From the NCBI GenBank assembly GCA_017432615.1, contig JAFRIV010000013.1, forward strand, positions 32,689 to 96,688: a stretch of DNA of 64,000 nt. The letters are read 5' to 3'. A program made the position numbers and the translations under genes. Positions 1 to 64,000 of the stretch are shown here, in pieces. Source of the stretch: Oscillospiraceae bacterium (GTDB lineage Bacteria; Bacillota; Clostridia; Oscillospirales; Oscillospiraceae). Within the stretch, counting starts at the first letter, position 1. Each line of letters starts with the position of its first letter. A model generated the notes under the pieces. That model had not been told where the DNA came from. It searched no databases and saw only the letters and a list, made by a program, of their open reading frames with translations.

Positions 1-608
1 TGCTGCCGTTTGAGTTCGATCAGATCTTCCAATCCGCTTATGTAGGTCATACGGTCTCCACGTTTGGAAGAAAGGGAATGACTGACGATCTCATTGTTCC
101 AGAGATCCATATACAGAGTGAGTTCGTAATAGATGCCCTTCACATAGAAAGCCGTCATGTCACTCACGATGCATTGCAGCGGCCCGTCGATCTGCATTTC
201 AGACAGAAGCAGATTGGGAAATACACGGAAAGGATCGCCCGGCTTCTTGTACTTGTAGTGCTTGGCCTTGCTCTTAATACCTGCGGTTTTGCAGCATTTG
301 TGTGCATAGGGATCAGAGAGGACAAGGCCGGTGTCCAGGCGGATCTTGGCATTCAGCCAGCGGTATCCGTGCGAAGGATACTTAAGGTGGTATTCCTGAA
401 ACAACAGGATGTTGCTGACGAAGGCTCTTGTTCTGTTGGATGGATCAGAGAGGTGCTTTTTCCAGCTGTAAAAGCTGCTGCGTTGGATACCCATGGTTTC
501 ACAGAGCAGCTTTACCGGGAATTCTCCCGACAGCTCCATGATCACTTGGTATTCCCGTTGCCGTACAGAATTACCGTACCATCCCCCTTCACCTCGTATC
601 CTTTTTTT
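1..608 (-). CDS. IS3-family transposase OrfB (DDE integrase domain), 5' part only, reached by -1 frameshift from orfA
   Basis: The frame is open from AAA AAA AGG (608 downward) to position 1. See the translation quoted for the mobile element. The plus-strand ORF 78..704 is its antisense shadow. Confidence 0.75.
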
Positions 609-976
609 AGCCGGGCTTCTGTGATCCGCGCTTTTACAAGCTCCTGGATGAGTTGCTCCTTCGTCATGGACTCCAGTTCTTCCATCCCGGCCGGATCCGT
701 CTGAAAGGATGGGGCTTTGATCGTGTTCTTTGCGGCTCGTTTCGGGGGAAGCTGCTCAGCGTCGCGGTACAGTCTCATATAATCCCGTGCCGTCTGCTCG
801 CTGATGTCGTAGATTTCGGCGGCCTGGTAGCGGCTTATCTCTCCGTCGTAGATCCGGCGGCCGATGTCCAAGCGTTCTTCTTTTATGTATTTCACGGTAA
901 GCCTCCTGTTCACTTCAGGGCTGTCCTTGTCCAGAGATGTATTTTTCCTGTCTCCCATTATACATCTTCTGCACAA
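542..976 (-). CDS. IS3-family transposase OrfA (HTH subunit)
   Basis: 144 aa ORF with a TTG start at 976, preceded by GGAGGGGG 6 nt upstream. It has an HTH-like stretch ISRYQAAEIYDISEQTARDYMRLY. The ORF ends shortly after the slippery site. Confidence 0.8.
   Translation of the reverse strand: MCRRCIMGDRKNTSLDKDSPEVNRRLTVKYIKEERLDIGRRIYDGEISRYQAAEIYDISEQTARDYMRLYRDAEQLPPKRAAKNTIKAPSFQTDPAGMEELESMTKEQLIQELVKARITEARLKKGYEVKGDGTVILYGNGNTK
601..608 (-). other. programmed -1 ribosomal frameshift site A AAA AAA G
   Basis: Plus strand cttttttt equals minus strand AAAAAAAG. In the orfA frame this reads CTA AAA AAA GGA. The orfB frame is -1 relative to it. Confidence 0.7.
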
Positions 977-1088
977 AAATTACCCCCTCCGTGTCCAATT
1001 TAAGCTTACCACTGCAATACTGTGTATTCTGTACTGCTTCGTCAAGTGCCGGTCAACTATTCTCTCCAACAGCGAAGGAAAATCGTCA

Positions 1089-1135
1089 GTTAAGGGGGTA
1101 ACTTTTGCAAAAATATAAAAAGGTACCCCCTTAAC
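1089..1135. repeat. perfect 12-bp inverted repeat (GTTAAGGGGGTA ... TACCCCCTTAAC) with a 23-nt AT-rich spacer
   Basis: Read directly: left arm 1089-1100, right arm 1124-1135. It may be a stem-loop or could relate to the IS end. Function is unknown. Confidence 0.5.
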
Positions 1136-1152
1136 CGGCTCTGTTTAAAAGG

Positions 1153-1193
1153 CGTTCCCTCGAAGCTTTGCACTTCACAGGGAACGTCTTTTT
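1153..1193 (+). terminator. rho-independent terminator-like hairpin
   Basis: CGTTCCCT (1153-1160) pairs with AGGGAACG (1179-1186) and is followed by TCTTTTT. Confidence 0.5.
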
Positions 1194-1413
1194 AATAATT
1201 CTGCGCGCGAGGTAACACCGTCCCGCAGCAAAGCAATCAATCAGCGGCAGCCGCGACCGCTGATTATAAAAATCGCCTGCGTAAGGATTTCTGTATTCCG
1301 GCTGGAAACCATTGCATTCTGTTTGACGATTTGTTAAACTTTAATGGATAAAAAACGATTGTCCGACAGGAAGGCGGGACAATCCTGCTGACTTTGATAA
1401 ACGGGAGGGACTT

Positions 1414-2529
1414 ATGGATATTCAGGATCTTCAGACGCCGGCATTTCTGGCGGATCTTGATGTGATGGAAAACAATCTGAAAAGGGCGGCAGATGCAGCA
1501 TTAAAATATCAGAAGCAGATCTGGCCGATGATAAAAACGCATAAAAGCACAGAGCTTGCTCTGCTTCAGAAACAGTATGGATGTACGGGTTTTCTGTGCG
1601 GTACGCTTGACGAGGCGGAAGCACTGGCAAAAGCGGGGCTTGGTCCCATCATGTATGCCTATCCTGTTGCATCGGAAAACGCAATCAGACGCGTGACGGC
1701 ACTGTCAAAATGCTGCCGTTTGATCCTTCGCCTGGATGATCCTGCCAGTGCGGCGCTTGTGGAGCGGTATGCACAGGAAGAGCAGATAACGCTTGATTAT
1801 ACCGTCATCGTCGACTGCGGACTGCATCGCTTCGGCGTTCCCCCTGAGGAAGCGGGCTGTTTTGCGGAGAACCTGAGGCAGTTTCCTCATCTTTGCTTCA
1901 AAGGCATCTCTACCCATCCCGGTCATGTATACGCATCCCGTACGGCATCGGCCGCAGCACAATATGCACAGGATGAGTGCAGCGCACTCAGGACGGCAAA
2001 ACAGTCTCTCCTGAAAAAGGGATTTGTACCGGAAATCATTTCCAGCGGTTCTACGCCTACCTTCTCTTATGCAATCGCAGACGAGAACATACAGATCTAT
2101 CATCCCGGGAACTATATATTCTGTGATTATATCCAGATGTCTGTCGGTGCGGCAAAAGAGGAGGATTGTGCGCTGACGGTCCTTTCCACCATTATTTCAC
2201 ACCCGAGAGAGGATCTGTTCCTCTGTGATGCCGGAGCAAAGTGCCTTGGGCTGGATCAGGGGGCGCACGGAAATACGGCAATAACAGGATACGGTTATGT
2301 AATCGGCCATCCGGAGCTGTCTGTTTCCGGCCTCTCGGAAGAAGTGGGAAAGATTCATGTAAACGGCAAAACAGATCTGAAAACGGGAGATCGGATCCGG
2401 ATCATTCCGAATCATTCGTGTTCGAGTGCCAATCTGACATCCTGGCTGGCAGGCGTCCGCGGAAATACTGTAGATCATATGATCTGCGTGGATATGCGCG
2501 GAAACAGCACGATCAAAGCTCCGGTTTAA
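1414..2529 (+). CDS. D-TA family PLP-dependent enzyme (alanine-racemase N-terminal fold; D-threonine aldolase / D-serine dehydratase-like)
   Basis: 371 aa. The N-terminus TPAFLADLDVMENNLKR...MIKTHKS, with a PLP-lysine context, matches this family, and a C-terminal beta domain is present. RBS GGGAGGG lies upstream. Confidence 0.65.
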   Translation: MDIQDLQTPAFLADLDVMENNLKRAADAALKYQKQIWPMIKTHKSTELALLQKQYGCTGFLCGTLDEAEALAKAGLGPIMYAYPVASENAIRRVTALSKCCRLILRLDDPASAALVERYAQEEQITLDYTVIVDCGLHRFGVPPEEAGCFAENLRQFPHLCFKGISTHPGHVYASRTASAAAQYAQDECSALRTAKQSLLKKGFVPEIISSGSTPTFSYAIADENIQIYHPGNYIFCDYIQMSVGAAKEEDCALTVLSTIISHPREDLFLCDAGAKCLGLDQGAHGNTAITGYGYVIGHPELSVSGLSEEVGKIHVNGKTDLKTGDRIRIIPNHSCSSANLTSWLAGVRGNTVDHMICVDMRGNSTIKAPV

Positions 2530-2562
2530 GCGGCAGAAAAAGAAAATAAGATCGTAAAAAAT

Positions 2563-2617
2563 GCGGTACAGAATACACAGAACTCCTGCTGGAGGAATAT
2601 TGTGTATTCTGTACCGC
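2563..2617. terminator. bidirectional terminator hairpin between convergent genes
   Basis: A 17-bp perfect stem, GCGGTACAGAATACACA (2563-2579) with TGTGTATTCTGTACCGC (2601-2617). A T-rich tract follows on plus and an A-rich tract precedes it. Confidence 0.75.
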
Positions 2618-2660
2618 TTTATTCTAAAAAACATTTTTTAAATTCAGAGGCAGGCAGCAG

Positions 2661-3260
2661 TCATCGGTAGTAGCTGTGCCGGAGAATATACTGATAAACC
2701 TCTTCATCCAGGGCTTCCGGACGTTCCCCTCGGGACAGGGCGGAACGGATCGACGTGGAGCTTGCCGGATAGGGGGTGCAGGGAATCAGCGTGATTTTGG
2801 CATTGTCTTCCTCGGTAAGGAGGGCGGAAGCCTGCTGCAGAGAACGCTCCTCTCCATCTTCCCTTGAGAGGACGAGCAGGGTGCACTCAGAAAGCAGATA
2901 ACGGTATTGAAACCACTGGCGAAAGCAGAGAAGCATATCCGCCCCGATCACCAGAAAAAAAGCATCTTCCGGATAGTGTGTGCGAAGCAGGCGAACGGTA
3001 TCGGCCGTATAGCTTTTGCCGCGCCGGTGAAACTCCAGATCGGAGACCGATATCTCCGGGAACTGCCGGAAGGCGAGACGGCACATTTCAAGGCGGGCTT
3101 CCGGCGGCGGGCTTCCGTCGGTAAGATCCTTATGAGGAGGCTGATAGTCCGGAATCACCAGGAAGCGGTCCGGCTGCTGTGCATCCAGCACTGCGCGGGC
3201 GGCATGAACGTGACCCAGGTGGGGAGGGTTGAAGCTCCCTCCATAGACGGCAAGGTTCAT
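2661..3260 (-). CDS. nadD: nicotinate-nucleotide adenylyltransferase
   Basis: 199 aa with the GGSFNPPHLGH nucleotidyltransferase motif. It overlaps the pncB stop by 4 nt. Confidence 0.9.
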   Translation of the reverse strand: MNLAVYGGSFNPPHLGHVHAARAVLDAQQPDRFLVIPDYQPPHKDLTDGSPPPEARLEMCRLAFRQFPEISVSDLEFHRRGKSYTADTVRLLRTHYPEDAFFLVIGADMLLCFRQWFQYRYLLSECTLLVLSREDGEERSLQQASALLTEEDNAKITLIPCTPYPASSTSIRSALSRGERPEALDEEVYQYILRHSYYR

Positions 3261-4717
3261 CGGCTGGTTTTTCCGAGGGTATACAGAAGATTCATTTTCA
3301 TTTCGAACATGGCGGGACTCATGTCAAAGTAATGGGTATGGGGGTTTTCAAAACGCTGTTCCTCTTCCCAGATCTCATTGTGCAGCTGGTAGCGGACATA
3401 TTTCTGTATTTCCTCCACGCCGGGACAGGTGTAGATCGGTTTCCCGTTTTCGATTACTTTGATCTGGAGATCTTTAAAAGTGCAGTTTTCAAAGCTCTTG
3501 TCTTTCCAGTATTTCAGAGGATCAATATAGCGCACGGGACGTGAGGCGTCAATTTTTTCATCAAAGGTGGCGAGATAATCCGCTATGGCTTTGCCGTCTT
3601 CATTGTAGACACGGTAGATCTTCTTGAGGCCGGGATTGGTGATTTTTTCAATGGTTTCCGACACTTTGATCTTCGGAATCAGCTTTCCGTTTTTTTCAAT
3701 GGCAGTCAGTTTATACACAGCGCCGAAAATGGGATTTGAAGCGGACGTGATCAGGCGCTCACCCACGCCGAAACTGTCGATTTTTGCACCCTGATGGATC
3801 AGAGAACGGATGGTATATTCGTCCAGCCCGTTGGAGGCAATGATCTTACAATCTTCCAGGCCGGCATCATCCAGCATTTTCCGGGCTTCCTTGGAGAGAT
3901 AGGCAAGGTCGCCGGAATCCAGCCGGACACCTTTCAGCCGTTTTCCCATGGGTTCCAGAACTTCTTTTGCAACGCGGATCGCATTGGGGATCCCGCTTTT
4001 CAGCACGTCATAGGTGTCCACCAGAAGTACGGTGAGATCCGGGTAGGTCTCCGCATATTTTTTGAAAGCTTCGTATTCATTTTCACTGAACATGACCCAG
4101 CTGTGCGCCATGGTGCCGGAAATCGGGATATCGAACATCTCGCCGGCAAGAACGGTTGCCGTGCCTGCTACCCCGCCGATGTAGGCGGCACGTGCGCCGT
4201 AGACGGCGGCATCGACATTATGGGCACGTCTGGCGCCAAAATCCGAAACCAGACGGCCTCCGGCTGCACGGTTGATCCGGTTGGCTTTTGTTGCAATCAG
4301 AGACTGATGGTTGACTTCCAGAAGCATTGCCGTTTCGATCAGCTGGGCATCCAGGAGCGGGGCAACCACCGTGATGAGCGGCTCGTTGGGATAGACAACG
4401 GTACCTTCCGGCATGGAATAGATGTCCCCATGAAAACGGTAATTTTTCAGATAATTTAAAAAATCCTCCGAAAACAGTTTTTGGGAACGAAGATAGGCGA
4501 TGTCCTCTTCCTCGAAATGGAGGTTTGTTATATAATCCATGATCTGCTCCAACCCGGCGAAGATCGCAAAGCCGGCATCATCCGGGTTTTTCCGATAAAA
4601 CAGATCGAATACGGCAAGCGTATCGGTATCGCGGGAAGCAAAATACCCGTTTGCCATCGTCATTTCGTAAAAGTCCATTACCATGGAAAGGTTTCTTTCT
4701 TCGTGCTGTTTTTTCAT
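3257..4717 (-). CDS. pncB: nicotinate phosphoribosyltransferase
   Basis: 486 aa. N-terminus DFYEMTMANGYF and the GTMAHSWVM motif fit the family. It forms an operon with nadD. Confidence 0.9.
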   Translation of the reverse strand: MKKQHEERNLSMVMDFYEMTMANGYFASRDTDTLAVFDLFYRKNPDDAGFAIFAGLEQIMDYITNLHFEEEDIAYLRSQKLFSEDFLNYLKNYRFHGDIYSMPEGTVVYPNEPLITVVAPLLDAQLIETAMLLEVNHQSLIATKANRINRAAGGRLVSDFGARRAHNVDAAVYGARAAYIGGVAGTATVLAGEMFDIPISGTMAHSWVMFSENEYEAFKKYAETYPDLTVLLVDTYDVLKSGIPNAIRVAKEVLEPMGKRLKGVRLDSGDLAYLSKEARKMLDDAGLEDCKIIASNGLDEYTIRSLIHQGAKIDSFGVGERLITSASNPIFGAVYKLTAIEKNGKLIPKIKVSETIEKITNPGLKKIYRVYNEDGKAIADYLATFDEKIDASRPVRYIDPLKYWKDKSFENCTFKDLQIKVIENGKPIYTCPGVEEIQKYVRYQLHNEIWEEEQRFENPHTHYFDMSPAMFEMKMNLLYTLGKTSR

Positions 4718-4792
4718 TTTTCCCTCCGGTCGATTATCAGGGTAGGCATATTATAGCGATTCTTTATGTTTCTGTAAAGAAAAAGAATTTTT

Positions 4793-4814
4793 TTCAGAAC
4801 TTTTTCAGAACTTT
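4793..4814 (+). promoter_or_regulatory. exact tandem 11-bp direct repeat TTCAGAACTTT x2, a candidate OmpR/PhoB-family response-regulator box
   Basis: Unit 1 is 4793-4803 and unit 2 is 4804-4814. The repeat overlaps the -35 position of the extended -10 promoter at 4829-4837. The second unit also forms the palindrome TCAGAA-CT-TTCTGA. Confidence 0.45.
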
Positions 4815-4828
4815 CTGATAATCTTTAC

Positions 4829-4837
4829 TGATATAAT
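4829..4837 (+). promoter_or_regulatory. extended -10 promoter element TGATATAAT for the response-regulator gene
   Basis: TG-N-TATAAT read directly. There is no consensus -35; the direct repeats occupy that position. Confidence 0.5.
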
Positions 4838-4925
4838 AGGCAAAGAATGGATAGGATCCTGAGGCGGGGAAAGAAAGAGGCAATACCTGATGCGCACGAC
4901 CGAAAAAACGGAAAGGGGTGTGCCT

Positions 4926-5600
4926 ATGCGTATTCTGATTATCGAAGATGAAAAACTGCTTGCGGATTCGCTGGAAGCGTTGCTGCGTGCCAAGGCATAT
5001 GAAACAGAAGCGCGTTACGACGGAGAAAGCGGAGCAGAGGCCGCGCTGCAGGGAAACTATGATCTGCTGATCCTGGATATTATGCTGCCCGGAATGAACG
5101 GATATGATATAGCCAGGAAGATCCGTGCCGCACGCTCCGCCGTGCCGATTTTGATGCTGACGGCAAAATCGGATCTGGAAGACCGAATTGAAGGGTTGAA
5201 TGCGGGGGCTGACTATTATCTTTCCAAACCGTTCGACGTCCGGGAGTTTCTGGCCAGTGTGAATGCCCTTCTCCGGCGGCAGGACAACCAGGCCGATGAA
5301 TACCGATACGGCAATACCCGGCTGGATATATCTACCGGGCGATTGGTGTGCGGCGACAGGAAGATCCGTCTTTCCTCCCGGGAATATGAGGTGATGCGGC
5401 TTCTGTTTCAGACGAAGGAGCAGGTCCTGTCCAAGGAATCAATCCTTTCTCAGGTCTGGGGGCTGGACTCCAATGCGGTTGAAAATCATGTGGAGGTTTA
5501 CGTCGGATTTCTGCGGAAAAAGCTTGTGAATATCGGCTCCAACGTGCGTATTGTGGCAGTTCGCGGATTGGGATATCATCTCGAACCGGAAAAAGAATAA
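4926..5600 (+). CDS. OmpR/PhoB-family response regulator (receiver + winged helix), with no adjacent histidine kinase
   Basis: MRILIIEDE...DLLILDIMLPGMNG...LTAK receiver motifs and a C-terminal ...VEVYVGFLRKKL...IVAVRGLGYHL winged helix. I prefer the ATG at 4926 (RBS GGAAAGGGG) over the track start at 4890. Confidence 0.9.
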   Translation: MRILIIEDEKLLADSLEALLRAKAYETEARYDGESGAEAALQGNYDLLILDIMLPGMNGYDIARKIRAARSAVPILMLTAKSDLEDRIEGLNAGADYYLSKPFDVREFLASVNALLRRQDNQADEYRYGNTRLDISTGRLVCGDRKIRLSSREYEVMRLLFQTKEQVLSKESILSQVWGLDSNAVENHVEVYVGFLRKKLVNIGSNVRIVAVRGLGYHLEPEKE

Positions 5601-5699
5601 TCGGAAGTTGACTTTTTTTCCGTCTGTGATATGATAAGTGCGTTTTCACAGGGAATCCCCCAGGAAAACGCATGGAAAGAAATTGGTAAGGAGAATAAA

Positions 5700-5915
5700 A
5701 TGGACGACCTTTATGTAACAAGAGAAACACTGATCGGCGAAGTGGTAAACGAGTATCCCGAAGCAATCGATGTGCTGTTTTCCATCGGGATGCACTGCCT
5801 GGGCTGCCCGGCTTCCCAGATGGAGAGCCTGGAAGAGGCCTGTGCAGTACACGGGTTTGATCCGTCTGCCGTGGTGAAAGAAATCAATAAAAAGATTGCC
5901 GAAGCCAGAGCCTGA
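5700..5915 (+). CDS. DUF1858 / hybrid-cluster-protein-associated redox disulfide domain protein
   Basis: MDDLYVTRETLIGEVVNEYPEAIDVLFSIGMHCLGCPAS carries the characteristic CxxC context. RBS AAGGAG precedes the ATG at 5700. Confidence 0.7.
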   Translation: MDDLYVTRETLIGEVVNEYPEAIDVLFSIGMHCLGCPASQMESLEEACAVHGFDPSAVVKEINKKIAEARA

Positions 5916-5933
5916 AGACAAAATCAGGAAAAA

Positions 5934-5975
5934 GATCCCGCCGGACAGACAATTCTGCCCGGCGGGATCTTTTTC
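5934..5975. terminator. bidirectional rho-independent terminator
   Basis: GATCCCGCCGG (5934-5944) pairs with CCGGCGGGATC (5959-5969), followed by TTTTT. It lies between convergent genes. Confidence 0.8.
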
Positions 5976-6000
5976 CTATAGGATCCTGTTTTAACCGGAT

Positions 6001-7317
6001 TTATTCGTCCTTCTCCTTCGAGAGCATGACGTTTGTGAGAATGCCGAGGATCAGCGCGCAGGCAACCGTACGGATCTCCACTGCGCCGAAGGAAACGACC
6101 ATTCCGCCGACACCTACTATAAAGATCACGGAGGCGACAAAAAGATTGCGGTTTTTATTCAGATCGACCGGCTGGAGCATCTTCAGACCGGAGGAGGCTA
6201 TGAAGCCGTAGAGTGCTACGCACACACCGCCCATTACACAGCTTGGGATGGTCTCCAGGAAAGCGACCAGCGGCGTGATCAGAGAGAAGATCAGGCAGGC
6301 AATGGCCGCACCCCAGATGGATACGGTGGAGGCATTGCGCGTAATGGCGACCGTTGCGATAGATTCTCCGTAGGTGGTGTTCGGGCAGCCGCCGAAGAAA
6401 GCACCGACGAAAGATCCGATTCCGTCACCCAGCAGGGTGCGGGTGAGGCCGGGCTCTTCCAGAAGGTTGACGCCGACGATGGAGCTGAGGTTTTTGTGAT
6501 CAGCCAGGTGTTCGGCAAAGACCACGAAGGCGACCGGTGCATAAGCTACGAAGATGGTTAGAAGATAAGAGGCGGTGACACCGGACCAGTCAGCCTTGGT
6601 AAAGGTGAATTCCGGCAGAGAAAAGACAGAGTGGATGTTCTGTACAGCGGAATAGTTGATGACGACCAGAGAGGCATTGCCGGTGGCTTTGCCGATAAGG
6701 GCAAAGATGCTGGCACAGGCATATCCGGCAAGGATGCCGATGATGAAAGGAACAAGCTTTACCATCTTTTTTCCGTAGGTGGAGCAGAGCATGGTAACAG
6801 CGAGCGTCACCAGACCGCAGATCAGGCAGACATAAACAGAACCGCCTTCAATATTGCTGCGCATCAGATCCCCGATGGCGTTGCCTGCCAGAGAGAGACC
6901 GATGATAGCAACGGTCGGTCCGATAATCACGGGGGGCATCAGTTTGTCGATCCACTTTACGCCGCAGAACTTGACCACCAGGGCGATGATCACATAAACA
7001 AGGCCGGCAATCAAAGCACCGATGACCAGACCGGCATACCCGATAGCGAGGGATGCGGCGCCGCCGAAAGCGGAGAACATCGAGCCGATAAAAGCAAAGG
7101 AAGAACCAAGGAAGACCGGGCTTGCACTTCTGGTGAAGAGAAGATAGACGATAGAGCCGACACCTGCACCAAACAGAGCGGCAGAAGCCGTCATTCCGTT
7201 CCCGACAACTGCCGGGACGGCAATGGTTGCAGCCATAATGGCAAGCAGCTGCTGCAGGGCAAAAAGAACCACTTCACCAAATGAGGGTTTGTCCTTGATA
7301 CCGTAGATCAGATTCAT
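6001..7317 (-). CDS. pyrP: uracil permease (NCS2 / nucleobase:cation symporter-2 family)
   Basis: 438 aa polytopic protein with NCS2-like motifs. It sits immediately downstream of pyrR, as in Bacillus-type pyr operons. Confidence 0.8.
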   Translation of the reverse strand: MNLIYGIKDKPSFGEVVLFALQQLLAIMAATIAVPAVVGNGMTASAALFGAGVGSIVYLLFTRSASPVFLGSSFAFIGSMFSAFGGAASLAIGYAGLVIGALIAGLVYVIIALVVKFCGVKWIDKLMPPVIIGPTVAIIGLSLAGNAIGDLMRSNIEGGSVYVCLICGLVTLAVTMLCSTYGKKMVKLVPFIIGILAGYACASIFALIGKATGNASLVVINYSAVQNIHSVFSLPEFTFTKADWSGVTASYLLTIFVAYAPVAFVVFAEHLADHKNLSSIVGVNLLEEPGLTRTLLGDGIGSFVGAFFGGCPNTTYGESIATVAITRNASTVSIWGAAIACLIFSLITPLVAFLETIPSCVMGGVCVALYGFIASSGLKMLQPVDLNKNRNLFVASVIFIVGVGGMVVSFGAVEIRTVACALILGILTNVMLSKEKDE

Positions 7318-7355
7318 TCATTTTCTCCTTTTCTCAGCAATAGATTTATATCAAA

Positions 7356-7919
7356 TTAGTTGCTGACACGCTGGCTCTCCTCTGAAAGATCCATCAGGAA
7401 CACGCCGGTTTCACAGTCAAACTCCGGAACGCGTACTTCGATCATTTCAGAGCGGGAGGTGGGGATATTTTTGCCGACGTAATCGGCACGGATCGGCAGT
7501 TCACGGTGACCGCGGTCAATCAGCACGGCAAGCTGAACGGTACGCGGACGGCCGCAACGGATGACAGCTTCCATGGCAGCCCGTGCCGTACGGCCGGTAT
7601 AGATCACATCATCCACCAGGATGATATCTTTGTCATTCACGTCGAACGGAAGCTGCGCGGAGCGGACGAGAGGGCTGTCAGAAAGAGAGGTCAGATCGTC
7701 CCGATAAAAGGCAATGTCAATACTGCCGCAGGGAACATCGACCTCTTCTATTTTACGAATGTTGCTTTGAATGATTTTTGCAATCGGATCACCGCGGCGC
7801 AAAATACCGACCAGGCGAATATTTTCCACCCCGCGGTTTTTTTCCGCAATTTCATGAGAGATGCGCATAAGAGCACGGCTGATGGCAGGAGCGTCCATAA
7901 TCTGAGATTTCACTTTCAT
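7356..7919 (-). CDS. pyrR: bifunctional pyrimidine operon regulator / uracil phosphoribosyltransferase PyrR
   Basis: MKVKSQIMDAPAISRALMRISHEI... and the PRPP loop IILVDDVIYTGRT. I prefer the ATG at 7919 (RBS GGAGGG) because the track's N-terminal extension to 8006 lies in the leader. Confidence 0.9.
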   Translation of the reverse strand: MKVKSQIMDAPAISRALMRISHEIAEKNRGVENIRLVGILRRGDPIAKIIQSNIRKIEEVDVPCGSIDIAFYRDDLTSLSDSPLVRSAQLPFDVNDKDIILVDDVIYTGRTARAAMEAVIRCGRPRTVQLAVLIDRGHRELPIRADYVGKNIPTSRSEMIEVRVPEFDCETGVFLMDLSEESQRVSN

Positions 7920-8087
7920 ACTGTTCCCTCCGCTTCCCCCGGCATGGCAGCCGGACAAGAAAAAATGCCCTGTCGAAACACCGACAAGACACGCAACATA
8001 CTTCAAGCGCCCTGGTAAAAAGCGCTGTCTCTATATAAGCGATTTTGCCGGCATCTCTGTACCGTGCTTAAAAATCTGTTTTGACCG
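7920..8087 (-). promoter_or_regulatory. pyr leader: candidate PyrR-binding stem-loop plus attenuator terminator
   Basis: The minus-strand RNA contains UAAGCACGGUACAGAGAUGCCGGCAAAAUCGCUUA (about 8068-8034), which resembles the ..CAGAGA..GC..GCAA PyrR binding-loop consensus. Downstream is GUCUUGUCGGUGUUUCGACAGGGC followed by AUUUUUU. Confidence 0.55.
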
Positions 8088-8093
8088 TGCGTC

Positions 8094-8122
8094 ATAATAC
8101 TCTATTTCTTCCTGTTTTGCAA
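8094..8122 (-). promoter_or_regulatory. sigmaA-type promoter of pyrR-pyrP (TTGCAA-17-TATTAT)
   Basis: Read on the minus strand: -35 at 8117-8122 and -10 at 8094-8099. Confidence 0.6.
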
Positions 8123-8160
8123 GAGAAAAATTGAAAGAAAACAAAAATTGGAAAAAACAG

Positions 8161-8188
8161 AAACAGACGGCATGAAAACCGTCTGTTT
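8161..8188 (-). terminator. rho-independent terminator after the Lgt-like gene
   Basis: AAACAGACGG pairs with CCGTCTGTTT. The U-tract on the minus strand is CUGUUUUUUC. Confidence 0.75.
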
Positions 8189-8219
8189 CCAGGCAAAGCT
8201 TTGGTGAAATTGCAAAAAA

Positions 8220-9284
8220 TCAGTCATAATAATCCGGCTCCGGTGCACAGGAGCGGTAGAGAAGACCGCACATGGCACCGATGACGACCAGAGAAAGGAC
8301 CATGATGATATATCCGCTGATCTCTCTTCCGTAGCGCTGTATGCTGTATTCTCCGAAGAAGCCGACACCGGCAAGGGAAAGCAGCAGCAGCACGATGCAA
8401 ACGAGATGCTTCCAGGAAAAGCCGTCGGAACGGATGGAGCAGATCAAATAGTACAGGAAGACATAAAGCAGAAAGGCCATAGCCGTCACCTGCGCAAAGC
8501 TGATAAAAGCACTGTAAGCGTTGAGCTTGGTGAGAAAGGTGAAGTGCATCAGAGGAGAATCGGTACGAAGGGAATCCATCACGATCTCAATGGCTGAATA
8601 ATAGATGAGGAAATTCCGCCACACATTGCCGGAGCTTTTGCAGGGGTAGTACATCCGGACTGTACGATTCAGATAGAAAAAGCGCAGCACAAGGAAGAAT
8701 GCAAGAAACATCAGAACAAATTCGAGGAAAAAGACGGCCATACGGTAAGAAACGTTGCCAGCGGAATCCGTAACGGCGATACAGAACGGGAAGCGCTGCA
8801 GGATCGGGATCGTGACAGGGCGCTTTCCGATACAGCTTCCGTTGAACAGGGCACTCAGGCGGATAAAAGCGACCAGCAGACAGGTACCCGGTGCAGCAAA
8901 ATCAAGCAGAAAACCGGAGGAGGGAACAAAACCGAGTATACTGGTGATGCCGGCGGCGAGCCAGATCCCGAGGATCACGCCGGGAAGGCAGTAACTGCCG
9001 ATATTCAGGCGGGTGAAGGCGGTGGAAATCGTAGAGAAGGCGCTGGCACCGAAAGAGGCAGAATACTGCTCCATGTTGAAATACCAGTGGAAAAGACGGC
9101 TGAGAATAAAGGCAAGGACAATCGCGAGAGGAAAGAAGCAGCCCAGCGCGGCAGAGCGTTTCCGTCTGTTCCGCCAGAAGGCAAGCGTCATGGTAAGGAA
9201 AGCGAGTACTCCGAAGAAAATGGAAACGGAAGACCAGGTAATAATGATATTGCCCCAGTAGATCGCAATGGCGTTGCTGTTCAT
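8220..9284 (-). CDS. polytopic membrane protein, prolipoprotein diacylglyceryl transferase (Lgt)-like
   Basis: 354 aa with at least 7 TM segments. AIYWGNIIITW, FIRLSALFNGSCIGK and FLIYYSAIEIVMDSLRTD resemble the Lgt motifs (YWYG, GRxGNFxNxE, YxxxRFxxExxR.D), but the motifs are degenerate. Confidence 0.45.
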   Translation of the reverse strand: MNSNAIAIYWGNIIITWSSVSIFFGVLAFLTMTLAFWRNRRKRSAALGCFFPLAIVLAFILSRLFHWYFNMEQYSASFGASAFSTISTAFTRLNIGSYCLPGVILGIWLAAGITSILGFVPSSGFLLDFAAPGTCLLVAFIRLSALFNGSCIGKRPVTIPILQRFPFCIAVTDSAGNVSYRMAVFFLEFVLMFLAFFLVLRFFYLNRTVRMYYPCKSSGNVWRNFLIYYSAIEIVMDSLRTDSPLMHFTFLTKLNAYSAFISFAQVTAMAFLLYVFLYYLICSIRSDGFSWKHLVCIVLLLLSLAGVGFFGEYSIQRYGREISGYIIMVLSLVVIGAMCGLLYRSCAPEPDYYD

Positions 9285-11116
9285 TCCGTTACCTCCTCTC
9301 CATTGACGGCAGAAGCAAAGTAGAGCATGTCGCTGACCTGACGGGAACTGGTTCCGTTGACATGGTCGACGTGATTATAGGCTTCATTTCCCTGGAATAC
9401 GATCTCGCTGGTTTGACCGCCGTCCAGGCTGTAGGCATTCTTTACCCCTTTTTCGAAGAAGTGCTCCGCAAATTCCCTGGTATGCCAGCGGGCAGCTTTT
9501 TCATCGGAATGGTTGAGAGACATATAAAGATAATGCAGTTCCGACACCTGTCCGATGCCTGCGCGGGAATATCCCGTGTTGATCTCCCCGATCGGATACC
9601 ACTCCTCATCGAAGTAACTGGTATTCAGTTCCCAGTCTTCCACAAGGACAGGACCGAAGGCGACGGAGAAGACAATATCATTTTCATCAATGAACTGCTG
9701 CATGGCTTCCGGGGAAGATTCTTCACCCATATGGAAAAACAGAAAGTCGCCGGAGCCGTTTACGAACATGGTGTCGATGCAGTTATATTTTTTGAGCATC
9801 TGGCCGTAGCGCATAAGGTAATCCCCTTCGTTAAAACGGTACAGCTGGCGATTGTACGCTACAATGCCCATATCACGGAAACGATAATAGTCAGCATTGA
9901 CAGATACGACGGCGTTGGTCGCTTTGTGCATCGAGGTAGTATATTCCAGGATATCCGAGCCGAACATATCCCCTGCCAGCTTGCGGCGGAACTGGGATGC
10001 ATCCTGCATTTTCACCTCACAGAAAGTACAGGTGTTGCCGTTGATGATCTCCTTCCAGCAGATCACAAGAAGGGTATTGTCAATATAATACTGGATATCC
10101 TGATAATAGGAACCGGTGTTGAATTCCACATCGGGGTCAAATACGACGACCTCATCTGCACCCAGAAGACCGGAATCCCGCGCCTGCTGGATAACAGGCA
10201 GGATCTCGGAGGCGTTGGCGGTGCTGACTTTCCCGAACCCGGAAAGAAGCGGTTCAGGTGCGACGACAGCATCTTCCGGAATCTTGAATACGGTTTTCTG
10301 TGAAGCTGCGATCTGTTCAACGATCTGCTCCTGCAGGGCACTTGCGGCAATGGCGGCATCCCGCGCCTTTTCCGTGGCAAACTTGTTGACACTGGAGGAC
10401 AGATCCGCACTGCGGGCCACGGTTTTTGATGCTGCTGCGGAACCGGAGGCGGGAGAGACATAGCACAGCACAAACAGGCAAAGTACCATGGTGAACAGCA
10501 TCCCGACAATGCGTACAAGCCAGGGAGGCACAACATCGGCAAGCTTTACCCGGGGAGGCCGCTCCTCCCGAAGAAGCCGTTTTTCTTCCTTTCGCTGCTG
10601 CTTTTCCGCTTTTCTGGCAGCCCGGGCTTCCTTCAATTCCTGCTTATGGGCATTGCGTTTTTCTTTTTCCGCTTCCCGGTCAATCTTTTTGGCTGGAGGG
10701 GCCTCATATAGATTTCCGGCAGAGAATTTTTCATTCGGGAGACGCTTTGTCTCATCCGTGCGCGGATTTTTCACCGGCATGATGCGCGTTACATCCTGCT
10801 CTTTCTCCGGTTTACGCGGGGCCTTTTTTGTCTTGTCCGGTGCCGCCGCCTTCGGAGGAAGGATACGACGGACGGGAGCCGCTTTCTTCTTTTTCTCAGT
10901 CTCCTGGCGCCGGTATTTGTCGGCAAAATGCGTAATGGGATCTCCGTCGGGAGTAAAAGCAGGCTCGGCAGGCGTTTCTGAAGGTGCAGAGGGAGCGGGG
11001 TCCGGCGTTTCAGGCAACCGGCTTTCTATGGAAGAAGCGGAGGGAGAATCATCGGAAAATTCAGAGAGAATGGAATCCAGCTCATAGTTAAAATCATAAT
11101 CGTTGGCCATCAGCAA
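9281..11116 (-). CDS. membrane-anchored protein: disordered K/E/P-rich N-terminus, one TM segment, and an extracytoplasmic phosphodiester glycosidase (DUF2233)-like domain
   Basis: 611 aa. Low-complexity stretch KKKAAPVRR...REAEKEKRNAHKQELKEARAARKAEKQQRKEEKRLLREE, TM segment WLVRIVGMLFTMVLCLFVLCYV, and C-terminal ...AYSLDGGQTSEIVF (LDGGGS-like motif). Confidence 0.55.
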   Translation of the reverse strand: MLMANDYDFNYELDSILSEFSDDSPSASSIESRLPETPDPAPSAPSETPAEPAFTPDGDPITHFADKYRRQETEKKKKAAPVRRILPPKAAAPDKTKKAPRKPEKEQDVTRIMPVKNPRTDETKRLPNEKFSAGNLYEAPPAKKIDREAEKEKRNAHKQELKEARAARKAEKQQRKEEKRLLREERPPRVKLADVVPPWLVRIVGMLFTMVLCLFVLCYVSPASGSAAASKTVARSADLSSSVNKFATEKARDAAIAASALQEQIVEQIAASQKTVFKIPEDAVVAPEPLLSGFGKVSTANASEILPVIQQARDSGLLGADEVVVFDPDVEFNTGSYYQDIQYYIDNTLLVICWKEIINGNTCTFCEVKMQDASQFRRKLAGDMFGSDILEYTTSMHKATNAVVSVNADYYRFRDMGIVAYNRQLYRFNEGDYLMRYGQMLKKYNCIDTMFVNGSGDFLFFHMGEESSPEAMQQFIDENDIVFSVAFGPVLVEDWELNTSYFDEEWYPIGEINTGYSRAGIGQVSELHYLYMSLNHSDEKAARWHTREFAEHFFEKGVKNAYSLDGGQTSEIVFQGNEAYNHVDHVNGTSSRQVSDMLYFASAVNGEEVTE

Positions 11117-11128
11117 AATCCTCCTCTC

Positions 11129-11680
11129 TTATCTGCCGCCCTGCAGAGCGGCAAGAAGATCCCCGTTCAGTGTCATCAGCCATTTTCCGTCGGAATAGGA
11201 GACGGGAACATCAAAAAATTCACTGGTACAGTAACTTTCCGGGTCACTGAGGACAAGCCGCAGTGCGGAGTTATAATCCAGTTCCGGCATGTTTCGTGCT
11301 GCCTGATCGACCAGATTCAGATCCAGATATTTTACCAGGACCTTCTGGCTGGCTTTTGTTCCCCAAAGAGAAACGCTGCCGGATAAGGAATAGTCATAGC
11401 TGCGTTTGAGGAAGGAGAACATGATTTGCCCTTCTTCACTTTCCGGAACGTTGTTGAGACCAAGGGAAGAATAGTTTTCTACATATCGGCAGGCCTCTTC
11501 TTCGTTTCCGGCTTTCAATGCGTCAAAAAAACCGACAACTGCGGACTGCGGATTCCCGGCAGGCCGGGCAAGCAGAACGCCCCGATTCATTCCGTAAACG
11601 CAAAGTGCCAGGGCCAGCAGGATGACAAGGACCGTCAAGCTGCCCCAGAAGGGGTTTGTTTTTCTCTCCATTTTATGCAA
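11129..11680 (-). CDS. hypothetical membrane-anchored protein
   Basis: 183 aa with an N-terminal TM segment (WGSLTVLVILLALALCVYGM). It lies upstream of, and is co-directional with, 9281..11116. Confidence 0.5.
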   Translation of the reverse strand: MHKMERKTNPFWGSLTVLVILLALALCVYGMNRGVLLARPAGNPQSAVVGFFDALKAGNEEEACRYVENYSSLGLNNVPESEEGQIMFSFLKRSYDYSLSGSVSLWGTKASQKVLVKYLDLNLVDQAARNMPELDYNSALRLVLSDPESYCTSEFFDVPVSYSDGKWLMTLNGDLLAALQGGR

Positions 11681-11867
11681 AGCTCCTTTTCGAAGGATAC
11701 GGAAACATTATTATATCATAAGAAATGGAATTCGTCGATACAAAAATGCGAAAATCAGAGGGCTATGTGATCGAAGGATCCTGTTGCATCGGACATTTAC
11801 TTATGATATTATCAAATCAGATTCCTTGAAACAGGAGCCATAAAAAACACGACAGGAGAAACACATC

Positions 11868-13409
11868 ATGGCAAAACGCATTATAGCATTTCTTTTGATG
11901 GCAATGCTGCTTTCCGGTATGCCTCTGGCAATGGCTGAGACAAATATAATGGATGTCACAGCAAGGGATGTGGTTTTGAACCGCATGACGGATTCCCTCG
12001 GGATCCATAAAGACGGATATGCTTATTATCAGCTGATCGACAGCAGAGGAAATCCGCTGACACAGGCAATCTATATCGATATGAGATCGGTTTCGGGCTT
12101 TCCGTTCTTCAAAGTCCAGGGTGAATCTTCGGATGGAATCCATAATGAAGGCCTGATTGACGACAAAGGGACGGTAATCGTACCTGCGGAGTATGCAGAT
12201 GTGGAGGTAGTATCCGAGCACTGGCAATACGGCGTCAGGCTGACGCCTTCCGAGGCGGATGATAAGGATTACACCATATCAAACTGGTCCAATAATGAAA
12301 AACTGTTTTTCCGGATCGATACCGTTGATTTCTTCTTTGACGGACAAAAAGCAGGAACACTGAACAGATCACAGTTTGGAGACAGCTATTGTACCGCACA
12401 CGGCGCTTATATTTGTGTGACTGACCGGGCGAAACAGCGCATTTTTTATAACAGATATATGGAAGTCTCTCCGTATCCTTCAGAGAGCTCCTCAGAGTAC
12501 GATTCTGTTTATAAAAACGGAAAGACCACTTACTACCATGCCGGTACAGGGCAGGCTGCTTTTACGGCGGAATGCACCCTGAATCCTTCCGAAGTGGAGA
12601 ATCCGTATCTTTACGATCGGGGGATCCTTTACGGCCTTCAGGGGCAGCAGATTTTCAGGCCGGCACAGAATTATGATTCGATCCGCAGCTTTAAGAAGGG
12701 CTATGCCCAGGTTTCCATGAACCGGTATTATGGCCTGATCGATGAGAACGGGGACGAGATCATTCCTCCTGAATATGAGGCTCTTTCCTATACGGAGTAT
12801 CCGCTGCTGTACGGATACATCGGCGCTGCGAAAGACGGGAAATTTGGTTTCCTGGACAAAGACGGAAACGTGACCTGCGATTTTGTATACAGCAAAGATA
12901 TTGTGAGCGACCGCGGGACGTTTGCTTCCCTGAAGAATCTCGACGGAACGATCATTGTTCTTTCCGCTGCGGTTGGAGAACTGCCGGAACATTTTTCAGA
13001 GGTATCTTTTGCCGGTTCTGACGGAAGCATGGCTTTTGTGGCACAGAATGCTTCGCGCGAGTACTGCCTGATCGACCTCTACGGAAACACCCTTATTCCC
13101 TACAGTGGAGAATACCGCAGCATTGAAGTAAACAGAGATGCTACCGTAGCCGTTGCTTCATGCGGAAACCGTACCTATAAGATCTATTCTTTTACGCATG
13201 ACCGGAATGAGCAGCTGACTCCTTCACCGGACAAAGCAGAGGACGGCACGGAAAGCTGGACGTGCGAGAACGGACATGAAGGGAACACCGGAAAATACTG
13301 TACGGAATGCGGTGCTCCGCGTACCTACAAATGTGCAAATTGCGGATATGAATTTCCGGATGGGAAGGTATCGAAATTCTGCCCGGAGTGCGGCAAAGCA
13401 CAGGGATAA
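11868..13409 (+). CDS. WG-repeat (KWG) protein with N-terminal signal peptide and C-terminal double zinc ribbon
   Basis: Signal-like N-terminus MAKRIIAFLLMAMLLSGMPLAMA. Repeated YGLIDENGDEIIPPEYE and FGFLDKDGNVTCDFVY units. C-terminus CENGHEGNTGKYCTECGAP...CANCGYEF...FCPECG. Confidence 0.7.
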   Translation: MAKRIIAFLLMAMLLSGMPLAMAETNIMDVTARDVVLNRMTDSLGIHKDGYAYYQLIDSRGNPLTQAIYIDMRSVSGFPFFKVQGESSDGIHNEGLIDDKGTVIVPAEYADVEVVSEHWQYGVRLTPSEADDKDYTISNWSNNEKLFFRIDTVDFFFDGQKAGTLNRSQFGDSYCTAHGAYICVTDRAKQRIFYNRYMEVSPYPSESSSEYDSVYKNGKTTYYHAGTGQAAFTAECTLNPSEVENPYLYDRGILYGLQGQQIFRPAQNYDSIRSFKKGYAQVSMNRYYGLIDENGDEIIPPEYEALSYTEYPLLYGYIGAAKDGKFGFLDKDGNVTCDFVYSKDIVSDRGTFASLKNLDGTIIVLSAAVGELPEHFSEVSFAGSDGSMAFVAQNASREYCLIDLYGNTLIPYSGEYRSIEVNRDATVAVASCGNRTYKIYSFTHDRNEQLTPSPDKAEDGTESWTCENGHEGNTGKYCTECGAPRTYKCANCGYEFPDGKVSKFCPECGKAQG

Positions 13410-13456
13410 CTTCTAAAAACCTTCGCAGAACTGAAAATATAATTGGAAAGAACAAG

Positions 13457-13489
13457 GATCCCGGAGCAATTGATTTCTGCTCCGGGATC
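13457..13489. terminator. bidirectional terminator hairpin
   Basis: GATCCCGGAGC pairs with GCTCCGGGATC. It lies between convergent genes. Confidence 0.65.
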
Positions 13490-13522
13490 TGAATATTAAG
13501 GAACAATCCGTTTTTTGGTTCC

Positions 13523-14326
13523 TCAACTTTGATGATGCCTGTCTACAAACTTTTTAATCAAGAGTAATGCGGTTCTCAAATCATCTCTTTGCTGAACCTT
13601 TGTTTCAAAACTGATCGATTTATTATACCCATTTTCTATAAAACTGTTTAGAAAAGCATGGCATTCTTCTGAATAAGAAACAACCGGAAGAACTCTTTTC
13701 AGCTCACTGACATGAAGATGATTGATATATCCCAGATAAGCTGAAGCAATCAGGGAGGCATCTTCATGCATTTTAATCATATGCAGCGTGTCAGCGAGGA
13801 TACCAAAATGATGGTCATTTAATAATTCTATTAATTGTACAGCATCATGAAACGAAGTAATAGTATTTGTCTCTGCAGAGTTCAGTGGTTCGATATTCAG
13901 GACTATATTTACAGTCTTAAGACGAGGTAAAAAATGATCGTTTAAAATCTCTGCAAATGAATGTATGCTCTTTTCTGTCTCCCAATTGTCCGGCGCTTTT
14001 CTGGCTGAGCCGCTTCCAAATCCAATTTCCTCTACTCCAAGTCTTTCAAATCTGGAAAATAAGAGATCAAGATGCCGATTGAATATTTCAGTATTGCTAG
14101 AAAAACAATTGAAATTTCCGGAGAGTAAAGAACATATTTTTTTACACTTCAAATTAATTTCTGCCAGAGACTTTAACAGCAAAGAAAAACTTTCCTCTTG
14201 AAGGCTACCAATTAGTATGCCCGATAGTTCAATATAGTCATACCCTGCATCTTTCACAGATTTGATAAAGTCAAAATCAATGGATTTTTGAGACGATGCA
14301 AAGGCTGTTGCAAAGCCAAACGTCAC
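13523..14326 (-). CDS. sugar phosphate isomerase/epimerase (xylose isomerase-like TIM barrel; Hyi-like)
   Basis: 267 aa. DAGYDYIEL, NIEPLN and HLHVSE are metal-ligand-type motifs of the AP_endonuc_2 fold. Confidence 0.6.
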   Translation of the reverse strand: MTFGFATAFASSQKSIDFDFIKSVKDAGYDYIELSGILIGSLQEESFSLLLKSLAEINLKCKKICSLLSGNFNCFSSNTEIFNRHLDLLFSRFERLGVEEIGFGSGSARKAPDNWETEKSIHSFAEILNDHFLPRLKTVNIVLNIEPLNSAETNTITSFHDAVQLIELLNDHHFGILADTLHMIKMHEDASLIASAYLGYINHLHVSELKRVLPVVSYSEECHAFLNSFIENGYNKSISFETKVQQRDDLRTALLLIKKFVDRHHQS

Positions 14327-14682
14327 GGCGTTTCAGGCCTTTTTATAAGGTGCCAGGCAAATCCGGAAAGTTCTTCCCTTGCATAAATAACGATCTTTTC
14401 ACCGGCATCGTTATAACTTGCAGAGGATTCGTCAAAGGAAATACCCTGGCTTTCTAAAAACAGTTGTGCTTTTGCAACATCTGAAGTACCAACTGCAAAA
14501 TGGCCCAGTCTTCCTCGTCCCGGAGACTTCATGATTTCAATCTGCTCATTAGCAAAAATTGCAGAAGATGTTTCTCGAAGGGGAAAACCGAAAACCGCAT
14601 GAAGAAAGGCAGTTACTCTTCTGGCTTCTTCTTCGTTGGATTCATTAATCCCAATATGCTGTAATTGAAAAAGATAATCCAT
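14323..14682 (-). CDS. VOC (glyoxalase/bleomycin-resistance/dioxygenase) family protein
   Basis: 119 aa. LQHIGINESNEEEA...HFAVGTSDV pattern. 4-nt overlap with the downstream gene. Confidence 0.6.
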   Translation of the reverse strand: MDYLFQLQHIGINESNEEEARRVTAFLHAVFGFPLRETSSAIFANEQIEIMKSPGRGRLGHFAVGTSDVAKAQLFLESQGISFDESSASYNDAGEKIVIYAREELSGFAWHLIKRPETP

Positions 14683-14703
14683 ACTGTGCCTCGCAACTGA
14701 ATT

Positions 14704-15741
14704 TTATCGCATTTCGGCGATATACTTGAGGGCATTTTTCCATGCGCTTTCAAATTGTGAGCGAAACAGCACAACAGGACCAAAATCCTCATATTCACAG
14801 GGTTTAATTTTATGGACAAAATAACCCTTCTCAAAATCAGGCAGCTTCTCAACGAGTTCGTCAATAACACTTTCAGGAACAGGAGTATCAAATCTCTGAA
14901 CAACAACAGGATCTTCTTCAATAAGATTTGCTGCAGTACCTACCCAGTTAATGGTTACAACTGCGTTTGCTCCGACCATTTCCGTAAAATGATGGAGGCC
15001 TCTGGCCCCTCCGCCGATGAAGCCAACCTGCGGGCAACGCGTTTTACACATGTGGTAGGTCTTCTTTGCAACAGCCATACCGGCTTGCCACAGGGTATCA
15101 GGGGAAATATCTACGCTGTTGGTTTTCACATATTCTTTAAGATACTGATCATAAATACCGGTGATATGAGAGAAATAAACAACAGGGGGATTTTCCATGG
15201 AGGAGCAGACTTCATTATAAATATCGCATACATCGAGAGCCTGTTTTACCGCCATAACTTCTGTAGCATTAATGGCAATACCTTCTGCAAGGAGGACTCG
15301 AATTGCTTTTAAGCCTTCTTCCGTGACAGGAACTTTAGCCATAAGATTTGGCAAAGCTTTTGTGTTGTAGCGTGCGCAGCGAATGATGGTTTCCGCATCT
15401 TCATGGAAAGGGTCACCCTGAATACTGACATAACCGAATTTATGTCCTGTCTTTTCATAAATCGGCATAAAATGCTGGGCGATGTCTGCCACAAGTGCAC
15501 ACTGCAATTTTACCAGTGCTTCAGTATCATCCGGTTCTTCTTTCAAAATCGGCAGGAGCAGTTCCTTCACATGATCTTCTTCCTTTTTATTGCTGATCAT
15601 TTTCCAGGTATAGGAAGGATTTTGCGTACAGCCATATGCACCGGCTTCTATTGCAAGATCTGCCTCCTCCCGGGTTACATTATTGATCCAGAATTTTGTT
15701 GCAGTTTGCGCTTGCACCCTATGAAAATATGTTTTTTTCAT
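14704..15741 (-). CDS. transaldolase-family protein
   Basis: 345 aa. GCTQNPS (TxNPS motif) and AKVPVTEEGLKA (Schiff-base Lys context KIPxTxEG). Confidence 0.65.
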   Translation of the reverse strand: MKKTYFHRVQAQTATKFWINNVTREEADLAIEAGAYGCTQNPSYTWKMISNKKEEDHVKELLLPILKEEPDDTEALVKLQCALVADIAQHFMPIYEKTGHKFGYVSIQGDPFHEDAETIIRCARYNTKALPNLMAKVPVTEEGLKAIRVLLAEGIAINATEVMAVKQALDVCDIYNEVCSSMENPPVVYFSHITGIYDQYLKEYVKTNSVDISPDTLWQAGMAVAKKTYHMCKTRCPQVGFIGGGARGLHHFTEMVGANAVVTINWVGTAANLIEEDPVVVQRFDTPVPESVIDELVEKLPDFEKGYFVHKIKPCEYEDFGPVVLFRSQFESAWKNALKYIAEMR

Positions 15742-15757
15742 AATACTCCTCTTTTTT

Positions 15758-16633
15758 TCAATCTACTGTATTCTCAAGAATACCGATACCTTCAACTTCT
15801 GAGCGAACAACATCTCCAGTTTTCAGAAATTTGGGGGGCTTGAAACCCATACCGACTCCTGCCGGAGTTCCCATTGCTATGATTGTTCCCGCTTCAAGAG
15901 TCATCCCTTGTGATACTTCTGAAATTACATGAGCAATATCGAACAAGAGCAAACTGGTCGAACCATCCTGTCGTAATTCTCCGTTAATATATGTTTTAAT
16001 ATTCATAACAGGAGGCTCAGTAAATTCATCTTTCGTTACAATACAAGGTCCCATTGGTGTAAAAGTATCCAGGCTTTTCCCCAAATACCACTGTTTATGC
16101 CTCGTCTGGAGATTTCTTGCACTTACATCGTTAACAATGGTATAACCGAAAACATAATCGAAAGCATTATCTTTTTCAACTTCAAAAGCATCTTTTGAGA
16201 GAATAACGGCAACTTCCGTTTCATAATCCAAGCTATCCATTATATTGGGAAAAGACTTGATTTTACCGCCAGGGCGAAGCGCTTCATTTACTCTTTTGGA
16301 AAAATAAACAGGATAGGTTGCTTCCCTTTCAAATGCTTCCTGATGGAATTTTACAGCCTCTTCCATATGTTTGGCGTAATTTAATCCAAGGCAAAGAACA
16401 TCATGAGAAGGATGCGGAATGGGAGCGAGGAGCTCTACAGAATCCAAATTAATTCCGTCGAGTGCCGGTTCATTCGAAAAGCAGGATTGAATACATTCAT
16501 AGTTGCGGATCAGATCATTCATGGAATAGTTCTCTTTAATACCAAAAGCCGCAAGAGGGAATATTTTTTCCTGCCCGGAGGGCTGAGCCATTACAGCTTC
16601 TACCCCATTGTTAATTACAGTATAGAATTTCAT
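15758..16633 (-). CDS. fumarylacetoacetate hydrolase (FAH) family protein
   Basis: 291 aa. ...YETEVAVILSKD...GYTIVNDVSARNLQ...GKSLDTFTPMGPCIVT... is typical of the FAH fold. Confidence 0.8.
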   Translation of the reverse strand: MKFYTVINNGVEAVMAQPSGQEKIFPLAAFGIKENYSMNDLIRNYECIQSCFSNEPALDGINLDSVELLAPIPHPSHDVLCLGLNYAKHMEEAVKFHQEAFEREATYPVYFSKRVNEALRPGGKIKSFPNIMDSLDYETEVAVILSKDAFEVEKDNAFDYVFGYTIVNDVSARNLQTRHKQWYLGKSLDTFTPMGPCIVTKDEFTEPPVMNIKTYINGELRQDGSTSLLLFDIAHVISEVSQGMTLEAGTIIAMGTPAGVGMGFKPPKFLKTGDVVRSEVEGIGILENTVD

Positions 16634-17526
16634 ACCTTTATCTCAATTCCTGCCCATTCTTCGTAGCATTTGATTACGGCACAGTTATCTTCATCAGCAA
16701 GCCCTTTAATACATGCCATTTTATAAAGTTCTTTTCCTACTCCGAGCATTGGCGTTGGCACTTCCAGCTTTTTCGACAGATCAGATGCAAGACCTGCGTC
16801 TTTATACATCAAGGCAGTACGGAACGTAGGGGAGAAATCACGATTAATAATCTTGGAAATCTTTTTATCGGCCATTGCACTTTGAGGGCCGCCACCATGG
16901 CAGAATTTCACAAACATCTCAGGATTTACTCCGGCTTTCGTTGCCATCGTAATAGCTTCCGCAAAGGACAGCATATTGATTGCCATCATAGCGTTGGATG
17001 CTATTTTTGCATAAGCTCCTGCGCCGTATTGATTGCTGGCATAATAGGCATCTACCCCCATTGCTCTCAGAACAGGTAAAGCTTCCTGATAGTCTTCTTC
17101 GTCACCCACATAAAGAAAAACCAGTGTTTTTGCCTGTGCCTGGAGCCCGCTTCCCGTGACAGGGGTCTCGCCAAATCGCATCCCGCGTTTCAGAAGTTCT
17201 TCCCCTATGTATTTATTTGCTTCTGGAGAAACAGTAGAACTGTTAAAGAAAATTGTTCCTTTTTTTGCACCGTCTGCCAAACCGTTTTCACAGAAAATAT
17301 TCTCCTTCACAATATCTTCTGTGGGCAACATGGTGATAATTGCATCGGCATCTTTAGCTGCATCCTTTAAAGTATCTGCGTAATGTGCGCCTTTTTCAAG
17401 TAAATCTTCAATTTTCTCTCTATGTCTTGCAAATACAGTAAGATCATATCCAGCCTCAAGAAGATGCGCTGCCATAGGATGTCCCATAACACCGGTTCCG
17501 ACAATTGTAATTTTTTTAATGCTCAT
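16630..17526 (-). CDS. NAD(P)-dependent beta-hydroxyacid dehydrogenase (3-hydroxyisobutyrate / tartronate semialdehyde reductase family)
   Basis: 298 aa. N-terminal ITIVGTGVMGHPMAAHLLEAGYDLTVF Rossmann motif and family-typical length. Confidence 0.8.
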   Translation of the reverse strand: MSIKKITIVGTGVMGHPMAAHLLEAGYDLTVFARHREKIEDLLEKGAHYADTLKDAAKDADAIITMLPTEDIVKENIFCENGLADGAKKGTIFFNSSTVSPEANKYIGEELLKRGMRFGETPVTGSGLQAQAKTLVFLYVGDEEDYQEALPVLRAMGVDAYYASNQYGAGAYAKIASNAMMAINMLSFAEAITMATKAGVNPEMFVKFCHGGGPQSAMADKKISKIINRDFSPTFRTALMYKDAGLASDLSKKLEVPTPMLGVGKELYKMACIKGLADEDNCAVIKCYEEWAGIEIKV

Positions 17527-17559
17527 TTTTTCTTTCCTTTCATATGATTTGTTAATTTG

Positions 17560-19443
17560 TTATGCAAATTGCTTTTTTGAGGGATTTCCTTTTTTCTTTC
17601 TTTGCGCGAAAATCAAGACGATAAAAAAGACGGCTGAACCAATTCTTGTCCAGATATTGGGAATATAACCGCATACACCGGCAATTCCTGTTGCGATTCG
17701 AAGGACACCGTCAAGATTCGCAATGAAAAAACCGTAAAGGGAGGCTGCCACCATAGGAATAGCAATCAGACAGAATCCAATATCATAAAGAGCAGATAAA
17801 ACAGAAGCGTTGTGAATTAAAAGGCCGGGCAGATAATAGAAGGCAAATGGCAAAAAGAACAATGCGGCACTGTATTTTACCCCTTTGAACCCTGTTTTCA
17901 TCGGGTCTGCACCTGCTATAGAGGCTCCTGCAAAAGCGGAAACGCAGACAGGAGGAGTTACATTTGAAACTGCGCTAAACCAAAATGCAATTACGTTAGC
18001 GGTAACTACATCGATTCCTAATTTTACCAATCCCTGAACGACAATAAGTGACATCAGCACATAGGTTGCTGTTTGGGTGGCACCCATTCCTATAATTGCA
18101 CCGACAAGACCGGTAAGGCAGATTGCGATAAAAATACTTCCGTGAGACAGTGAAACAACGATTACTCCAAATTTCTGAGCAAGTCCGCCTAAAACGATTC
18201 CTCCCATAACGATGCCAAGACAGCCAATGGTACCACCGACAGAAATCTCGCTGCGACCTGCTTTCTCAAAAGCATCAATAAGCTTTTTGGGCGTCATCTT
18301 ATGTTCTTTCGTAAAAAAGCTGAAACCAATACATAGAACAATTGCCCAGAATGCGGCTTTATCTGCAGAATAGCCAAGACCGAGCACAACAAAGATTACG
18401 ATAATTGGGACAAAGAAGAACCAGCCTTCTTTAAAGGTCGCTTTTGCATCCGGGATTTCTTCATCCGGCAAACTTCCTATGTTGTCTCGTTTCGCTTTAT
18501 AGTGAACTGCCAAAGCGCACCAGTAATAATATAAAATTGCCGGGATGGCACAGATTAGAGCTATTCTGGCATAAGGAGTTTCCGTCATTGCAGCAAGAAG
18601 AAATGCACCAGCTCCCATAACGGGAGGAAGCATTTGCCCACCGGTTGAGGCGGCGGCTTCAATGGCACCTGCATCCTCAGGGGGAAAGCCGACTTTTTTC
18701 ATCATAGGGATCGTGAAAGCGCCGGTTGATACAACATTTGCTGAGGAACTCCCACTGATAGAACCAAACAAACCACTTGCTATAACGGCTACTTTTGCAG
18801 GACCTCCCGCCCATCCTTTTGTAAGTGCAAGAGCCATTTTGATAAAGAATTCTCCTGCTCCTGTGTACTCCATAAAAGCACCCATTATTACAAAAGGAAG
18901 TACATATACACTAAACGTATTACAAATCGTTCCGAAAATAGCCTGATCTGTTCTATACATGAAATCGACGATACGGAATAGTGAAAAACCTTTATTTGCA
19001 AATACTCCGGGCATATAGGGACCGAAATATAATTGGACAGAAAAAACCAGAGCAATAATCGGAATGATCCAGCCAATTACGCGCCTGCAACTTTCCATTA
19101 CAAGGATAATCGCAATAATTCCTAAATAAAAGTCCGTCATATTGGCCTGACCTTTTCGCGCGATGGCATATTCTCTGTAAGTTACAGCCCAGTATAAAAA
19201 CACAAAGATAGCGGCTGCACACGCTATAAGATCATACCAGGGGACTTTCTTTTGCCCGCCGTGTCCCCTCTTTACGGGATACAGCATAAAAGCCATCAAG
19301 ACATTTCCCAATAAATACAGAGATCGAGACATCTGTGTGGATAAAATTCTGATTCCTGAATGTACAAAAAAAGTTGCAGTAAATAGGATAGCCACAAGAG
19401 AGAAGGCTATTTTATAAACGCCTTCAAGTTGTCGTGTTTTCAT
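17560..19443 (-). CDS. TRAP transporter fused permease (TAXI-type)
   Basis: 627 aa with more than 15 TM segments. It pairs with the adjacent TAXI solute receptor. Confidence 0.8.
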   Translation of the reverse strand: MKTRQLEGVYKIAFSLVAILFTATFFVHSGIRILSTQMSRSLYLLGNVLMAFMLYPVKRGHGGQKKVPWYDLIACAAAIFVFLYWAVTYREYAIARKGQANMTDFYLGIIAIILVMESCRRVIGWIIPIIALVFSVQLYFGPYMPGVFANKGFSLFRIVDFMYRTDQAIFGTICNTFSVYVLPFVIMGAFMEYTGAGEFFIKMALALTKGWAGGPAKVAVIASGLFGSISGSSSANVVSTGAFTIPMMKKVGFPPEDAGAIEAAASTGGQMLPPVMGAGAFLLAAMTETPYARIALICAIPAILYYYWCALAVHYKAKRDNIGSLPDEEIPDAKATFKEGWFFFVPIIVIFVVLGLGYSADKAAFWAIVLCIGFSFFTKEHKMTPKKLIDAFEKAGRSEISVGGTIGCLGIVMGGIVLGGLAQKFGVIVVSLSHGSIFIAICLTGLVGAIIGMGATQTATYVLMSLIVVQGLVKLGIDVVTANVIAFWFSAVSNVTPPVCVSAFAGASIAGADPMKTGFKGVKYSAALFFLPFAFYYLPGLLIHNASVLSALYDIGFCLIAIPMVAASLYGFFIANLDGVLRIATGIAGVCGYIPNIWTRIGSAVFFIVLIFAQRKKKGNPSKKQFA

Positions 19444-19571
19444 CCAACTGACCTTTCTTAGATGTAAGAATAGAACTAATTATCAAATAAATGTTTGCCT
19501 TATATTATGTAGTAGGTAGAGAAGTTGCGCCCCTTTCGAGGCGCATTTCAAAGAAGCACAATTACTTTATA

Positions 19572-20540
19572 TTAGTTAGCGCAATACTCAGGATGGTCAG
19601 CATAGAAGCTTTTTACACCGGGGTGAATCTCAAGACCAAGAGATTCGAATGCTTCGGAATCTTCAACGAACTGGAGCCAGTTCTTATGTCCGGTGCCAAG
19701 CGTTTCAATTACCCCAGGCTGGTAGATCGCTTCCATGATTTTGTACATAACATCATCAGGAACATTGCTGTTGCAGATCACATAGACTGTGAAGTTGGGG
19801 AGAAGTACATCTTCGGTCATTCCCTGATAGGTGTCCTTGGACATATAATTACTGAAGAACCAGGGGTATGCGGCAACGAGCTGATCGATCTCTTCCTCGG
19901 TGAACGGGATAATCACGATAGAGTCTGTAGCTGCAAGCTCTGTCAATGCACCTGAGGGGGAACCGGATTGGCAGACAGCATCAACACGGCCCTCTTTCAT
20001 AGCTGCAGCACCGTCAGAGAAGGAAATATACTCTCTCTTGCAGTCGATACCGAAAACATCCAAAACGATATCAGCCACATACTGTGTACCGGATCCTGCA
20101 TTTCCACACGCGACGGTTTTACCATTGAGGTCACTGAGGGAAGTAATATTTGATTTTGCAAGAGAAACAAAATAGAAGTCGGAATCATAGCCCTTGGCAA
20201 TCCCTTTGATATTTTGGGCCTGATCGGTATACTGATTGTTCTCAAAATTTCCGGTACCGGTGGCTGCTTCATAAACGATAGCACCGTAGGTCAGAGCCAG
20301 ATCAAATTCTCCCGTAGCAGTCTTAATGGCGTTATCAACAGCCGCGCCCGAAGTTACATTTGTGATATTGACACCATCTACCAACGGAGTGATCGTATCA
20401 GCGAATGCACCGGCCATATAATACATCATACCGCCGGAAGAACTCCCGCCGAAGGACATCTGAAGATCAACCGCTGAAGCCGAAACACCAATCGCCACCA
20501 GCATCAGCACTGCGAGGAATAAAGAAACCGCTTTTTTCAT
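19572..20540 (-). CDS. TAXI-family TRAP transporter solute-binding protein
   Basis: 322 aa with a signal peptide, GGSSSGGMMYYMAGAFAD, and C-terminal ...LEIHPGVKSFY, a TAXI hallmark. Confidence 0.8.
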   Translation of the reverse strand: MKKAVSLFLAVLMLVAIGVSASAVDLQMSFGGSSSGGMMYYMAGAFADTITPLVDGVNITNVTSGAAVDNAIKTATGEFDLALTYGAIVYEAATGTGNFENNQYTDQAQNIKGIAKGYDSDFYFVSLAKSNITSLSDLNGKTVACGNAGSGTQYVADIVLDVFGIDCKREYISFSDGAAAMKEGRVDAVCQSGSPSGALTELAATDSIVIIPFTEEEIDQLVAAYPWFFSNYMSKDTYQGMTEDVLLPNFTVYVICNSNVPDDVMYKIMEAIYQPGVIETLGTGHKNWLQFVEDSEAFESLGLEIHPGVKSFYADHPEYCAN

Positions 20541-20569
20541 GATAGGAACTCCTTTTCAAAAAAGTATTG

Positions 20570-20587
20570 TGTATACAATATGTATAC
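20570..20587. promoter_or_regulatory. two adjacent TGTATAC(A) half-palindromes, candidate GntR/FadR-type operator
   Basis: TGTATACA at 20570-20577 and TGTATAC at 20581-20587, about 30 nt upstream of the TAXI gene start. The sequence fits the nGT-N-ACn operator logic. Confidence 0.4.
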
Positions 20588-20725
20588 GAGATAAATAAAG
20601 GATATCTCACATCCCTATACTTGTCAACACTTTATTTTATATTCTCTGATATGCACAAAAATTATCACTGGAATTTGTGCAAAATAACCAAACTATAAAA
20701 CCGTTACAGAAAAAACAACAGAAAG

Positions 20726-20737
20726 AATGTATACATT
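20726..20737. promoter_or_regulatory. perfect 12-bp palindrome AATGTATACATT, candidate GntR operator
   Basis: Read directly. It has the same TGTATACA core as 20570-20587 and lies in the divergent intergenic region. Confidence 0.4.
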
Positions 20738-20847
20738 ACATCGTAAAAATCTGCGAATATCAGCGTTGATAGTTCCTTTTAAACAATTCTTGTGTTATAA
20801 TCATTAAGGAATAAACTTCTTTAGAAATCTCATAAGAGGATATAAGT

Positions 20848-21552
20848 ATGGATAGCAAGCAAAAATTGAGTGATATAGCGCATGCACAATTAAAGGGAAT
20901 GATCCTTAATAATCAATTCCGCCCGGGGGAACATCTGGAAGAGACTGTATTATGCGACATGCTGAGCGTAAGCCGTACTCCTCTTAGAGAAGCCATTAAC
21001 AGGTTGGTAAATGAAAACCTGCTGATCGCAGTACCGCAAAAGGGAATATTTGTTCCGGAAATGAGCGTACAGAACATTGCAGATCTGTTCCGGGCGAGAA
21101 AACTTATTGAGCCAATGGTAATCATGCTAAGCGCTCCTAATCTTGACCATGCTGTTTTGATTGAGTTTAAAGAAAAAACAGAAAAAATGATTGTGGATCA
21201 GGATATCAGTGCGCTGCATTCTCTGGACTATGACTTTCACAGCTATATCAATAATAACTGCGGGAATCAGTATATTTTTCAAAGTGTCTCCTTTATTACG
21301 GATCAGTTTCAGCGTGTCAGGACACAGAACTTTTTCCCGGTTGAACGCTCTATAAACGGGGCAAAGGAGCATCTTGTTATTATAGATACTATCTTAAAAG
21401 CGGAGTATTCAGCATTGCCTGACCTGATGCTGAACCATATTACCAGTACAGAGACGTACTATTTCAGAAAACTTCTGGAGAACAGTGTCGCAGAAAGTAA
21501 TATTGAATACCTGAAGAGGAATCCGATACTGACGGGAAGCCGACAGGTCTAA
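20848..21552 (+). CDS. GntR-family transcriptional regulator (FadR/FCD subfamily)
   Basis: 234 aa. wHTH LCDMLSVSRTPLREAINRLVNENLL plus an all-helical C-terminal domain. Confidence 0.85.
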   Translation: MDSKQKLSDIAHAQLKGMILNNQFRPGEHLEETVLCDMLSVSRTPLREAINRLVNENLLIAVPQKGIFVPEMSVQNIADLFRARKLIEPMVIMLSAPNLDHAVLIEFKEKTEKMIVDQDISALHSLDYDFHSYINNNCGNQYIFQSVSFITDQFQRVRTQNFFPVERSINGAKEHLVIIDTILKAEYSALPDLMLNHITSTETYYFRKLLENSVAESNIEYLKRNPILTGSRQV

Positions 21553-21602
21553 TCGGGAAAAACGGGGGACAGTTGAAAACAATCCCATTCTAATCAAAAA
21601 AT

Positions 21603-21649
21603 AAAACAGGGATTTCGGAGCGTTTCTTTTGCTCTGAAATCCCTGTTTT
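21603..21649. terminator. bidirectional terminator
   Basis: AAAACAGGGATTTCGGAGC pairs with GCTCTGAAATCCCTGTTTT. Confidence 0.75.
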
Positions 21650-21688
21650 GCAGATGCTGCAGAAATAATGCTGACTGGAGGTGCGGAG

Positions 21689-22207
21689 CTAAACTTTGCA
21701 GATATAGCCGGCTTTTCTTGGGGCAGGGTCTGCTGCAGGCTTGGCTGCATAGCCGATTACCAGATGGCCGATTCCTTCATAATCGCCCTCAATGCCGAGT
21801 TCTTTCAGGATGGCTTTGCCTTCTTCGCTTTCAAATTCTTCTTTAGCCCGGTGGATCCAGCAGCTTGCCACACCCAGATCTGCAGCGGCATTCATCAGGT
21901 TGCCCATAACAAGGCTTCCGTCATAAATGTAGGTGGGGACGGCTTTATTTGCCAGAACTACCAGCACTTCCGGCGCGCCATAGAAAGGGTCTGAATCCGT
22001 TCCGAGAATGGCTGCATTCATTTTGGAAAGCTTATCCCGCATTTCTCTGTCTGTTACGGTAAGAATGATCGGAGACTGTTTCCCCATTCCGGTTGCAGCA
22101 TAAGTTCCCGCTTCGAGGATGGCATTCAGTTTGTCCTCTTCAATGAGGTCCGGTTTGAAAGCGCGGCAGCTCCGCCGGGTCTTCAGCGTGGTCAGTGTTT
22201 CAGCCAT
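21689..22207 (-). CDS. nitroreductase family protein
   Basis: 172 aa. LKTRRSCRAFKPD N-terminal signature. Confidence 0.8.
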   Translation of the reverse strand: MAETLTTLKTRRSCRAFKPDLIEEDKLNAILEAGTYAATGMGKQSPIILTVTDREMRDKLSKMNAAILGTDSDPFYGAPEVLVVLANKAVPTYIYDGSLVMGNLMNAAADLGVASCWIHRAKEEFESEEGKAILKELGIEGDYEGIGHLVIGYAAKPAADPAPRKAGYICKV

Positions 22208-22289
22208 TGTTGTATCCCCCTAAAATAAAATTGACAGTCTTCATGGCTGCTTACGGCGGCAACTGATGAATAAACTTAGCTGTGGGCGC

Positions 22290-23396
22290 TCACTTTATCA
22301 GCAGTTCATTCCAATCTGCAAAAACGGCGGGTCGTTCGCAAACGGTTTCCGTTTTGTGTGCCTGTCCGGTTTCTCCGCTTTTAATAATCTGCTCAACAAT
22401 GTCAAGCACATGGCAGGCCATTTCCTTGGAGGCGAGATGAGAGCCACCCGTGCAGATGCATCTTGCCATGTCAGCCGGGCCAAGTCCGCGGCAGTTTTCA
22501 GACAAGGGAGATACGGGAGAGAGCGTCTCCCATTCGTGTGCCGCTATCTCATTTTTCATAAAACGGATCTCTCCGCCGAACTGATTGGCATCGCCAAGCA
22601 GGAGGATTCCCTTTGTCCCCTGAATGCTGAAGTATGCCTGATCCGGGAAAGCACTGTCTCCGTTGAGAGAAAAGGTGCCTGTAATGCCAGACCTGGTGGT
22701 GAGAAGCGCATTGACCTGAGATTCGTTATCATAAACATATTCCAGGCCATATTCCGGGTGGTCAGGAAGCACATTTTTCCGTATTCTGCGGTAATTTCCG
22801 ACTTTTGCGTAAACCTCTTCCACCGGCCCGAGAAGGGAACAGAGTGCCGTGAGATAATACACGCCATAGTCATAGCAGATACCTCCCCCGGGCAGGCGCA
22901 GAAAGGGAAACATACTGGCAAGTGCAGTCAGGTCTCTGTTTGCAACAATGTGAAAAGAGGTGATCTCTCCGGCAAGACCGTCGTCCAGAGCTTTGCGGGC
23001 GGTCTGGAGAGCGCTTCCCAGAAAAGTCTCCGGAGCACAGCTAAGGCGCAGATTCTTTCCGTTCGCCAGGGACAGCAATTCTTTCGCCTGCTGCAGATCT
23101 GTAGCGATCGGTTTTTCCGAATAAACATGCTTTCCGGCGAGGAGGGCTTTTTTGATAAGCGCGTAGTGTGTCGGCGCAGGCGTCAGCACAACGATGAGCT
23201 CTACTTCCGGATCCTTCAGAATCTCGTCGGTGTCTGCTGCCCGAATTTGGTAACGGGCGGCTTTAGCCTCTGCCCGTTCACGGTGTTTTGCACAGCAGGC
23301 CACCACCTCAACAGAGGAGTATTTCCCTGTCATATTGGTGAGATAGATGTCGCTGATGGCGCCGCAGCCGATAACGGCAGTCTTTACAGGCTTCAT
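22290..23396 (-). CDS. Gfo/Idh/MocA family oxidoreductase
   Basis: 368 aa. N-terminal VKTAVIGCGAISDIY Rossmann motif and the EKP motif (YSEKPIA). Confidence 0.8.
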   Translation of the reverse strand: MKPVKTAVIGCGAISDIYLTNMTGKYSSVEVVACCAKHRERAEAKAARYQIRAADTDEILKDPEVELIVVLTPAPTHYALIKKALLAGKHVYSEKPIATDLQQAKELLSLANGKNLRLSCAPETFLGSALQTARKALDDGLAGEITSFHIVANRDLTALASMFPFLRLPGGGICYDYGVYYLTALCSLLGPVEEVYAKVGNYRRIRKNVLPDHPEYGLEYVYDNESQVNALLTTRSGITGTFSLNGDSAFPDQAYFSIQGTKGILLLGDANQFGGEIRFMKNEIAAHEWETLSPVSPLSENCRGLGPADMARCICTGGSHLASKEMACHVLDIVEQIIKSGETGQAHKTETVCERPAVFADWNELLIK

Positions 23397-23434
23397 CGGT
23401 ATTTCTCCTGCACGATTATGACACGGAAAGTGTA

Positions 23435-24436
23435 CTATCGTTCCTCTCGGAAGTAGGCAAGGCCGAGAGATGCGGGGGGCTGGTTTTCCCGTTTGTTTCG
23501 CATGCTTGTAAGGATCAGCACAACGACCGTCATCACATAGGGGATCATTTTATACAATTCCTTTAATTCCATATGCTCCATTGTGGTGGGGAGATAGAGA
23601 TAAAGGATATACAGCCCGCCAAACAGGAAGGAGGACCAAATACCGGTGCCCGGACGCCAGATCGCAAAGATCACGAGTGCAATGGCAAGCCAGCCTCTGT
23701 CACCGAAAGCATCGTTGCTCCAGACGCCGCAGGCGTAATCCATTACGTAATAAAGGCCGCCGAGACCGGCAATCATGCAGCCGATGCAGGTCGCCATATA
23801 TTTATAACGGGAAATATTGATGCCTGCTGCATCTGCTGTGGCAGGACTTTCCCCGACGGCGCGAAGATGCAGTCCGACTCGTGTCTTTTTCAGAAGGTAA
23901 GAGGAAATCAATGCCAGAAGCACCGCAATATAGGCCAGGAAGCTGTAAGAGAGGAACAGCTTTCCAAACCACCCCAGAGAAGAAGCAAAGGGAAGCGCGG
24001 TTTTATAAACAAGACTTGTGCGGGACAGCACGACAGACGTCATAGAGGATTTGGAGAGCTTGATCAGGGAACCGCCGAAGAAATTGCCGAAACCAACGCC
24101 GAAGGTCGTCATGGCAAGGCCGGTAACATTCTGGTTGGAACGGAGCGTGACGGTCAAAAAACAGTAAAGAAGCCCCATCAGCAGAGATCCGGCAAGGCAG
24201 CACAGAAGCGGGATCAGCAGAGCAAGGAAATTGCTGAACTGACCGGATGCCGCAGCGGACTGTTCATAGAAGAATGAACCGATGACGCCGCAGATCCCGC
24301 CGACATACATGACACCGGGAATCCCAAGGTTGAGGTTTCCGGATTTTTCCGTCAGGATCTCTCCGGTACAGCCGAAAATCAGAGGGATCCCCTGGACGAT
24401 GGCACGGGGAATAAACGTGGAAAGAAAACCAAACAT
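23435..24436 (-). CDS. ABC transporter permease (BMP/nucleoside type, second permease)
   Basis: 333 aa polytopic protein in an operon with the BMP binding protein. Confidence 0.8.
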   Translation of the reverse strand: MFGFLSTFIPRAIVQGIPLIFGCTGEILTEKSGNLNLGIPGVMYVGGICGVIGSFFYEQSAAASGQFSNFLALLIPLLCCLAGSLLMGLLYCFLTVTLRSNQNVTGLAMTTFGVGFGNFFGGSLIKLSKSSMTSVVLSRTSLVYKTALPFASSLGWFGKLFLSYSFLAYIAVLLALISSYLLKKTRVGLHLRAVGESPATADAAGINISRYKYMATCIGCMIAGLGGLYYVMDYACGVWSNDAFGDRGWLAIALVIFAIWRPGTGIWSSFLFGGLYILYLYLPTTMEHMELKELYKMIPYVMTVVVLILTSMRNKRENQPPASLGLAYFREER

Positions 24437-24442
24437 AGTTAC

Positions 24443-25534
24443 TCAGCCCTCCTTTGCCCTGGCACTGCTGCGAAAGCTGATCGAGTATCGGATAAAGAAT
24501 TCACAGCCGATAATAAAGAAGATAATGATTCCGGTAAGGATGTCGGAAAAAGAGGTATTCAGGCTGAAAGAAGTTGCAATCTCACTGGCTCCGCGGTTCA
24601 GAAAAACCAAAAGGAAACTGGTGAGGATCATGGTGAAGGGATTAAAATGAGACATCCAGCTGACCATAACGGCTGTAAATCCACGGCCTCCGGCCAGCGT
24701 AGTTGTGAGGGTGTGATTAACACCGGCGACAAGGATCAGCCCGACCAGCCCGCAGACGCCGCCGGAAAGAAGAAGCGTGCGGATCATAACGCGGTCGACC
24801 TTGATGCCGATGTAGCGGGCAGTCCGCTCACTCTCACCGACGACGGCGATCTCATAGCCGTGCTTGGTGTAATTCAGATAAATATAGGTAACGATTGTCA
24901 TTACCAGGGCAACAAGAATCGGGAGAAGATATTTATTGCCGATATGGATCCAGCCGAATTCTGTTGCATTGTTGATAATACCGATCGTACCGGAGCCTTT
25001 CGGGTTTTCCCAGACAATGGCGAAGCAGGCGACCAGCTGTGTGGCAATATAGTTCATCATCAACGTGAACAGGGTATCGTTGGTATTCCACTTTGCTTTG
25101 AAGAAAGCGGGAATTGCCGCCCAGACAGCCCCGCAAAAAATACTGGTGACCGACATGGCAACAATAAGGAACCATTCCGGAACTTTTCCTGTCAGGTTGA
25201 TCATACAGGCGGCAGCTGCCCAGGCGCCGATCAGGACCTGCCCTTCCCCGCCGACATTCCAGAACCGCATTTTAAAAGCAGGGGTAACGGCCAGTGCAAT
25301 CAGCAGAAGGACCGAAGTATTCTGCATGGTGACCCAGGTTTTTCGCGTGGAGCCGAACGCTCCTTTGATAACTGCCCGGAACACATCAAGCGGATTGAGC
25401 TTTGTTACCAGGATCGTGACAAGGCTGCAGACGGCAAGTGCCAGCAGGATTGCGATCAGGCGGATCCCGATCACTTTGTACAAGGGGAGATCATCGCGTT
25501 TGACGATATGAAAAACCGGTTCTTTGGATTTCAT
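24443..25534 (-). CDS. ABC transporter permease (BMP/nucleoside type, first permease)
   Basis: 363 aa polytopic protein. Confidence 0.8.
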   Translation of the reverse strand: MKSKEPVFHIVKRDDLPLYKVIGIRLIAILLALAVCSLVTILVTKLNPLDVFRAVIKGAFGSTRKTWVTMQNTSVLLLIALAVTPAFKMRFWNVGGEGQVLIGAWAAAACMINLTGKVPEWFLIVAMSVTSIFCGAVWAAIPAFFKAKWNTNDTLFTLMMNYIATQLVACFAIVWENPKGSGTIGIINNATEFGWIHIGNKYLLPILVALVMTIVTYIYLNYTKHGYEIAVVGESERTARYIGIKVDRVMIRTLLLSGGVCGLVGLILVAGVNHTLTTTLAGGRGFTAVMVSWMSHFNPFTMILTSFLLVFLNRGASEIATSFSLNTSFSDILTGIIIFFIIGCEFFIRYSISFRSSARAKEG

Positions 25535-27096
25535 GCTTCACCTCCAAGAGACGTCATCATTCTGCCAATCTGCATTTTTTCTGCTTTACGGCCATCGACG
25601 ATCCCGCTGACTTTCCCGCCGCAAAGGACGAGAATGCGGTCACACAGTTCAAGCAGGACATCCAGATCTTCCCCTACGTATAAAACGCCGACACCGTTTT
25701 GTTTCTGCTTGTTCAGCAGGTCATAGATCACATACGACGAATTGACATCCAGCCCACGCACGGCATATGCCGTGAGAAGGATGGAAGGGGCAGAGGCAAT
25801 CTCCCTTCCGACAAGAACTTTCTGCACATTGCCGCCGGAAAGACGGCGTACCGGCGTGGAGATACCCGGGGTCACCACTTCCAAATCATGCACAACGTGT
25901 TCCGCCAGATCGTGAGGCGCTTTCCGATCCGTCAGGAAGGAATGACCGCGCCGAAAAGAGCGAAGCATCATGTTATCTGCCAGATCCATATTGGCTACGA
26001 GGCCCATGCCGAGACGGTCTTCCGGGACAAAGGAGAGGGCGACTCCCTTTTGCCGGATCTCCAGAGGATCCTTCCCGAGAAGCTCATCCAGACTGCCGTC
26101 ATCTTCAACATATTGGATCGAACCGGACTCCGCCTTTTGCAGCCCGGCAATAGCCTCCAGCAGCTCCTTCTGCCCGCAGCCGGAAATACCGGCGATACCG
26201 AGGATCTCCCCGCTGTTGAGGGTGAAGGAGACATGGTCCAGTTTCAAGATACCATCCGGAGAACGGACGGACAAATCCTTTACCTCCAGCCGAGGCTTTG
26301 AATTGACAGGATCCGGCCTTTCAATATTCAGTTTTACCGCATGGCCCACCATCATGTTGGTCATTTCACCGGGGGTCGTATCTTTTGTCAGCATATCGCC
26401 CACAAACTGCCCCTTGCGGAGAATGGCTACCCGGTCAGAGATTTCCTCCACTTCGTGGAGCTTATGGGTAATAATGACGATCGCTTTTCCGTCGGAACGC
26501 ATATTGCGAAGCACAGCAAAAAGTTTGTCTGTTTCCTGAGGAGTGAGCACGGCAGTAGGCTCATCAAGAATCAGAATGTTTGCATTACGGTAAAGAACTT
26601 TCACGATCTCCACGGTCTGTTTTTGAGAAACAGACATGTCGTAGATCTTCTGGTCAGGATTGACATCGAAGCCGTAACGGCTGCAAATGTCACGGATCTT
26701 TGCAGAGGAGGCGGCGATGTCAAACGGCTCTTCCAAACCGAGAACAATGTTTTCAGCGGCAGTCAGTACATCCACCAGTTTGAAGTGCTGATGGACCATA
26801 CCGATACCGAGAGCAAAAGCATCTTTCGGAGAGCGGATCACAACCGGCTGCCCGTTCACTTCAATTGTTCCCTCGTCCGGGAAATAAATGCCCGAGAGCA
26901 TATTCATCAGGGTGGTTTTCCCGCTCCCGTTTTCCCCGAGAATAGAGAGAATCTCTCCGGGATAAATATCCAGCCAGACTTTATCATTTGCAAGCACCTT
27001 TGCGCCGAAACGCTTGGTGATATTTCTCATTTTTACAATAGGGATGTTATTCGATTCCAAAATAAGCCTCCGTTGCATATTACAGGTGTGTGTCAC
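25531..27096 (-). CDS. ABC transporter ATP-binding protein with duplicated ABC domains
   Basis: About 520 aa. Walker A GENGSGKTT, a second domain GISGCGQKE, and LSGGNVQK. The exact start is uncertain (several in-frame Met codons near the N-terminus). Confidence 0.85.
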   Translation of the reverse strand: MTHTCNMQRRLILESNNIPIVKMRNITKRFGAKVLANDKVWLDIYPGEILSILGENGSGKTTLMNMLSGIYFPDEGTIEVNGQPVVIRSPKDAFALGIGMVHQHFKLVDVLTAAENIVLGLEEPFDIAASSAKIRDICSRYGFDVNPDQKIYDMSVSQKQTVEIVKVLYRNANILILDEPTAVLTPQETDKLFAVLRNMRSDGKAIVIITHKLHEVEEISDRVAILRKGQFVGDMLTKDTTPGEMTNMMVGHAVKLNIERPDPVNSKPRLEVKDLSVRSPDGILKLDHVSFTLNSGEILGIAGISGCGQKELLEAIAGLQKAESGSIQYVEDDGSLDELLGKDPLEIRQKGVALSFVPEDRLGMGLVANMDLADNMMLRSFRRGHSFLTDRKAPHDLAEHVVHDLEVVTPGISTPVRRLSGGNVQKVLVGREIASAPSILLTAYAVRGLDVNSSYVIYDLLNKQKQNGVGVLYVGEDLDVLLELCDRILVLCGGKVSGIVDGRKAEKMQIGRMMTSLGGEA

Positions 27097-27132
27097 CGGC
27101 GGAATGAAAACAGCATATCAGAGATGAAAAGA

Positions 27133-27160
27133 AAAGCTCCGGGGAAAAAGCCGGAGCTTT
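27133..27160 (-). terminator. intra-operon hairpin after the binding-protein gene (partial terminator / mRNA stabiliser)
   Basis: AAAGCTCCGG pairs with CCGGAGCTTT and is followed on the minus strand by UCUUUUC. Confidence 0.5.
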
Positions 27161-27188
27161 AAAAACAGTCTTTTCTATAAACTTTTAA

Positions 27189-28346
27189 TTAAAATACCTG
27201 GTTGAGGAGGCTGATGCCGTCGATCTGCAGATCGAAGTAAGGAGCAGACTGCGTGGTGGATTCTGCAAAGTAACCATCCACAACATGCTCGTTGTTCTCA
27301 GCGGTAAGGGTTTCTCCGTTGACGGTGAAGGTGGAGCAGTCAAAAACATGAATTTCACCGGAGAGGAGCTTTGCCTTGACTTCTTCCAGAACTTCTTCCG
27401 TGCCGGCTGCAGCAGCTGCACCGATGCTGCCGACCTGGACGGAATCCGTTGCGAAAGTACCGACCCAGTCATTGTCAATAGCAGTGCCGTCCATCACGCT
27501 CTGGATTGCATATTCCACATAAGGAGCCCAGTTGATTCTGGAGTAGATCACATAGGTGTTGGGGCAGGCTTCCGCAGTGGGAACATTGTAGGTAACGTCC
27601 GGAACACCGGCGGTCTCGCAGGCAGTGGGGGCGCCCATGGAGTCAGCATGCTGGGAGAGCAGAGCAGCGCCGTCAGCAATCAGGGTGTTGGCGCCTTCTT
27701 TTTCAGCCGTTTCATCGTACCAGGAACCGGTGAAGGTGACCTTCATGGAGGTGTTGGGAACGATAGAGCGGACACCGAGGAACCAGGAGGTATAACCGGA
27801 AATAACTTCTGCATAGGTGTAAGCGCCGACATAGCCGACCTTTACGTTGCCGTTTTCATCATAGTTGGCATCCGTGAGCACACCGTTATCGATCATTTCC
27901 TGAAGTTTGAGACCTGCGGCAATGCCGGCAAGGTAACGGCCTTCGTAGATAGAAGCGAATGCATCGTGGAAGTTGTCAAGATTAACGATCTGGGCCTGAT
28001 AGCCGGTAGCATGAAGGAACTGAACCTCCGGATATTCCTTTGCAGCGCGGATCATATAATCCTCATGGCCGAAGCTGTCGGCAAAAACGATGTCACAGCC
28101 GTCATCTGCGAGGTTGCAGGCTTCTTCGTAGCAGTCTTCCGCTTCGCCGACACCGGTCTTGATTACAAGTTCAGCACCCATCTTTGCACAGGCTTCCTGC
28201 GTGGCAGTGATGAAGTTGTTGTCGTAGGTGGAGTTTTCGTCATGCAGGGTGATAAGACCGACTTTGACAGTCTTTTCTGCAGAGGCAAAAACGCCGAGGG
28301 AAGCAACCATTACGAATACGAGGAGCAGGGCAACAAGCTTTTTCAT
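27189..28346 (-). CDS. BMP-family (PnrA/Med-like) ABC transporter substrate-binding protein, nucleoside-type
   Basis: MKKLVALLLVFVMVASLGVFASA signal peptide. I prefer the ATG at 28346 with RBS AAAGGAA. The track's extension to 28484 runs into the riboswitch. Confidence 0.85.
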   Translation of the reverse strand: MKKLVALLLVFVMVASLGVFASAEKTVKVGLITLHDENSTYDNNFITATQEACAKMGAELVIKTGVGEAEDCYEEACNLADDGCDIVFADSFGHEDYMIRAAKEYPEVQFLHATGYQAQIVNLDNFHDAFASIYEGRYLAGIAAGLKLQEMIDNGVLTDANYDENGNVKVGYVGAYTYAEVISGYTSWFLGVRSIVPNTSMKVTFTGSWYDETAEKEGANTLIADGAALLSQHADSMGAPTACETAGVPDVTYNVPTAEACPNTYVIYSRINWAPYVEYAIQSVMDGTAIDNDWVGTFATDSVQVGSIGAAAAAGTEEVLEEVKAKLLSGEIHVFDCSTFTVNGETLTAENNEHVVDGYFAESTTQSAPYFDLQIDGISLLNQVF

Positions 28347-28354
28347 AGGAAATT

Positions 28355-28495
28355 CCTTTCTTAAAATCATACCGCATCGGTACAGAAGGAGAATATACTC
28401 CTGTGCCTGAACCGATGCGGAAATCCTATCGATAGTCCGGTATTTACGGCACCGGGTAGAGACACAAAACCATATCTTTTGCATATATCGAAACG
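28355..28495 (-). promoter_or_regulatory. purine riboswitch, guanine class (aptamer 28429-28491; terminator-type expression platform 28360-28420)
   Basis: The minus-strand RNA reads UCGAUA-UAU-GCAAAA-GAUAUGG-UUUUGU-GUCUCUAC-CCGGU-GCCGUAAAU-ACCGG-AC-UAUCGA. This matches the xpt G-box (P1, L2 GAUAUGG, J2/3 ..UCUAC, L3 CCGUAAAU). The specificity position in J3/1 is C (28435). It is followed by the hairpin CCGCAUCGG...CCGAUGCGG plus UAUGAUUUU. Confidence 0.85.
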
Positions 28496-28514
28496 ATATT
28501 TAATTTAGGGCTGT

Positions 28515-28543
28515 ATCATATCCTATTGAGAGGAAAAAGTCAA
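28515..28543 (-). promoter_or_regulatory. sigmaA-type promoter TTGACT-17-TATGAT driving the riboswitch and transporter operon
   Basis: Read on the minus strand: -35 at 28538-28543 and -10 at 28515-28520. Confidence 0.7.
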
Positions 28544-28593
28544 CCCCAAAATTCGTCATTTTTCATAAAAATAAGAGCCGGTTTTTGTGCACC

Positions 28594-29163
28594 TTAACCA
28601 AAAATGATGCTGTTATCTGTCATCGCGGCTATCCTGGCAAGGGATTCAATCCGAAGACCCTGGGCACGGAGTTTTTCTCCGCCGCCCTGAAAAACCTTTT
28701 CTATGGCGATCCCTGCACCGACAAGGTTGGCTCCGGAGGCTTCGCAGATAGATTTCAGCCCGATCAGGGCTGCACCGGTAGCCAGAAAATCGTCTACGAT
28801 CAGCACATGATCCTCAGGCCCCAGATATTCTTTTGAAACAACGATCGTATTCGTTCCACCGTGCGTGAAGGATTCCACTTCGGCAGACCAGACATCTTCA
28901 GAGATATTTTTAGAACGGTTTTTTTTCGCGAACACCAGCGGACAGGAGAAGACATACCCGGCCATGGCTGCAATGGCGATCCCGGAGGATTCAACAGTAA
29001 GGATCTTATTGATTTTTTCTCCCTCATAGAGGCGCTTCCATTCTTTTGCCATGGCAAAAAGCAGGGAAGCATCAATTTGATGGTTTAAAAAACTGTCAAC
29101 TTTCAAAATACCGCCCGGGCGGACTTCTCCGTTTTTCAGAATGCGCTCTTCCAGTAATTTCAT
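28594..29163 (-). CDS. xpt: xanthine phosphoribosyltransferase
   Basis: 189 aa. MKLLEERILKNGEV...LKVDSFLNHQID and the PRPP loop VLIVDDFLATGAA. Confidence 0.9.
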   Translation of the reverse strand: MKLLEERILKNGEVRPGGILKVDSFLNHQIDASLLFAMAKEWKRLYEGEKINKILTVESSGIAIAAMAGYVFSCPLVFAKKNRSKNISEDVWSAEVESFTHGGTNTIVVSKEYLGPEDHVLIVDDFLATGAALIGLKSICEASGANLVGAGIAIEKVFQGGGEKLRAQGLRIESLARIAAMTDNSIIFG

Positions 29164-29206
29164 AGGTAAAAGAACCTCCTTTTCTCCATAAAACTCAATA
29201 AAACCG

Positions 29207-29234
29207 AAAAAAGCCCGTCACAAAAAGGACAGGC
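29207..29234 (-). terminator. terminator after rpmB
   Basis: The minus-strand RNA forms GCCUGUC...GACGGGC followed by UUUUUU. Confidence 0.65.
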
Positions 29235-29257
29235 TTGTTTCGGGTAATAATAAGGTA

Positions 29258-29446
29258 TTACACAGCGCGTGTAACCTTGCCGCTGCGCAGGCAGCGAGTG
29301 CAGGCATAGACATGGCACGGAGTGCCGTCAACAATTGCTTTCACGCGCTTCACATTGGGCTTCCAAGTGCGATTGGAACGTCTGTGGGAATGGCTCACTT
29401 TGATTCCGAAAGTAACGCCCTTGTCGCAGAACTGGCATTTTGCCAT
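29258..29446 (-). CDS. rpmB: 50S ribosomal protein L28
   Basis: 62 aa. MAKCQFCDKG...SHSHRRSNRTWKPNV. Confidence 0.95.
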   Translation of the reverse strand: MAKCQFCDKGVTFGIKVSHSHRRSNRTWKPNVKRVKAIVDGTPCHVYACTRCLRSGKVTRAV

Positions 29447-29493
29447 ACTGAAGCACCTCCTCGAAATGGTTTCGCTGTGGACACAGCTTGAAT

Positions 29494-29522
29494 ATAATAA
29501 CAGAATGTAAACTCAATTGCAA
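29494..29522 (-). promoter_or_regulatory. promoter of rpmB (TTGCAA-17-TATTAT)
   Basis: Read on the minus strand: -35 at 29517-29522 and -10 at 29494-29499. Confidence 0.55.
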
Positions 29523-29553
29523 GAAAAAATTACCATAATTTTGAAAAGAGAAG

Positions 29554-29582
29554 TTGAAACCTTTTTCGAAATAGCTTACAAT
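29554..29582 (+). promoter_or_regulatory. promoter of hprK-murB (TTGAAA-17-TACAAT)
   Basis: -35 at 29554-29559 and -10 at 29577-29582. Confidence 0.55.
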
Positions 29583-29619
29583 ACGATTATAAAAAAGAAA
29601 AACTGCAAGGAGCGACAGA

Positions 29620-30555
29620 ATGAACAGTTATACCGTCAAACTGAAGAAGATTGCAGAAGAGATGAAACTCAGTCCGATCCATCTCTCATCAGACTATGAA
29701 AATGTACTGATTACCACGACAGACGTCAACCGCCCTGCCCTGCAGCTCACAGGATTTTACGATTATTTTGACCCTGCCCGGATGCAGCTGATCGGACGCG
29801 TGGAGACGACGTATCTGGAAACGCTGACGCTGAAACAGAGGGAACAGGCATTTGAGACTTTTATGACCTATGACATTCCCTGCGTGGTCATCTGCCATGA
29901 ATGTGCTCCGTTTGAAGAATGCATTGAAGCAGCCAAAAAGTATGACAGAAATGTTTTTATTACCACACAGGATACTTCGGAATTTGAAGCCCGGCTGATC
30001 GATAAGCTGCACCGCCATCTGGCACCGAGGATCCAGCGCCACGGCGTTCTGGTTGAAGTTTACGGCGAGGGTGTTTTCATTACGGGCGAAAGCGGCATGG
30101 GAAAAAGCGAAACGGCACTGGAACTGGTAAAACGCGGACATCGCCTGATCGCGGACGATGCGGTGGAGATCAGAATCATCGGAAGAGACGCCCTGATCGG
30201 TACTGCGCCGGAACTGATCCGTTATTATATGGAACTGCGCGGGATCGGGGTGATCAACGTGCGGCATATTTACGGTGTCGGCGCTGTAAAACCGGAGTCC
30301 TCGATCGATCTCGTGGTACATCTGGAACCCTGGGATGACAAAAAGGCTTATGATCGCCTGGGACTTACGGATGAAACGGAAAACATCCTTGGGGTAACCC
30401 TGCCCCGCGTTACGATCCCGGTCATGCCCGGAAGAAATCTGGCCGTTATTATGGAACTGGCTGCAATGAACAACCGACAGAAAAAAATGGGTTTCAACGC
30501 GGCGGAACTGCTGGCGGGAAATATAGATGCCGCGGTTGACGGCGGGCTGTTCTGA
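29620..30555 (+). CDS. hprK: HPr kinase/phosphorylase
   Basis: 311 aa. Walker A GESGMGKSE and LIADDAVEI. Confidence 0.9.
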   Translation: MNSYTVKLKKIAEEMKLSPIHLSSDYENVLITTTDVNRPALQLTGFYDYFDPARMQLIGRVETTYLETLTLKQREQAFETFMTYDIPCVVICHECAPFEECIEAAKKYDRNVFITTQDTSEFEARLIDKLHRHLAPRIQRHGVLVEVYGEGVFITGESGMGKSETALELVKRGHRLIADDAVEIRIIGRDALIGTAPELIRYYMELRGIGVINVRHIYGVGAVKPESSIDLVVHLEPWDDKKAYDRLGLTDETENILGVTLPRVTIPVMPGRNLAVIMELAAMNNRQKKMGFNAAELLAGNIDAAVDGGLF

Positions 30556-31481
30556 TGAAGCAGGATCAGGTTATGGAGAGGCTGCTCGATGCGATTCGGG
30601 AGACTTTCCCGCACATAGCGCTTCTGGAAGAAGAAAAAATGGCGGCACACTGCTCTTTTCGTACCGGCGGTGCCGTTCGGGCGCTGCTGCTTCCCGGCAC
30701 GGAAGAGGAATTGCTGACGATCTGTACGCTCTGCCGGGAAGCAGAGGTGGAGCCGATCGTGCTTGGCAACGGAACCAACCTCGTTTTTCCCGATGAGAGA
30801 TCTGACAGGATCGTGCTCGGCACCGAAAAAATACAAGATCTCTATCTGACACCGGAGGGAGAGATTTTCGCTTCCTGCGGGGTTGCCCTTTCCCGTCTGG
30901 CGTCGTTTGCCTGTGAAAATGCCCTGACCGGTCTGGAATTTGCCTCCGGCATTCCGGGGACGGTCGGCGGCGGATTGCTGATGAATGCCGGCGCTTACGG
31001 CGGAGAACTGAAGGACTGCGTAAAAAACGTGCGGGTTCTTGACAAAAAGAGCGGGAAGATTTCCGGCTTTGAAAAGAAGGACTGTGATTTTTCTTATCGG
31101 CACAGCATCTTTCAAAACGGAGAGGCCGTTCTGCTAAGTGCCCGGTTCTCGTTAACGCAGGGAGATAAAAACAGGATCCGGGAGGAAATGAAGGAACTGA
31201 ACCGCAGAAGAAGAGAAAAGCAGCCGCTGGAATTCCCTTCCGCCGGAAGTACGTTCCGTCGCCCGGAAGGGCACTATGCGGCTGCGCTGATCGAGGAATG
31301 CGGGCTGAAAGGGAGAAGCATCGGCGGAGCAAAAGTTTCGGAAAAGCATGCAGGCTTTATTATCAACACGGGAAACGCAACAACAGAAGATCTTGCTTCT
31401 CTCATCCGTGTTGTGCAGACAGAAGTCTATGAACAGAAGCAGATTGCCCTTCAGCCGGAAGTGATCATCCTGCAGGGATGA
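30555..31481 (+). CDS. murB: UDP-N-acetylenolpyruvoylglucosamine reductase
   Basis: 308 aa. FAD-binding ...GNGTNLVF..., GIPGTVGGGLLMNAGAYG, SAGSTFRRP. Confidence 0.9.
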   Translation: MKQDQVMERLLDAIRETFPHIALLEEEKMAAHCSFRTGGAVRALLLPGTEEELLTICTLCREAEVEPIVLGNGTNLVFPDERSDRIVLGTEKIQDLYLTPEGEIFASCGVALSRLASFACENALTGLEFASGIPGTVGGGLLMNAGAYGGELKDCVKNVRVLDKKSGKISGFEKKDCDFSYRHSIFQNGEAVLLSARFSLTQGDKNRIREEMKELNRRRREKQPLEFPSAGSTFRRPEGHYAAALIEECGLKGRSIGGAKVSEKHAGFIINTGNATTEDLASLIRVVQTEVYEQKQIALQPEVIILQG

Positions 31482-31491
31482 CGCCTGCGGT

Positions 31492-31520
31492 ACCCGCCTG
31501 AACAGTGCGGGTTCTTTTTT
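31492..31520 (+). terminator. rho-independent terminator after murB
   Basis: ACCCGC pairs with GCGGGT and is followed by TCTTTTTT. Confidence 0.7.
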
Positions 31521-31544
31521 ATTTTGTTCAGTTTCTGATACTCT

Positions 31545-32522
31545 TTATAGACCCGTCTTCGGCCGGTTGACCACATGAATCGGCGTACCGGCAAGAAAGG
31601 CCTGCAGATTTTGCACGGAACAATCCATAATACGCTGTCTTGCTTCTTTCGGAGCCCAGGAAATATGCGGGGTGATGAAGCAGTTTTTTGCTTTCAGCAA
31701 TGGATTATCTTCCCGGATAGGTTCGACAGATACCACATCCAGTCCGGCGGCATAAACCTTGCCGCTGTTCAAGGCATCGGTAAGATCCTGTTCCACGATC
31801 AGTTGGCCGCGGCTGTTGTTGATAAGGATCACGCCGTCTTTCATTTTTGCAATGCTGTCCCGATTGATCATACCCTCCGTTTCCGGGAAAAGGGGGCAAT
31901 GCAGCACCACTACATCCGAGCGGGAAAGGAGCGTATCCAGATCTACGTATTCGGCGATGGCACGGCCTTCTTCCGTCTCCCGGCTGCCGGCAGCCAGGAT
32001 ATTCATTCCGAGTGCTTTTGCAATGCGTCCGGTGGTCCGGCCGATTCTTCCAAAACCGATGATTCCCATGGTTTTTCCGGCCAGTTCGATGAGCGGATAA
32101 TCCCAGAAACACCAGTCCGGGCTGCTCTCCCAGCGGCCGGCGTGTACAGCGTCGGAATGATGTGCCACATGGTGACAGATCTCCAGAAGCAGAGCAATGG
32201 CAGATTGACCGACAGATTGTGTGCCGTAGGTGGGAACGTTGGAAACAGGGATGCCTTTCTCCCATGCGTACGCAGTGTCTACAATATTATAACCGGTAGC
32301 CAGCACGGAAATGTATTTCAGATTCGGGCATGCATCAATCACCGCCTTGCGGACGGGACATTTATTGGTAAAGACTACATCTGCATCACGGATCCGGCGG
32401 ATAATTTCGTCGTCTTCATAGGGCGTCCGGTCGTAAACCGTCAAGGGACCGAAGGCTTCCAGCGCATCCCAGCTCAGATCACCGGGGTTTTCGGCGTAAC
32501 CGTCCAGTATAACGATTTTCAT
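31545..32522 (-). CDS. D-isomer-specific 2-hydroxyacid dehydrogenase (glycerate dehydrogenase-like)
   Basis: MKIVILDGY..., NAD motif GIIGFGRIGRTTG, catalytic ...HISWA. I prefer the ATG at 32522 over the track start at 32606. Confidence 0.8.
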   Translation of the reverse strand: MKIVILDGYAENPGDLSWDALEAFGPLTVYDRTPYEDDEIIRRIRDADVVFTNKCPVRKAVIDACPNLKYISVLATGYNIVDTAYAWEKGIPVSNVPTYGTQSVGQSAIALLLEICHHVAHHSDAVHAGRWESSPDWCFWDYPLIELAGKTMGIIGFGRIGRTTGRIAKALGMNILAAGSRETEEGRAIAEYVDLDTLLSRSDVVVLHCPLFPETEGMINRDSIAKMKDGVILINNSRGQLIVEQDLTDALNSGKVYAAGLDVVSVEPIREDNPLLKAKNCFITPHISWAPKEARQRIMDCSVQNLQAFLAGTPIHVVNRPKTGL

Positions 32523-32750
32523 GATATTTCTTTCCTCCTTGTGGAGATTTTTCAGGAACAGAGTTCTTTCAATACAATATTCTACTATTTTAAAATAGTA
32601 AAACAAATCCGCAGCACTGTCAAGAAAAAGCTGTACCGGACAGTACAGGGAAGCCGGACGGGCATCTCATCGGGCAATCATTGTCCCTCCGGGTAAAAAA
32701 TGCGCGGAATATTATAATTGTTTTTATTGTACAGCATGAGGAGCGTAAAA

Positions 32751-33179
32751 ATGAGGTATGATCTGGAACGATTCAAAAAAGCCCAGACGCAGGATTACGG
32801 CAACGCATTACGGGAAATCCGGAACGGACGAAAGAAAAGCCACTGGATGTGGTATGTTTTTCCCCAGGTTCGCGGCCTTGGGCACAGCAGTATGGCAGAC
32901 TATTACGGGATAAGCGGCATTGATGAGGCAAAGGCATATCTTGCCGATCCGGTGCTCGGGCCGCGGCTTGCGGAGATCAGCGAAGCACTGATGGAGCTGG
33001 AAGAAAAGGATGCCGCAAAGATCTTCGGCTTTCCGGATGTGCTGAAGCTTCGTTCCTGCATGACGCTGTTTGCGGCAGTGAGCGGAGAGAATTCTGTTTT
33101 CCAAAAGGTCCTGGACGCCTATTATCAGGGGGAAAAGGATGAACGGACGCTTGCCTTGTTGAAACACGGCAGCCGATGA
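32751..33179 (+). CDS. DUF1810 family protein
   Basis: MRYDLERFKKAQ...ALREIRNGRKKSHWMWYVFPQ is the family signature. The ATG at 32751 follows RBS GAGGAG. Confidence 0.75.
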   Translation: MRYDLERFKKAQTQDYGNALREIRNGRKKSHWMWYVFPQVRGLGHSSMADYYGISGIDEAKAYLADPVLGPRLAEISEALMELEEKDAAKIFGFPDVLKLRSCMTLFAAVSGENSVFQKVLDAYYQGEKDERTLALLKHGSR

Positions 33180-33284
33180 AAATGCTGTGTATTTATTCAC
33201 ACCTTGTACACGGATAAAACCTTGCAATTCAAGGTGTTTTCCCGTATACTGAAATTTAAATACGACGAATTCTTCAGGTGAAAG

Positions 33285-34190
33285 ATGTCTTTTTCAAGTG
33301 ATGCAAAAGAAGAGATCTGCCGGGCAAGACCGGATGATAGAGGCAGCGCGATAGCCGAAAGCTGCGGCGTGCTGCTTTATTGCCATACCTTTTCTCCGGA
33401 GCAGATCCGGATCATCACAGCCAGTGAAGAGTTTGCTTTCCGGCTGCCGAAGCTGTTTAAAAAGGCATTCGATGTTGCATTCGATGTTCTTCCGCCGGAA
33501 GGAGCCAGAGGAAAACGCAGTTTGATCCTCTTGGAAAAAGAGAAGATCGAAGCAGTCTATCATGCGTTTGACCTGGAAGCGGGAAACACGGTAGCGCACC
33601 ATGTTAATTTTGCGCTTCTGGAAGAGGATGCATATCGGACTGCGTTTGCCAGAGGAGCTTTTCTGGCAGGGGGAAGCGTAACCGACCCGGAAAAGCGATA
33701 TCATCTGGAACTTACAACGAGTCACAGAAGTGTTGCCGGAGAAACGGTCTCCATTCTGCAGGAGTTGGGATTCAATCCGAGAGTTTCGCAGAGAAACGGG
33801 AATTCTCTGCTGTATTTTAAACAGAGCGATGCCATTGCGGATTTTCTCACCGCGATCGGAGCGCCGGTCACAGCCATGTATGTTATGACTGCCCGCGTGG
33901 AAAAGGAAATGCGCAACACGGTTACCCGACAGATCAACTGTGACAGTGCAAATGCCGACAAAACTGTTGCCGCAGCGCAGGAGCAGATCACGGCGATCAG
34001 AAAGCTCTCGGCGGAAATCGGACTGGATGCTCTCCCCGAGCCGCTGAAGGACGCTGCCCTGCTGCGGATTACCAACCCTGCTGCGAGCCTTGCCGATCTG
34101 GCAAGCCTTTCCATTCCGCCGGTTACCAAGAGCTGCCTGAATCATCGACTGAAAAAAATCGTAATGCTTGCCCGGGAGGAACGGACATGA
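33285..34190 (+). CDS. whiA: DNA-binding protein WhiA
   Basis: 301 aa. MSFSSDAKEEI..., RGAFLAGGSVTDPEKRYHLE, and a C-terminal HTH. Its stop overlaps the dnaE start (ATGA). Confidence 0.85.
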   Translation: MSFSSDAKEEICRARPDDRGSAIAESCGVLLYCHTFSPEQIRIITASEEFAFRLPKLFKKAFDVAFDVLPPEGARGKRSLILLEKEKIEAVYHAFDLEAGNTVAHHVNFALLEEDAYRTAFARGAFLAGGSVTDPEKRYHLELTTSHRSVAGETVSILQELGFNPRVSQRNGNSLLYFKQSDAIADFLTAIGAPVTAMYVMTARVEKEMRNTVTRQINCDSANADKTVAAAQEQITAIRKLSAEIGLDALPEPLKDAALLRITNPAASLADLASLSIPPVTKSCLNHRLKKIVMLAREERT

Positions 34191-37100
34191 GTTTTGTACA
34201 CCTCCATCTTCATACGGAGTATTCTCTTCTGGACGGCGCCTGCCGGATCGACCGGGCAGCGGAGCGCGCGAAAGAACTGGGGATGAATGCCCTTGCGGTA
34301 ACCGATCACGGTGTAATGTACGGGGCGGTAGCCTTTTACAAAGCGTGCAAGGCAGCAGGGATAAAACCGATCATCGGGTGCGAGGTCTATGTTGCACCGC
34401 GTTCTTTACGGGATAAAGAGCATGCGCTGGACCGGGATTATTCTCACCTGATCCTGCTATGCCGCAATGAGGCGGGTTACAGGAGCCTGTGCCGGCTGGT
34501 CAGCACCGCTTTTACTGAGGGGTTTTATGTCAAACCCAGAATCGATTGGGAATTGCTTGAAAAATACAGCGAAGGCCTGATCTGTCTCTCCGGCTGCGTA
34601 CGGGGGTATATCCCCCAATGCATTCTGCGGGATAATTACGAGGAGGCAAAACGCAAGGCGCTTGAATTGCAATCGCTGTTCGGAGAAGGATATTTTTATC
34701 TGGAAATCCAGAAACACGGACTTGTCGAGGAAGAGAGAGCCTCCGCCGGGCTTATCCGGCTGAGCCGGGAAACCGGCATCCCGCTCGCTCTTACCAATGA
34801 TGCCCATTATATCAATAAAGAAGACGCATATTACCAGGATGTTCTGATGGCGATCCAGACCGGGAAGAGTGTGAAAGATGAGAGCCGCATGAAGATGGAG
34901 ACGCAAGAACTCTATCTTAAAAGCGAAGAAGAGATGCGGCAGCTTTTTCCGGATCAGCAGGAAGCAGCCGACAATACCTGTAAAATTGCAGAAGAGTGCA
35001 ATTTTGATTTTGAATTCGGCCATTACCATCTCCCCAAATTTCCCCTTCCGGCCGGGGAGACGGACAGCTATGCCTATCTTCGCAAACTTTGCGAGGAAGG
35101 GTTTTCCCGACGTTTTCCGACACGGCCGGAGGTCCATGCGCAGCTGGATTATGAGCTGGATATGATCAAGAAAATGGGGTTTGTAGACTACTTTCTCATA
35201 GTGGCAGACTTTATCGGCTATGCCAAACGCAACGACATCCCGGTCGGGCCGGGACGCGGCAGTGCAGCGGGAAGCGTGGTGTCCTACTGTCTGTATATCA
35301 CCGATGTCGATCCGATCCAGTATAATCTGTTTTTTGAACGCTTTCTGAACCCGGAAAGAGTTTCTATGCCGGATATTGATGTGGATTTTTGTGTTAACCG
35401 CCGAGGAGAGGTTATTGACTATGTCAATCGTCGCTACGGAAGCGACCATGTTGCGCAGATCGTGACTTTCGGAACGATGGCGGCACGTATGGCAATCCGG
35501 GATGTAGGGCGCGTGCTGGATATCAGCTATGCGGATACAGACAGGGTGGCAAAGCAGATTCCGGTCTCTTTAAATATGACCATTGAAGAAGCACTGCGTC
35601 TTTCCAAGCCGCTCAAGGATCTATATGAGAGCGACGGCACCATACAGCGGCTCATCGATGTATCGCGTGCCCTTGAGGGAATGCCCAGACATGCTTCCAC
35701 CCACGCGGCCGGAGTGGTGATCACCGAGCGCCCGGTGTATGAATATGTTCCTCTTGCCACCAATGACGGAGCGCCGGTGTGCCAGTACCAGATGACGACG
35801 CTGGAAGAACTCGGACTGTTGAAAATGGATTTTCTGGGGCTTCGAAATCTGACGGTCCTGGAGGATGCCGCCCGCATGGTCCGGAAGACAGAACCGGGCT
35901 TTCGCGTGGAAAGTGTGCCGGAGGACGATGCGGAGACCTTTGAAATGCTCGCCCAGGGAAAAACAATGGGCGTCTTCCAGCTGGAAAGTGCAGGGATGAC
36001 AGCGGTCTGCACCGGGATCAGGGCGCGAAGCATTGAAGATATTACTGCTATTATTGCACTTTACCGCCCCGGCCCGATGGACAGCATCCCACGTTTTATT
36101 GAATGCTCACAGCACCCGGAGAAGATCACATACAAGCATGAAAGCCTGCGGCCGATCCTTGAAGTAACATACGGGTGCATTGTCTATCAGGAGCAGGTGA
36201 TCGAAATCTTCCGTCGGCTTGCAGGGTTTTCCCTCGGGCAGGCGGATATGATCCGCCGTGCTATGAGCAAGAAAAAACACGCAGTGATCGACGCCGAAAG
36301 GCATGCTTTTATCTACGGAGATGCCTCCCGGGGAATTTCCGGCGCTGTGGCAAACGGAGTGCCGGAGAAAGTTGCCAACAGTATCTATGACGAAATCCTT
36401 GACTTTGCCAGTTATGCCTTCAACAAAGCCCATGCGGTAAGTTATGCGATCGTCTGTTATCGGACGGCTTATATGAAGCGGCATTATCCGCAGCAGTATA
36501 TGGCAGCGCTGCTTTCTTCGGTACTGGATGTAACAGATAAAGTCGCTGTGTATATTTCCGAATGTCGGGAAATGGGTATTCGTCTGCTGCCTCCGGATGT
36601 CAATGAGTCGGAAGCGGATTTTACGGTTTCCGGCACCAACATCCGGTTTGGCCTCGCCGCGATCAAAGGCGTCGGCCGTACGGCTGTAGCCGAGCTGGTC
36701 CGGGAAAGGGAGGAAAACGGGTTTTTCCGCAACTTTGAAGATTTTCTGCGCAGAATGGCCGGAAAGGAACTGAATCGCCGGGCCATAGAAAATATTATCC
36801 TCGCCGGTGGATTTGACAGCATGGGCTATTCCCGGAAGGCCTTTACACTGACGCTCGGGCCTGCGCTGGATGCTATTGCCAGGGAAAAACGGGATAATAT
36901 TGAGGGACAGATGGATCTCTTCGGCTCTCTGGACGGGGATGACGGCGGGAAGAATTCGCATATCAGCATAGTATCGGCACCGGAGTTTTCCCGGCAGGAA
37001 CGGATGAGCAGGGAAAAGGAAGTAACAGGACTTTATTTCAGCGGTCATCCGATGGATGATTACAGAGATGCGGTTCGCCGGGCAGGGTCCGTCCCGATCG

Positions 37101-37687
37101 GCATGCTGATGGCGGATTTCGCACGGGAAGAGGGACCCGAAAGCTTCTCTGACGGACAGATGGTGTCTGTAGCGGGAATTATTGAGGCCGCCCGTACCCG
37201 GACTACAAAAAACAACAACCTGATGTGTACCATTCGTCTCGAAGACGATACCGGAAGCATGGAACTGATTGCTTTTCAGCGTGCACTGGATCAGGGAGGC
37301 AGTTATGTATCGACCGGTGCAATGATTGCCGCAAAGGGGAGGATCTCTCTGCGGGATGAAAAAGAACCGCAGCTGATGGTGGAAAGTATCCGTCCGCTGG
37401 CCGAACTTGCAGGATTGGATGCACCGCCGGAAACGCCGGATTTGCCAAACCGGCAGGAGAAAAAAGACGAGCAGACGGAAAAAACGATCTGGGTAAAATT
37501 GAGATCGGAAAAAGACCCTCTGCTGGAACATATCCGCCTGCTGCTGACGATGTTTCCGGGAAGAGAGAGGCTTGTGTTATACTGTGAAGCGGAGAAAAAG
37601 CGTGTTGGTGCGAAGTGCATCATTCATGAAGCGCTGATTGCGGAGCTGAAAGAACTTTGCGGAGAAAAGAATGTGGTGGTAAAATGA
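34187..37687 (+). CDS. dnaE: DNA polymerase III alpha subunit (DnaE type)
   Basis: 1166 aa. PHP domain FVHLHLHTEYSLLDG, the catalytic palm motif MPDIDVDF, and an OB fold near the C-terminus. Confidence 0.95.
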   Translation: MSFVHLHLHTEYSLLDGACRIDRAAERAKELGMNALAVTDHGVMYGAVAFYKACKAAGIKPIIGCEVYVAPRSLRDKEHALDRDYSHLILLCRNEAGYRSLCRLVSTAFTEGFYVKPRIDWELLEKYSEGLICLSGCVRGYIPQCILRDNYEEAKRKALELQSLFGEGYFYLEIQKHGLVEEERASAGLIRLSRETGIPLALTNDAHYINKEDAYYQDVLMAIQTGKSVKDESRMKMETQELYLKSEEEMRQLFPDQQEAADNTCKIAEECNFDFEFGHYHLPKFPLPAGETDSYAYLRKLCEEGFSRRFPTRPEVHAQLDYELDMIKKMGFVDYFLIVADFIGYAKRNDIPVGPGRGSAAGSVVSYCLYITDVDPIQYNLFFERFLNPERVSMPDIDVDFCVNRRGEVIDYVNRRYGSDHVAQIVTFGTMAARMAIRDVGRVLDISYADTDRVAKQIPVSLNMTIEEALRLSKPLKDLYESDGTIQRLIDVSRALEGMPRHASTHAAGVVITERPVYEYVPLATNDGAPVCQYQMTTLEELGLLKMDFLGLRNLTVLEDAARMVRKTEPGFRVESVPEDDAETFEMLAQGKTMGVFQLESAGMTAVCTGIRARSIEDITAIIALYRPGPMDSIPRFIECSQHPEKITYKHESLRPILEVTYGCIVYQEQVIEIFRRLAGFSLGQADMIRRAMSKKKHAVIDAERHAFIYGDASRGISGAVANGVPEKVANSIYDEILDFASYAFNKAHAVSYAIVCYRTAYMKRHYPQQYMAALLSSVLDVTDKVAVYISECREMGIRLLPPDVNESEADFTVSGTNIRFGLAAIKGVGRTAVAELVREREENGFFRNFEDFLRRMAGKELNRRAIENIILAGGFDSMGYSRKAFTLTLGPALDAIAREKRDNIEGQMDLFGSLDGDDGGKNSHISIVSAPEFSRQERMSREKEVTGLYFSGHPMDDYRDAVRRAGSVPIGMLMADFAREEGPESFSDGQMVSVAGIIEAARTRTTKNNNLMCTIRLEDDTGSMELIAFQRALDQGGSYVSTGAMIAAKGRISLRDEKEPQLMVESIRPLAELAGLDAPPETPDLPNRQEKKDEQTEKTIWVKLRSEKDPLLEHIRLLLTMFPGRERLVLYCEAEKKRVGAKCIIHEALIAELKELCGEKNVVVK

Positions 37688-38340
37688 GAACAAAAGAACA
37701 GGTAAACAATATTGTGTCCGCCCTTTTGGCGGAGTATCCGGAAGCAGACTGCACACTGGATTATGCCAAACCGTATGAGCTTCTGTTTTCCGTGCGCCTG
37801 GCTGCGCAGTGTACCGATGAGCGGGTAAATCAGGTTACGCCTGCGCTTTTTGAACGCTTTCCGACACTGGAGGCATTTGCCTCTGCGGATGTGAAAGAAG
37901 TAGAGCGGTATGTCCATTCCTGCGGCTTTTACCATGCCAAGGCGAGAGATATCGTGGCCTGTGCCGGTGTACTGCTGGAAAAGCATAATGGAGAAGTCCC
38001 TTCAACCATGGAAGAACTGACGGCACTTCCCGGAGTCGGGAGAAAAACTGCCAATCTGATCCTCGGAGATGTTTTTCATGTTCCCGGGAGTACGGTAGTG
38101 GATACGCACTGTATCCGACTCAGCAACCGGCTGGGACTGGTGGACGGGATCAAAGAACCGGAAAAAATCGAACGGGAACTGCGGAAGATCCTGCCGCCGG
38201 AGCACTCCTCCACATTCTGTCACTGTCTTGTGCTTCACGGGCGTGCGGTATGCGATGCCCGTAAGCCGCATTGTGAAAAATGCTGTCTGAAAGAAAACTG
38301 TCAAACTTATGAGGAGATAAATCGATGCGAAACGGAATGA
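37684..38340 (+). CDS. nth: endonuclease III
   Basis: HhH-GPD motif LPGVGRKTANL and the [4Fe-4S] loop CDARKPHCEKCCLKENC. The ATG at 37684 overlaps the dnaE stop. Confidence 0.9.
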   Translation: MRTKEQVNNIVSALLAEYPEADCTLDYAKPYELLFSVRLAAQCTDERVNQVTPALFERFPTLEAFASADVKEVERYVHSCGFYHAKARDIVACAGVLLEKHNGEVPSTMEELTALPGVGRKTANLILGDVFHVPGSTVVDTHCIRLSNRLGLVDGIKEPEKIERELRKILPPEHSSTFCHCLVLHGRAVCDARKPHCEKCCLKENCQTYEEINRCETE

Positions 38341-39089
38341 AAGTAAAAGTAACTCTTTTCCTGGTACTGTTCCTTGTTGTCATAGCCCTGATCATTTATA
38401 TTATGACGAGCGGCAGCACGACAGAACGGGAACTTTATAATCCGAACCCTGTTGTGGCTACGGCACCCCCTGTGACCACAGCTACCCCGGTTCCGACCCC
38501 TGTACCCACTCCTGCGACCCCCGCTCCCACTCCGGTTCCGACGTTTTCCCCCACGCCCTATCAACCGACGATCACTCCCTATTATGCTCCAACCCCGACG
38601 CCCTATGCCTATACAGTTCCCACGCCGGACATTTTCCTTCATGAAACCCCGGTTCCCTATGCAGAGGCAACCCCGTTTGCCATTTTTTCCACCCCTTCTG
38701 TTTCGGGTACTTTCACATCGGATTCCGGTGCGCGGCTGAATATTCATGCAGACTGGATCGTAATACCTTCGAACACCACAGCAGAAATATCAGTGATCGT
38801 TTATGCCGATCATTATTCGATCCAGCACCATTCTTATGAGTCTCTTTTCGTAACGCTTGGCAACAGCACACAGACGCTTTATGCCAGCGAGATCTATTCT
38901 GACAGCAATGAACTTCAGCATACCGAGCTCGGCAGGACCTCATTTACGATCCCGTATACACCGGGTCAGCTGCAGACCTGGCCGCTTGATGTCAAGTGGA
39001 GGTTTAACGGAACCTACGGAAAAGACGCCAACGGGAATCCGATTTCTCTGGATACCATAGAATGCGGAGGAATTCTTACGATTTCTTAA
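38325..39089 (+). CDS. hypothetical membrane-anchored protein with Pro/Thr-rich linker
   Basis: 254 aa. TM segment VTLFLVLFLVVIALIIYIM, a linker of PVPTP repeats, and a C-terminal globular domain. An alternative start is at 38337. Confidence 0.5.
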   Translation: MRNGMKVKVTLFLVLFLVVIALIIYIMTSGSTTERELYNPNPVVATAPPVTTATPVPTPVPTPATPAPTPVPTFSPTPYQPTITPYYAPTPTPYAYTVPTPDIFLHETPVPYAEATPFAIFSTPSVSGTFTSDSGARLNIHADWIVIPSNTTAEISVIVYADHYSIQHHSYESLFVTLGNSTQTLYASEIYSDSNELQHTELGRTSFTIPYTPGQLQTWPLDVKWRFNGTYGKDANGNPISLDTIECGGILTIS

Positions 39090-39120
39090 GGGATTTACAG
39101 ATGATCGTTAAGGCTTTTCG

Positions 39121-39149
39121 TTGACGAAAGGAAAGAAACAGGGTATAAT
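39121..39149 (+). promoter_or_regulatory. consensus-like sigmaA promoter TTGACG-17-TATAAT
   Basis: -35 at 39121-39126 and -10 at 39144-39149. It is followed by a leader of about 170 nt before 39326. Confidence 0.7.
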
Positions 39150-39151
39150 AA

Positions 39152-39190
39152 TTTATTAATCCGGCAATGAACAGTTACCGCATTCATAAA
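39152..39190. promoter_or_regulatory. imperfect 16-nt inverted repeat directly downstream of the -10, candidate metalloregulator operator
   Basis: TTTATTAATCCGGCAA (39152-39167), a 7-nt spacer, then TTACCGCATTCATAAA (39175-39190). 13 of 16 positions are complementary. Confidence 0.4.
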
Positions 39191-39325
39191 TTGTTTGGAT
39201 CGGTGTTTTCCTTTCCCTTGCAGGCAATCCCGAACCCTTCAGCAAATCCTGAATCACCCGAACAACAATACGGCAAAATATACGGACAGAAAAGAAGATG
39301 ATCTGTCTAAAAAACGGAGGAAGCA

Positions 39326-39703
39326 ATGAATCTTCATAAATCCGGAGAGGACTATCTGGAAGCAATTCTGGTCCTGCAAAACAAAAATGGGTATGTCAGA
39401 TCCCTTGATATTGCGGAATACATCGGTGTAACCAAACCAAGCATCAGCAATGCCACAAAACTTCTGCGAGAAGGCGGCTTCCTGACAATGGACGGAAGCA
39501 AGCTGATTCATCTGACGCCTCTTGGCAAGGAGGTTGCCGAAAGAATTTATGAGCGCCATAAAGTACTGACGGGGCTTCTTGTCCATCTTGGGATTGAGCC
39601 GGAGATCGCGGAGGAAGATGCCTGCCGCGTTGAGCATGACATCAGCCGGGAGACGTTTGACAGGCTGCGTGAGTGCTGGCAGAAGATCAAAGCGGAGGCA
39701 TAA
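39326..39703 (+). CDS. DtxR/MntR-family metal-dependent transcriptional regulator (short form, no SH3-like domain)
   Basis: 125 aa. SGEDYLEAILVL...VRSLDIAEYIGVTKPSISNATKLLREGGF...RHKVLTGLL...EEDACRVEHDIS. Confidence 0.8.
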   Translation: MNLHKSGEDYLEAILVLQNKNGYVRSLDIAEYIGVTKPSISNATKLLREGGFLTMDGSKLIHLTPLGKEVAERIYERHKVLTGLLVHLGIEPEIAEEDACRVEHDISRETFDRLRECWQKIKAEA

Positions 39704-39733
39704 AGCAAACCCGGAGTAAAGACGAGGAAAATC

Positions 39734-40474
39734 ATGCTGGAACTGAAACATGTCTCCTTCACGGCGGAAGACGCTGAAGGAGCAGAAAACCAAAAAGAGA
39801 TCATTCGGGATCTGAGCCTTGTTGTAGAAGACAGAAAGCTCATTGTGATCACAGGGCCAAACGGAGGAGGAAAATCATCCCTTGCAAAGCTGATAGCCGG
39901 TATTGAGCGGCCTTCCTCCGGACAGATCCTTTTCAACGGAGAAGACATTACCGAGAAATCCATTACCGAACGGGCACGAATGGGTATCGGCTTTGCATTT
40001 CAGCAGCCGGTTCGATTTAAAGGTATCAAAGTGATCAATCTGCTGCGCATTGCTGCCGGACGGCAGCTTTCTGTGTCGGAAGCCTGTAATTATCTTTCGG
40101 AAGTCGGCCTGTGCGCACGGGACTATATCCATCGGGAAGTCAACGCATCTCTCTCCGGCGGAGAGCTGAAACGAATTGAGATTGCCACGGTGCTGGCCCG
40201 TGCATGCCGCCTTACGGTTTTTGATGAACCGGAGGCAGGGATTGATCTCTGGAGCTTTCAGAACCTGATCCGCATTTTTGAAGAGATGCGCCGAAACATT
40301 CATGACAGTTCTATGATCATTATTTCTCATCAGGAGCGCATCCTGAACATTGCCGATGAAATTGCCGTTCTGGCTGACGGAAGGATCGAGCGCTTCGGTT
40401 CGCGGGAAGAACTGCTTCCGGCACTGGTCGGAACGGGAAGCGTGCAGGATGCCTGCAGCAGGCTGAAAGGGTGA
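39734..40474 (+). CDS. SufC-like Fe-S cluster assembly ABC ATPase
   Basis: 246 aa. Walker A GPNGGGKSS, signature LSGGELKR, Walker B TVFDEPEAGID. Confidence 0.8.
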   Translation: MLELKHVSFTAEDAEGAENQKEIIRDLSLVVEDRKLIVITGPNGGGKSSLAKLIAGIERPSSGQILFNGEDITEKSITERARMGIGFAFQQPVRFKGIKVINLLRIAAGRQLSVSEACNYLSEVGLCARDYIHREVNASLSGGELKRIEIATVLARACRLTVFDEPEAGIDLWSFQNLIRIFEEMRRNIHDSSMIIISHQERILNIADEIAVLADGRIERFGSREELLPALVGTGSVQDACSRLKG

Positions 40475-41406
40475 TGGCTGTGGTAACATTAGACGAAGTG
40501 CAAAAGCGTTTGATCCGCGAGGTGGCAGATCTGCATGAGATTCCGATGGGGGCGTATAACTTTCGTGCAAACGGGACTCTTGCCGGCAGAAATACTACAG
40601 CAAATATTGATATTTCATCCAAAGCTGACGGTTCCGGTATCGATATCCGCATTAAACCCGGCACGATACATGAAAGCGTGCATATTCCGGTGGTGCTCTC
40701 CGAAAGCGGCCTGAAGGAAACCGTATATAACGATTTTTATGTGGGCGAAGGCAGCGATGTTGTGATTGTTGCGGGCTGCGGGATCGACAACTGCGGCACA
40801 CAGGATTCCGAGCATGACGGGATCCATCGTTTCTATCTTGAAAAAGGCGCAAAGGTGCGCTATGTAGAGAAGCATTACGGCTCCGGGGACGGTCAGGGGC
40901 AAAGGATCCTAAATCCGGTTACCGAAGTTTACATGGCGGAAAACAGCTCGATGGAAATGGAAATGGTGCAGATCAAAGGCGTTGATTCCACCGAACGTAA
41001 AACAGTGGCCGAGCTGAAACAGGGTGCGCACCTTGTGGTAAGAGAGCGGCTGATGACGCACGGGACCCAAAAAGCATTGAGTATCTATAAAGTGATTCTT
41101 AACGGAGAAAACAGCAGTGCGGATGTGGTTTCCCGCTCCATAGCGCGTGAACGTTCCTATCAGAAACTGGACGCCTGTATTATCGGCAACGCGCCCTGCA
41201 AAGGGCATACCGAGTGCGATTCGATCATTATGGATGAAGGCACGATCCTTGCGGTTCCTTCGCTGGAAGCACATCATGTGGACGCATCCCTTGTCCATGA
41301 AGCGGCAATCGGGAAAATTGCCGGAGAGCAGCTGATCAAACTGATGACACTCGGTCTCAGCGAGAAAGAAGCAGAAGAGGAGATCATCAACGGATTCCTC
41401 GCGTAA
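40471..41406 (+). CDS. SufB/SufD-family protein, short (311 aa)
   Basis: A beta-helix-type repeat region and a C-terminal ...LEAHHVDASLVHEAAIGKIAGEQLIKLMTLGLSEKEAEEEIINGFL typical of SufB/D. 4-nt overlap with the sufC-like gene. Confidence 0.75.
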   Translation: MMAVVTLDEVQKRLIREVADLHEIPMGAYNFRANGTLAGRNTTANIDISSKADGSGIDIRIKPGTIHESVHIPVVLSESGLKETVYNDFYVGEGSDVVIVAGCGIDNCGTQDSEHDGIHRFYLEKGAKVRYVEKHYGSGDGQGQRILNPVTEVYMAENSSMEMEMVQIKGVDSTERKTVAELKQGAHLVVRERLMTHGTQKALSIYKVILNGENSSADVVSRSIARERSYQKLDACIIGNAPCKGHTECDSIIMDEGTILAVPSLEAHHVDASLVHEAAIGKIAGEQLIKLMTLGLSEKEAEEEIINGFLA

Positions 41407-41427
41407 GAGAAAACGGGAGGGTGAAGA

Positions 41428-42633
41428 ATGGCGGAACAGGTAAACATCCGCATGATGGGCTATTTTGCCATTGAAGCAAATGGCACTGTTCATGAGGAAC
41501 TGATGGCCAAAAGCCGGAAAGGGGTCAGCCTGATCCAGTATCTGGTTCTGGAACAGGGCAGACCGGTTTCCAGTCAGCGCCTTATTCGCGAACTCTGGTC
41601 AGGGAGTCGAAACGGAAATCCGGAAAATGCGCTCAAAACCATGGTAAGCAGGATGCGTTCTTCTCTCAATGAAATTTCACCCGGGCTGGGAATGTGCATT
41701 GTTTCCGGGCAGGGGGGTTACCGCTGGTGCTGTGCGGAAAATGTGCTGATCGATGTTCTGAAAATAATCGATCTCCTGAAAGAACTGCATACCGAGCTTG
41801 CGGCAGAAGAGAGGATAGTCCGGACAGAACATCTCCTGGAGTTGTACAGAGGGGATCTGTATCTTACGGGTGACCTTTTCAGCGGGCAGACGATGTGCAA
41901 CTGGCTGCATAATGAGTATCTCAATGCAGTCTACCGAATGGTCGACGCGCTGAAAGAAAGAGAAGAATATAACCGTATTTGCGAGATCTGCCGGAAAGCG
42001 ACCAAAGTTGATGATCTGGATGAACAGCTTCATATAGAACTGATGCAGGCAATGGTCAACTTAAACCGTGTTTCGGATGCCGCAGCGGAATATCTTGCTT
42101 TGCGGAAAAACAGCCGCCAGATTCTGGATGCGGAACCGGGACAAAATGTGCAGGAAGCTTATGAAACACTTGCCGACGCAGGAAAGACCATAAAATTCAA
42201 TCTTGACGTCATTCGCAACGAATTACTGGAACGGGAAGATGAGTGGAAAGGCCCCTTCTTTTGCGATTATCCTGTTTTCAAGGAAATCTATAACATCCAG
42301 ATGAGAAATCTGGAACGTCTCGGTTCCACGATGTTTCTTGCGGTGATCATGCTGGGCAATCTGGAAAACAGCAGCATGACCGGTAAAACACAAAGCTGTA
42401 TGGCCGGGCTGCAGGAAATTTTACGAATGAATATGCGAAAAGGGGACATTATTACCCGCTTTTCCGAAAATACGTTTGCTATGCTTCTGCCGATGGTCAA
42501 TTATTCTACGGGAAGCCTGGTAATGGAGCGAATTGAGCATCTGTATTATCAGGAATATGCCGCGTTGGCGATTCCGTTCCACGTACGTATCAGTCCGCTG
42601 GGACAAACGCCGCTTGTAAAAGTAAAAGGATAA
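41428..42633 (+). CDS. SARP-type regulator (OmpR-like winged helix + BTAD) fused to a degenerate GGDEF-like domain
   Basis: N-terminus IRMMGYFAIEANG...QRLIRELW...ALKTMVSRMRSSL...GGYRW, then a BTAD-like helical region. The C-terminus reads RKGDIITRFSENTFAMLLP, where canonical GGDEF domains read R..D...RxGGDEFxxxLP. Confidence 0.65.
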   Translation: MAEQVNIRMMGYFAIEANGTVHEELMAKSRKGVSLIQYLVLEQGRPVSSQRLIRELWSGSRNGNPENALKTMVSRMRSSLNEISPGLGMCIVSGQGGYRWCCAENVLIDVLKIIDLLKELHTELAAEERIVRTEHLLELYRGDLYLTGDLFSGQTMCNWLHNEYLNAVYRMVDALKEREEYNRICEICRKATKVDDLDEQLHIELMQAMVNLNRVSDAAAEYLALRKNSRQILDAEPGQNVQEAYETLADAGKTIKFNLDVIRNELLEREDEWKGPFFCDYPVFKEIYNIQMRNLERLGSTMFLAVIMLGNLENSSMTGKTQSCMAGLQEILRMNMRKGDIITRFSENTFAMLLPMVNYSTGSLVMERIEHLYYQEYAALAIPFHVRISPLGQTPLVKVKG

Positions 42634-42648
42634 AAAAGGAGAAACACA

Positions 42649-42987
42649 GTGGCTACAGTTGAACAGCTGAAACAATTCGGCGCAAATACGGAAGAAGGCA
42701 TTTCAAGATGTATGGGCAGCGAAGCGTTTTATCTCCGTATGGTCGGGCTGCTCTCCAAAGACAATAACTTTGAAGCGTTGAAAAAAGCACTGGCCGAGGA
42801 TGATTTAACGACCGCTTTTGAAAGAGCGCATGCGCTGAAAGGTGTGCTTGCCAATCTTTCTCTGACGCCTGTTCTGAAGCCTGTCAGTGAGATGACGGAA
42901 CTGCTGCGTGCTCATACAGAAACAGATTATACTTCTCTGCTCTCGGAAGCCGAGGAACAGATGAATAAACTGTTTGCAATTTTATAA
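42649..42987 (+). CDS. Hpt (histidine phosphotransfer) domain protein
   Basis: 112 aa with the HALKGVLANLSL (HxxKG) motif. GTG start with RBS AAAGGAG. Confidence 0.75.
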   Translation: MATVEQLKQFGANTEEGISRCMGSEAFYLRMVGLLSKDNNFEALKKALAEDDLTTAFERAHALKGVLANLSLTPVLKPVSEMTELLRAHTETDYTSLLSEAEEQMNKLFAIL

Positions 42988-43016
42988 AGGACGGCACCCG
43001 GGAAAGGAGGACAACT

Positions 43017-43841
43017 ATGAGCCGACGGATCTGGCAGATCTTTTTGCTGGCAGTTTTGATGACCGTACTGTTTTTCTGCGCAACTGTTTCAGCCTATGCT
43101 GACAGCGGTACAGCGCTCTGGCCGGTACAGATAGGAGTCAGCAACAGCAGCGGCAAGCTGTTGGTGGATGCAAACGGTGCGTCCAACGGGTATTTTTTTG
43201 CTGCAGTAAGCGGCAGTACCAGCCACAGGCTGAAACTGCGTGTTGTGAAGGACGGCACAACGCTGACATATGATCTGAATACCAATGCCGCTTTTGAACT
43301 GTTTCCGCTGCAGTTGGGAGACGGGTATTATGAAATAGTCCTCTATGAAAATGTTTCAGGGAAAAAATACTCGCAGGAGGGCAGCGTCGGTCTTTATGTA
43401 ACACTTTCACGGCCGGATGCAGCTTTCCTGGTACCAAGCCAGTATCTCAATTACACGCAGGCGTCAGAATGTATCGCTATGGCCGACAAACTCTGTGCTG
43501 GAAAAAGTGAGAAAGAAGCCTTTGATGCAATCTGCAAATTCATGAAGACCTCTTTTGTCTACGATTTTATCAAGGCAATAAACATAAAAGCCGGACAACT
43601 CCCGGACATAGACGGATCGTATGCTAAAAAGATGGGGGTATGTCAGGATCTGTCGGCTATTATGGTGGCAATGCTGCGTACACAGGGTATTCCGTCCAGG
43701 CTGATTATCGGATATGCCGACAGCCAGTATCACGCCTGGACAATGACAACAATCAACGGGCAGGATTCCTTTTTTGATCCGACTGCCGCTATTGCAGCTA
43801 TCAGCCAGGTCAAAGACTATTCCATGGAACGGTATTATTAA
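43017..43841 (+). CDS. secreted transglutaminase-like cysteine protease-fold protein
   Basis: Signal peptide ...LFFCATVSAYA. Core GVCQDLSAIMVAMLR...YHAWT...FFDPT supplies a Cys-His-Asp triad. Confidence 0.75.
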   Translation: MSRRIWQIFLLAVLMTVLFFCATVSAYADSGTALWPVQIGVSNSSGKLLVDANGASNGYFFAAVSGSTSHRLKLRVVKDGTTLTYDLNTNAAFELFPLQLGDGYYEIVLYENVSGKKYSQEGSVGLYVTLSRPDAAFLVPSQYLNYTQASECIAMADKLCAGKSEKEAFDAICKFMKTSFVYDFIKAINIKAGQLPDIDGSYAKKMGVCQDLSAIMVAMLRTQGIPSRLIIGYADSQYHAWTMTTINGQDSFFDPTAAIAAISQVKDYSMERYY

Positions 43842-43853
43842 GGAGGAGAGAAT

Positions 43854-44897
43854 ATGGCAAGAAAGCAAAACGGACTTTCCAGTGCAGAGCTGAGCAACTT
43901 CTGCGGACAGGTGGCACTGATTCTGGAGGCAGGGCTTCCGTTATATGACGGGATGGAGACTCTTGCAGGCACAGAATCCGGAACCGGGTCTGACGGCATG
44001 TATCAGGCAGTAAGCCGCGGCGTCAATGAAACAGGCAGCCTGTATGATGCACTGAAAGGAGATGAACGCTGGCCGTCTTATCTTGTAGAGATGATCGGCA
44101 TCGGAGAACGTTCCGGGCATCTGGAGAAAGTCATGCGCGGGTTGGAAAAGTACTACGCAAGAGAGGACAGAATCCGCTCTTCCGTCGTCAGTGCGGTAAC
44201 TTATCCGATGGTTCTCAGTGTGATGCTTGTATTGATCGTATTCATCCTGCTGTGGAAGGTCCTCCCTGTATTCCGCCGGGTGCTCAACTCCATGGGCGTC
44301 GGGATGTCGGAAACGGGCAGCGCCCTGATGAAGGTAGGGTCAATTGTCGGATGGATCGTGCTGGTGCTGGTGGTGGTACTGCTGGTGGCAGCCCTTGCAC
44401 TGGTGATCCTCAGCCGGACGAAATACCGGGATAAAGTTATCGATCTGGTACAGAAAATTCCCGTTATAGCCCGGCTGAACAGGAAGCTCTCCGCTTCCCG
44501 TGTTTCCAGTGTGCTCTCCATGATGCTTTCCTCCGGTTTTCCGACGGAAGAGGCATTGGACATGACAAGTTCTGTCCTTTCCGACCCTGCTGCTGCAGAA
44601 AAGGTGAAGAGTATCCGCACGGGGCTTGACGAAGGGAAAACCTTTGCCGATGCCATTTCCGATACGGGCCTTTTTGATGAGCTGCATTCCCGCATGATCA
44701 AGATGGGGTGCGCCACCGGACATGAAGACCAGGTGCTGGGAAAGCTTTCAGAGCTGTATGAAGAGCAGGTGGAAGATGATATCAGCAGGCTGATTGCAAT
44801 CATCGAGCCGACGCTTGTTGCGCTGCTGGCTGTTGTTATCGGGGCAGTGCTGCTTTCTGTCATGCTGCCGATGGCAGGGATCCTGACCAGCCTTTGA
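43854..44897 (+). CDS. type II secretion / type IV pilus platform protein (GspF/PilC family)
   Basis: 347 aa with two T2SSF repeats, three TM segments, and C-terminal ...IEPTLVALLAVVIGAVLLSVMLP. Confidence 0.85.
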   Translation: MARKQNGLSSAELSNFCGQVALILEAGLPLYDGMETLAGTESGTGSDGMYQAVSRGVNETGSLYDALKGDERWPSYLVEMIGIGERSGHLEKVMRGLEKYYAREDRIRSSVVSAVTYPMVLSVMLVLIVFILLWKVLPVFRRVLNSMGVGMSETGSALMKVGSIVGWIVLVLVVVLLVAALALVILSRTKYRDKVIDLVQKIPVIARLNRKLSASRVSSVLSMMLSSGFPTEEALDMTSSVLSDPAAAEKVKSIRTGLDEGKTFADAISDTGLFDELHSRMIKMGCATGHEDQVLGKLSELYEEQVEDDISRLIAIIEPTLVALLAVVIGAVLLSVMLPMAGILTSL

Positions 44898-44916
44898 TGC
44901 CGCAGGGAGGAGCCAC

Positions 44917-45222
44917 ATGAACCGGCGAGATGTAATAAAACTGGTGATTTTTGCAGCAGTACTGGTCTGTGCCTTGCTGCTGATCAACCGTATTGACATA
45001 GCGCAGGGCACCGCCGAAAATGAGATCGTTCGGGACGCGATCCGCAATGCTGCCGTTACCTGCTATGCAGTTGAAGGTGCATACCCGGATTCTGTCGATT
45101 ATCTGCGCGAACATTATCGCCTTGCGTATGATGAAAATCGTTATCTGGTCACCTATGAGGCTTTTGCCTCCAACAGGATTCCGGATATCTATGTAACGGA
45201 GAGGGGGCAGAAGTTACCTTGA
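44917..45222 (+). CDS. small pilin-topology protein (non-canonical N-terminus; GspG/ComGC-like C-terminal motif)
   Basis: 101 aa. MNRRD leader, then hydrophobic VIKLVIFAAVLVCALLLI. Later comes CYAVEGAYPDSVDYL, which resembles the G.YP.sL..L motif of major pseudopilins. Confidence 0.5.
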   Translation: MNRRDVIKLVIFAAVLVCALLLINRIDIAQGTAENEIVRDAIRNAAVTCYAVEGAYPDSVDYLREHYRLAYDENRYLVTYEAFASNRIPDIYVTERGQKLP

Positions 45223-45734
45223 ACAGAAACAGTGCTCCTTCCCACGTCATATCCGGCGTGTTTGTGTTTCTCCTGCTGGGGATATTTGCCGTTTTTTCCA
45301 CCGTGATGGTGCTTCTCGGCGTAAAAGCCTATCGTTCTGCGGTAGAGCGTACCGGGATGCATAACACGGCGCGCATCAACACGGCATATATCCGCACCAT
45401 GCTTCGAGCAGACGATGAAACAGGTACTTTTGCCGTGGAGGAAGTAACCGGTACCGCTATGGAAAACGGTACGGTTACGGACGTCTCTGTAGAAACACTG
45501 ACGCTGCGTAACAACTATGACGGAGAAGAGTATATTACCCGTATCTATGTGTACGGCGGCAGCCTGCGGGAGTGGTTTACGCGGGCGGAAGAACCGTTTC
45601 GCGCAGATGGCGGCGAAGTAGTGTGCCCGGCAGAAGAACTTACGGCAGAGCTGGATGAGAATCTCCTTACAGTACGGGTACGTGCCGGTGAAGAATGGTC
45701 TACCGTTTATCTGGCACTCCGTGCCGGCACGTAG
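45219..45734 (+). CDS. small membrane-anchored protein, pilin-topology (possibly DUF4860-like)
   Basis: 171 aa. The TTG start overlaps the upstream stop. MNRNSAPSHVISG is followed by VFVFLLLGIFAVFSTVMVLLGV. Confidence 0.45.
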   Translation: MNRNSAPSHVISGVFVFLLLGIFAVFSTVMVLLGVKAYRSAVERTGMHNTARINTAYIRTMLRADDETGTFAVEEVTGTAMENGTVTDVSVETLTLRNNYDGEEYITRIYVYGGSLREWFTRAEEPFRADGGEVVCPAEELTAELDENLLTVRVRAGEEWSTVYLALRAGT

Positions 45735-45746
45735 AGAGGAGAAGAA

Positions 45747-46142
45747 ATGAAACCAAAAAATCATAGCAATGCGCTTTTGATAGAACTGCTGATCGTGGTA
45801 TTTTTTTTCATGATCTCCGCCACGGTTTTACTTCGCCTTTTCTCGGAAGCACGTTCTCAAAGCAAAAAAGCGGAGATACTGGCTGCTGCAACAGTGCAGG
45901 CACAGAATGTAGCCGAGCAGCTTTATGCCAGCAATGACCGGGAAGAAAAACTGCTGCAGCTGGGCTTTGCCGGACAGGAAGACGGATGGACTCTTTTAAA
46001 AGAGGACTACACCATTCTGGTGCAGCTTAAGCAGGAACAGACCACCGGCGGTACGCTCTTCCAGGATGCGGTAAAAATCGAAATGGGCGGGGAAACCCTG
46101 CTCACGCTCCCCTGTTTCCGCTATGAGGAGGTGGCTGCATGA
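45747..46142 (+). CDS. pseudopilin-like protein with degenerate prepilin N-terminus
   Basis: 131 aa. MKPKNHSN-ALLIELLIVVFFFMISATVLL has Glu at +5 relative to Ala, as in FTLIE, but Asn instead of Gly at -1. Confidence 0.55.
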   Translation: MKPKNHSNALLIELLIVVFFFMISATVLLRLFSEARSQSKKAEILAAATVQAQNVAEQLYASNDREEKLLQLGFAGQEDGWTLLKEDYTILVQLKQEQTTGGTLFQDAVKIEMGGETLLTLPCFRYEEVAA

Positions 46143-46579
46143 ACCGGAAAAGCAATGTAAGCCTCGGGCCGGGAGCTTCCTCGCTGATTTTGATCTTCGT
46201 GGTACTGAGCATGGCAGTACTGGGTATGCTTTCGCTGATGACGAGTCAGAATGATCTGCGTCTCTCCGAAAGAAATGTTCAGGTAACCGAGGCTGTCTAT
46301 ACCCTGAATGCGCAGGCAGAACGCCGCCGGGCAGAGATCGACGAGATCCTGATCCGGTGCGCTGCACAGACCGGAAATGAGGAAGCTTATCTGACAATGG
46401 CCGGAGAGGCAATGCCGGAAGATGTGATTCTGGAAGATCATGTGATCTCGTGGTATGAATCAGATGGAGGGAGGACGCTGGACTGTGCGCTGGAGATCTC
46501 CCCGCTTGGTGAAAAAGAACGAACAGCCTGGATCAGATATGATCTGACAGCGGAAACGGAGGACGCATGGAATTGGTAG
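46139..46579 (+). CDS. small membrane-anchored protein, pilin-topology
   Basis: 146 aa. MNRKSNVSLGPG-ASSLILIFVVLSMAVLGMLSLM. ATGA overlap with the upstream gene. Confidence 0.45.
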   Translation: MNRKSNVSLGPGASSLILIFVVLSMAVLGMLSLMTSQNDLRLSERNVQVTEAVYTLNAQAERRRAEIDEILIRCAAQTGNEEAYLTMAGEAMPEDVILEDHVISWYESDGGRTLDCALEISPLGEKERTAWIRYDLTAETEDAWNW

Positions 46580-47619
46580 ATATTCTTCGCCGTGCCGTAG
46601 AATTGGGCGGATCGGATATATTTGTGGTCCCCGGATCCTCGGTAATGGTGAAAGTCGATAACAATATGGTACCCCTTACGCAGGAGAAGCTTCTGCCTAA
46701 AGATACCGAAGCGCTGGTAGGCTGTATGTACGAGATTGCCCGCCGTGATTATAATCTGCTGGAACGGGACGGAGATGACGACTTCTCTTTCGCCATTCTG
46801 GATGTCAGCCGTTTTCGCTGCAATGCGTATAAGCAGCGCGGCACGGTTGCCGCAATCTGCCGTATCGTTAATTTTGAACTGCCCAATGCTTCCGAACTGC
46901 AGATCCCTTCTCTGGTGATGGAGCTTTCCAAACTGCGTAGCGGAATGGTGCTGGTAACAGGACCGGCCGGAAGCGGAAAAAGCACAACACTTGCCTGCAT
47001 TGTAGACAAGATCAACGCGGAACGGCAGGCACATATTGTGACCATTGAAGATCCTATTGAATATCTGCACAGACACAACAAATCCCTCGTTTCCCAGAGA
47101 GAAGTTCCCAACGATGCGGCAACATTCTCCCGGGCACTGCGTGCGGCCTTACGACAGGCACCGGATGTGATCATGCTCGGTGAAATGAGAGACCTGGACA
47201 CGATCCGCACCGCTATTACCGCAGCTGAAACGGGACATCTGCTGCTGTCTTCCCTGCATACCATCGGAGCGGCAAAAACGGTTGACCGCGTGATCGATAC
47301 ATTTCCTGCGGAGCAGCAGGCACAGATTCGGGTGCAGCTCTCCATGGTACTGAAAGCAGTTGTTTCTCAGCGCCTGATCCCAACGATCGACGGACACCGC
47401 GTGGCCGTATTTGAGGTAATGACGGTCAACCCTGCCATTCAGAATATGATCCGCGACGGAAGGACCCATCAGATCGATAATGTGATCTTTGGCGGGAGCG
47501 ACAAGAGCATGATCTCCATGGATGCCGAGCTGCAGAAGATGGTACGTGAAGGAAAAATCACCCGAGAGAACGCACTGTTATATGCTGCCAATCCGGATAC
47601 GCTGTCGAAACGGATCTGA
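46567..47619 (+). CDS. pilT: PilT-family type IV pilus (retraction-type) ATPase
   Basis: 350 aa. Walker A GPAGSGKST, IVTIEDPIEYLH, SQREV, Walker B DVIMLGEMRD, His box TGHLLLSSLHT, and AIQNMIRDG, the counterpart of the PilT AIRNLIRE motif. There is no PilB-type N-terminal or zinc-finger region. Confidence 0.85.
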   Translation: MELVDILRRAVELGGSDIFVVPGSSVMVKVDNNMVPLTQEKLLPKDTEALVGCMYEIARRDYNLLERDGDDDFSFAILDVSRFRCNAYKQRGTVAAICRIVNFELPNASELQIPSLVMELSKLRSGMVLVTGPAGSGKSTTLACIVDKINAERQAHIVTIEDPIEYLHRHNKSLVSQREVPNDAATFSRALRAALRQAPDVIMLGEMRDLDTIRTAITAAETGHLLLSSLHTIGAAKTVDRVIDTFPAEQQAQIRVQLSMVLKAVVSQRLIPTIDGHRVAVFEVMTVNPAIQNMIRDGRTHQIDNVIFGGSDKSMISMDAELQKMVREGKITRENALLYAANPDTLSKRI

Positions 47620-47630
47620 AGGAGGCTGCC

Positions 47631-48188
47631 ATGATACTGGATAAAAATTATTTTAACAATATTCGGCTGGAAACCGTAAGAAAAAAATTCTATAACGCCG
47701 ATGCGGTAGACCGCCTTCTTGTGGATATCCGCAGCAAAGCAGACGGAATGACGAGGGAGCTTCTTCAGGCCAGAGCGGAATGCGAGGATGCCCTGAAGAC
47801 AGCGGAAGCGCTGCGGGAAGAGAATGAAGACCTTCGCAACAAAGGGAGAGTGCTTTCCCAGGAGATCCTTTCGCTTCGGGAAGATCTGAAAAATGCCCAA
47901 CAGAGTGAGGTTGAGGTGCCGGATACGGATGACCTGACACAGCGTCTTGAAGAAGCAGAAAAAGCAAAGCAGGCAGTTGTAGCCCGTTCCCGGGCAAGAC
48001 AGGAAGAGGTGGTAGAGAAGATGGAGACGCTTCTCTCCTCCCTGCGAGAACTGCAGAATCGATCCATGGAACAGATCAACGCCCAATGGGAAGAGATCCT
48101 TTCCAGCCTGGAGGACGTACCGCTCGATCTGACAGAGAAGGTCGGCCAGATCGCAAAAGAACTCAATGAAATAGAGGAGCTGCAGTAG
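47631..48188 (+). CDS. DivIVA-domain coiled-coil protein
   Basis: 185 aa. N-terminus F..IRLETVRKKFYNADAVDRLLVDI resembles the DivIVA F..RGYd..eVd.fL motif. The rest is E/K/L/R-rich coiled coil. Confidence 0.55.
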   Translation: MILDKNYFNNIRLETVRKKFYNADAVDRLLVDIRSKADGMTRELLQARAECEDALKTAEALREENEDLRNKGRVLSQEILSLREDLKNAQQSEVEVPDTDDLTQRLEEAEKAKQAVVARSRARQEEVVEKMETLLSSLRELQNRSMEQINAQWEEILSSLEDVPLDLTEKVGQIAKELNEIEELQ

Positions 48189-48267
48189 ATAAGCGTAGAC
48201 GCGGCGCGGTTTTCACGGTTGAAAAACGAAAGCAGGTCTGCTATAATAAAAACAGCAAGCGACAAGG

Positions 48268-48305
48268 AAGTTGCCGAGGCACGGAGTGGCCGGCAACTTT
48301 TTTGC
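48268..48305 (+). terminator. rho-independent terminator closing the 39.1-48.2 kb gene array
   Basis: AAGTTGCCG (48268-48276) pairs with CGGCAACTT (48291-48299) and is followed by TTTTTGCTTTT. Confidence 0.75.
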
Positions 48306-48377
48306 TTTTGACATTGAATTTGTTATGCGAGAGTGCTATGATAATAAAAAAATGAATAATAAATATGAGGGAATATC

Positions 48378-49085
48378 ATGTCAAAAAAGATGATCGTTCT
48401 CATCGGAAATTACGGATCAGGGAAAACGGAACTCGCACTGAATTTTGCGGTGCAGGCAGCTGCCCGCGGCGAGAAAACAGAACTGCTTGATCTGGACATG
48501 GTAAATACCTATTTCCGCCTGACGGAGCCGGGAAGACTGACCAGAATGAAGCAGATTCGGGTGGTTTCCCCTAATTTTACCAACTCCGGTATTGAGACGC
48601 TTTCTCTTCCGGCTGAGGTACAGTCTGCCTTTGCAATGGATTGGGATACGGTGGTGTTTGACGTCGGCGGGGATGCAGTCGGAGCTACGGCACTCGGACG
48701 TTACCACCAGGATTTTCTGGAGCTCTCCCCGGAAGATCTTCAGGTGCTGAATGTGATCAATATTCGCCGTCCGCTGGCCGGGACGGTGGACAAGATCGTT
48801 CATTTACAGGAAGAGATGCAGGAACATGCCCGACTGAAAATCACGGGAATGATCAATAACTCCAATCTGGCGATGGCTACAACGCCGGCGGAATTGCGGG
48901 ACGGCTACGAAGTGATACGGGAAGTATCCGAAAAAACGGGAATCCCGGTACGGTATACCTCCGGAAAAAAAGAAATGCTGGAGGCATTTCTTGCGGAAGA
49001 CCATGATCCTGCCTACATCGGTACTCCGCTGGTAATCGACACCTATATGGCTCGTGACTGGGAGAGCTGGATCCAGAGCCTGTAG
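48378..49085 (+). CDS. P-loop NTPase (SIMIBI-like; CooC/MinD-related?) of unknown function
   Basis: 235 aa. Walker A GNYGSGKT and Walker B-like VVFDVGGD. A promoter TTGAAT-17-(TG)TATGAT lies about 40 nt upstream. Confidence 0.5.
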   Translation: MSKKMIVLIGNYGSGKTELALNFAVQAAARGEKTELLDLDMVNTYFRLTEPGRLTRMKQIRVVSPNFTNSGIETLSLPAEVQSAFAMDWDTVVFDVGGDAVGATALGRYHQDFLELSPEDLQVLNVINIRRPLAGTVDKIVHLQEEMQEHARLKITGMINNSNLAMATTPAELRDGYEVIREVSEKTGIPVRYTSGKKEMLEAFLAEDHDPAYIGTPLVIDTYMARDWESWIQSL

Positions 49086-49138
49086 CGGCTGTAAATCTGT
49101 CTTTCAAAATTTTATGATAGAAGAAAGAGGGTCTGTTC

Positions 49139-49348
49139 ATGTTCAAAGTAACAATTAATGAGCTCCTCTGCAAGGGGTGTGGCCTGTGCGCAAGGGCATG
49201 TCCGAAAGGCGTTCTCGCCCTGTCCAGAACGAAGCTCAATCTAAAGGGGTATCACCCCGCGGAGGTCGTCTCTCAGGAAAAATGCATCGGATGTGCTTCC
49301 TGTGCACATACCTGCCCTGATGTGGCGATCCGAATTGAAAAGGAATAG
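49139..49348 (+). CDS. 2-oxoacid:ferredoxin oxidoreductase delta subunit (2x[4Fe-4S] ferredoxin)
   Basis: 69 aa. [12 protein letters not shown] and [12 protein letters not shown]. Confidence 0.85.
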
Positions 49349-49359
49349 GAGGGAGAGAA

Positions 49360-50436
49360 ATGGCTCTTACACTGATGAAAGGCAGTGAAGCGCTTGCAGA
49401 AGCTGCCATTCGTGCCGGCGCACGGTTCTTTTTCGGCTATCCGATCACACCGCAGACAGAAATCCCCGAGTATATGTCGGCGAGGATGCCGGAGGTCGGG
49501 GGATGCTTCCTCCAGGCTGAAAGTGAAATAGCCGCCATCAACATGGTATACGGGGCGGCATCCACCGGAGAGCGTGTTATCACTTCTTCTTCCAGCCCCG
49601 GTGTTTCCCTGAAACAGGAGGGTATTTCCTACATGGCTGGTGCCCGTCTGCCAGCAATGATCCTCAACGTGATGCGCGGCGGCCCGGGACTGGGCAGCAT
49701 TCAGGCTTCACAGGGTGATTACTTTCAGGCGACAAAAGGCGGCGGAAACGGGGACTATCATCTGCTCACGTATGCGCCTTCCTCTATTCAGGAAGCCATC
49801 GATATTATGATGTTTGCCTATGACAAGGCAGAAAAATATCGCGTACCCTGCCTGATGCTTGCCGACGGCATCATGTGCCAGATGATGGAGCCGGTCGAAA
49901 TGCCGGAAATGGTCGATTTCAAGGTCGACCCGGAAAAGAAGACCTGGGCCGTTACAGGCTGGAAGCCGGGTGATGATCCGGAAAAGAGAGCCGTGATCAA
50001 CTCTCTGTTTATCAATACGGAAGAGCTTTCGGAACACAATAATCTTCTGCAGGCTACCTATCGTGAAATAGAAAAAAACGAGAAGAAGTGGGAATACTAT
50101 AAAACGGAAGATGCAGATGTAATCATCACGGCATTCGGCACAGTAGCACGCATTGCAAAATCTGCCGTGGATGAGATGAGAGACCAGGGGATCAAGGCAG
50201 GCGTATTTCGCCCGATTACCGTTTGGCCGTATCCCTACGAAGCACTGAAAGAAGCGGCTGTTTCCTGCAAGGCTGTACTGGATGTGGAAGCCAATGAGGG
50301 ACAGATGAAGGAAGATGTTCTGCTTGCAATAAACGGGACAAAACCGGTGGAGTATTTCGGCCACTGCGGCAGCCAGATGCCTACGACGGATGAGATCATT
50401 GCCAAAGTTCATGAGATGATGAAGGAGGGCAAATAA
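49360..50436 (+). CDS. 2-oxoacid:ferredoxin oxidoreductase alpha subunit (Kor/Vor type)
   Basis: 358 aa. GSEALAEAAIRAGARFFFGYPITPQTEI. Confidence 0.85.
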   Translation: MALTLMKGSEALAEAAIRAGARFFFGYPITPQTEIPEYMSARMPEVGGCFLQAESEIAAINMVYGAASTGERVITSSSSPGVSLKQEGISYMAGARLPAMILNVMRGGPGLGSIQASQGDYFQATKGGGNGDYHLLTYAPSSIQEAIDIMMFAYDKAEKYRVPCLMLADGIMCQMMEPVEMPEMVDFKVDPEKKTWAVTGWKPGDDPEKRAVINSLFINTEELSEHNNLLQATYREIEKNEKKWEYYKTEDADVIITAFGTVARIAKSAVDEMRDQGIKAGVFRPITVWPYPYEALKEAAVSCKAVLDVEANEGQMKEDVLLAINGTKPVEYFGHCGSQMPTTDEIIAKVHEMMKEGK

Positions 50437-50437
50437 A

Positions 50438-51187
50438 ATGTCTGTTGTATTTGAAAAAACCTCTTATTTGACTGAAAAGCCGTTCCATTACTGCCCGGGC
50501 TGCGGCCACGGCATTATTCACCGCCTGGTGGCGGAGTGCCTGGAAGAGAGCGGAATGGGAGAAAAGATCGCCGGAGTTGCGCCGGTAGGATGCTCTGTTT
50601 TTGCCTATGATTATTTTAACTGCGATATGCTCGAAGCGGCGCACGGCCGTGCACCTGCTGTAGCGACCGGTGTAAAACGTGCCAAACCGGATACGCTGGT
50701 ATTTACCTATCAGGGAGACGGTGACCTCGCATCCATCGGTACAGCAGAGATCGTGCATGCGGCACACCGCGGAGAAAAGATTGTTACGATTTTTGTCAAC
50801 AACGCGATTTACGGCATGACAGGCGGTCAGATGGCTCCGACAACGCTGGTGGGTCAGCGCACGACCACTTCTCCTTACGGGCGCGATGAAGCCTGGTGCG
50901 GCGCCCCGATTAAAATGAGCGAAATGCTCGCCACAATACCGGGAGCCTATTATATTGAACGCTGCTCCGTAGATACCAATGCAAATATCATCAAAACCAA
51001 GAAGGCTATCCGGAAGGCGTTCGAATACGAAAAGGCCGGAAAAGGCTTCTGCATGATCGAAGTCCTCTCTCCCTGCCCGACAAACTGGGGATTGAATCCG
51101 ACGGAAGCAATGAAATGGCTGGAAGAAAACATGATCCCGTATTATCCGCTTGGCGTTTATAAAGACAAGGGGGCTGATGAAAAATGA
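50438..51187 (+). CDS. 2-oxoacid:ferredoxin oxidoreductase beta subunit (TPP-binding)
   Basis: 249 aa. YCPGCGHG and GDGD...NNAIYGMTGGQ. Confidence 0.85.
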   Translation: MSVVFEKTSYLTEKPFHYCPGCGHGIIHRLVAECLEESGMGEKIAGVAPVGCSVFAYDYFNCDMLEAAHGRAPAVATGVKRAKPDTLVFTYQGDGDLASIGTAEIVHAAHRGEKIVTIFVNNAIYGMTGGQMAPTTLVGQRTTTSPYGRDEAWCGAPIKMSEMLATIPGAYYIERCSVDTNANIIKTKKAIRKAFEYEKAGKGFCMIEVLSPCPTNWGLNPTEAMKWLEENMIPYYPLGVYKDKGADEK

Positions 51188-51738
51188 AACAGGAATTCAT
51201 TTTTGCAGGATTCGGCGGTCAGGGAATGCTGCTGATCGGTAAATTCCTGGCACTGGCCTGTATGAAAGAGGGAAAGCATGTGACCTGGCTGCCGTCCTAC
51301 GGGCCGGAGATGCGCGGCGGAACGGCAAACTGCTCTGTGATCGTCAGTGATGAACCGGTGGCGTCTCCCATGGTAGACAAGGCAGATGTTGTGATTGCCA
51401 TGAACGAGCCGTCACTGGACAAGTTTGAATCCCATGTTCGCCCGGGCGGGCTGCTGGTGATCAACAGCTCCATCATCGAAAGAAAATCCGTTCGCGACGA
51501 CATTAAGGTAGTCTACTGTGATGCAATGCACATTGCAGAGGCTGTCGGGAACCCGAAAGGCGCCAATGTGGCGATCCTGGGGGCAATGATGGCAAAATGC
51601 CATGTGGTTGATACCGATAAAATGGTTGAGGCCATCCGGGAAGAACTCGGAGAACGCAAAGCCAAATTCCTTGAAGGCAACAAAAAGGCACTGCTTGCCG
51701 GAAAAGAAATGGCAGAAGAAAAGTGGAAATATCTTTAA
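51184..51738 (+). CDS. 2-oxoacid:ferredoxin oxidoreductase gamma subunit
   Basis: 184 aa. FAGFGGQGMLLIGK...YGPEMRGG. Confidence 0.85.
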   Translation: MKQEFIFAGFGGQGMLLIGKFLALACMKEGKHVTWLPSYGPEMRGGTANCSVIVSDEPVASPMVDKADVVIAMNEPSLDKFESHVRPGGLLVINSSIIERKSVRDDIKVVYCDAMHIAEAVGNPKGANVAILGAMMAKCHVVDTDKMVEAIREELGERKAKFLEGNKKALLAGKEMAEEKWKYL

Positions 51739-51752
51739 TACTGTAAAGATGG

Positions 51753-51780
51753 CCCCCGCGGAAGATGTCTTCCGCGGGGG
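51753..51780. terminator. bidirectional terminator
   Basis: CCCCCGCGGAAG-atgt-CTTCCGCGGGGG, followed by TATTTT. Confidence 0.8.
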
Positions 51781-51806
51781 TATTTTCGGTTAATGAAGAT
51801 TTACGG

Positions 51807-52331
51807 TTATGATCCGGCTGCTGAGAGAAAGTGATCCATGATCCTCGACAGGGGCTTAAACAGAACCAGCACCGTGAGAAAATTGGAAACGGCATGGATC
51901 AGATCATAGGGAATACCGGCGATCCACATGGCGATGTAACCACGCCATCCGCCTACGATGGCAAAATACCCAATGTACATCAGCGGCCCGAAAAGGAGGC
52001 CGTACGCTCCCGCAAGGACTGCCCATAGCAAAGGGGACCTGTTTCTGCGAAAGATCATGACCAGGACGACCAGCAGCGGCCAAATATACAAATAGGAGAA
52101 CCACCACAGATTGAAGCCGAAAAACAACCCTTCCAGCAGAATGTACACCCCGACGGTATACAACGCACGCCAGCCGAAATACACCGTTGCAAGTATGATC
52201 AGGAGCGCATTCAGATTCACATTGGGGATCGATGCAAGGGCTGTTTTAACGGAAAATATCAGGGCGGCGAAGAAGGCAAGCATACACAGATTCCGGATGG
52301 AAAGATTATCCGACGGTGTAGGTGAACTCAT
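51807..52331 (-). CDS. small polytopic membrane protein (ECF S-component-like)
   Basis: 174 aa with 5-6 TM segments. It overlaps the upstream DUF4430 gene by 26 nt; an alternative start is at 52283. Confidence 0.45.
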   Translation of the reverse strand: MSSPTPSDNLSIRNLCMLAFFAALIFSVKTALASIPNVNLNALLIILATVYFGWRALYTVGVYILLEGLFFGFNLWWFSYLYIWPLLVVLVMIFRRNRSPLLWAVLAGAYGLLFGPLMYIGYFAIVGGWRGYIAMWIAGIPYDLIHAVSNFLTVLVLFKPLSRIMDHFLSAAGS

Positions 52332-52725
52332 AGTGCTCCCCGTCTGAAATCACGGTGCTGTCAATGCCTGTTTCTATCCATTCCCCTCCCCTGGTGAGGC
52401 ACCACCAGGACTGATCCCGGTTCCAGTCGGCGGTTTCTCCGTCCACTGTGTCCACCATGAGGCCGTAAGGACCGTCTTCGCCGGAGAGCAATCCGTCTAC
52501 GGATCGCAGTGCACCTCCCAGCATCTCGGCGTCGGTATTTACTGTGAAAGAAGCAGATGCTCCGTTTCCGTGTATGACCTCCAATGTGATCGTCTTTGCT
52601 CCCTGAACGGGGATCGGACGATTGAAATGCCAGACCAGGAACACAGCAAGCAACAGAAAAATAAAAGCAGAGAATGCAATGATCTGTTTTTTCTTCATGG
52701 CAAAGATCCTCACTTGTTTTTTCAA
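52306..52725 (-). CDS. DUF4430 domain protein (transcobalamin-like beta domain), membrane-anchored
   Basis: 139 aa. N-terminal anchor, then ITLEVIHGNG...GLLSGEDGPYGLMVDTVDG...WW...NGEW....G....I.DG..YEF. Confidence 0.55.
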   Translation of the reverse strand: MKKQVRIFAMKKKQIIAFSAFIFLLLAVFLVWHFNRPIPVQGAKTITLEVIHGNGASASFTVNTDAEMLGGALRSVDGLLSGEDGPYGLMVDTVDGETADWNRDQSWWCLTRGGEWIETGIDSTVISDGEHYEFTYTVG

Positions 52726-52750
52726 TAAAGCCCGGTTCTAATAACGCAGA

Positions 52751-53443
52751 TCATTTCCCGTTCCTGTCAATGACCGAAAGGGTATTCATAATATAGGAGA
52801 AACGCCTCCCGAAGCCTTCAGCACTTTCAAGAGTGTAATGGGCGGCGGCGACAAGGCTGCCGTCGGCGGCAGGGATGATATACACCGTCTGCAGCCGGGC
52901 AGGGATTCCAGCGTTGTTTTTCATACCGGAGGCCTCTATCCGTATACAGCTGCCGGCACGATCCAGAAGGCATGATTCCGTGAGGATCTCATATTCTTTG
53001 GAAAGGCCTTCACTGACGGATGCGGTGACAGCGTCAACAGGATCCGGGCTGTAGATTACCTCAAGATAGTTTTCGGGATTTTGGGGGTCGTCGTAGAGGG
53101 AGAGAAAACATTCCCGACCGTCTTCGCTGTGCCGAACGAACGACTCATAATCATAGTCCATCTCGATTCCAATGATATCATTCCGGACATGCTCATATCG
53201 GACCGGCTCTTCCGTTCCCTCGAGCAGGATCACGGTTTCGAAGCGCTCCCCATCCTGTCTTTCCCTTTTCACTTCAGCTTCCGGTGATCCGGAAGATGCG
53301 GGCGGGCTGATAGTGCCTGCGGGCAAAACAGGTTCGGCAGTCACGGCAGAATTACCGCTCCTGCCGCAGCCGCTGAGCAGCGTCAGCAGCAATATCAAAG
53401 TCAGTGCAGAAGAGATCTTCGTTTTATTTACTGTTTTTCTCAT
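52751..53443 (-). CDS. lipoprotein, hypothetical
   Basis: 230 aa. Lipobox LTLLSGC after the signal peptide. Confidence 0.6.
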   Translation of the reverse strand: MRKTVNKTKISSALTLILLLTLLSGCGRSGNSAVTAEPVLPAGTISPPASSGSPEAEVKRERQDGERFETVILLEGTEEPVRYEHVRNDIIGIEMDYDYESFVRHSEDGRECFLSLYDDPQNPENYLEVIYSPDPVDAVTASVSEGLSKEYEILTESCLLDRAGSCIRIEASGMKNNAGIPARLQTVYIIPAADGSLVAAAHYTLESAEGFGRRFSYIMNTLSVIDRNGK

Positions 53444-53820
53444 TTACAGGCTCCTTAATATGATATATCAAATCATCGGGTAAGTTCCTCTCCCCGGTAT
53501 CGGTTTCCCTGAATCCGATTAAGCGCTGCGAAGAGCAGAGACGTTTTTGCTGTACAAAAAGAGCATATTCCGAGATCCGCCGCAGCACAGCAAAGTGAGT
53601 TTAGCACATCCGCCTGACATCTGCAATGCAAAATCTTCCCTTTCCTCACGGAGAAGCCGGCATCCTGCTCATTTCTGCCGGCACAAGCCGGGAACACAAA
53701 CAAAGGCGGGCAGACAGCCCTTCTTTTTCATCCAGAATATGATATTCCTCCTTAAAATAAACCCGTCTTTGCTTGCGCAGAGACGGGTTTTGCGGTACAA
53801 TCAGGCGGGAGTTGATCATT

Positions 53821-54771
53821 ATGGATGCCGACATTCTTCGAAAGCTTTCCAAAATTTCCGCAGAGGAGAAAGAGATCCTCGGCGGACGCTGCCATATCGA
53901 TCGCAGCATTTATATGGACGGCAGCCGGGATGTGATCAGCGGGGAGAAGCTGCTGGAAAAAGGGAAGCTCATCGCCATCCGGCCTCATACACGCTTTATC
54001 GCCTTCCCGGAGCACAGCCACGACTATGTGGAGATGGTATACATGTGTGCGGGAGAGACCCGGCACACGGTCAACGGAAACGCAATCACCCTGCATCAGG
54101 GCGAGCTTTTGATGCTGGGGCAGAACGCGCATCAGGCCATCAAAGCGTCGGGGGAGAGGGACATTGCGGTGAACTTCATTGTGCGACCGGCCTTCTTTTC
54201 CGGAACGCTGCCCTTCCTCGGGGAGGAGGAGACGCCTCTGCGCCGCTTTGTGGTAAACTGCCTGACAGGGGAGAACGAGACCGGCTATCTTCTGTTTCAT
54301 GTGGCAGACATTCTGCCCATTCAAAATCTGATTGAGAATCTGCTCTTTACGCTTCTGGAGGATATCCCCAACAAGCGGGGCATTCTCCAGATGACCATGG
54401 GGCTTCTCTTTGCCCAGCTGATGAACCACACCGAGGCTCTGCAATTTGAGACCCAGGAGCAGAACGCGGTCGTCTCCGTTCTGCGATATCTGGAGGAGCA
54501 CTACCGCGACGGGAGTCTCACGGAGATCGCCGGCAGACTCCACTATGAGCTGCCGTCCCTGTCGCGGCTGATCCGGCAGAAGGCGGGGAAGAGTTACACG
54601 GAGCTGCTGCAGGAGAAGCGGCTGAGCCAGGCGGCATGGCTGCTGCGCAACACAGACAAGAATGTTGACGAGATCGCAAACGCCGTCGGTTACGAAAACC
54701 ACAGTTACTTCCACCGTCTGTTTGCCGCGCGCTACAGCCTGTCTCCAAAGAAATATCGAGATTGCAAATAA
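53821..54771 (+). CDS. AraC-family transcriptional regulator (cupin sensor + 2 HTH), rhamnose-cluster associated
   Basis: MDADILRKLSKISAEEKEIL..., a cupin region, and C-terminal ...SLSRLIRQKAGKSYTELLQEKRLSQAAWLLRNTDKNVDEIANAVGYENHSYFHRLF. I prefer the ATG at 53821. Confidence 0.85.
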   Translation: MDADILRKLSKISAEEKEILGGRCHIDRSIYMDGSRDVISGEKLLEKGKLIAIRPHTRFIAFPEHSHDYVEMVYMCAGETRHTVNGNAITLHQGELLMLGQNAHQAIKASGERDIAVNFIVRPAFFSGTLPFLGEEETPLRRFVVNCLTGENETGYLLFHVADILPIQNLIENLLFTLLEDIPNKRGILQMTMGLLFAQLMNHTEALQFETQEQNAVVSVLRYLEEHYRDGSLTEIAGRLHYELPSLSRLIRQKAGKSYTELLQEKRLSQAAWLLRNTDKNVDEIANAVGYENHSYFHRLFAARYSLSPKKYRDCK

Positions 54772-54853
54772 AGACACTTTTTCAGAAAAGTCAAGACCTG
54801 CAAAAACACTCTCTCTTCCTGTATCATGAAAAACAGGAGGGGAGAGTGATATA

Positions 54854-56131
54854 TTGAAACGCTATCTTGCCATTGATATCGGCGCCTCCTCCGGAAGGCA
54901 CATCGTGGGCTGGACGGAGAACGGCGAGATGAAAACCGAAGAGGTCTACCGCTTCCCCAATGGGGTTACGGAACGAGACGGCCATCTGACCTGGGATATC
55001 GACGCGCTTACTTCCCATGTGAAGAAGGGCATTGAAAAATCGCAGGAACGCTTCGGAATAATCGAGAGCCTCTCGGTGGACACCTGGGGCGTGGACTATG
55101 TGCTGATGCGCGACGATGAGGAAGTTCGCCCCTGCTATGCCTACCGGGACAGAAGAACGGAGACGATGATCCCCCAGGTGCATGAGAAGTTCAGCTTTAC
55201 ACGGCTTTACCGCCATACCGGCATCCAGTTCCAGCCTTTCAACACGATCTATCAGCTCTACTCGGACAAGCTGGCCGGGCGTCTGGACGAAGCAACGGAC
55301 TTTCTGATGATTCCGGAGTATCTGATGTACAAACTCTGCGGCGTGAAGTCCCACGAATACACCAACGCCACCACCGGCGGCATGGTCAACGCCGAAACCG
55401 GGGAATACGATCCGGCCATCCTTTCGGCCCTGGGCCTGCCAGAACATCTGTTTCACAAGCTGCAGCAGCCCGGAACGGTGATCGGCGAATATGAGGGCAT
55501 TCAGGTCGTTCTCTGCGCCACCCACGACACGGGCTCCGCGGTGGAGGGCATCCCGATGACGGAGAATGCGCCCTATATCTCCTCCGGTACCTGGAGCCTG
55601 CTGGGTGTGAAGACAGCGACACCCATCACCAATGCGGCCAGCGAACTGGCCAACTGGTCCAATGAGGGCGGTGTTGGCTACAACCGTTATCAGAAGAACA
55701 TCATGGGCATGTGGCTCATCAACCGCCTGCGGGAGGAGCTCTGCCCCGGCAAACCCTTTGGGGAGATCGTCTCCGAGGCGGAGAAAAGCCGCTTTGAAGA
55801 AACCGTGGATGCCAACGCCTCCGCGTTCCTCTCTCCCGAGAGCATGAAGGCCGCCTTTGACGAAGTGCTCTCTATGAAACCGCAAAGTGTAAGCGACTAT
55901 TTCCGCTGCGCTTATCGCTCCCTTGCACTGAGTTATATGAACGCTATCCAGGAGCTGCAGCACAATACCGGAAAACACTATGACCGCATCTATATTGTGG
56001 GCGGCGGCGCAAAGAACGCCTTCCTCAACCGACTGACTGAAGAAGCCAGCGGCAAAAAGGTCATCGCCCTGCCCATCGAGGCCACCGCTATCGGAAATCT
56101 GAAAAACCAAATGGAGGCAGTAAAATGTTAG
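54854..56131 (+). CDS. rhaB: rhamnulokinase
   Basis: 425 aa with a TTG start. YLAIDIGASSGRHIVG...YRFPNG...GHLTWDIDAL aligns closely with my recollection of E. coli RhaB. FGGY kinase C-terminus IVGGGAKN. Confidence 0.8.
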   Translation: MKRYLAIDIGASSGRHIVGWTENGEMKTEEVYRFPNGVTERDGHLTWDIDALTSHVKKGIEKSQERFGIIESLSVDTWGVDYVLMRDDEEVRPCYAYRDRRTETMIPQVHEKFSFTRLYRHTGIQFQPFNTIYQLYSDKLAGRLDEATDFLMIPEYLMYKLCGVKSHEYTNATTGGMVNAETGEYDPAILSALGLPEHLFHKLQQPGTVIGEYEGIQVVLCATHDTGSAVEGIPMTENAPYISSGTWSLLGVKTATPITNAASELANWSNEGGVGYNRYQKNIMGMWLINRLREELCPGKPFGEIVSEAEKSRFEETVDANASAFLSPESMKAAFDEVLSMKPQSVSDYFRCAYRSLALSYMNAIQELQHNTGKHYDRIYIVGGGAKNAFLNRLTEEASGKKVIALPIEATAIGNLKNQMEAVKC

Positions 56132-57546
56132 TCAACACCAAAGCAAGAGTTGGCGTGTTCGCCATCGCACTGGGGGCTTATCTTCCCCAGTTCCCGTCTC
56201 TGGTCCCCGAGTTTGAGAGCCAGTATGCGGACTTCAAAACGCGCATCCCCGATTCCGTCGAGCTCATCGACGGCGGCATCGTCACCACCAAAGAACTTGC
56301 TATGGCAGCCGGTGACAAGTTCCGCGCCGCTGACGTGGATCTGGTGATCCTGCAGCTGCTGACCTACGCCACCAGCTACAATATGCTGCCCGCCGTCCGG
56401 GATCTGGATGTGCCGGTGGTGCTGGTCAACCTACAGAAGAAGAAAGCGCCCGACTACGCCAACACCGATACTGCCACCTGGCTGGGTACCCTCTACGCCT
56501 GCGGCGCGGTGGGTGAGATGGTGGCCGACCTCGAGCGCGCTGGCAAGCGCCACGCGGTCATCACCGGTGTGGTCGAGGGCGGTGATCCCGCAGTCGATGC
56601 CGAGATCGCCGACTGGTGCAAGGCTGCCCAGGTGCGCCGCCGCTTCCGCGACACGAACCTTGCTCAGATCGGCAGACCCTACCCCGGCATGATGGATCTG
56701 TACATCGACGAAACCAACCTCTATCACCGTATGTGGCTGTATACCAAGCAGTTCGACTGGGAGAAGATGTGGGCTATCGCCGACGACATCACCGACGAGG
56801 ACGCGATTCGCATGAAGGCCCAGGACATTCTGAACACCTTCGACATTGAGGGCGGCGGCACGATCGAGAAGGTCTGGGACATGGCAAAATATGTGGTCGC
56901 TTTTGAGCAGTGGGTCAGGGATGAGCAGTTGGGCTTCGTGGCCAGCCACTATGACGGCTTTGCCCAGGGTGTGGCCGGCAAGCTCGATTCCATGCTGATC
57001 CCCGCCTTCTCCATGCTCATCAAGCAGGGCACGGCCTGCGCCGTGGAGGGTGACATCAAGGTTGCCATGGCCATGAGTATTCTCAAGACCATCTCCGGCA
57101 TGGGCCAGCTCTCCGAGATGTACTCCATCGACTTTGACGAAGATATCTGTATCATCGGCCACTCCGGTTCCGGCGATGCGGACATCTCCAAGGCGAAGAA
57201 ACCCACCATGAAAATCGTCCCCGTGTTCCACGGCAAGACAGGGGGCGGTTATCTGACCCAGTTTTACCCCGCTGAGGGCCCTGTGACCTATCTGGGCATT
57301 ACACAGGACCGTGACGGCCACTTCAGGTTTGTTGTGGCTGAGGGCGTCAACGAGCCCGGCCCTATCTTCACCTTCGGCGACACCAACATGCGCACCCGCT
57401 TCACCTGCGGCGCGCGGGAGTTCTGCAACAAGTGGAGCGAAGCCGGCCCCACCCACCATATGGCGGCGGCCAGCGGCCGTTGGATCGATACCATCCTCAA
57501 GGTCGCCAAGATCTTCCATGTACCTGTAGACATCATTACGAGATAA
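56125..57546 (+). CDS. AraA/FucI-superfamily sugar isomerase in the position of L-rhamnose isomerase
   Basis: 473 aa. VEGDIKVAMAM, SEMYSIDF, IIGHSG, HFRFVVAEGV and GPTHHMAAASG parallel the AraA motifs GEGDWK, MEDYTYHF, GSHM, RFRLVLNEV and GGAHH. It does not resemble RhaA. Confidence 0.6.
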   Translation: MLVNTKARVGVFAIALGAYLPQFPSLVPEFESQYADFKTRIPDSVELIDGGIVTTKELAMAAGDKFRAADVDLVILQLLTYATSYNMLPAVRDLDVPVVLVNLQKKKAPDYANTDTATWLGTLYACGAVGEMVADLERAGKRHAVITGVVEGGDPAVDAEIADWCKAAQVRRRFRDTNLAQIGRPYPGMMDLYIDETNLYHRMWLYTKQFDWEKMWAIADDITDEDAIRMKAQDILNTFDIEGGGTIEKVWDMAKYVVAFEQWVRDEQLGFVASHYDGFAQGVAGKLDSMLIPAFSMLIKQGTACAVEGDIKVAMAMSILKTISGMGQLSEMYSIDFDEDICIIGHSGSGDADISKAKKPTMKIVPVFHGKTGGGYLTQFYPAEGPVTYLGITQDRDGHFRFVVAEGVNEPGPIFTFGDTNMRTRFTCGAREFCNKWSEAGPTHHMAAASGRWIDTILKVAKIFHVPVDIITR

Positions 57547-57561
57547 GGAGACAGAACCAAC

Positions 57562-58374
57562 ATGAAAAACATTCTGGAAGCCCCTTTTATGGTGGAAATG
57601 ATCCGGACCACCACCAACATGTATAACCACGGCTGGGACGAACGCAACGGCGGCAACATCAGCCTGCTGCTGGACGGGACGGAAGTTGCAGAGTATCTGG
57701 ACATTCACGAAGTGATCCGCACGATCCCCACCGGCTTCTCCGCTCCGGAACTTGACGGCAAGTACTTCCTTGTCACCGGCACCGGCAAGTATTTCAAGAA
57801 CGTCCAGTACGCCCCGGACGTGAATCTGGGTCTGGTGCGTTTGTGCGACGGCGGCAGGATGGCGGAGCTCCTCTGGGGCTACAGCGACGGCGGAAAGTTT
57901 ACCAGCGAGTTCCCCGCGCACATGATGAGCCATGTGGCACGCCTCAGGAGCGATCCTGAAAACCGCGTGGTCATGCACTGCCACCCGGCGAATCTCCTGG
58001 CCATGACCTATGTACATTCTCTGGATGAGCGGGAGTTTACCCGCACCCTCTGGCAGATGTGCACCGAATGCATTGTGGTCTTCCCCGACGGTGTGAACGT
58101 GCTGCCCTGGATGCTCTGCGGAACCAACGAGATCGGCGAAGCGACTGCGGAGAAGATGAGCACAGCCCGCCTGGTGGTCTGGGCTCTCCACGGTATCTAC
58201 GGCGCAGGCAAGGATCTGGACGAGACCTTCGGGCTCATCGAGACGGCCGAGAAGGCTGCCGAGATCTATATGAAAATCGCTCACCTGCCGCGGGTGAACA
58301 CCATTACCGACGACATGATGCACCAGCTGGAGGTCCGGTTCGGCGTCAAAGGCCGCGAGGCTTATCTGGACTGA
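57562..58374 (+). CDS. rhaD: rhamnulose-1-phosphate aldolase
   Basis: 270 aa. GWDERNGGNISLLL, VTGTGKYFKNV, VMHCHPANLLA, CIVVFPDGV. It runs parallel to E. coli RhaD along its length. Confidence 0.85.
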   Translation: MKNILEAPFMVEMIRTTTNMYNHGWDERNGGNISLLLDGTEVAEYLDIHEVIRTIPTGFSAPELDGKYFLVTGTGKYFKNVQYAPDVNLGLVRLCDGGRMAELLWGYSDGGKFTSEFPAHMMSHVARLRSDPENRVVMHCHPANLLAMTYVHSLDEREFTRTLWQMCTECIVVFPDGVNVLPWMLCGTNEIGEATAEKMSTARLVVWALHGIYGAGKDLDETFGLIETAEKAAEIYMKIAHLPRVNTITDDMMHQLEVRFGVKGREAYLD

Positions 58375-58523
58375 AAGGAGCACTTCAGATTTTTATCCCT
58401 TTTATCCGTTTTGTCCCACCTTCATGAAGAACATCTCCAACTGTGTCCTCTAAGAAAAGGCGTTGCCGCTCAACAGCTCTTTTCACTGTTTTGAGACAAC
58501 GCCTTTCATGAAATAAGAAAAAA

Positions 58524-58568
58524 GCACCTGATGTGATGACCACGTATTTCATCATCAGGTGCTTTTGT
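58524..58568 (+). terminator. rho-independent terminator after rhaD
   Basis: GCACCTGATG (58524-58533) pairs with CATCAGGTGC (58553-58562) and is followed by TTTTGT. An A-tract precedes it, so it is potentially bidirectional. Confidence 0.8.
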
Positions 58569-58754
58569 AATATGAGAAATCTGTTATTATGAGCAGTTCC
58601 TGCCCATAAACGCATCAAACTTTTGTATTTGGAGATTTTTTCGGGAGGATAATCGCTTTTTTCATGGGACGCATAATACCGGGCACGATTCCCGGGGATT
58701 TGATGCTTTTCAACAAAAAGCCTTCTTGAATTTTGTGTTTCTCAAAAAAATTTT

Positions 58755-58783
58755 GTGCAAAAGCGTTCATGATATGGTATAAT
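58755..58783 (+). promoter_or_regulatory. extended -10 promoter (TGGTATAAT) with weak -35 (GTGCAA)
   Basis: TATAAT at 58778-58783 and TG at 58775-58776. It precedes the leader of about 230 nt before 59017. Confidence 0.55.
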
Positions 58784-59016
58784 GCAAAGCGTATCCGGAA
58801 CAACCATACCGCTTCCTGACAGATGCCGGAATGGCCTATAAAAAAGGCTGTCCGGCCTCCGGAAGCAGAAAAGTTCCGGGGGAAAGAAAAACGCAACAAA
58901 ATTCCATATAGTTTCAACCGGTCATTCTTTTCAATTTCTCCCTGTTGAAGTAAAATACAGACAGAATCATTTCAGTAAAGCATAGGACATATCCGGGCGA
59001 GACAGGAGAACGGTAT

Positions 59017-60390
59017 ATGGTTATTCTCACTTTGAATTGCGGGAGTTCCTCTATTAAGTTTCAGCTGTACGCATGGGAAAAACGGGAAGTTCTTGCGGTG
59101 GGAAAGGTTGAAAGAATCGGCCTTGAAAACCCTGCGATCCTCTGCAGACAGCCGGACCGGCAGGCATTCACTTCAGAGGCGGACGTACCCAGCCACCGGG
59201 AAGCTCTAAAAAAGATCTTTGAAATTTTGACCGACCCGATGTATGGCATTTTACGAAGCCTTGAGGAGATCGATGCCGTGGGACACAGGGTCCTTCACGG
59301 AGGAGAGAGGATTAAACAGTCGGCTGTTGTCACGCCCGAACTCCTCGCAGATCTGAAAGCGCTCATCCCGCTGGGACCGGTTCATATGCCTGCCAATATC
59401 ATGGGGATCGAAGTCTGCCAGAGCCTGCTGCCGCATGCCGTTCAGGCGGTTATTCCGGATACGGCATGGCATCAGACGATGGAGGAGACAGCTTTTCTCT
59501 ATACGCTTCCGTATGAATGGTATGAAAAATTCGGGATCCGGCGATACGGATTTCATGGAGCAAGCTATATTTATTGTGCGCGCCGTGCTGCGGTGCTTCT
59601 GGGCAAAAAACCGGATGCGTGCAATCTCATAATCTGTCATGTGGGGAATGGGGCATCTGTCTGTGCAGTCAGAAACGGCAAAAGCGTGGACACCTCCATG
59701 GGATTTACGCCTCTCGAAGGAATCGTCATGGGGACGAGAGCCGGGGATATGGATCCAGCGATCGTTACATACATGGAGGAGAAGCTCGGCAAGACCCCCC
59801 AGGAAATGAATGAGATCCTGAACAACGAGAGCGGCCTTCTGGGCATATGCGGCTATGGCGGTGACAGAAGGGATATACAGGCTGCTATCGCAAAGGGTGA
59901 CCGAATGGCAGCACTGGCCGCAGCTATCGAGTGCCACAGACTGAAAAAATACATTGGCGCCTATCGTGCTCTGCTCGGGCAGGTTGATGCCATCGTGTTT
60001 ACAGCAGGCGTCGGGGAAGAGATAACACCCATTCGGGAAGGAACATGCAGAGGACTCGAGAGTATCGGGATCTGTATGGATTATGATAAGAACAAGATCG
60101 CCCGATGCAGGAATGCCGAGTCCTGCATCTCCACAGAGGACAGCCCGACCAGAATATTTGTCATTCCTACCAACGAAGAGCTGGTAATGACGGAAGATGT
60201 CCATGCACTGTGGGAAGGAACCTATTCGGGGAGCAAAATGCGGTATTCTTTCGAGGACCCGGATTTTATCGATAATGCAAGATTTTCCGCAATGCTGCAG
60301 GATTTTAAAGCGCATCCCGAATGGAAGGAGGTTCTGGCAATACCGCCCGATGCAAAGCCGGATCTGTACGAGGTTCATGATAACCGCTGA
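59017..60390 (+). CDS. acetate/propionate kinase-family protein with a C-terminal extension of about 55 aa
   Basis: 457 aa. LTLNCGSSSIKF, GHRVLHGGE, YGFHGASY, MGTRAGDMDP and IPTNEEL show that all catalytic motifs of the AckA family are present. The tail ...SGSKMRYSFEDPDFIDNARFSAMLQDFKAHPEWKE... is not a normal part of AckA. Confidence 0.75.
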   Translation: MVILTLNCGSSSIKFQLYAWEKREVLAVGKVERIGLENPAILCRQPDRQAFTSEADVPSHREALKKIFEILTDPMYGILRSLEEIDAVGHRVLHGGERIKQSAVVTPELLADLKALIPLGPVHMPANIMGIEVCQSLLPHAVQAVIPDTAWHQTMEETAFLYTLPYEWYEKFGIRRYGFHGASYIYCARRAAVLLGKKPDACNLIICHVGNGASVCAVRNGKSVDTSMGFTPLEGIVMGTRAGDMDPAIVTYMEEKLGKTPQEMNEILNNESGLLGICGYGGDRRDIQAAIAKGDRMAALAAAIECHRLKKYIGAYRALLGQVDAIVFTAGVGEEITPIREGTCRGLESIGICMDYDKNKIARCRNAESCISTEDSPTRIFVIPTNEELVMTEDVHALWEGTYSGSKMRYSFEDPDFIDNARFSAMLQDFKAHPEWKEVLAIPPDAKPDLYEVHDNR

Positions 60391-60447
60391 CAGGAGGCGG
60401 ATATTGACGATTATATCACGTTATAATGAAAGGAAGCGGGGGTGTCT

Positions 60448-62301
60448 ATGAGTAAAAGAGTTTTGGCTGACGAAGACAAACCTTATTCAAAAGCAAGAAA
60501 ACTTAGAAATATACTGAGAAACTGGGTAACCAACCCATATAATATCCTTGTGGTGATTTCCATCGTACTGCTGTTCGCATTAGTCGTTTCCCCTCTGCTT
60601 GACATGATCGTGACGACTTTCAAGGTGGCGCCCAAGGATGCATCGAGGATCAAATTGCAGGCCGGTGAGTTTACCCTGTATTACTGGCAAAGGCTTTTCA
60701 AGAGCATGATCTCCAAGAATATGCTCTATACGCCGCTGCGACACTCCCTCCTGATCGCGGCCTTTGTCGCATCCATCAGCGTGATCATGGGCGGCGTCTT
60801 TGCGTGGCTCATGGTCAGAAGCGATATCCCTGGGAAGAAATGGTTTTCACTCGGTATCGTCATCCCGTATATGATTCCTTCGTGGATCCAGTCCATGGCA
60901 TGGATCTCCATCTTCAAGACCCCTGCCATCGGCGGAAACCCGGGTTTTCTGTCTTACTTTCATATCGTTCCTCCCGACTGGCTGTCGTACGGACCGGTGG
61001 CGATCATCATAGTCCTTACCATACACTATTACGCCTATGCCTACATCCTGATATCCGGCGCACTTGGAACGATCAACTCCGAGATGGAAGAGATGGGCGA
61101 AATGCTTGGCGCTTCGAAAATGATGATCCTCCGAAAGATCACATTCCCGCTGATCATGCCGGCAGCGCTCTCGGCATTTATTCTGATTTTCTCCAAGGCC
61201 ATCGGGACATTCAGCGTTCCTGCTTATCTTGGTCTTAAGGTCGGATATTATACGATCTCCACAATGCTCTACAATATGATCGGCCAGCAGCAGACAGCGG
61301 TTGCTTACGGCATTTCCCTCGTTCTGATTTCGATTGCAGCACTGCTGATCCTGGGTAACCAGCTGATCATCGGAAAAAGAAAGAGCTATGCGACAATCGG
61401 GGGCAAGGGAACCAGAAGCAATCCGATACCGCTGGGGAAGTCAAAGGTACCCATCTGCATTGTGTTGATCCTGTTCATCCTGATCTGCGTTCTGATGCCG
61501 ATGGCACTCCTGTTCGTTCAGAGCCTGATGCTGAAGCTCGGCAATTTCAGCTTCAGCAACCTTACACTTCATTACTGGTTCGGAGAGGGTGTTTCGGAGA
61601 TCGATTCCGGTTATCCGGGGATCTTCAGGAACCCGATGTTCTATAAGTGCCTTGCAAACTCGTTCAAGATCGTTATCGTGGCGTCTATCCTGGCAACTTT
61701 CACCGGACAGATCATCGGATATATCGTATCAAGAGGGAGAGGGACCGTCAGCGGGCATCTTGTGGAGCAGCTGGCATTCATTCCGTACCTGATTCCGTCC
61801 ATCGCATTTGGTGCCATGTATCTGTCGCTGTTCTCGGTCGAAAAATCCGTAACTATGTTTGGGCACAAGATCGTACTGTTCCCGGCTCTCTACGGTACCT
61901 ATGCGCTGCTGTTTCTGGTGTCGGTCGTTAAAAACATGCCGTTCTCCAGCCGTTCCGGTTCCGCGAACATGCTGCAGATTTCAACGGAGCTGGAAGAAGC
62001 CGGCAGGATCAAGGGAGCAGGGTTTGTGTATCGGCTGAGGAAGATCATTCTTCCTCTTTCCAAGAGCGGATTCCTCAGCGGATTTCTCCTCATCTTTGTG
62101 GCAGTCTTTAAGGAACTGGACCTGATTGTGCTTCTGGTCTCACCGGCGACGCAGACGCTTCCGTTCCTTACCTACAGCTATATGAATAATAACTACGAAC
62201 AGCTTGCCGACGCGTCTGCTGTTCTGATGTTCCTGATCGTGTTCTTCGTATACTGGTTTTCCAGCAAGGTCTTCAAGACCGATCTGACAAAGAGTATGTA
62301 A
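60448..62301 (+). CDS. ABC transporter permease, fused double domain (FbpB/ThiP/PhnV-like architecture)
   Basis: About 617 aa with 12 predicted TM segments and two EAA-like loops. I prefer the ATG at 60448; the track uses the GTG at 60442. Confidence 0.75.
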   Translation: MSKRVLADEDKPYSKARKLRNILRNWVTNPYNILVVISIVLLFALVVSPLLDMIVTTFKVAPKDASRIKLQAGEFTLYYWQRLFKSMISKNMLYTPLRHSLLIAAFVASISVIMGGVFAWLMVRSDIPGKKWFSLGIVIPYMIPSWIQSMAWISIFKTPAIGGNPGFLSYFHIVPPDWLSYGPVAIIIVLTIHYYAYAYILISGALGTINSEMEEMGEMLGASKMMILRKITFPLIMPAALSAFILIFSKAIGTFSVPAYLGLKVGYYTISTMLYNMIGQQQTAVAYGISLVLISIAALLILGNQLIIGKRKSYATIGGKGTRSNPIPLGKSKVPICIVLILFILICVLMPMALLFVQSLMLKLGNFSFSNLTLHYWFGEGVSEIDSGYPGIFRNPMFYKCLANSFKIVIVASILATFTGQIIGYIVSRGRGTVSGHLVEQLAFIPYLIPSIAFGAMYLSLFSVEKSVTMFGHKIVLFPALYGTYALLFLVSVVKNMPFSSRSGSANMLQISTELEEAGRIKGAGFVYRLRKIILPLSKSGFLSGFLLIFVAVFKELDLIVLLVSPATQTLPFLTYSYMNNNYEQLADASAVLMFLIVFFVYWFSSKVFKTDLTKSM

Positions 62302-62339
62302 CAGGTTCCTGAAAGCAATCGTTTAAGAGGTACGAAAAA

Positions 62340-63467
62340 ATGAGTAGAATAGAACTGAAACATATCGATAAGTATTACGGGAAAAACCATGTTCTCAAGG
62401 ATATTAACCTTGTTGCGGAAGACGGCGACTTTCTTACCCTTCTGGGTCCGTCGGGATGCGGAAAGACGACCACCCTTCGCGTCGTTGCAGGCCTTGAAAA
62501 CCCGCAGGGAGGAGATATTTTTCTCGACGGAAAAAATATCGTCAACGCCAAGGAGAATTACTTCGAGGAACCCGGAAAGAGAGGAATGGATCTGGTGTTC
62601 CAGTCATATGCACTCTGGCCGCATATGACGGTCTATGATAATGTCGCTTTCGGCCTTGTTGTGAAAAAGCAGCCGAAGGACGAAATCAGACCTAAGGTCA
62701 TGAATGCGCTTGAACGGATGAGAATCGCGGAATTTGAAAAGCGGTATCCTTCGGAGCTGTCCGGCGGACAGCAGCAGCGTGTCGCGATCGCAAGATCGAT
62801 CGTCTCCAATTCCAATGTTCTTCTGCTGGATGAACCGCTTTCGAACCTGGACGCCAAACTCCGTATTGAAATGCGGTCAGAGATCAAGCGTCTCCATCAT
62901 GATCTGGGTACCACGATCCTCTATGTCACCCATGATCAGGTGGAAGCACTCACTATGTCCACCAAGATCGCTATCTTCTTTGATGGATGCCTCGAACAGG
63001 TGGATGCCCCGATGGAGATCTACCAGAACCCTGCAACACTCAGAGTTGCCGACTTCATCGGGAATCCGAAGATCAACTTTATTGATGCAACAGCAAAGAA
63101 AAATGCGGAAGGCTCCATTGTGGTGACCTCTGCCCTTGGAACGTTCGTTGCCAAAAAAGAGCTGTTAGTCAACGTTGATGAGCTTCCGGAGGCGTTTGAT
63201 GTCATTCTCGGCATAAGACCGGAAAAAATTACCATCCTGACGGAACCGGCAGAAGATGCCATCAGGGCGACTGTATATTCTGTGCAGCCCGCCGGTTCAG
63301 AGACTATTATCAATTTAAAGATCGGAGACAGCACGATCCTGGCGAAGGATCTCGGTATCAAAAACTTCGATATGGATCAGACAGTATATGTCAAATACAG
63401 CCATGAGAAGGCAAATGTATTCCATAAGGAAAGCGGCAGACTGATCAAGAAGGTCATTCCCGACTGA
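62340..63467 (+). CDS. ABC transporter ATP-binding protein (MalK/PotA/FbpC-like with C-terminal TOBE-type domain)
   Basis: 375 aa. GPSGCGKTT, LSGGQQQRV, LLLDEPLSNLD. Confidence 0.85.
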   Translation: MSRIELKHIDKYYGKNHVLKDINLVAEDGDFLTLLGPSGCGKTTTLRVVAGLENPQGGDIFLDGKNIVNAKENYFEEPGKRGMDLVFQSYALWPHMTVYDNVAFGLVVKKQPKDEIRPKVMNALERMRIAEFEKRYPSELSGGQQQRVAIARSIVSNSNVLLLDEPLSNLDAKLRIEMRSEIKRLHHDLGTTILYVTHDQVEALTMSTKIAIFFDGCLEQVDAPMEIYQNPATLRVADFIGNPKINFIDATAKKNAEGSIVVTSALGTFVAKKELLVNVDELPEAFDVILGIRPEKITILTEPAEDAIRATVYSVQPAGSETIINLKIGDSTILAKDLGIKNFDMDQTVYVKYSHEKANVFHKESGRLIKKVIPD

Positions 63468-63528
63468 TATGTCGTTCGGTTCCAAACGGTTCCGAATCAC
63501 ATAAAATTAAAACAAAGGAGAAGAAAAA

Positions 63529-64000
63529 ATGAAGAACATCAAAGTCTTGGCACTGATACTTGCAGCAGTGATGATGCTGACAGTATGGTCAGGATCCGTG
63601 GCGTTTGCTGCGGGGGACGAGAATTGGGCAGAGAAGAACGGCCTGTACAGGACGGACGAAACTGTCGAAGAACTCTACGAGCAGGCGAAGCTTGAGGGTG
63701 AGGTCAATGTGTACGGCTGCACCGGCCGTATCGAGGACTTTATTCCCGATTTTGAAGCCGCATATCCGGGCGTCAAAGTAAACTTCTATGACCTCGGCAT
63801 CAATGAAATGCTGGAAAAGTTCACAAGAGAGCACGATGCCGGCATCTATACCGCGGACATTCTCCAGTTAAAGGAGCAGACCGGGTCGATCAAGAGAGAA
63901 TACATTGATAACGGACTGCTCTACAATTACCAGCCGGATGATATTTTCCACAATATCATCGATCCCGAATTCCTTGTGGTAACCCCGTTCACCATTGAGC
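63529..64000 (+). CDS. extracellular solute-binding protein, 5' partial (runs off the window)
   Basis: Not in the ORF track. My hand translation from the ATG at 63529 (RBS AAAGGAG) gives MKNIKVLALILAAVMMLTVWSGSVAFAAGDENWAEKNGLYRTDETVEELYEQAKLEGEVNVYGCTGRIEDFIPDFEAAYPGVKVNFYDLG..., which is signal peptide plus an Fbp/Pot-type SBP N-terminus. The frame stays open to 64000. Confidence 0.7.
   Translation, partial: MKNIKVLALILAAVMMLTVWSGSVAFAAGDENWAEKNGLYRTDETVEELYEQAKLEGEVNVYGCTGRIEDFIPDFEAAYPGVKVNFYDLGINEMLEKFTREHDAGIYTADILQLKEQTGSIKREYIDNGLLYNYQPDDIFHNIIDPEFLVVTPFTIE

Follow-up and report, generated by a model that had tools for sequence, protein, structure and literature searches.

The 13 + strand genes at 39326-48188 of the Oscillospiraceae DNA analysed here (a stretch of 64 kb, hereafter the window) are likely the product of a fusion, specific to one lineage, between units that are conserved independently of each other and are now served by a single promoter and a single terminator. 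Unit 1 (39326-41406) consists of an MntR-like regulator and the gene pair smsC-smsB, known as the "SUF-like minimal system" (SufB*C). Unit 2 (41428-48188) is a type-IV-filament-like module, made of a conserved core and its usual SARP and Hpt genes. The joining of the minimal Fe-S pair to the pilus-like module appears to be recent, restricted to one lineage and due to chance.

Results

Anatomy of the array

The array was delimited by ORF and gene calls, and its features are listed in Table 1. On recount, the intergenic distances were exactly those given in the earlier note (30, -4, 21, 15, 29, 12, 19, -4, 12, -4, -13 and 11 nt); the second becomes -1 if sufB starts at the ATG chosen by gene callers, at 40474. 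A GGAGG-like Shine-Dalgarno sequence is found with correct spacing before all 13 genes.

Table 1. Features of the array, with positions in the window.
Feature	Coordinates	Strand	Length	Basis
Sigma-70-type promoter	39121-39149	+		TTGACG-17-TATAAT, 11/12 matches
Leader	39150-39325	+	~176 nt	fold z-score +0.69
1. MntR-subfamily DtxR-type regulator, without SH3 domain	39326-39703	+	125 aa	both Pfam DtxR domains above cut-off
2. SmsC/SufC-type ABC ATPase	39734-40474	+	246 aa	ABC_tran; SufC is best NCBIfam match
3. SmsB/SufB*-type minimal Fe-S scaffold subunit	40471-41406	+	311 aa (310 aa from ATG 40474)	SUFBD_core
4. SARP regulator, winged helix + BTAD + C-terminal degenerate GGDEF	41428-42633	+		Trans_reg_C, BTAD
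5. Single-domain Hpt protein	42649-42987	+	112 aa	Pfam Hpt 33.8 bits, above cut-off; H-A-L-K-G motif
6. Transglutaminase-like (papain-fold), secreted/anchored, first core gene	43017-43841	+		Transglut_core; N-terminal signal-like segment
7. PilC/GspF-type inner-membrane platform	43854-44897	+	347 aa	T2SSF, two repeats
8. pil1, small bitopic protein	44917-45222	+	101 aa	N-terminal TM helix
9. pil2, DUF4860 protein, pilin-like architecture	45219-45734	+	171 aa	N-terminus ...SG/VFVFLLLG
10. pil3, candidate major pilin	45747-46142	+	131 aa	N-terminus ...SN/ALLIELLIVV
11. pil4, pilin-like	46139-46579	+	146 aa	invariant G-P-G/A-x-S-L-I-L-I N-terminus
12. PilT/PilU-family hexameric ATPase	46567-47619	+	350 aa	TIGR01420 411 bits (cut-off 319)
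13. Coiled-coil protein, weakly DivIVA/ZapB-like	47631-48188	+	185 aa	orthologues sub-threshold for DivIVA or ZapB
Intrinsic terminator	48268-48305	+		stem ~9-14 bp then T6; dG -26.9 kcal/mol, z -4.4

Family calls, made against Pfam and NCBIfam, agreed with most labels of the earlier note. The DtxR-like, SufC-like, SufB/D-like, SARP, Hpt, transglutaminase-like and PilC proteins matched the domains expected from their names, and the T2SSE match of the PilT-like protein was placed in the PilT/PilU family. The GGDEF match of the SARP protein is sub-threshold (22.4 bits vs 23.8), and its degenerate position was confirmed in the orthologue alignment. Two labels had to be softened. "DivIVA-like" was too strong for the last protein, which in the window matches neither DivIVA nor any other family and has one orthologue with a sub-threshold DivIVA match (E 0.002). 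Among the four ORFs called pilin-like, three have prepilin-like N-termini and the fourth does not; none of the four has a sequence match to a solved pilin.

The promoter at 39121-39149 is indeed the sole strong sigma-70-like + strand site within the array. A 6-2-6 inverted repeat read from the sequence (TTTCGT-TG-ACGAAA, 39116-39129) overlaps its -35 box. The leader showed no structure upon folding and no Rfam match. The stem-loop and U-tract at 48268-48305 were confirmed as the next convincing terminator: when every + strand T-run between 39100 and 48400 was scanned, no other stable hairpin abutting a T-run was found, the next-best candidate being a -16.5 kcal/mol hairpin 7 nt ahead of T7 inside the transglutaminase gene (~43150-43199). 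In the sister lineage L170 the promoter is retained, the inverted repeat is kept only in part, and the remaining leader is diverged or deleted (~125 nt shorter). The terminator stem is preserved there by compensatory changes (GTTGCCG/CGGCAAC to GTTGTCA/TGACAAC).

A single transcription unit of ~9 kb, as proposed in the earlier note, is thus plausible given the tight packing, the lack of an internal terminator or second strong promoter, and the retention of both ends in L170. Judging from these signals, the 13 genes are probably read as one message. Since unit 2 begins 21 nt behind smsB, with no space for a promoter of its own, it is most likely expressed by read-through from 39121.

The promoter scan yielded 11 promoter-like matches, for 10.7 expected by chance; one of them, matching at 10/12 positions (TTGACA-17-GAAAAT, 44993-45021), lies inside pil1. 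Separate transcription of parts of the array could start from this site or from a promoter within the 3' end of smsB.

A minimal Fe-S scaffold pair behind an MntR-like regulator

The closest solved relative of the array SmsC is M. jannaschii SmsC, MJ0035 (E 7e-43), which ranks above Thermus SufC (1e-29). Its Walker A (GPNGGGKSS), Walker B (FDEPEAG) and H-motif (ISHQ) are all recognizable. SmsB matches M. mazei SufB* (4dn7, E 8.5e-25), M. jannaschii MJ0034 (4e-16), and then E. coli SufB (1e-11). It has the ~310 aa of MJ0034 and aligns C, H and E with Cys252, His279 and Glu280, the residues defined as essential in M. jannaschii SmsB (bioRxiv 10.1101/2024.03.20.586028). As in MJ0035-MJ0034, the two genes form a unit with overlapping stop and start codons, and no SufS, SufD, SufE or SufU gene is adjacent. 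Such SMS or minimal SUF systems (SmsCB = SufB*C) have been described (PLoS Biol 2025, PMC12192291; bioRxiv 10.1101/2024.03.20.586028). According to the literature, they occur mainly in Euryarchaeota, Clostridia and Deltaproteobacteria, and the pair substitutes for ISC and SUF together in E. coli growing anaerobically with sulfide.

The array pair differs from this system by the MntR-like gene ahead of it and the unrelated genes behind it in what is probably one operon. In addition, the C-terminal region of its SmsC has one Cys and no CxxC, whereas a CxxC is reported in most archaeal SmsC. SmsB scores far below the curated NCBI SmsB model (51 bits vs 650), and the pair is also under the curated SufB and SufD cut-offs.

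Across more than 100 protein clusters, SmsB is 84-87% identical. SufC is paired with a SufB-like gene in 71/80 metagenome loci, i.e. those in which sequence upstream of sufB is available, and in all other contexts examined; the pair occurs in at least 5 unrelated gene contexts. No second suf or isc locus lies within the 64 kb window. From its sequence, the pair looks like ordinary SMS/minimal-SUF machinery of the housekeeping type, a status it presumably has in this organism. It would act as the sulfide-dependent Fe-S cluster scaffold of anaerobes including many Clostridia, and stands alone in other genomes.

The regulator gene ahead of the pair has MntR as both its best NCBIfam and its best PDB match. 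Like MntR of B. subtilis and E. coli, it is a DtxR-family protein lacking SH3, of a size similar to the solved MntR chains (140-155 aa). Alignment with B. subtilis MntR shows five of the six metal-ligand positions conserved (D8, E11, H77, E102 and H103), the sixth, E99, being a Cys. It also departs from MntR in scoring below the equivalog cut-offs (91 bits vs 153), and in its position before smsCB, which is specific to this clade: a metalloregulator beside SufCB was found in no other lineage sampled. The MntR-like protein may autoregulate the array promoter.

A seven-gene filament-like module

The core of unit 2 consists of genes for a transglutaminase-like protein, PilC, four small N-terminally anchored proteins and a PilT-family ATPase. 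It was traced in 80 species-representative genomes selected through PilC (57-78% identical), and occurs widely among uncultured Clostridia of the rumen and gut. All seven genes are present in 73/80 species loci, and a contig end truncates 5 of the 7 incomplete loci. The 77 loci long enough to include PilT have it at 66-83% identity. The coiled-coil gene is confined to the window clade and its three closest species, as a lineage-specific appendix of the module.

Among 25 orthologues of the transglutaminase-like protein, Cys209 and His239 never vary and Asp254 hardly does; its best PDB match is a putative cysteine protease (3isr, E 9e-6). PilC scores under the curated cut-offs of GspF, PilC and ComGB. 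The PilT-family protein, the sole T2SSE-type ATPase of the cluster, scores below the models of ComGA (128 bits, cut-off 300) and PilB (127, cut-off 676). Neither prepilin peptidase nor PilB nor PilMNO was found in the window, and none is recurrent in the 80 loci.

N-terminal motifs and one structure model make the small proteins candidate pilins. Pil3 has Glu at +5, Asn instead of Gly at -1, invariant L10, L11 and E13 among orthologues, and a weak profile match to the geopilin N-terminus (E 0.4). The AlphaFold model of pil2 (pLDDT 85.7) has a helix at 8-64 followed by eight beta strands, the helix-plus-sheet shape of pilins; Foldseek returned no significant match for it, the top query-normalised TM-score among the matches listed being 0.33, to a Thermus type IV-like pilin. 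Pil4 is without Glu5 and has no PDB sequence match. Pil1 has neither a prepilin motif nor a Pfam family, and its single-sequence structure model is poor. It shows an invariant CYAVEG, then a near-invariant AY and an invariant P, and a library-wide search gave relatives in 1021 representative clusters.

The comG operon encodes the ComGA ATPase, the ComGB platform and the ComGC-GG pilins. Like it, the module packs a monoderm type IV filament into a compact operon, with one ATPase, one platform, four to five small proteins of pilin-like type (100-170 aa), and neither secretin nor PilMNO. However, its ATPase belongs to the PilT family and is encoded last, its platform is under the ComGB cut-off (152 vs 240), its first gene is an obligate transglutaminase-like one, and no prepilin peptidase was found. 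Type IVa pili encoded by the pil loci of C. perfringens and C. difficile are controlled by c-di-GMP. The module shares with them the PilC platform, a PilT-family ATPase, a Glu5 pilin with hydrophobic N-terminus and an association with c-di-GMP signalling genes. It differs in that PilB, PilD and PilMNO were found neither in the cluster nor in the 64 kb window, in the Asn at -1 of its candidate major pilin, and in its control, which appears to act via the SARP degenerate GGDEF and Hpt rather than a c-di-GMP riboswitch or PilB binding.

Signalling genes around the module

SARP (BTAD) genes lie within 10 kb of the module in 32/80 loci, and Hpt genes near it in 40/80; at least one of the two is found within 10 kb in 53/80 loci, at variable positions. 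Intact membrane GGDEF cyclases adjoin the module in 21 loci, REC-GGDEF-EAL proteins in 7 and hybrid histidine kinases in 6 (of 80). SARP and Hpt, and the transglutaminase as a core gene, belong with the filament module.

The array SARP has the N-terminal OmpR-type winged helix and BTAD of SARP/AfsR-type activators. Its GGDEF active-site position reads SENTF and is degenerate in all 22 orthologues aligned. Four residues ahead, it retains an RxxD (R-K-G-D) with invariant R, G and D and a K in at least 90%, as in the degenerate-GGDEF c-di-GMP receptors PelD and PopA. Because of this RxxD, the protein is a candidate c-di-GMP receptor. We know of no characterised protein in which SARP and a degenerate GGDEF are fused.

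Linkage of the two units across genomes

The two units are not linked in related genomes. No SufB or DtxR gene lies within 10 kb of the PilC module in any of the 80 species-representative genomes, in 48 of which the sequence extends 4 kb or more ahead of the module. Reciprocally, none of 80 metagenomic SufCB loci (74-85% identical, 48 with at least 3 kb downstream) contains DtxR, BTAD, Hpt, transglutaminase, PilC, pilin or PilT, even at E <= 1e-3. Outside the clade, the closest relatives carry the units apart: relatives of SufB at 86-87% identity occur as two genes on their own, flanked by opposite-strand genes, and in the nearest other species by PilC (78%) the module runs from transglutaminase to PilT as an autonomous operon behind a divergent gene. 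In other genomes the module has a promoter region of its own, for example 230 nt of intergenic sequence in L176.

The complete array with both flanks, including the sufB-SARP junction, recurs only in the sister lineage (L170 and L171, PilC 88% identical). In a second lineage (L007 and L178, with the label Anaerovoracaceae), SufCB also lies beside a remotely related module, with 31% identity in PilC. The two face each other there, in convergent orientation, so that they are not transcribed together. By a rough estimate, one extra adjacency among ~86 contexts is not beyond chance, and is not zero.

Discussion

The earlier note had suggested that the metalloregulator, the SufBC-like pair and the signalling and filament genes form one system coupling metal or Fe-S status to an envelope machine. 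The compactness of the array, with one promoter, one terminator and gaps of at most 30 nt, its maintenance in the sister lineage and the second, independent adjacency in L007 and L178 speak for such a system. We nevertheless consider it improbable, because the adjacency is absent in related genomes: linkage is not conserved in either 80-locus sample, and each unit stands alone in the closest relatives outside the clade. The units are moreover convergent in L007, the Suf pair is conserved at 84-87% vs ~40-60% for the small proteins of the module, and it retains its Fe-S scaffold residues. What stands of the three-part proposal is the grouping of SARP, Hpt and transglutaminase with the filament module; SufBC and the metalloregulator would fall outside it. 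Even harder to credit is the idea that the pair was recruited as an ABC-type accessory motor or chaperone of the filament, with no Fe-S scaffold function. It would fit with a cluster devoid of a PilB-type assembly ATPase, and with scores under the curated SufB, SufD and SmsB cut-offs. But the pair keeps the essential scaffold residues, has SmsC and SmsB as its closest relatives of solved structure, and at 75-87% identity is without a filament gene in all other contexts but one.

The array may also comprise two or more units with promoters inside coding sequence, its tight spacing reflecting compaction after rearrangement. Transcription of the genes from SARP to the coiled-coil protein could then start in the 3' end of smsB, and that of the pilin and PilT genes at the 10/12 match inside pil1. 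The separate promoter region of the module elsewhere, as in L176, is in line with this, as is the fact that SARPs typically work at promoters near their target genes. Against it, the 21 nt smsB-SARP gap and the sequence before it yielded no consensus-like promoter, the units are not set apart by a terminator, and promoter-like matches are at chance level, so that we hold this arrangement to be unlikely.

In the fusion that we favour, the PilT-family hexamer would act on the PilC platform, and the two would extend and/or retract a short pil3 filament. Unit 2 would supply one Glu5 pilin candidate, two pilin-like proteins (pil2 and pil4, possibly minor subunits) and one bitopic protein. The transglutaminase-like enzyme may target the wall or filament subunits, and expression of the unit may be governed by c-di-GMP and phosphorelay inputs. 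The seven-gene module, which appears to be undescribed, is the more interesting part of the array. If unit 2 is expressed by read-through, filament expression in this lineage could track a metal-dependent regulator.

Structure and conservation of the array

The thirteen plus-strand genes running from the MntR-like regulator gene to the coiled-coil gene have exactly the spacings claimed in the earlier note, and each is preceded by a GGAGG-type ribosome-binding site. The analysis also confirmed the proposed promoter, which is the sole strong sigma-70-like site on the plus strand of the array, and the proposed terminator, a hairpin with T6 (-26.9 kcal/mol, z-score -4.4). Folding of the 45 nt upstream of each T-run between positions 39100 and 48400 gave no further stable stem abutting a T-run. 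By its sequence features (a common strand, short gaps, a single promoter and a single terminator), the array probably forms one operon in the window clade. The family labels proposed at first reading were largely correct, those of “DivIVA-like” and “four pilin-like” products being weaker than claimed: the coiled-coil protein of the window has no DivIVA-domain match, and its orthologue in the related locus L015 scores 18.5 bits for a cut-off of 28.

Two additional elements were considered and discarded. A riboswitch or structured leader was rejected, the 176 nt 5' UTR having no Rfam match and no excess folding (z +0.69). A promoter-like site just 5' of the operon terminator, whose transcript would be about 50 nt, is probably due to chance because the corresponding stretch is missing from L170, a locus of the sister lineage; a small RNA made from this site and the terminator was ruled out on the same ground.

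Coordinates of features in the window and in related loci
Feature	Coordinates	Strand	Description
Catabolic gene block	~13500-22000		41-43% G+C (~50% elsewhere in the window)
Nucleoside transporter operon	~23435-28400		Bmp/PnrA-type ABC transporter
Purine riboswitch	28413-28510	-	Rfam RF00167, 62 bits
Phosphoribosyltransferase gene	28594-29163		
Inverted repeat (candidate operator)	39116-39129		6-2-6, TTTCGT-TG-ACGAAA
Operon promoter	39121-39149	+	TTGACG-17-TATAAT
Thirteen-gene array	39326-48188	+	
smsC and smsB	39734-41406	+	
pil1	44917-45222	+	101 aa
Promoter-like site	48219-48247		11 of 12, TTGAAA-17-TATAAT with TG (extended -10)
Operon terminator	48268-48305	+	
Next operon	48378-51738		Fe-S-rich
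Sugar operon region	53773-58374	+	G+C 56-59%
Gap between pil1 and pil3 (sister lineage)	L171:11369-11720		350 nt
Distant module version beside SufCB	L007:11305-18196; L178:11305-18195		
Sortase-domain protein	L175:6300-8930; L045:1223-3997		Pfam Sortase in L175
Membrane protein with RYGGDEF cyclase domain (examples)	L023:3866-5038; L011:6940-8070		Among loci L010-L089

The window recurs in contigs from several metagenomes, and an Oscillospiraceae MAG encodes an identical SufB-like protein. The sister lineage (L170 and L171, PilC 88% identical) retains the thirteen genes together with both flanks, namely DnaE, an HhH-GPD protein and an unknown gene upstream, and the ParA-like gene, the ferredoxin and the 2-oxoacid:ferredoxin oxidoreductase downstream. 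L170 has lost most of the leader by deletion or divergence, and there the promoter is conserved and the terminator stem is maintained by compensatory substitutions; the smsB-SARP junction of 21-22 nt is also retained in the sister lineage. Conservation of these three elements argues that the boundaries of the transcription unit are under selection in this clade. In L171, the DUF4860 gene (pil2) is absent from an otherwise intact array; either this pilin-like gene was deleted naturally, or its absence is a variant of the assembly. No mobile-element signature was recognised: the repeats found around the module were all short and at chance level, and none, inverted or direct, flanked it.

Linkage of the Suf pair and the filament module in other genomes

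According to the earlier note, the metal and Fe-S genes and the filament module may be coupled in one system. This proposal fails the comparative test: in locus scans conducted from both sides, adjacency of the Suf pair and the PilC to PilT block was not conserved beyond the window clade. On the filament side, PilC was searched in one genome per species (GTDB), which gave 80 loci at 57-78% identity, mostly from rumen Clostridia, Christensenellales and Oscillospiraceae MAGs, and their gene content was assessed by tblastn and blastp with the window proteins as queries. The core TGase-PilC-pil1-pil2-pil3-pil4-PilT, where TGase denotes the transglutaminase-like protein, was complete in 73 loci; five others are truncated by a contig end, one (L051) is without pil2 and one (L060) without TGase. 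Hpt accompanies the module in 40 loci, SARP in 32 and either of them in 53, at variable positions. SufB and DtxR were found in none of the 80 loci, 48 of which include at least 4 kb upstream of the module.

On the Suf side, a metagenome scan yielded 80 SufCB loci at 74-85% identity, with at least 3 kb downstream in 48 and at least 1 kb upstream in 58. No DtxR, SARP, Hpt, TGase, PilC, pilin, PilT or coiled-coil gene was detected in any of them (E ≤ 1e-3, any coverage). SufC lies 5' of SufB in all 71 metagenome loci holding the region upstream of sufB, and this pairing is also constant in all other contexts looked up. SufB relatives at 86-87% identity belong to a two-gene unit flanked by opposite-strand genes; elsewhere the arrangement is ferredoxin-SufCB, convergent with a CoA-disulfide-reductase-like gene, or DUF4914-SufCB-Ddl. 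In the nearest other species by PilC (78%), an autonomous operon from TGase to PilT (plus a 261 aa product) follows a divergent gene and a gap of 230 nt, and its flanks have nothing in common with those of the window.

One further adjacency was encountered, in a lineage labelled Anaerovoracaceae and represented by two loci of identical context, L007 and L178. There, SufCB adjoins a divergent form of the module (PilC 31% and pil1 51% identical), in the order PilC, four small genes, TGase, SARP, convergent with SufCB and with no T2SSE ATPase within 10 kb. L177 and L179 have different contexts, without the module. We do not consider this extra case significant, because by our own rough estimate two operons placed at random in a 2.5-3 Mb genome would produce fewer than 0.5 adjacencies among about 86 contexts. 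A phage-type integrase gene lies upstream of SufCB in L007.

Gene orders thus compared argue that the array is a recent joining of a housekeeping-type SMS (minimal SUF) pair, with its MntR-like gene, to an independently conserved filament module that has regulators of its own. Coupling of Fe-S or metal status to a surface filament would, if true, have introduced a new principle of regulation. The comparisons show the linkage to be a recent accident of gene order within a single narrow clade, and neither annotation nor further work should treat the array as one system.

The minimal SUF pair and its MntR-like regulator

The Fe-S genes of the locus encode ABC_tran and SUFBD_core proteins only, with no adjacent sufS, sufD, sufE or sufU. 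The best solved relative of the SufC protein is SmsC MJ0035 of M. jannaschii (E = 7e-43, 150 bits, versus 1e-29 for Thermus SufC), and the SufB-like protein (311 aa) is closer to SufB*/SmsB of M. mazei and M. jannaschii than to SufB of E. coli. In a HMMER alignment to MJ0034 (9h7y_B), the C of a TECDS motif falls on Cys252, and the H and E of a VHEA motif fall on His279 and Glu280, residues of the M. jannaschii protein found essential by mutagenesis (bioRxiv 10.1101/2024.03.20.586028). SMS, or SufB*C, has been described as an ancestral sulfide-using scaffold made of two genes (PMC12192291; bioRxiv 10.1101/2024.03.20.586028). The literature on SMS places it mainly in Euryarchaeota, plus Clostridia and Deltaproteobacteria, and describes the pair as able to substitute for ISC and SUF in anaerobic E. 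coli.

The Cys-rich, [4Fe-4S]-binding C-terminal region of SmsC carries a CxxC in about 75% of archaeal SmsC and is reported to contain 0-5 Cys across SmsC; unlike these archaeal proteins, the window SmsC has no CxxC and a single Cys in its last 30 residues (...VQDACSRLKG). The SufB-like protein scored 51 bits against the SmsB model NF052511 of NCBIfam (cut-off 650), over the C-terminal third only, which is a narrow test because the model is of the “exception” type and has 445 positions. Its 84-87% identity over more than 100 clusters is compatible with a core function. We predict that the pair is an SMS/minimal SUF Fe-S scaffold of housekeeping type; no second Fe-S assembly system was found within the 64-kb window. 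The next operon encodes a ParA/MinD-type P-loop protein weakly resembling Mrp/NBP35-type Fe-S carriers (MrpORP, E = 6e-5), followed by a ferredoxin of the 2x[4Fe-4S] type and by a 2-oxoacid:ferredoxin oxidoreductase of three subunits. Were the filament genes removed, smsCB would directly adjoin it.

The regulator encoded in front of smsCB (125 aa) belongs to the MntR subfamily and is above the Pfam cut-off for both the N-terminal HTH (PF01325, 36.9) and the metal-binding/dimerisation domain (PF02742, 56.7). Compared with B. subtilis MntR, five of the six metal-ligand positions are kept, and Glu99 is replaced by Cys. Among the contexts sampled, such a gene stands beside SufCB in the window clade only. 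A candidate operator for this regulator is an inverted repeat that overlaps the promoter's -35 box; only four of the six positions of the repeat's right arm are kept in L170. Autoregulation is suggested with caution, because the repeat is read from sequence and only partly kept in L170. The locus is a clear bacterial case of an SMS/minimal SUF pair, positioned behind an MntR-like gene.

Composition of the filament module

A T2SSE-family ATPase and a T2SSF-family platform are encoded within one locus. The PilC platform is divergent and falls under every curated equivalog cut-off. Compared with the Com pilus, the platform reaches 152 bits (ComGB cut-off 240) and the ATPase 128 bits (ComGA cut-off 300). 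The latter is a bona fide member of the PilT/PilU family (411 bits, cut-off 319) and, in contrast to type IVa pili, this PilT-family protein is the sole T2SSE-type ATPase of the cluster, the PilB model giving 127 bits for a cut-off of 676. Neither PilB nor PilMNO is a recurrent neighbour in the 80 PilC loci. A prepilin peptidase (PilD/ComC) was found neither in the 64-kb window nor recurrently in these loci; in MSH systems this enzyme is encoded away from the filament locus, and the same may apply here.

The four small N-terminally anchored proteins differ in their agreement with the class III signal peptide of pilins, which combines Gly at -1, a hydrophobic helix and Glu at +5 (a slash marks the boundary between positions -1 and +1). 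Pil3 has the sequence ...SN/ALLVELLIVV, with a hydrophobic helix, an invariant Glu at +5, and Asn rather than Gly at -1. Pil4, with an invariant GPG/A-x-SLILI, and pil2, with ...G/VFVFLLLG, both have Gly at -1 and no Glu5. Pil1 has neither; it is bitopic, with an invariant CYAVEG, then a near-invariant AY and an invariant P. A model of the DUF4860 protein (pil2) built on a 40-sequence alignment (pLDDT 85.7) combines a 57-residue N-terminal helix with eight strands, a predicted fold of general pilin shape for which Foldseek returned no PDB match at E ≤ 0.001. No significant match to PDB sequences came from profile searches with pil1-pil4, a Pfam scan for pilin identity at E ≤ 10 gave noise only, and the single-sequence model of pil1 (pLDDT 55) was too poor for use. 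Among 1.8 billion library proteins, the pil1 family comprises 1021 representative clusters (E ≤ 1e-3), and it has no Pfam or NCBIfam model. We found no literature on “DUF4860”, nor any combining type IV pili, transglutaminase, PilT and Clostridia.

The N-terminus of the TGase is signal-like, and the Cys-His-Asp triad of this protein is conserved. Among solved structures, a putative cysteine protease is its nearest relative. In several species (loci L175, L026, L028, L033 and L045), a protein of about 900 aa with a C-terminal sortase domain (TLVTC motif) is encoded immediately 5' of the TGase gene, a hint that the module may be connected with surface proteins anchored to the cell wall. The seven-gene module, with a PilC about 70% identical to that of the window, is also present in seven MAGs (L026, L028, L029, L033, L045, L046, L061) deposited under the names Flexilinea, Leptolinea, Anaerolineaceae or Chloroflexi. 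Their possession of the module may be explained either by horizontal transfer between rumen phyla or by mis-binning or mis-labelling.

Possible control of the module

The GGDEF domain of the SARP protein scores 22.4 in Pfam, under the cut-off of 23.8; at the active-site position, the window protein has F-S-E-N-T-F and its orthologues have H/R-F-S-P. Four residues before this universally degenerate position lies an R-K-G-D site, of which R, G and D are invariant. A conserved RxxD next to a degenerate GGDEF is a typical pattern of c-di-GMP receptor domains. Because the RxxD site is conserved, a role of the SARP domain as a c-di-GMP receptor is possible.

Long antisense ORFs contaminated the clustering of neighbour ORFs from the 80 loci, and only clusters with directly readable sequences were used. 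In 21 of the 80 species, the module is directly adjoined by the gene of a multi-pass membrane protein whose RYGGDEF cyclase domain is intact. Further recurrent neighbours are REC-GGDEF-EAL proteins (7 loci), another GGDEF protein (5 loci) and hybrid histidine kinases (6 loci). The presence of GGDEF/EAL proteins and hybrid kinases nearby, together with Hpt, points to control of the module by c-di-GMP and a phosphorelay.

Other features of the window

The purine riboswitch lies between the phosphoribosyltransferase gene and the nucleoside transporter operon, an ordinary arrangement. The low-G+C block, which may be a horizontally acquired catabolic island, encodes a DctM-type TRAP-transporter membrane component with an NMT1-like binding protein, transaldolase-like, FAA-hydrolase, dehydrogenase and xylose-isomerase-like proteins, and a GntR regulator. 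In the G+C-rich region beyond the array, long antisense ORFs are spurious; the real genes form a plus-strand sugar operon with an AraC regulator, an FGGY kinase, a fucose/arabinose-isomerase-like protein and a class II aldolase.

Significance of the filament module

The filament module is apparently a type IV filament variant not yet described. A more complete reading, which we regard as tentative and rather doubtful, would make its core (TGase, PilC, the pil1 family, DUF4860, the Glu5 pilin, the GPG pilin-like protein and PilT) an undescribed type IV filament subtype of uncultured rumen and gut Clostridia. The PilT-family ATPase would be the only dedicated motor of this machine, and the secreted papain-fold enzyme an obligate partner. 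Control would be exerted by SARP, sensing c-di-GMP via its degenerate GGDEF domain. In the window clade, the machine would additionally have been captured behind an MntR-type promoter, so that filament production would follow metal status.

It is this module that is the part of the array worth following. It is strictly syntenic over seven genes in at least 80 species, largely uncultured rumen Clostridia, without the usual assembly ATPase and peptidase in cis, and offers a tractable target for studies of the assembly and regulation of type IV filaments in monoderm anaerobes.

Follow-up and report, generated by a model that had tools for sequence, protein, structure and literature searches.

The window analysed here, a 64,000-nt stretch to which all positions below refer, carries on its forward strand seven consecutive genes, which encode a transglutaminase (TGase)-fold enzyme, a PilC/GspF/ComGB-type platform protein, four small pilin-like proteins (O2 to O5) and a PilT/PilU-family ATPase. 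Overlaps join O2 to O3 (TTGA, 45219–45222), O4 to O5 (ATGA, 46139–46142) and O5 to pilT (13 nt, 46567–46579), and the remaining junctions between the platform gene and pilT are gaps of 19 and 12 nt, with GGAGG-type ribosome-binding sites.

The order TGase-PilC-O2-O3-O4-O5-PilT is fixed across the 80 species-level genomes of our locus survey, whose hosts are rumen and gut Clostridia and one Anaerolineae lineage; a survey of synteny across Clostridia had been proposed in a first-pass annotation of this DNA. The 4-nt overlaps also recur, between O2 and O3 in 58 of 79 loci and between O4 and O5 in 72 of 78. With the order recurring in 80 independent species-level genomes, and the overlaps in most of the loci, chance falls far short of explaining the arrangement; the seven translationally coupled genes are one unit that always travels together. 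The first-pass annotation had described a unit of six genes; its ORFs, coordinates and couplings are exact, but the seventh gene, that of the TGase, was missing from it. Intact frames for all seven genes occur in 74–80 species, and the cassette families comprise hundreds of clusters at 50% identity. Seven of the eight cassettes labelled Anaerolineae form a single tight group (PilT identity 92–99%) that is about 80% identical to Clostridia cassettes, within the Clostridia range, which is consistent with a transfer of the cassette as a whole into the Anaerolineae lineage.

A gene for a coiled-coil protein of no significant family lies 11 nt 3' of pilT (47631–48188, forward strand). We rejected it as a cassette member: it is present in 3 of 80 loci and is lineage-specific, though coupled to pilT here.

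The motor and the platform

The platform gene (43854–44897), found in 79 of 80 loci, encodes a protein of ComGB-like length with two T2SSF repeats (Pfam, 4.5e-43), in agreement with its initial description as a two-repeat GspF/PilC protein. It matches the GspF, PilC, HofC and ComGB models, each under its curated cut-off.

The ATPase (46567–47619, 350 aa) scores 411.5 bits against TIGR01420, the PilT/PilU model with a curated cut-off of 319.1 bits, over model positions 2–342 of 343. Among solved structures, PilT proteins score 282–317 bits, PilU 257, DotB 135 and GspE/PilB 85–96, and the ComGA and TadA models give 128 bits (cut-off 300) and 41 bits (cut-off 373). On these scores the protein is a true member of the PilT/PilU family, far nearer to PilT than to PilB, GspE, ComGA or TadA. 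The early reading of a PilT-type rather than an assembly-type ATPase thus stands, and the placement that would have spoken against it, inside the PilB/ComGA clade, is not what model and PDB scores give. All secretion-ATPase boxes and the AIQNMIRDG stretch are present as described, and, because its 350 aa align end to end with PilT, the protein does lack a PilB-type N-terminal domain. The protein is very strongly constrained: about 170 positions are at least 93% conserved in 75 orthologs, among them Walker A, the Asp box, Walker B, the His box and Q292-N293-x-I295-R296-D297-G298.

Four small proteins of graded resemblance to pilins

O4 (45747–46142) is identified from its sequence as a minor-pilin relative. 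Its orthologs recurrently match NCBIfam models below threshold, most often ComGG (32/69) and XpsI/GspI (29/69), and further ComGE, PilV, BasB, TadE-like, PilA and GspH; PDB pilins align with it in the E5 register at E 0.5–1. The LIELLIV core noted earlier is readable in the translation, and its Glu(+5), E13, is invariant (69/69 loci orthologs). Position -1 is N8 in 60 of these 69, drawn otherwise from Arg, His, Ser and Lys, and Gly in none; among 146 diverse representatives it is Asn in 121 and Gly in three. Asn(-1) is the defining feature of this family of 572 clusters at 50% identity.

O3 (45219–45734) belongs to DUF4860 (PF16152, 2.1e-15) and has a pilin-like predicted architecture, helix 8–64 plus eight β-strands (AF2, pLDDT 87.5). 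Foldseek returned nothing at E≤0.001 for this model, the pilin TTHA1219 reaching E ~0.3 and TM ~0.3. O2 (44917–45222), a bitopic protein of 101 aa and the candidate major subunit, has no family in Pfam or NCBIfam, and its 436 database homologues are without exception labelled 'hypothetical'. Its AF2 model (pLDDT 77.6) consists of helix 3–53, helix 60–67 and a β-hairpin, and Foldseek gives it no significant neighbour, N. gonorrhoeae pilin ranking first at E 5.7. O2 and O3 are alike in a predicted N-terminal helix of 50–57 residues followed by a small β-domain. Orthologs of O2 share an invariant core, C49-x-A-x-E-G-x-x-P, and the EGAYPDSVDYL motif can be read in its translation. O5 (46139–46579, 146 aa, bitopic), present in 78 of 80 loci, is known by topology only, with no match in Pfam, NCBIfam or the PDB; G10-P11-G12-A13 precedes its helix in all 66 orthologs.

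No significant sequence match to any pilin was found for O2, O3 or O5, nor a structural one for the O2 and O3 models, and no relationship among the four proteins could be detected. The label 'pilin' given to all four in the first-pass annotation therefore has sequence support for O4 only, and extends to O3 and O2 by predicted architecture, for which Foldseek gave no significant match, and to O5 by topology. The leaders MNRRD, MNRNS, MKPKN and MNRKS are readable as reported. None of the small proteins has the canonical prepilin site, G(-1)/F(+1), as first noted, and start-codon revision restores none. The O3 leader (H9..S12-G13, conserved across orthologs) is translated, since its residues are kept while codons vary synonymously. 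PilD requires Gly(-1). In O3 and O5 a conserved Gly directly precedes the hydrophobic helix (SG|VF and GPG|A), which would make these two possible substrates of a classical peptidase; O2 has no Gly at this site.

The transglutaminase-fold enzyme, the regulators and the vicinity

The TGase gene (43017–43841) is found in 75 of 80 loci, its absences falling at contig ends, and is the obligatory first gene of the cassette. Its product matches Transglut_core (1.8e-12), as do 38 of 38 orthologs; Cys209, His239 and Asp254 are invariant, and among solved structures the nearest relative is 3ISR (1.7e-7 by profile), described as a 'putative cysteine protease'. With its predicted N-terminal signal peptide or anchor, the protein is, judged by its sequence, an extracytoplasmic Cys-His-Asp enzyme, secreted or anchored.

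A regulator gene and/or an Hpt gene usually adjoins the cassette. The regulator (41428–42633, forward strand) combines an OmpR-type winged helix, BTAD and a degenerate GGDEF domain (Pfam Trans_reg_C, BTAD, GGDEF) and lies next to the cassette, upstream or downstream, in 30 of 80 loci; the Hpt phosphotransfer protein (42649–42987, forward strand; Pfam Hpt, 4e-8) does so in 31. In 29 of 29 regulator orthologs R-x-G-D stands five residues ahead of the degenerate GGDEF position, an invariant RxxD I-site through which the protein is predicted to be a c-di-GMP receptor. The only other recurrent neighbours in the flanks of the 80 loci are GGDEF, REC-GGDEF-EAL and hybrid-kinase genes. Together these neighbours point to c-di-GMP control of the cassette; this c-di-GMP and phosphorelay context is absent from the first-pass annotation.

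Neither PilB, PilD, PilMNO, a canonical prepilin nor a secretin is encoded in the window or the ~18 kb beyond it (~82 kb in all), so the absence first reported for 64 kb holds more widely. The ±10 kb around the 80 loci (~1.3 Mb) contain no further T2SSE or T2SSF gene, no PilMNO, no canonical prepilin motif and no PilD-like ORF. The claim that PilT is the only motor is accordingly established at the level of the locus.

Comparison with known systems

The earlier remark that this is no recognised system agrees with the searchable literature, in which we found no description of the seven genes. Monoderm type IVa pili, such as those of Clostridia and Streptococcus sanguinis, share with the cassette a PilC-type platform, a genuine PilT-family ATPase, c-di-GMP-linked regulation and small bitopic N-in subunits whose N-terminal helix is long, one with Glu(+5) (O4 here). 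Unlike them, the cassette and its vicinity lack PilB, PilD, PilM/N/O and a canonical major pilin, its subunits have no class III site with G(-1), its platform is of ComGB length and a TGase-fold enzyme is obligatory. The Com pseudopilus (ComGA-GG) is likewise a compact monoderm operon of a platform and a series of 100–170-aa pilin-like proteins; O2 is of ComGC size, O4 orthologs weakly match ComGG and ComGE, and some Com minor pilins too have atypical N-termini. However, the cassette ATPase is PilT-type and encoded last rather than first, there are four pilin-like genes instead of five, ComC, ComEA and ComEC are not nearby, and the TGase-fold gene and c-di-GMP regulators are additional.

In Tad/Flp (type IVc) pili one ATPase, CpaF/TadA, works in both directions, a functional precedent for a one-motor machine, but the cassette motor is of a different clade, and there is no TadB/C pair, Flp pilin or TadV. 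The T2SS (GspE/F/G-K) and the bindosome system (BasABC-E-F) also pair a platform and an ATPase with a few pilin-like proteins and have a non-pilus output, and O4 orthologs weakly match GspI/XpsI and BasB; they differ in their GspE/FlaI-type ATPases, class III signal peptides and lack of a TGase-fold partner, and the T2SS also needs a secretin. In LapD-LapG, a transglutaminase-like cysteine protease under c-di-GMP control releases an adhesin. Like the cassette, it couples an extracytoplasmic transglutaminase-fold enzyme with c-di-GMP signalling and surface attachment, a likeness of logic only: LapG is BTLCP/DUF920 rather than Transglut_core, and LapD-LapG acts in a diderm periplasm with no type IV filament (T4F) components.

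A candidate single-motor machine and its alternatives

That the module is T4F-like, as first proposed, is supported by the PilT-family ATPase, the two-repeat platform and O4. We put at roughly 0.5 the probability that the cassette is a self-contained, c-di-GMP-regulated member of the T4F superfamily in rumen and gut monoderms, apparently an undescribed relative of type IV pilus machines that many of these bacteria carry. The PilT-type hexamer would dock on the platform as the machine's own motor and turn or lift it, so that pilin-like proteins pass from the membrane into a short helical fibre, or a pseudopilus, and back. The main subunit would be O2, which is the best conserved of the four as well as the smallest and the first in order; O3, O4 and O5 would make up the minor or tip set. 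As the unit has no extension-type ATPase, its motor may be bidirectional, like CpaF, or converted to assembly; the Tad motor CpaF is a single-motor precedent (PMC6668835; preprint 10.64898/2026.02.24.707734), although PilT-clade ATPases have been modelled as disassembly motors (PMC5424180), which counts against this reading. So do the missing pilin matches of O2, O3 and O5, the lack of kinship among the small proteins and the Gly of O3 and O5. At least O4, with Asn at -1, and O2, with no Gly, would not be substrates of a classical prepilin peptidase, and may thus function without cleavage or be matured by another route. Outside the membrane the TGase-fold enzyme would be the machine's partner, trimming or cross-linking subunits, anchoring the fibre or opening the wall. 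Expression would be switched on by the BTAD activator, its degenerate GGDEF domain sensing c-di-GMP, with the Hpt protein as phosphorelay input, which would tie the machine to a surface-attached lifestyle.

A less probable but serious reading makes the cassette accessory to a conventional type IVa pilus, adding a second platform, a minor or priming pilin-like set, a retraction ATPase and an auxiliary enzyme to PilB, PilD, PilMNO and a canonical major pilin encoded elsewhere in the hosts. Retraction is the classical role of PilT, and the cassette ATPase is a typical PilT (~300 bits to solved PilTs); the Gly of O3 and O5 also suits this reading. Type IVa pilus genes are often scattered, and peptidases, even ATPases, can be common to several systems (PMC6668835); in many Gram-positives there is more than one pil operon, and only some of these operons include pilT (PMC3244431). 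Against it, the cassette has its own platform and always moves complete, including into Anaerolineae, pilB, pilD, pilM and a canonical pilin never adjoin it in ~1.3 Mb of flanks from 80 genomes, and O4 and O2 do not offer the expected Gly.

We consider unlikely a third reading, in which no fibre is made. The PilC-PilT pair and the four bitopic proteins would instead be a piston or assembly device in the membrane, comparable to the T2SS pseudopilus or to bindosome assembly in archaea, and it would export, position or activate the TGase-fold enzyme, or surface proteins of other kinds, across the thick wall. The T2SS and the bindosome show that a T4F machine can have an output other than a fibre, the TGase-fold gene is invariantly first and encodes a signal or anchor, sequence searches detect no homology to pilins for three of the four small proteins, and O4 orthologs weakly match BasB. 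However, the enzyme already crosses the single membrane by a Sec-type signal, the neighbourhood has no further recurrent candidate cargo, and the T2SS and Bas ATPases are not PilT-type. Finally, a decaying pilus-locus remnant with degenerate pilin genes and no present function, which lost canonical prepilin sites and absent assembly genes might suggest, is effectively refuted by conservation: intact frames in 74–80 species, near-invariant PilT positions, an invariant catalytic triad and motifs, leader residues kept despite synonymous codon variation, and families of hundreds of clusters.

A conserved seven-gene cassette

The first-pass annotation had described six translationally coupled genes, and all six are present: a PilC-type platform gene (43854–44897, 347 aa), the genes for four small bitopic pilin-like proteins that we call O2 (44917–45222, 101 aa), O3 (45219–45734, 171 aa), O4 (45747–46142, 131 aa) and O5 (46139–46579, 146 aa), and a PilT-type ATPase gene (46567–47619, 350 aa). 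The coupling is readily seen at the junctions, where TTGA, ATGA and a 13-nt overlap can all be read, and GGAGG-type ribosome-binding sites precede the genes that do not overlap. The unit is nevertheless larger than the six genes proposed, as the gene for a transglutaminase-fold protein (TGase, 43017–43841) had been omitted from it. We count this gene as a member of the cassette on the basis of the fixed gene order, its presence in 75 of 80 loci and the location of its absences at contig ends.

These 80 loci were recovered by scanning one genome per GTDB species with an alignment of the DUF4860 homologues of O3. The order TGase-PilC-O2-O3-O4-O5-PilT is kept on a single strand in 80/80, with O3 found in every locus, PilC, O2 and O4 in 79 each, O5 in 78 and PilT in 74; the genes that are missing belong to loci at contig ends. 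Overlaps of 4 nt are shared across species at the O2–O3 (58/79 loci) and O4–O5 (72/78) junctions, and O5 overlaps PilT in 52/74.

Most of the hosts are Clostridia of the rumen and gut, carrying the labels Oscillospiraceae, Christensenellales, Lachnospiraceae or just "Clostridia". Eight MAGs carry the label Anaerolineae, seven of which form a tight group with PilT identities of 92–99%. The PilT of this group is ~80% identical to that of its nearest Clostridia, which places it inside the Clostridia range (family minimum 60%). This is the pattern expected if all seven genes had entered the Anaerolineae lineage together, as one unit.

Gene content rules out a sporulation SpoIIIA-like locus or a competence locus, and a defence system is likewise ruled out, the PADLOC matches being generic P-loop noise only. 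In a promoter scan, promoter-like sites were as frequent as in shuffled sequence, the only strong ones lying before 39326 and 48378, and terminator-like sites did not fall at operon ends. Antisense "ORF families" opposite pilT, pilC and O3, found in 41–48 of the loci (L007–L086), are shadow ORFs attributable to composition and to conservation of the sense genes, and can easily mislead naive clustering of ORFs. Immediately downstream, at 47631–48188, a gene translationally coupled to pilT encodes a 185-aa coiled-coil protein without a significant family match, the N-terminus of which resembles a DivIVA-type motif in sequence; it is limited to the three closest relatives (L007–L009), where it is ~265 aa long.

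The ATPase and platform proteins

The ATPase belongs to the T2SSE family (PF00437, 2.6e-43), and its earlier designation as PilT-type stands: it scores 411.5 bits on the PilT/PilU model TIGR01420 (cut-off 319.1), aligned over positions 2–342 of 343, while the GspE, PilB, ComGA and TadA models give 41–133 bits, far under their cut-offs. Solved PilT (282–317 bits) and PilU (257) structures are closer to it than are GspE, PilB and PilF (85–96), BfpD (70), FlaI or VirB11, with DotB at 135. Thus, by TIGR01420, model and PDB scores, it does not fall with PilB and ComGA. The proposed counterpart of the AIRNLIRE motif, AIQNMIRDG, is well conserved, with Q292, N293, I295, R296, D297 and G298 each at least 93% conserved in 75 orthologs. 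Approximately 170 positions reach that level, covering Walker A, the Asp box, Walker B, the His box and the AIRNLIRE-type motif. The protein also lacks a PilB-type N-terminal domain, as had been claimed: it is 350 aa long, aligns from residue 1–3 and has no N1/MshEN domain. By score and motif it is a member of the PilT/PilU family, with a putative role in retraction.

The annotation of the first gene as a two-repeat GspF/PilC platform also agrees with our results, with two stretches matching T2SSF (PF00482, 4.5e-43). The GspF, PilC, HofC and ComGB models match across the entire transmembrane core, and the alignment begins at about position 55–75 of the GspF and PilC models, so that the protein is of ComGB length.

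The small proteins O2–O5

All four small ORFs had been assigned a pilin topology. For O4, the sequence does point to pilin ancestry, and it is the only one of the four for which this can be said; O2, O3 and O5 offer no such evidence. No pilin family is reached at threshold by any of the four in Pfam or NCBIfam, and when the orthologs of O2, O4 and O5 were scanned one by one, Pfam returned only noise and no pilin family. When 69 O4 orthologs were scanned against NCBIfam, sub-threshold matches were to ComGG (32) and XpsI/GspI (29), with others to ComGE, PilV, BasB, TadE-like, PilA and GspH; 8 of the 11 recurrent families are (pseudo)pilins of the type IV filament (T4F) superfamily. The same scans were uninformative for the other small proteins. 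Profile and sequence searches of the PDB returned nothing for O2, O3 and O5 and marginal pilin matches only for O4, the profile of which aligns, at E values of 0.5–1 only, with pilins of known structure; the register is the canonical one and puts Glu at +5.

This Glu is invariant (69/69), and the residue at −1 is Asn in 60 of the 69 orthologs and Gly in none, in agreement with the earlier statement that a canonical prepilin site is lacking. The O4 family is large, with 572 clusters at 50% identity; among 146 representatives of at most 50% mutual identity, 121 have Asn and 3 have Gly at position −1, and 124 have a leader of 8 residues. In one database protein of 454 aa (P0338), a complete O4 sequence is attached to a membrane domain resembling those of ABC transporters; this is most probably a chimera due to a frameshift or to assembly, not a domain fusion.

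O3 is a DUF4860 protein (PF16152, 56.9 bits against a Pfam gathering threshold of 25), and its homologues are all annotated as such. Its leader is conserved, with His9 and Ser12-Gly13 ahead of VFVFLLLG, and is truly translated, as indicated by the synonymous codon variation at these sites: His9 is encoded by CAT in 41 cases and CAC in 35, and Ser12 and Gly13 each by four or five synonymous codons. In the AlphaFold model of O3 (pLDDT 87.5), eight β-strands come after an N-terminal helix of 57 residues; the O2 model (pLDDT 77.6) consists of a helix of 51 residues, a second, short one and a hairpin. Both models look like pilin "lollipops". A Foldseek search with them found no PDB neighbour at E ≤ 0.001, the best pilin matches being TTHA1219 (E ~0.3) and gonococcal pilin (E 5.7), and we therefore do not claim a pilin fold for O2 or O3 as proven. 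The 436 relatives of O2 in the database are without exception named "hypothetical protein". O5, which has no family, PDB or profile match, carries G-P-G-A directly ahead of its helix in 66/66 orthologs. Comparison of the four profiles with hhalign, as a paralogy test, detected no relationship among them.

A single extracytoplasmic Cys is kept in O2 (C49, 80/80), O3 (C136, 78/81) and O5 (C116, 70/79). Classical pilins have a disulfide pair or no Cys; here a lone near-invariant Cys occurs in three of four small proteins, in hosts that are strict anaerobes.

The transglutaminase-fold protein

TGase combines a hydrophobic signal or anchor at the N-terminus with a β-rich N-domain and a Transglut_core domain. 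It scores 47.9 bits on PF01841 (threshold 23), a model matched by all 38 orthologs scanned, and Cys209, His239 and Asp254, the residues of a Cys-His-Asp triad, are invariant. The closest solved structure is 3ISR, a "putative cysteine protease" (profile 1.7e-7). The protein is a member of the transglutaminase-like superfamily by these matches, with a putative activity as protease or cross-linker.

Signalling neighbours

The only other genes that recur beside the cassette in the 80 loci are signalling genes: Hpt in 31 loci, a wHTH-BTAD-GGDEF-like regulator in 30, upstream or downstream of the cassette, a GGDEF cyclase in 16, often immediately 3' of pilT, REC-GGDEF-EAL proteins in 10 and hybrid histidine kinases in 5. 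The GGDEF domain of the regulator (41428–42633 in the window) is degenerate, with SENTF, FSPxx and similar sequences at the GGDEF position, and R-[KRS]-G-D, an RxxD I-site, lies exactly five residues before that position in 29/29 orthologs. A degenerate GGDEF domain with an RxxD I-site classically marks a c-di-GMP receptor, and the regulator is predicted to be one. Its domain content looks like that of a c-di-GMP-sensing SARP-type activator, an architecture of which we know no description. From the degenerate domain with its invariant I-site and from the signalling neighbours, we infer that the cassette is under c-di-GMP and phosphorelay control, which would fit a role in surface attachment. 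This suggests that abundant Clostridia of the rumen and gut, most of them uncultured, have a surface structure under c-di-GMP control.

Relationship to known filament systems

The "generic" type IV filament system of Denise et al. (2019) consists of an ATPase, a platform and a pilin (PMC6668835). The cassette has the first two, as a T2SSE ATPase and a two-repeat T2SSF platform, but it differs in the third: its small proteins lack the class III signal peptide, the Gly −1/Glu +5 combination and recognition by pilin profiles. With type IVa pili (T4aP) it shares the ATPase and platform families, but PilB and PilM/PilN/PilO are not found at the locus level. The compact layout and subunit sizes are those of the Com pseudopilus, while the ComGA (128 bits, cut-off 300) and ComGB (151.8, cut-off 240) scores are both insufficient. 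The logic of a single motor is common to Tad/Flp systems, whose TadA model (TIGR03819) gives 41 bits against a cut-off of 373.

That the module is not a described system, as the first-pass annotation had suggested, accords with the searchable literature, in which no description of it was found, DUF4860 is not mentioned, and no operon is described that combines PilT and PilC without PilB or that includes a transglutaminase-like gene. We file the cassette with the T4F superfamily, short of categorically new, since two of its core parts are orthodox and it may depend on PilB and PilD encoded elsewhere. Profile-based T4F detection tools would probably miss it, because all pilin profiles remain sub-threshold and pilT is usually treated as accessory.

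Mechanism and alternative readings

In the working model of these systems, PilB-type ATPases extend and PilT-type ATPases retract, and cleavage by prepilin peptidase is the entry ticket for every subunit. In the cassette, a platform, a PilT-clade ATPase, four N-in bitopic proteins and an extracytoplasmic Cys-His-Asp protein are co-inherited, with signalling genes attached. We give a probability of about one half to the reading that the cassette is an autonomous machine of the T4F superfamily. The PilT-type hexamer would then act on its own platform, moving pilin-like subunits into and out of a short fibre or pseudopilus, and as the unit has no extension-type ATPase, the motor would be bidirectional or would have taken over the assembly role. 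In the accepted model, the platform is turned clockwise by PilB and in the opposite sense by PilT (PMC5424180); in the Tad motor CpaF one ATPase does both directions (PMC6668835; preprint 10.64898/2026.02.24.707734).

More tentatively, such a machine may represent a previously unrecognised T4F class, with a PilT-clade ATPase as sole motor for assembly or both directions, subunits that bypass prepilin peptidase, an extracellular TGase that matures, cross-links or anchors the product, c-di-GMP control, and mobility of the seven-gene unit between phyla. Classical prepilin peptidases require Gly at −1, thus O4 and O2 cannot be their substrates; O3 (SG/V) and O5 (PG/A) could be, judging from the residues at the helix boundary. 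The bypass itself, an equally tentative part of the proposal, would lie in Asn at −1 or in having no site at all. If this is true, a conserved and widespread machine with a platform and pilin-like subunits, a PilT-type motor only and no cleavable subunits tests both rules of the working model, DUF4860 and three "hypothetical protein" families gain functions, and a transglutaminase-fold enzyme is tied to filament biology. For an autonomous machine, directionality of the motor would not be fixed by clade, and the single-motor case of Tad would no longer be unique.

The strongest alternative, which we consider doubtful, is that a conventional T4aP is encoded elsewhere in the genome and that the cassette only supplies accessory parts for it. 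Within ±10 kb of the 80 loci (~1.3 Mb) and in the window, a further T2SSE or T2SSF gene, a prepilin ORF of the G/FTLIE type and a PilD-like ORF were looked for and not found, the PilD result being a weak negative from a single approximate query sequence. Pfam maps of the called genes in the window and ~18 kb beyond it (~82 kb) contain no Peptidase_A24, no PilM/N/O families and no secretin, and are otherwise made up of housekeeping and metabolic genes only. The earlier claim that PilB, PilD, PilMNO, secretin and a canonical pilin are absent therefore holds for the window and these ~18 kb, that is, at the locus level.

It is less probable still that the cassette forms no fibre and serves the TGase-fold enzyme as a piston or assembly device, in the manner of type II secretion or the bindosome system. 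The constant company of TGase is consistent with this; set against type II secretion, the GspE (133 bits, cut-off 630) and GspF (198, cut-off 424) models fall short, and the gene maps show no secretin. A decaying remnant of a pilus locus is effectively excluded by the conservation data.

Other features of the region

Just outside the left edge of the window, dnaN, recF, gyrB and gyrA are found (1–7023 of L090, the record that covers the 10 kb left of window position 1), and cumulative GC skew climbs over nearly the entire window (1–64000). On these grounds the region is origin-proximal and on the leading strand, and the cassette is ~55 kb away from the probable oriC. An IS element (L090:8266–9482), with an rve-family integrase/transposase and a small partner ORF, separates the gyrA-RNase H block from the first genes of the window.

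An 8-kb stretch at 14000–22000 has a GC content of 0.41–0.43, compared with ~0.50 elsewhere, and encodes a transaldolase, an FAA hydrolase, a dehydrogenase, a TRAP transporter (DctM and an NMT1-type binding protein) and a GntR protein; the stretch may have been acquired horizontally, as a metabolic island. The 254-aa product of 38325–39089 matches no Pfam family; it carries an anchor at its N-terminus and a long linker rich in Pro and Thr (PVPTPVPTPATPAPTPVPT...), and is probably a wall-spanning surface protein. On the reverse strand, at 51807–53443, three consecutive genes without Pfam matches encode a multi-pass membrane protein, an anchored protein of 130–139 aa and a protein of 230 aa whose signal is of the lipoprotein type (LLSGC). 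Near the cassette in six loci (L042:3281–5026, reverse strand, and five more), an L,D-transpeptidase (YkuD) is fused to FlgD-type Ig domains, which could reflect a link to wall remodelling or coincidence.
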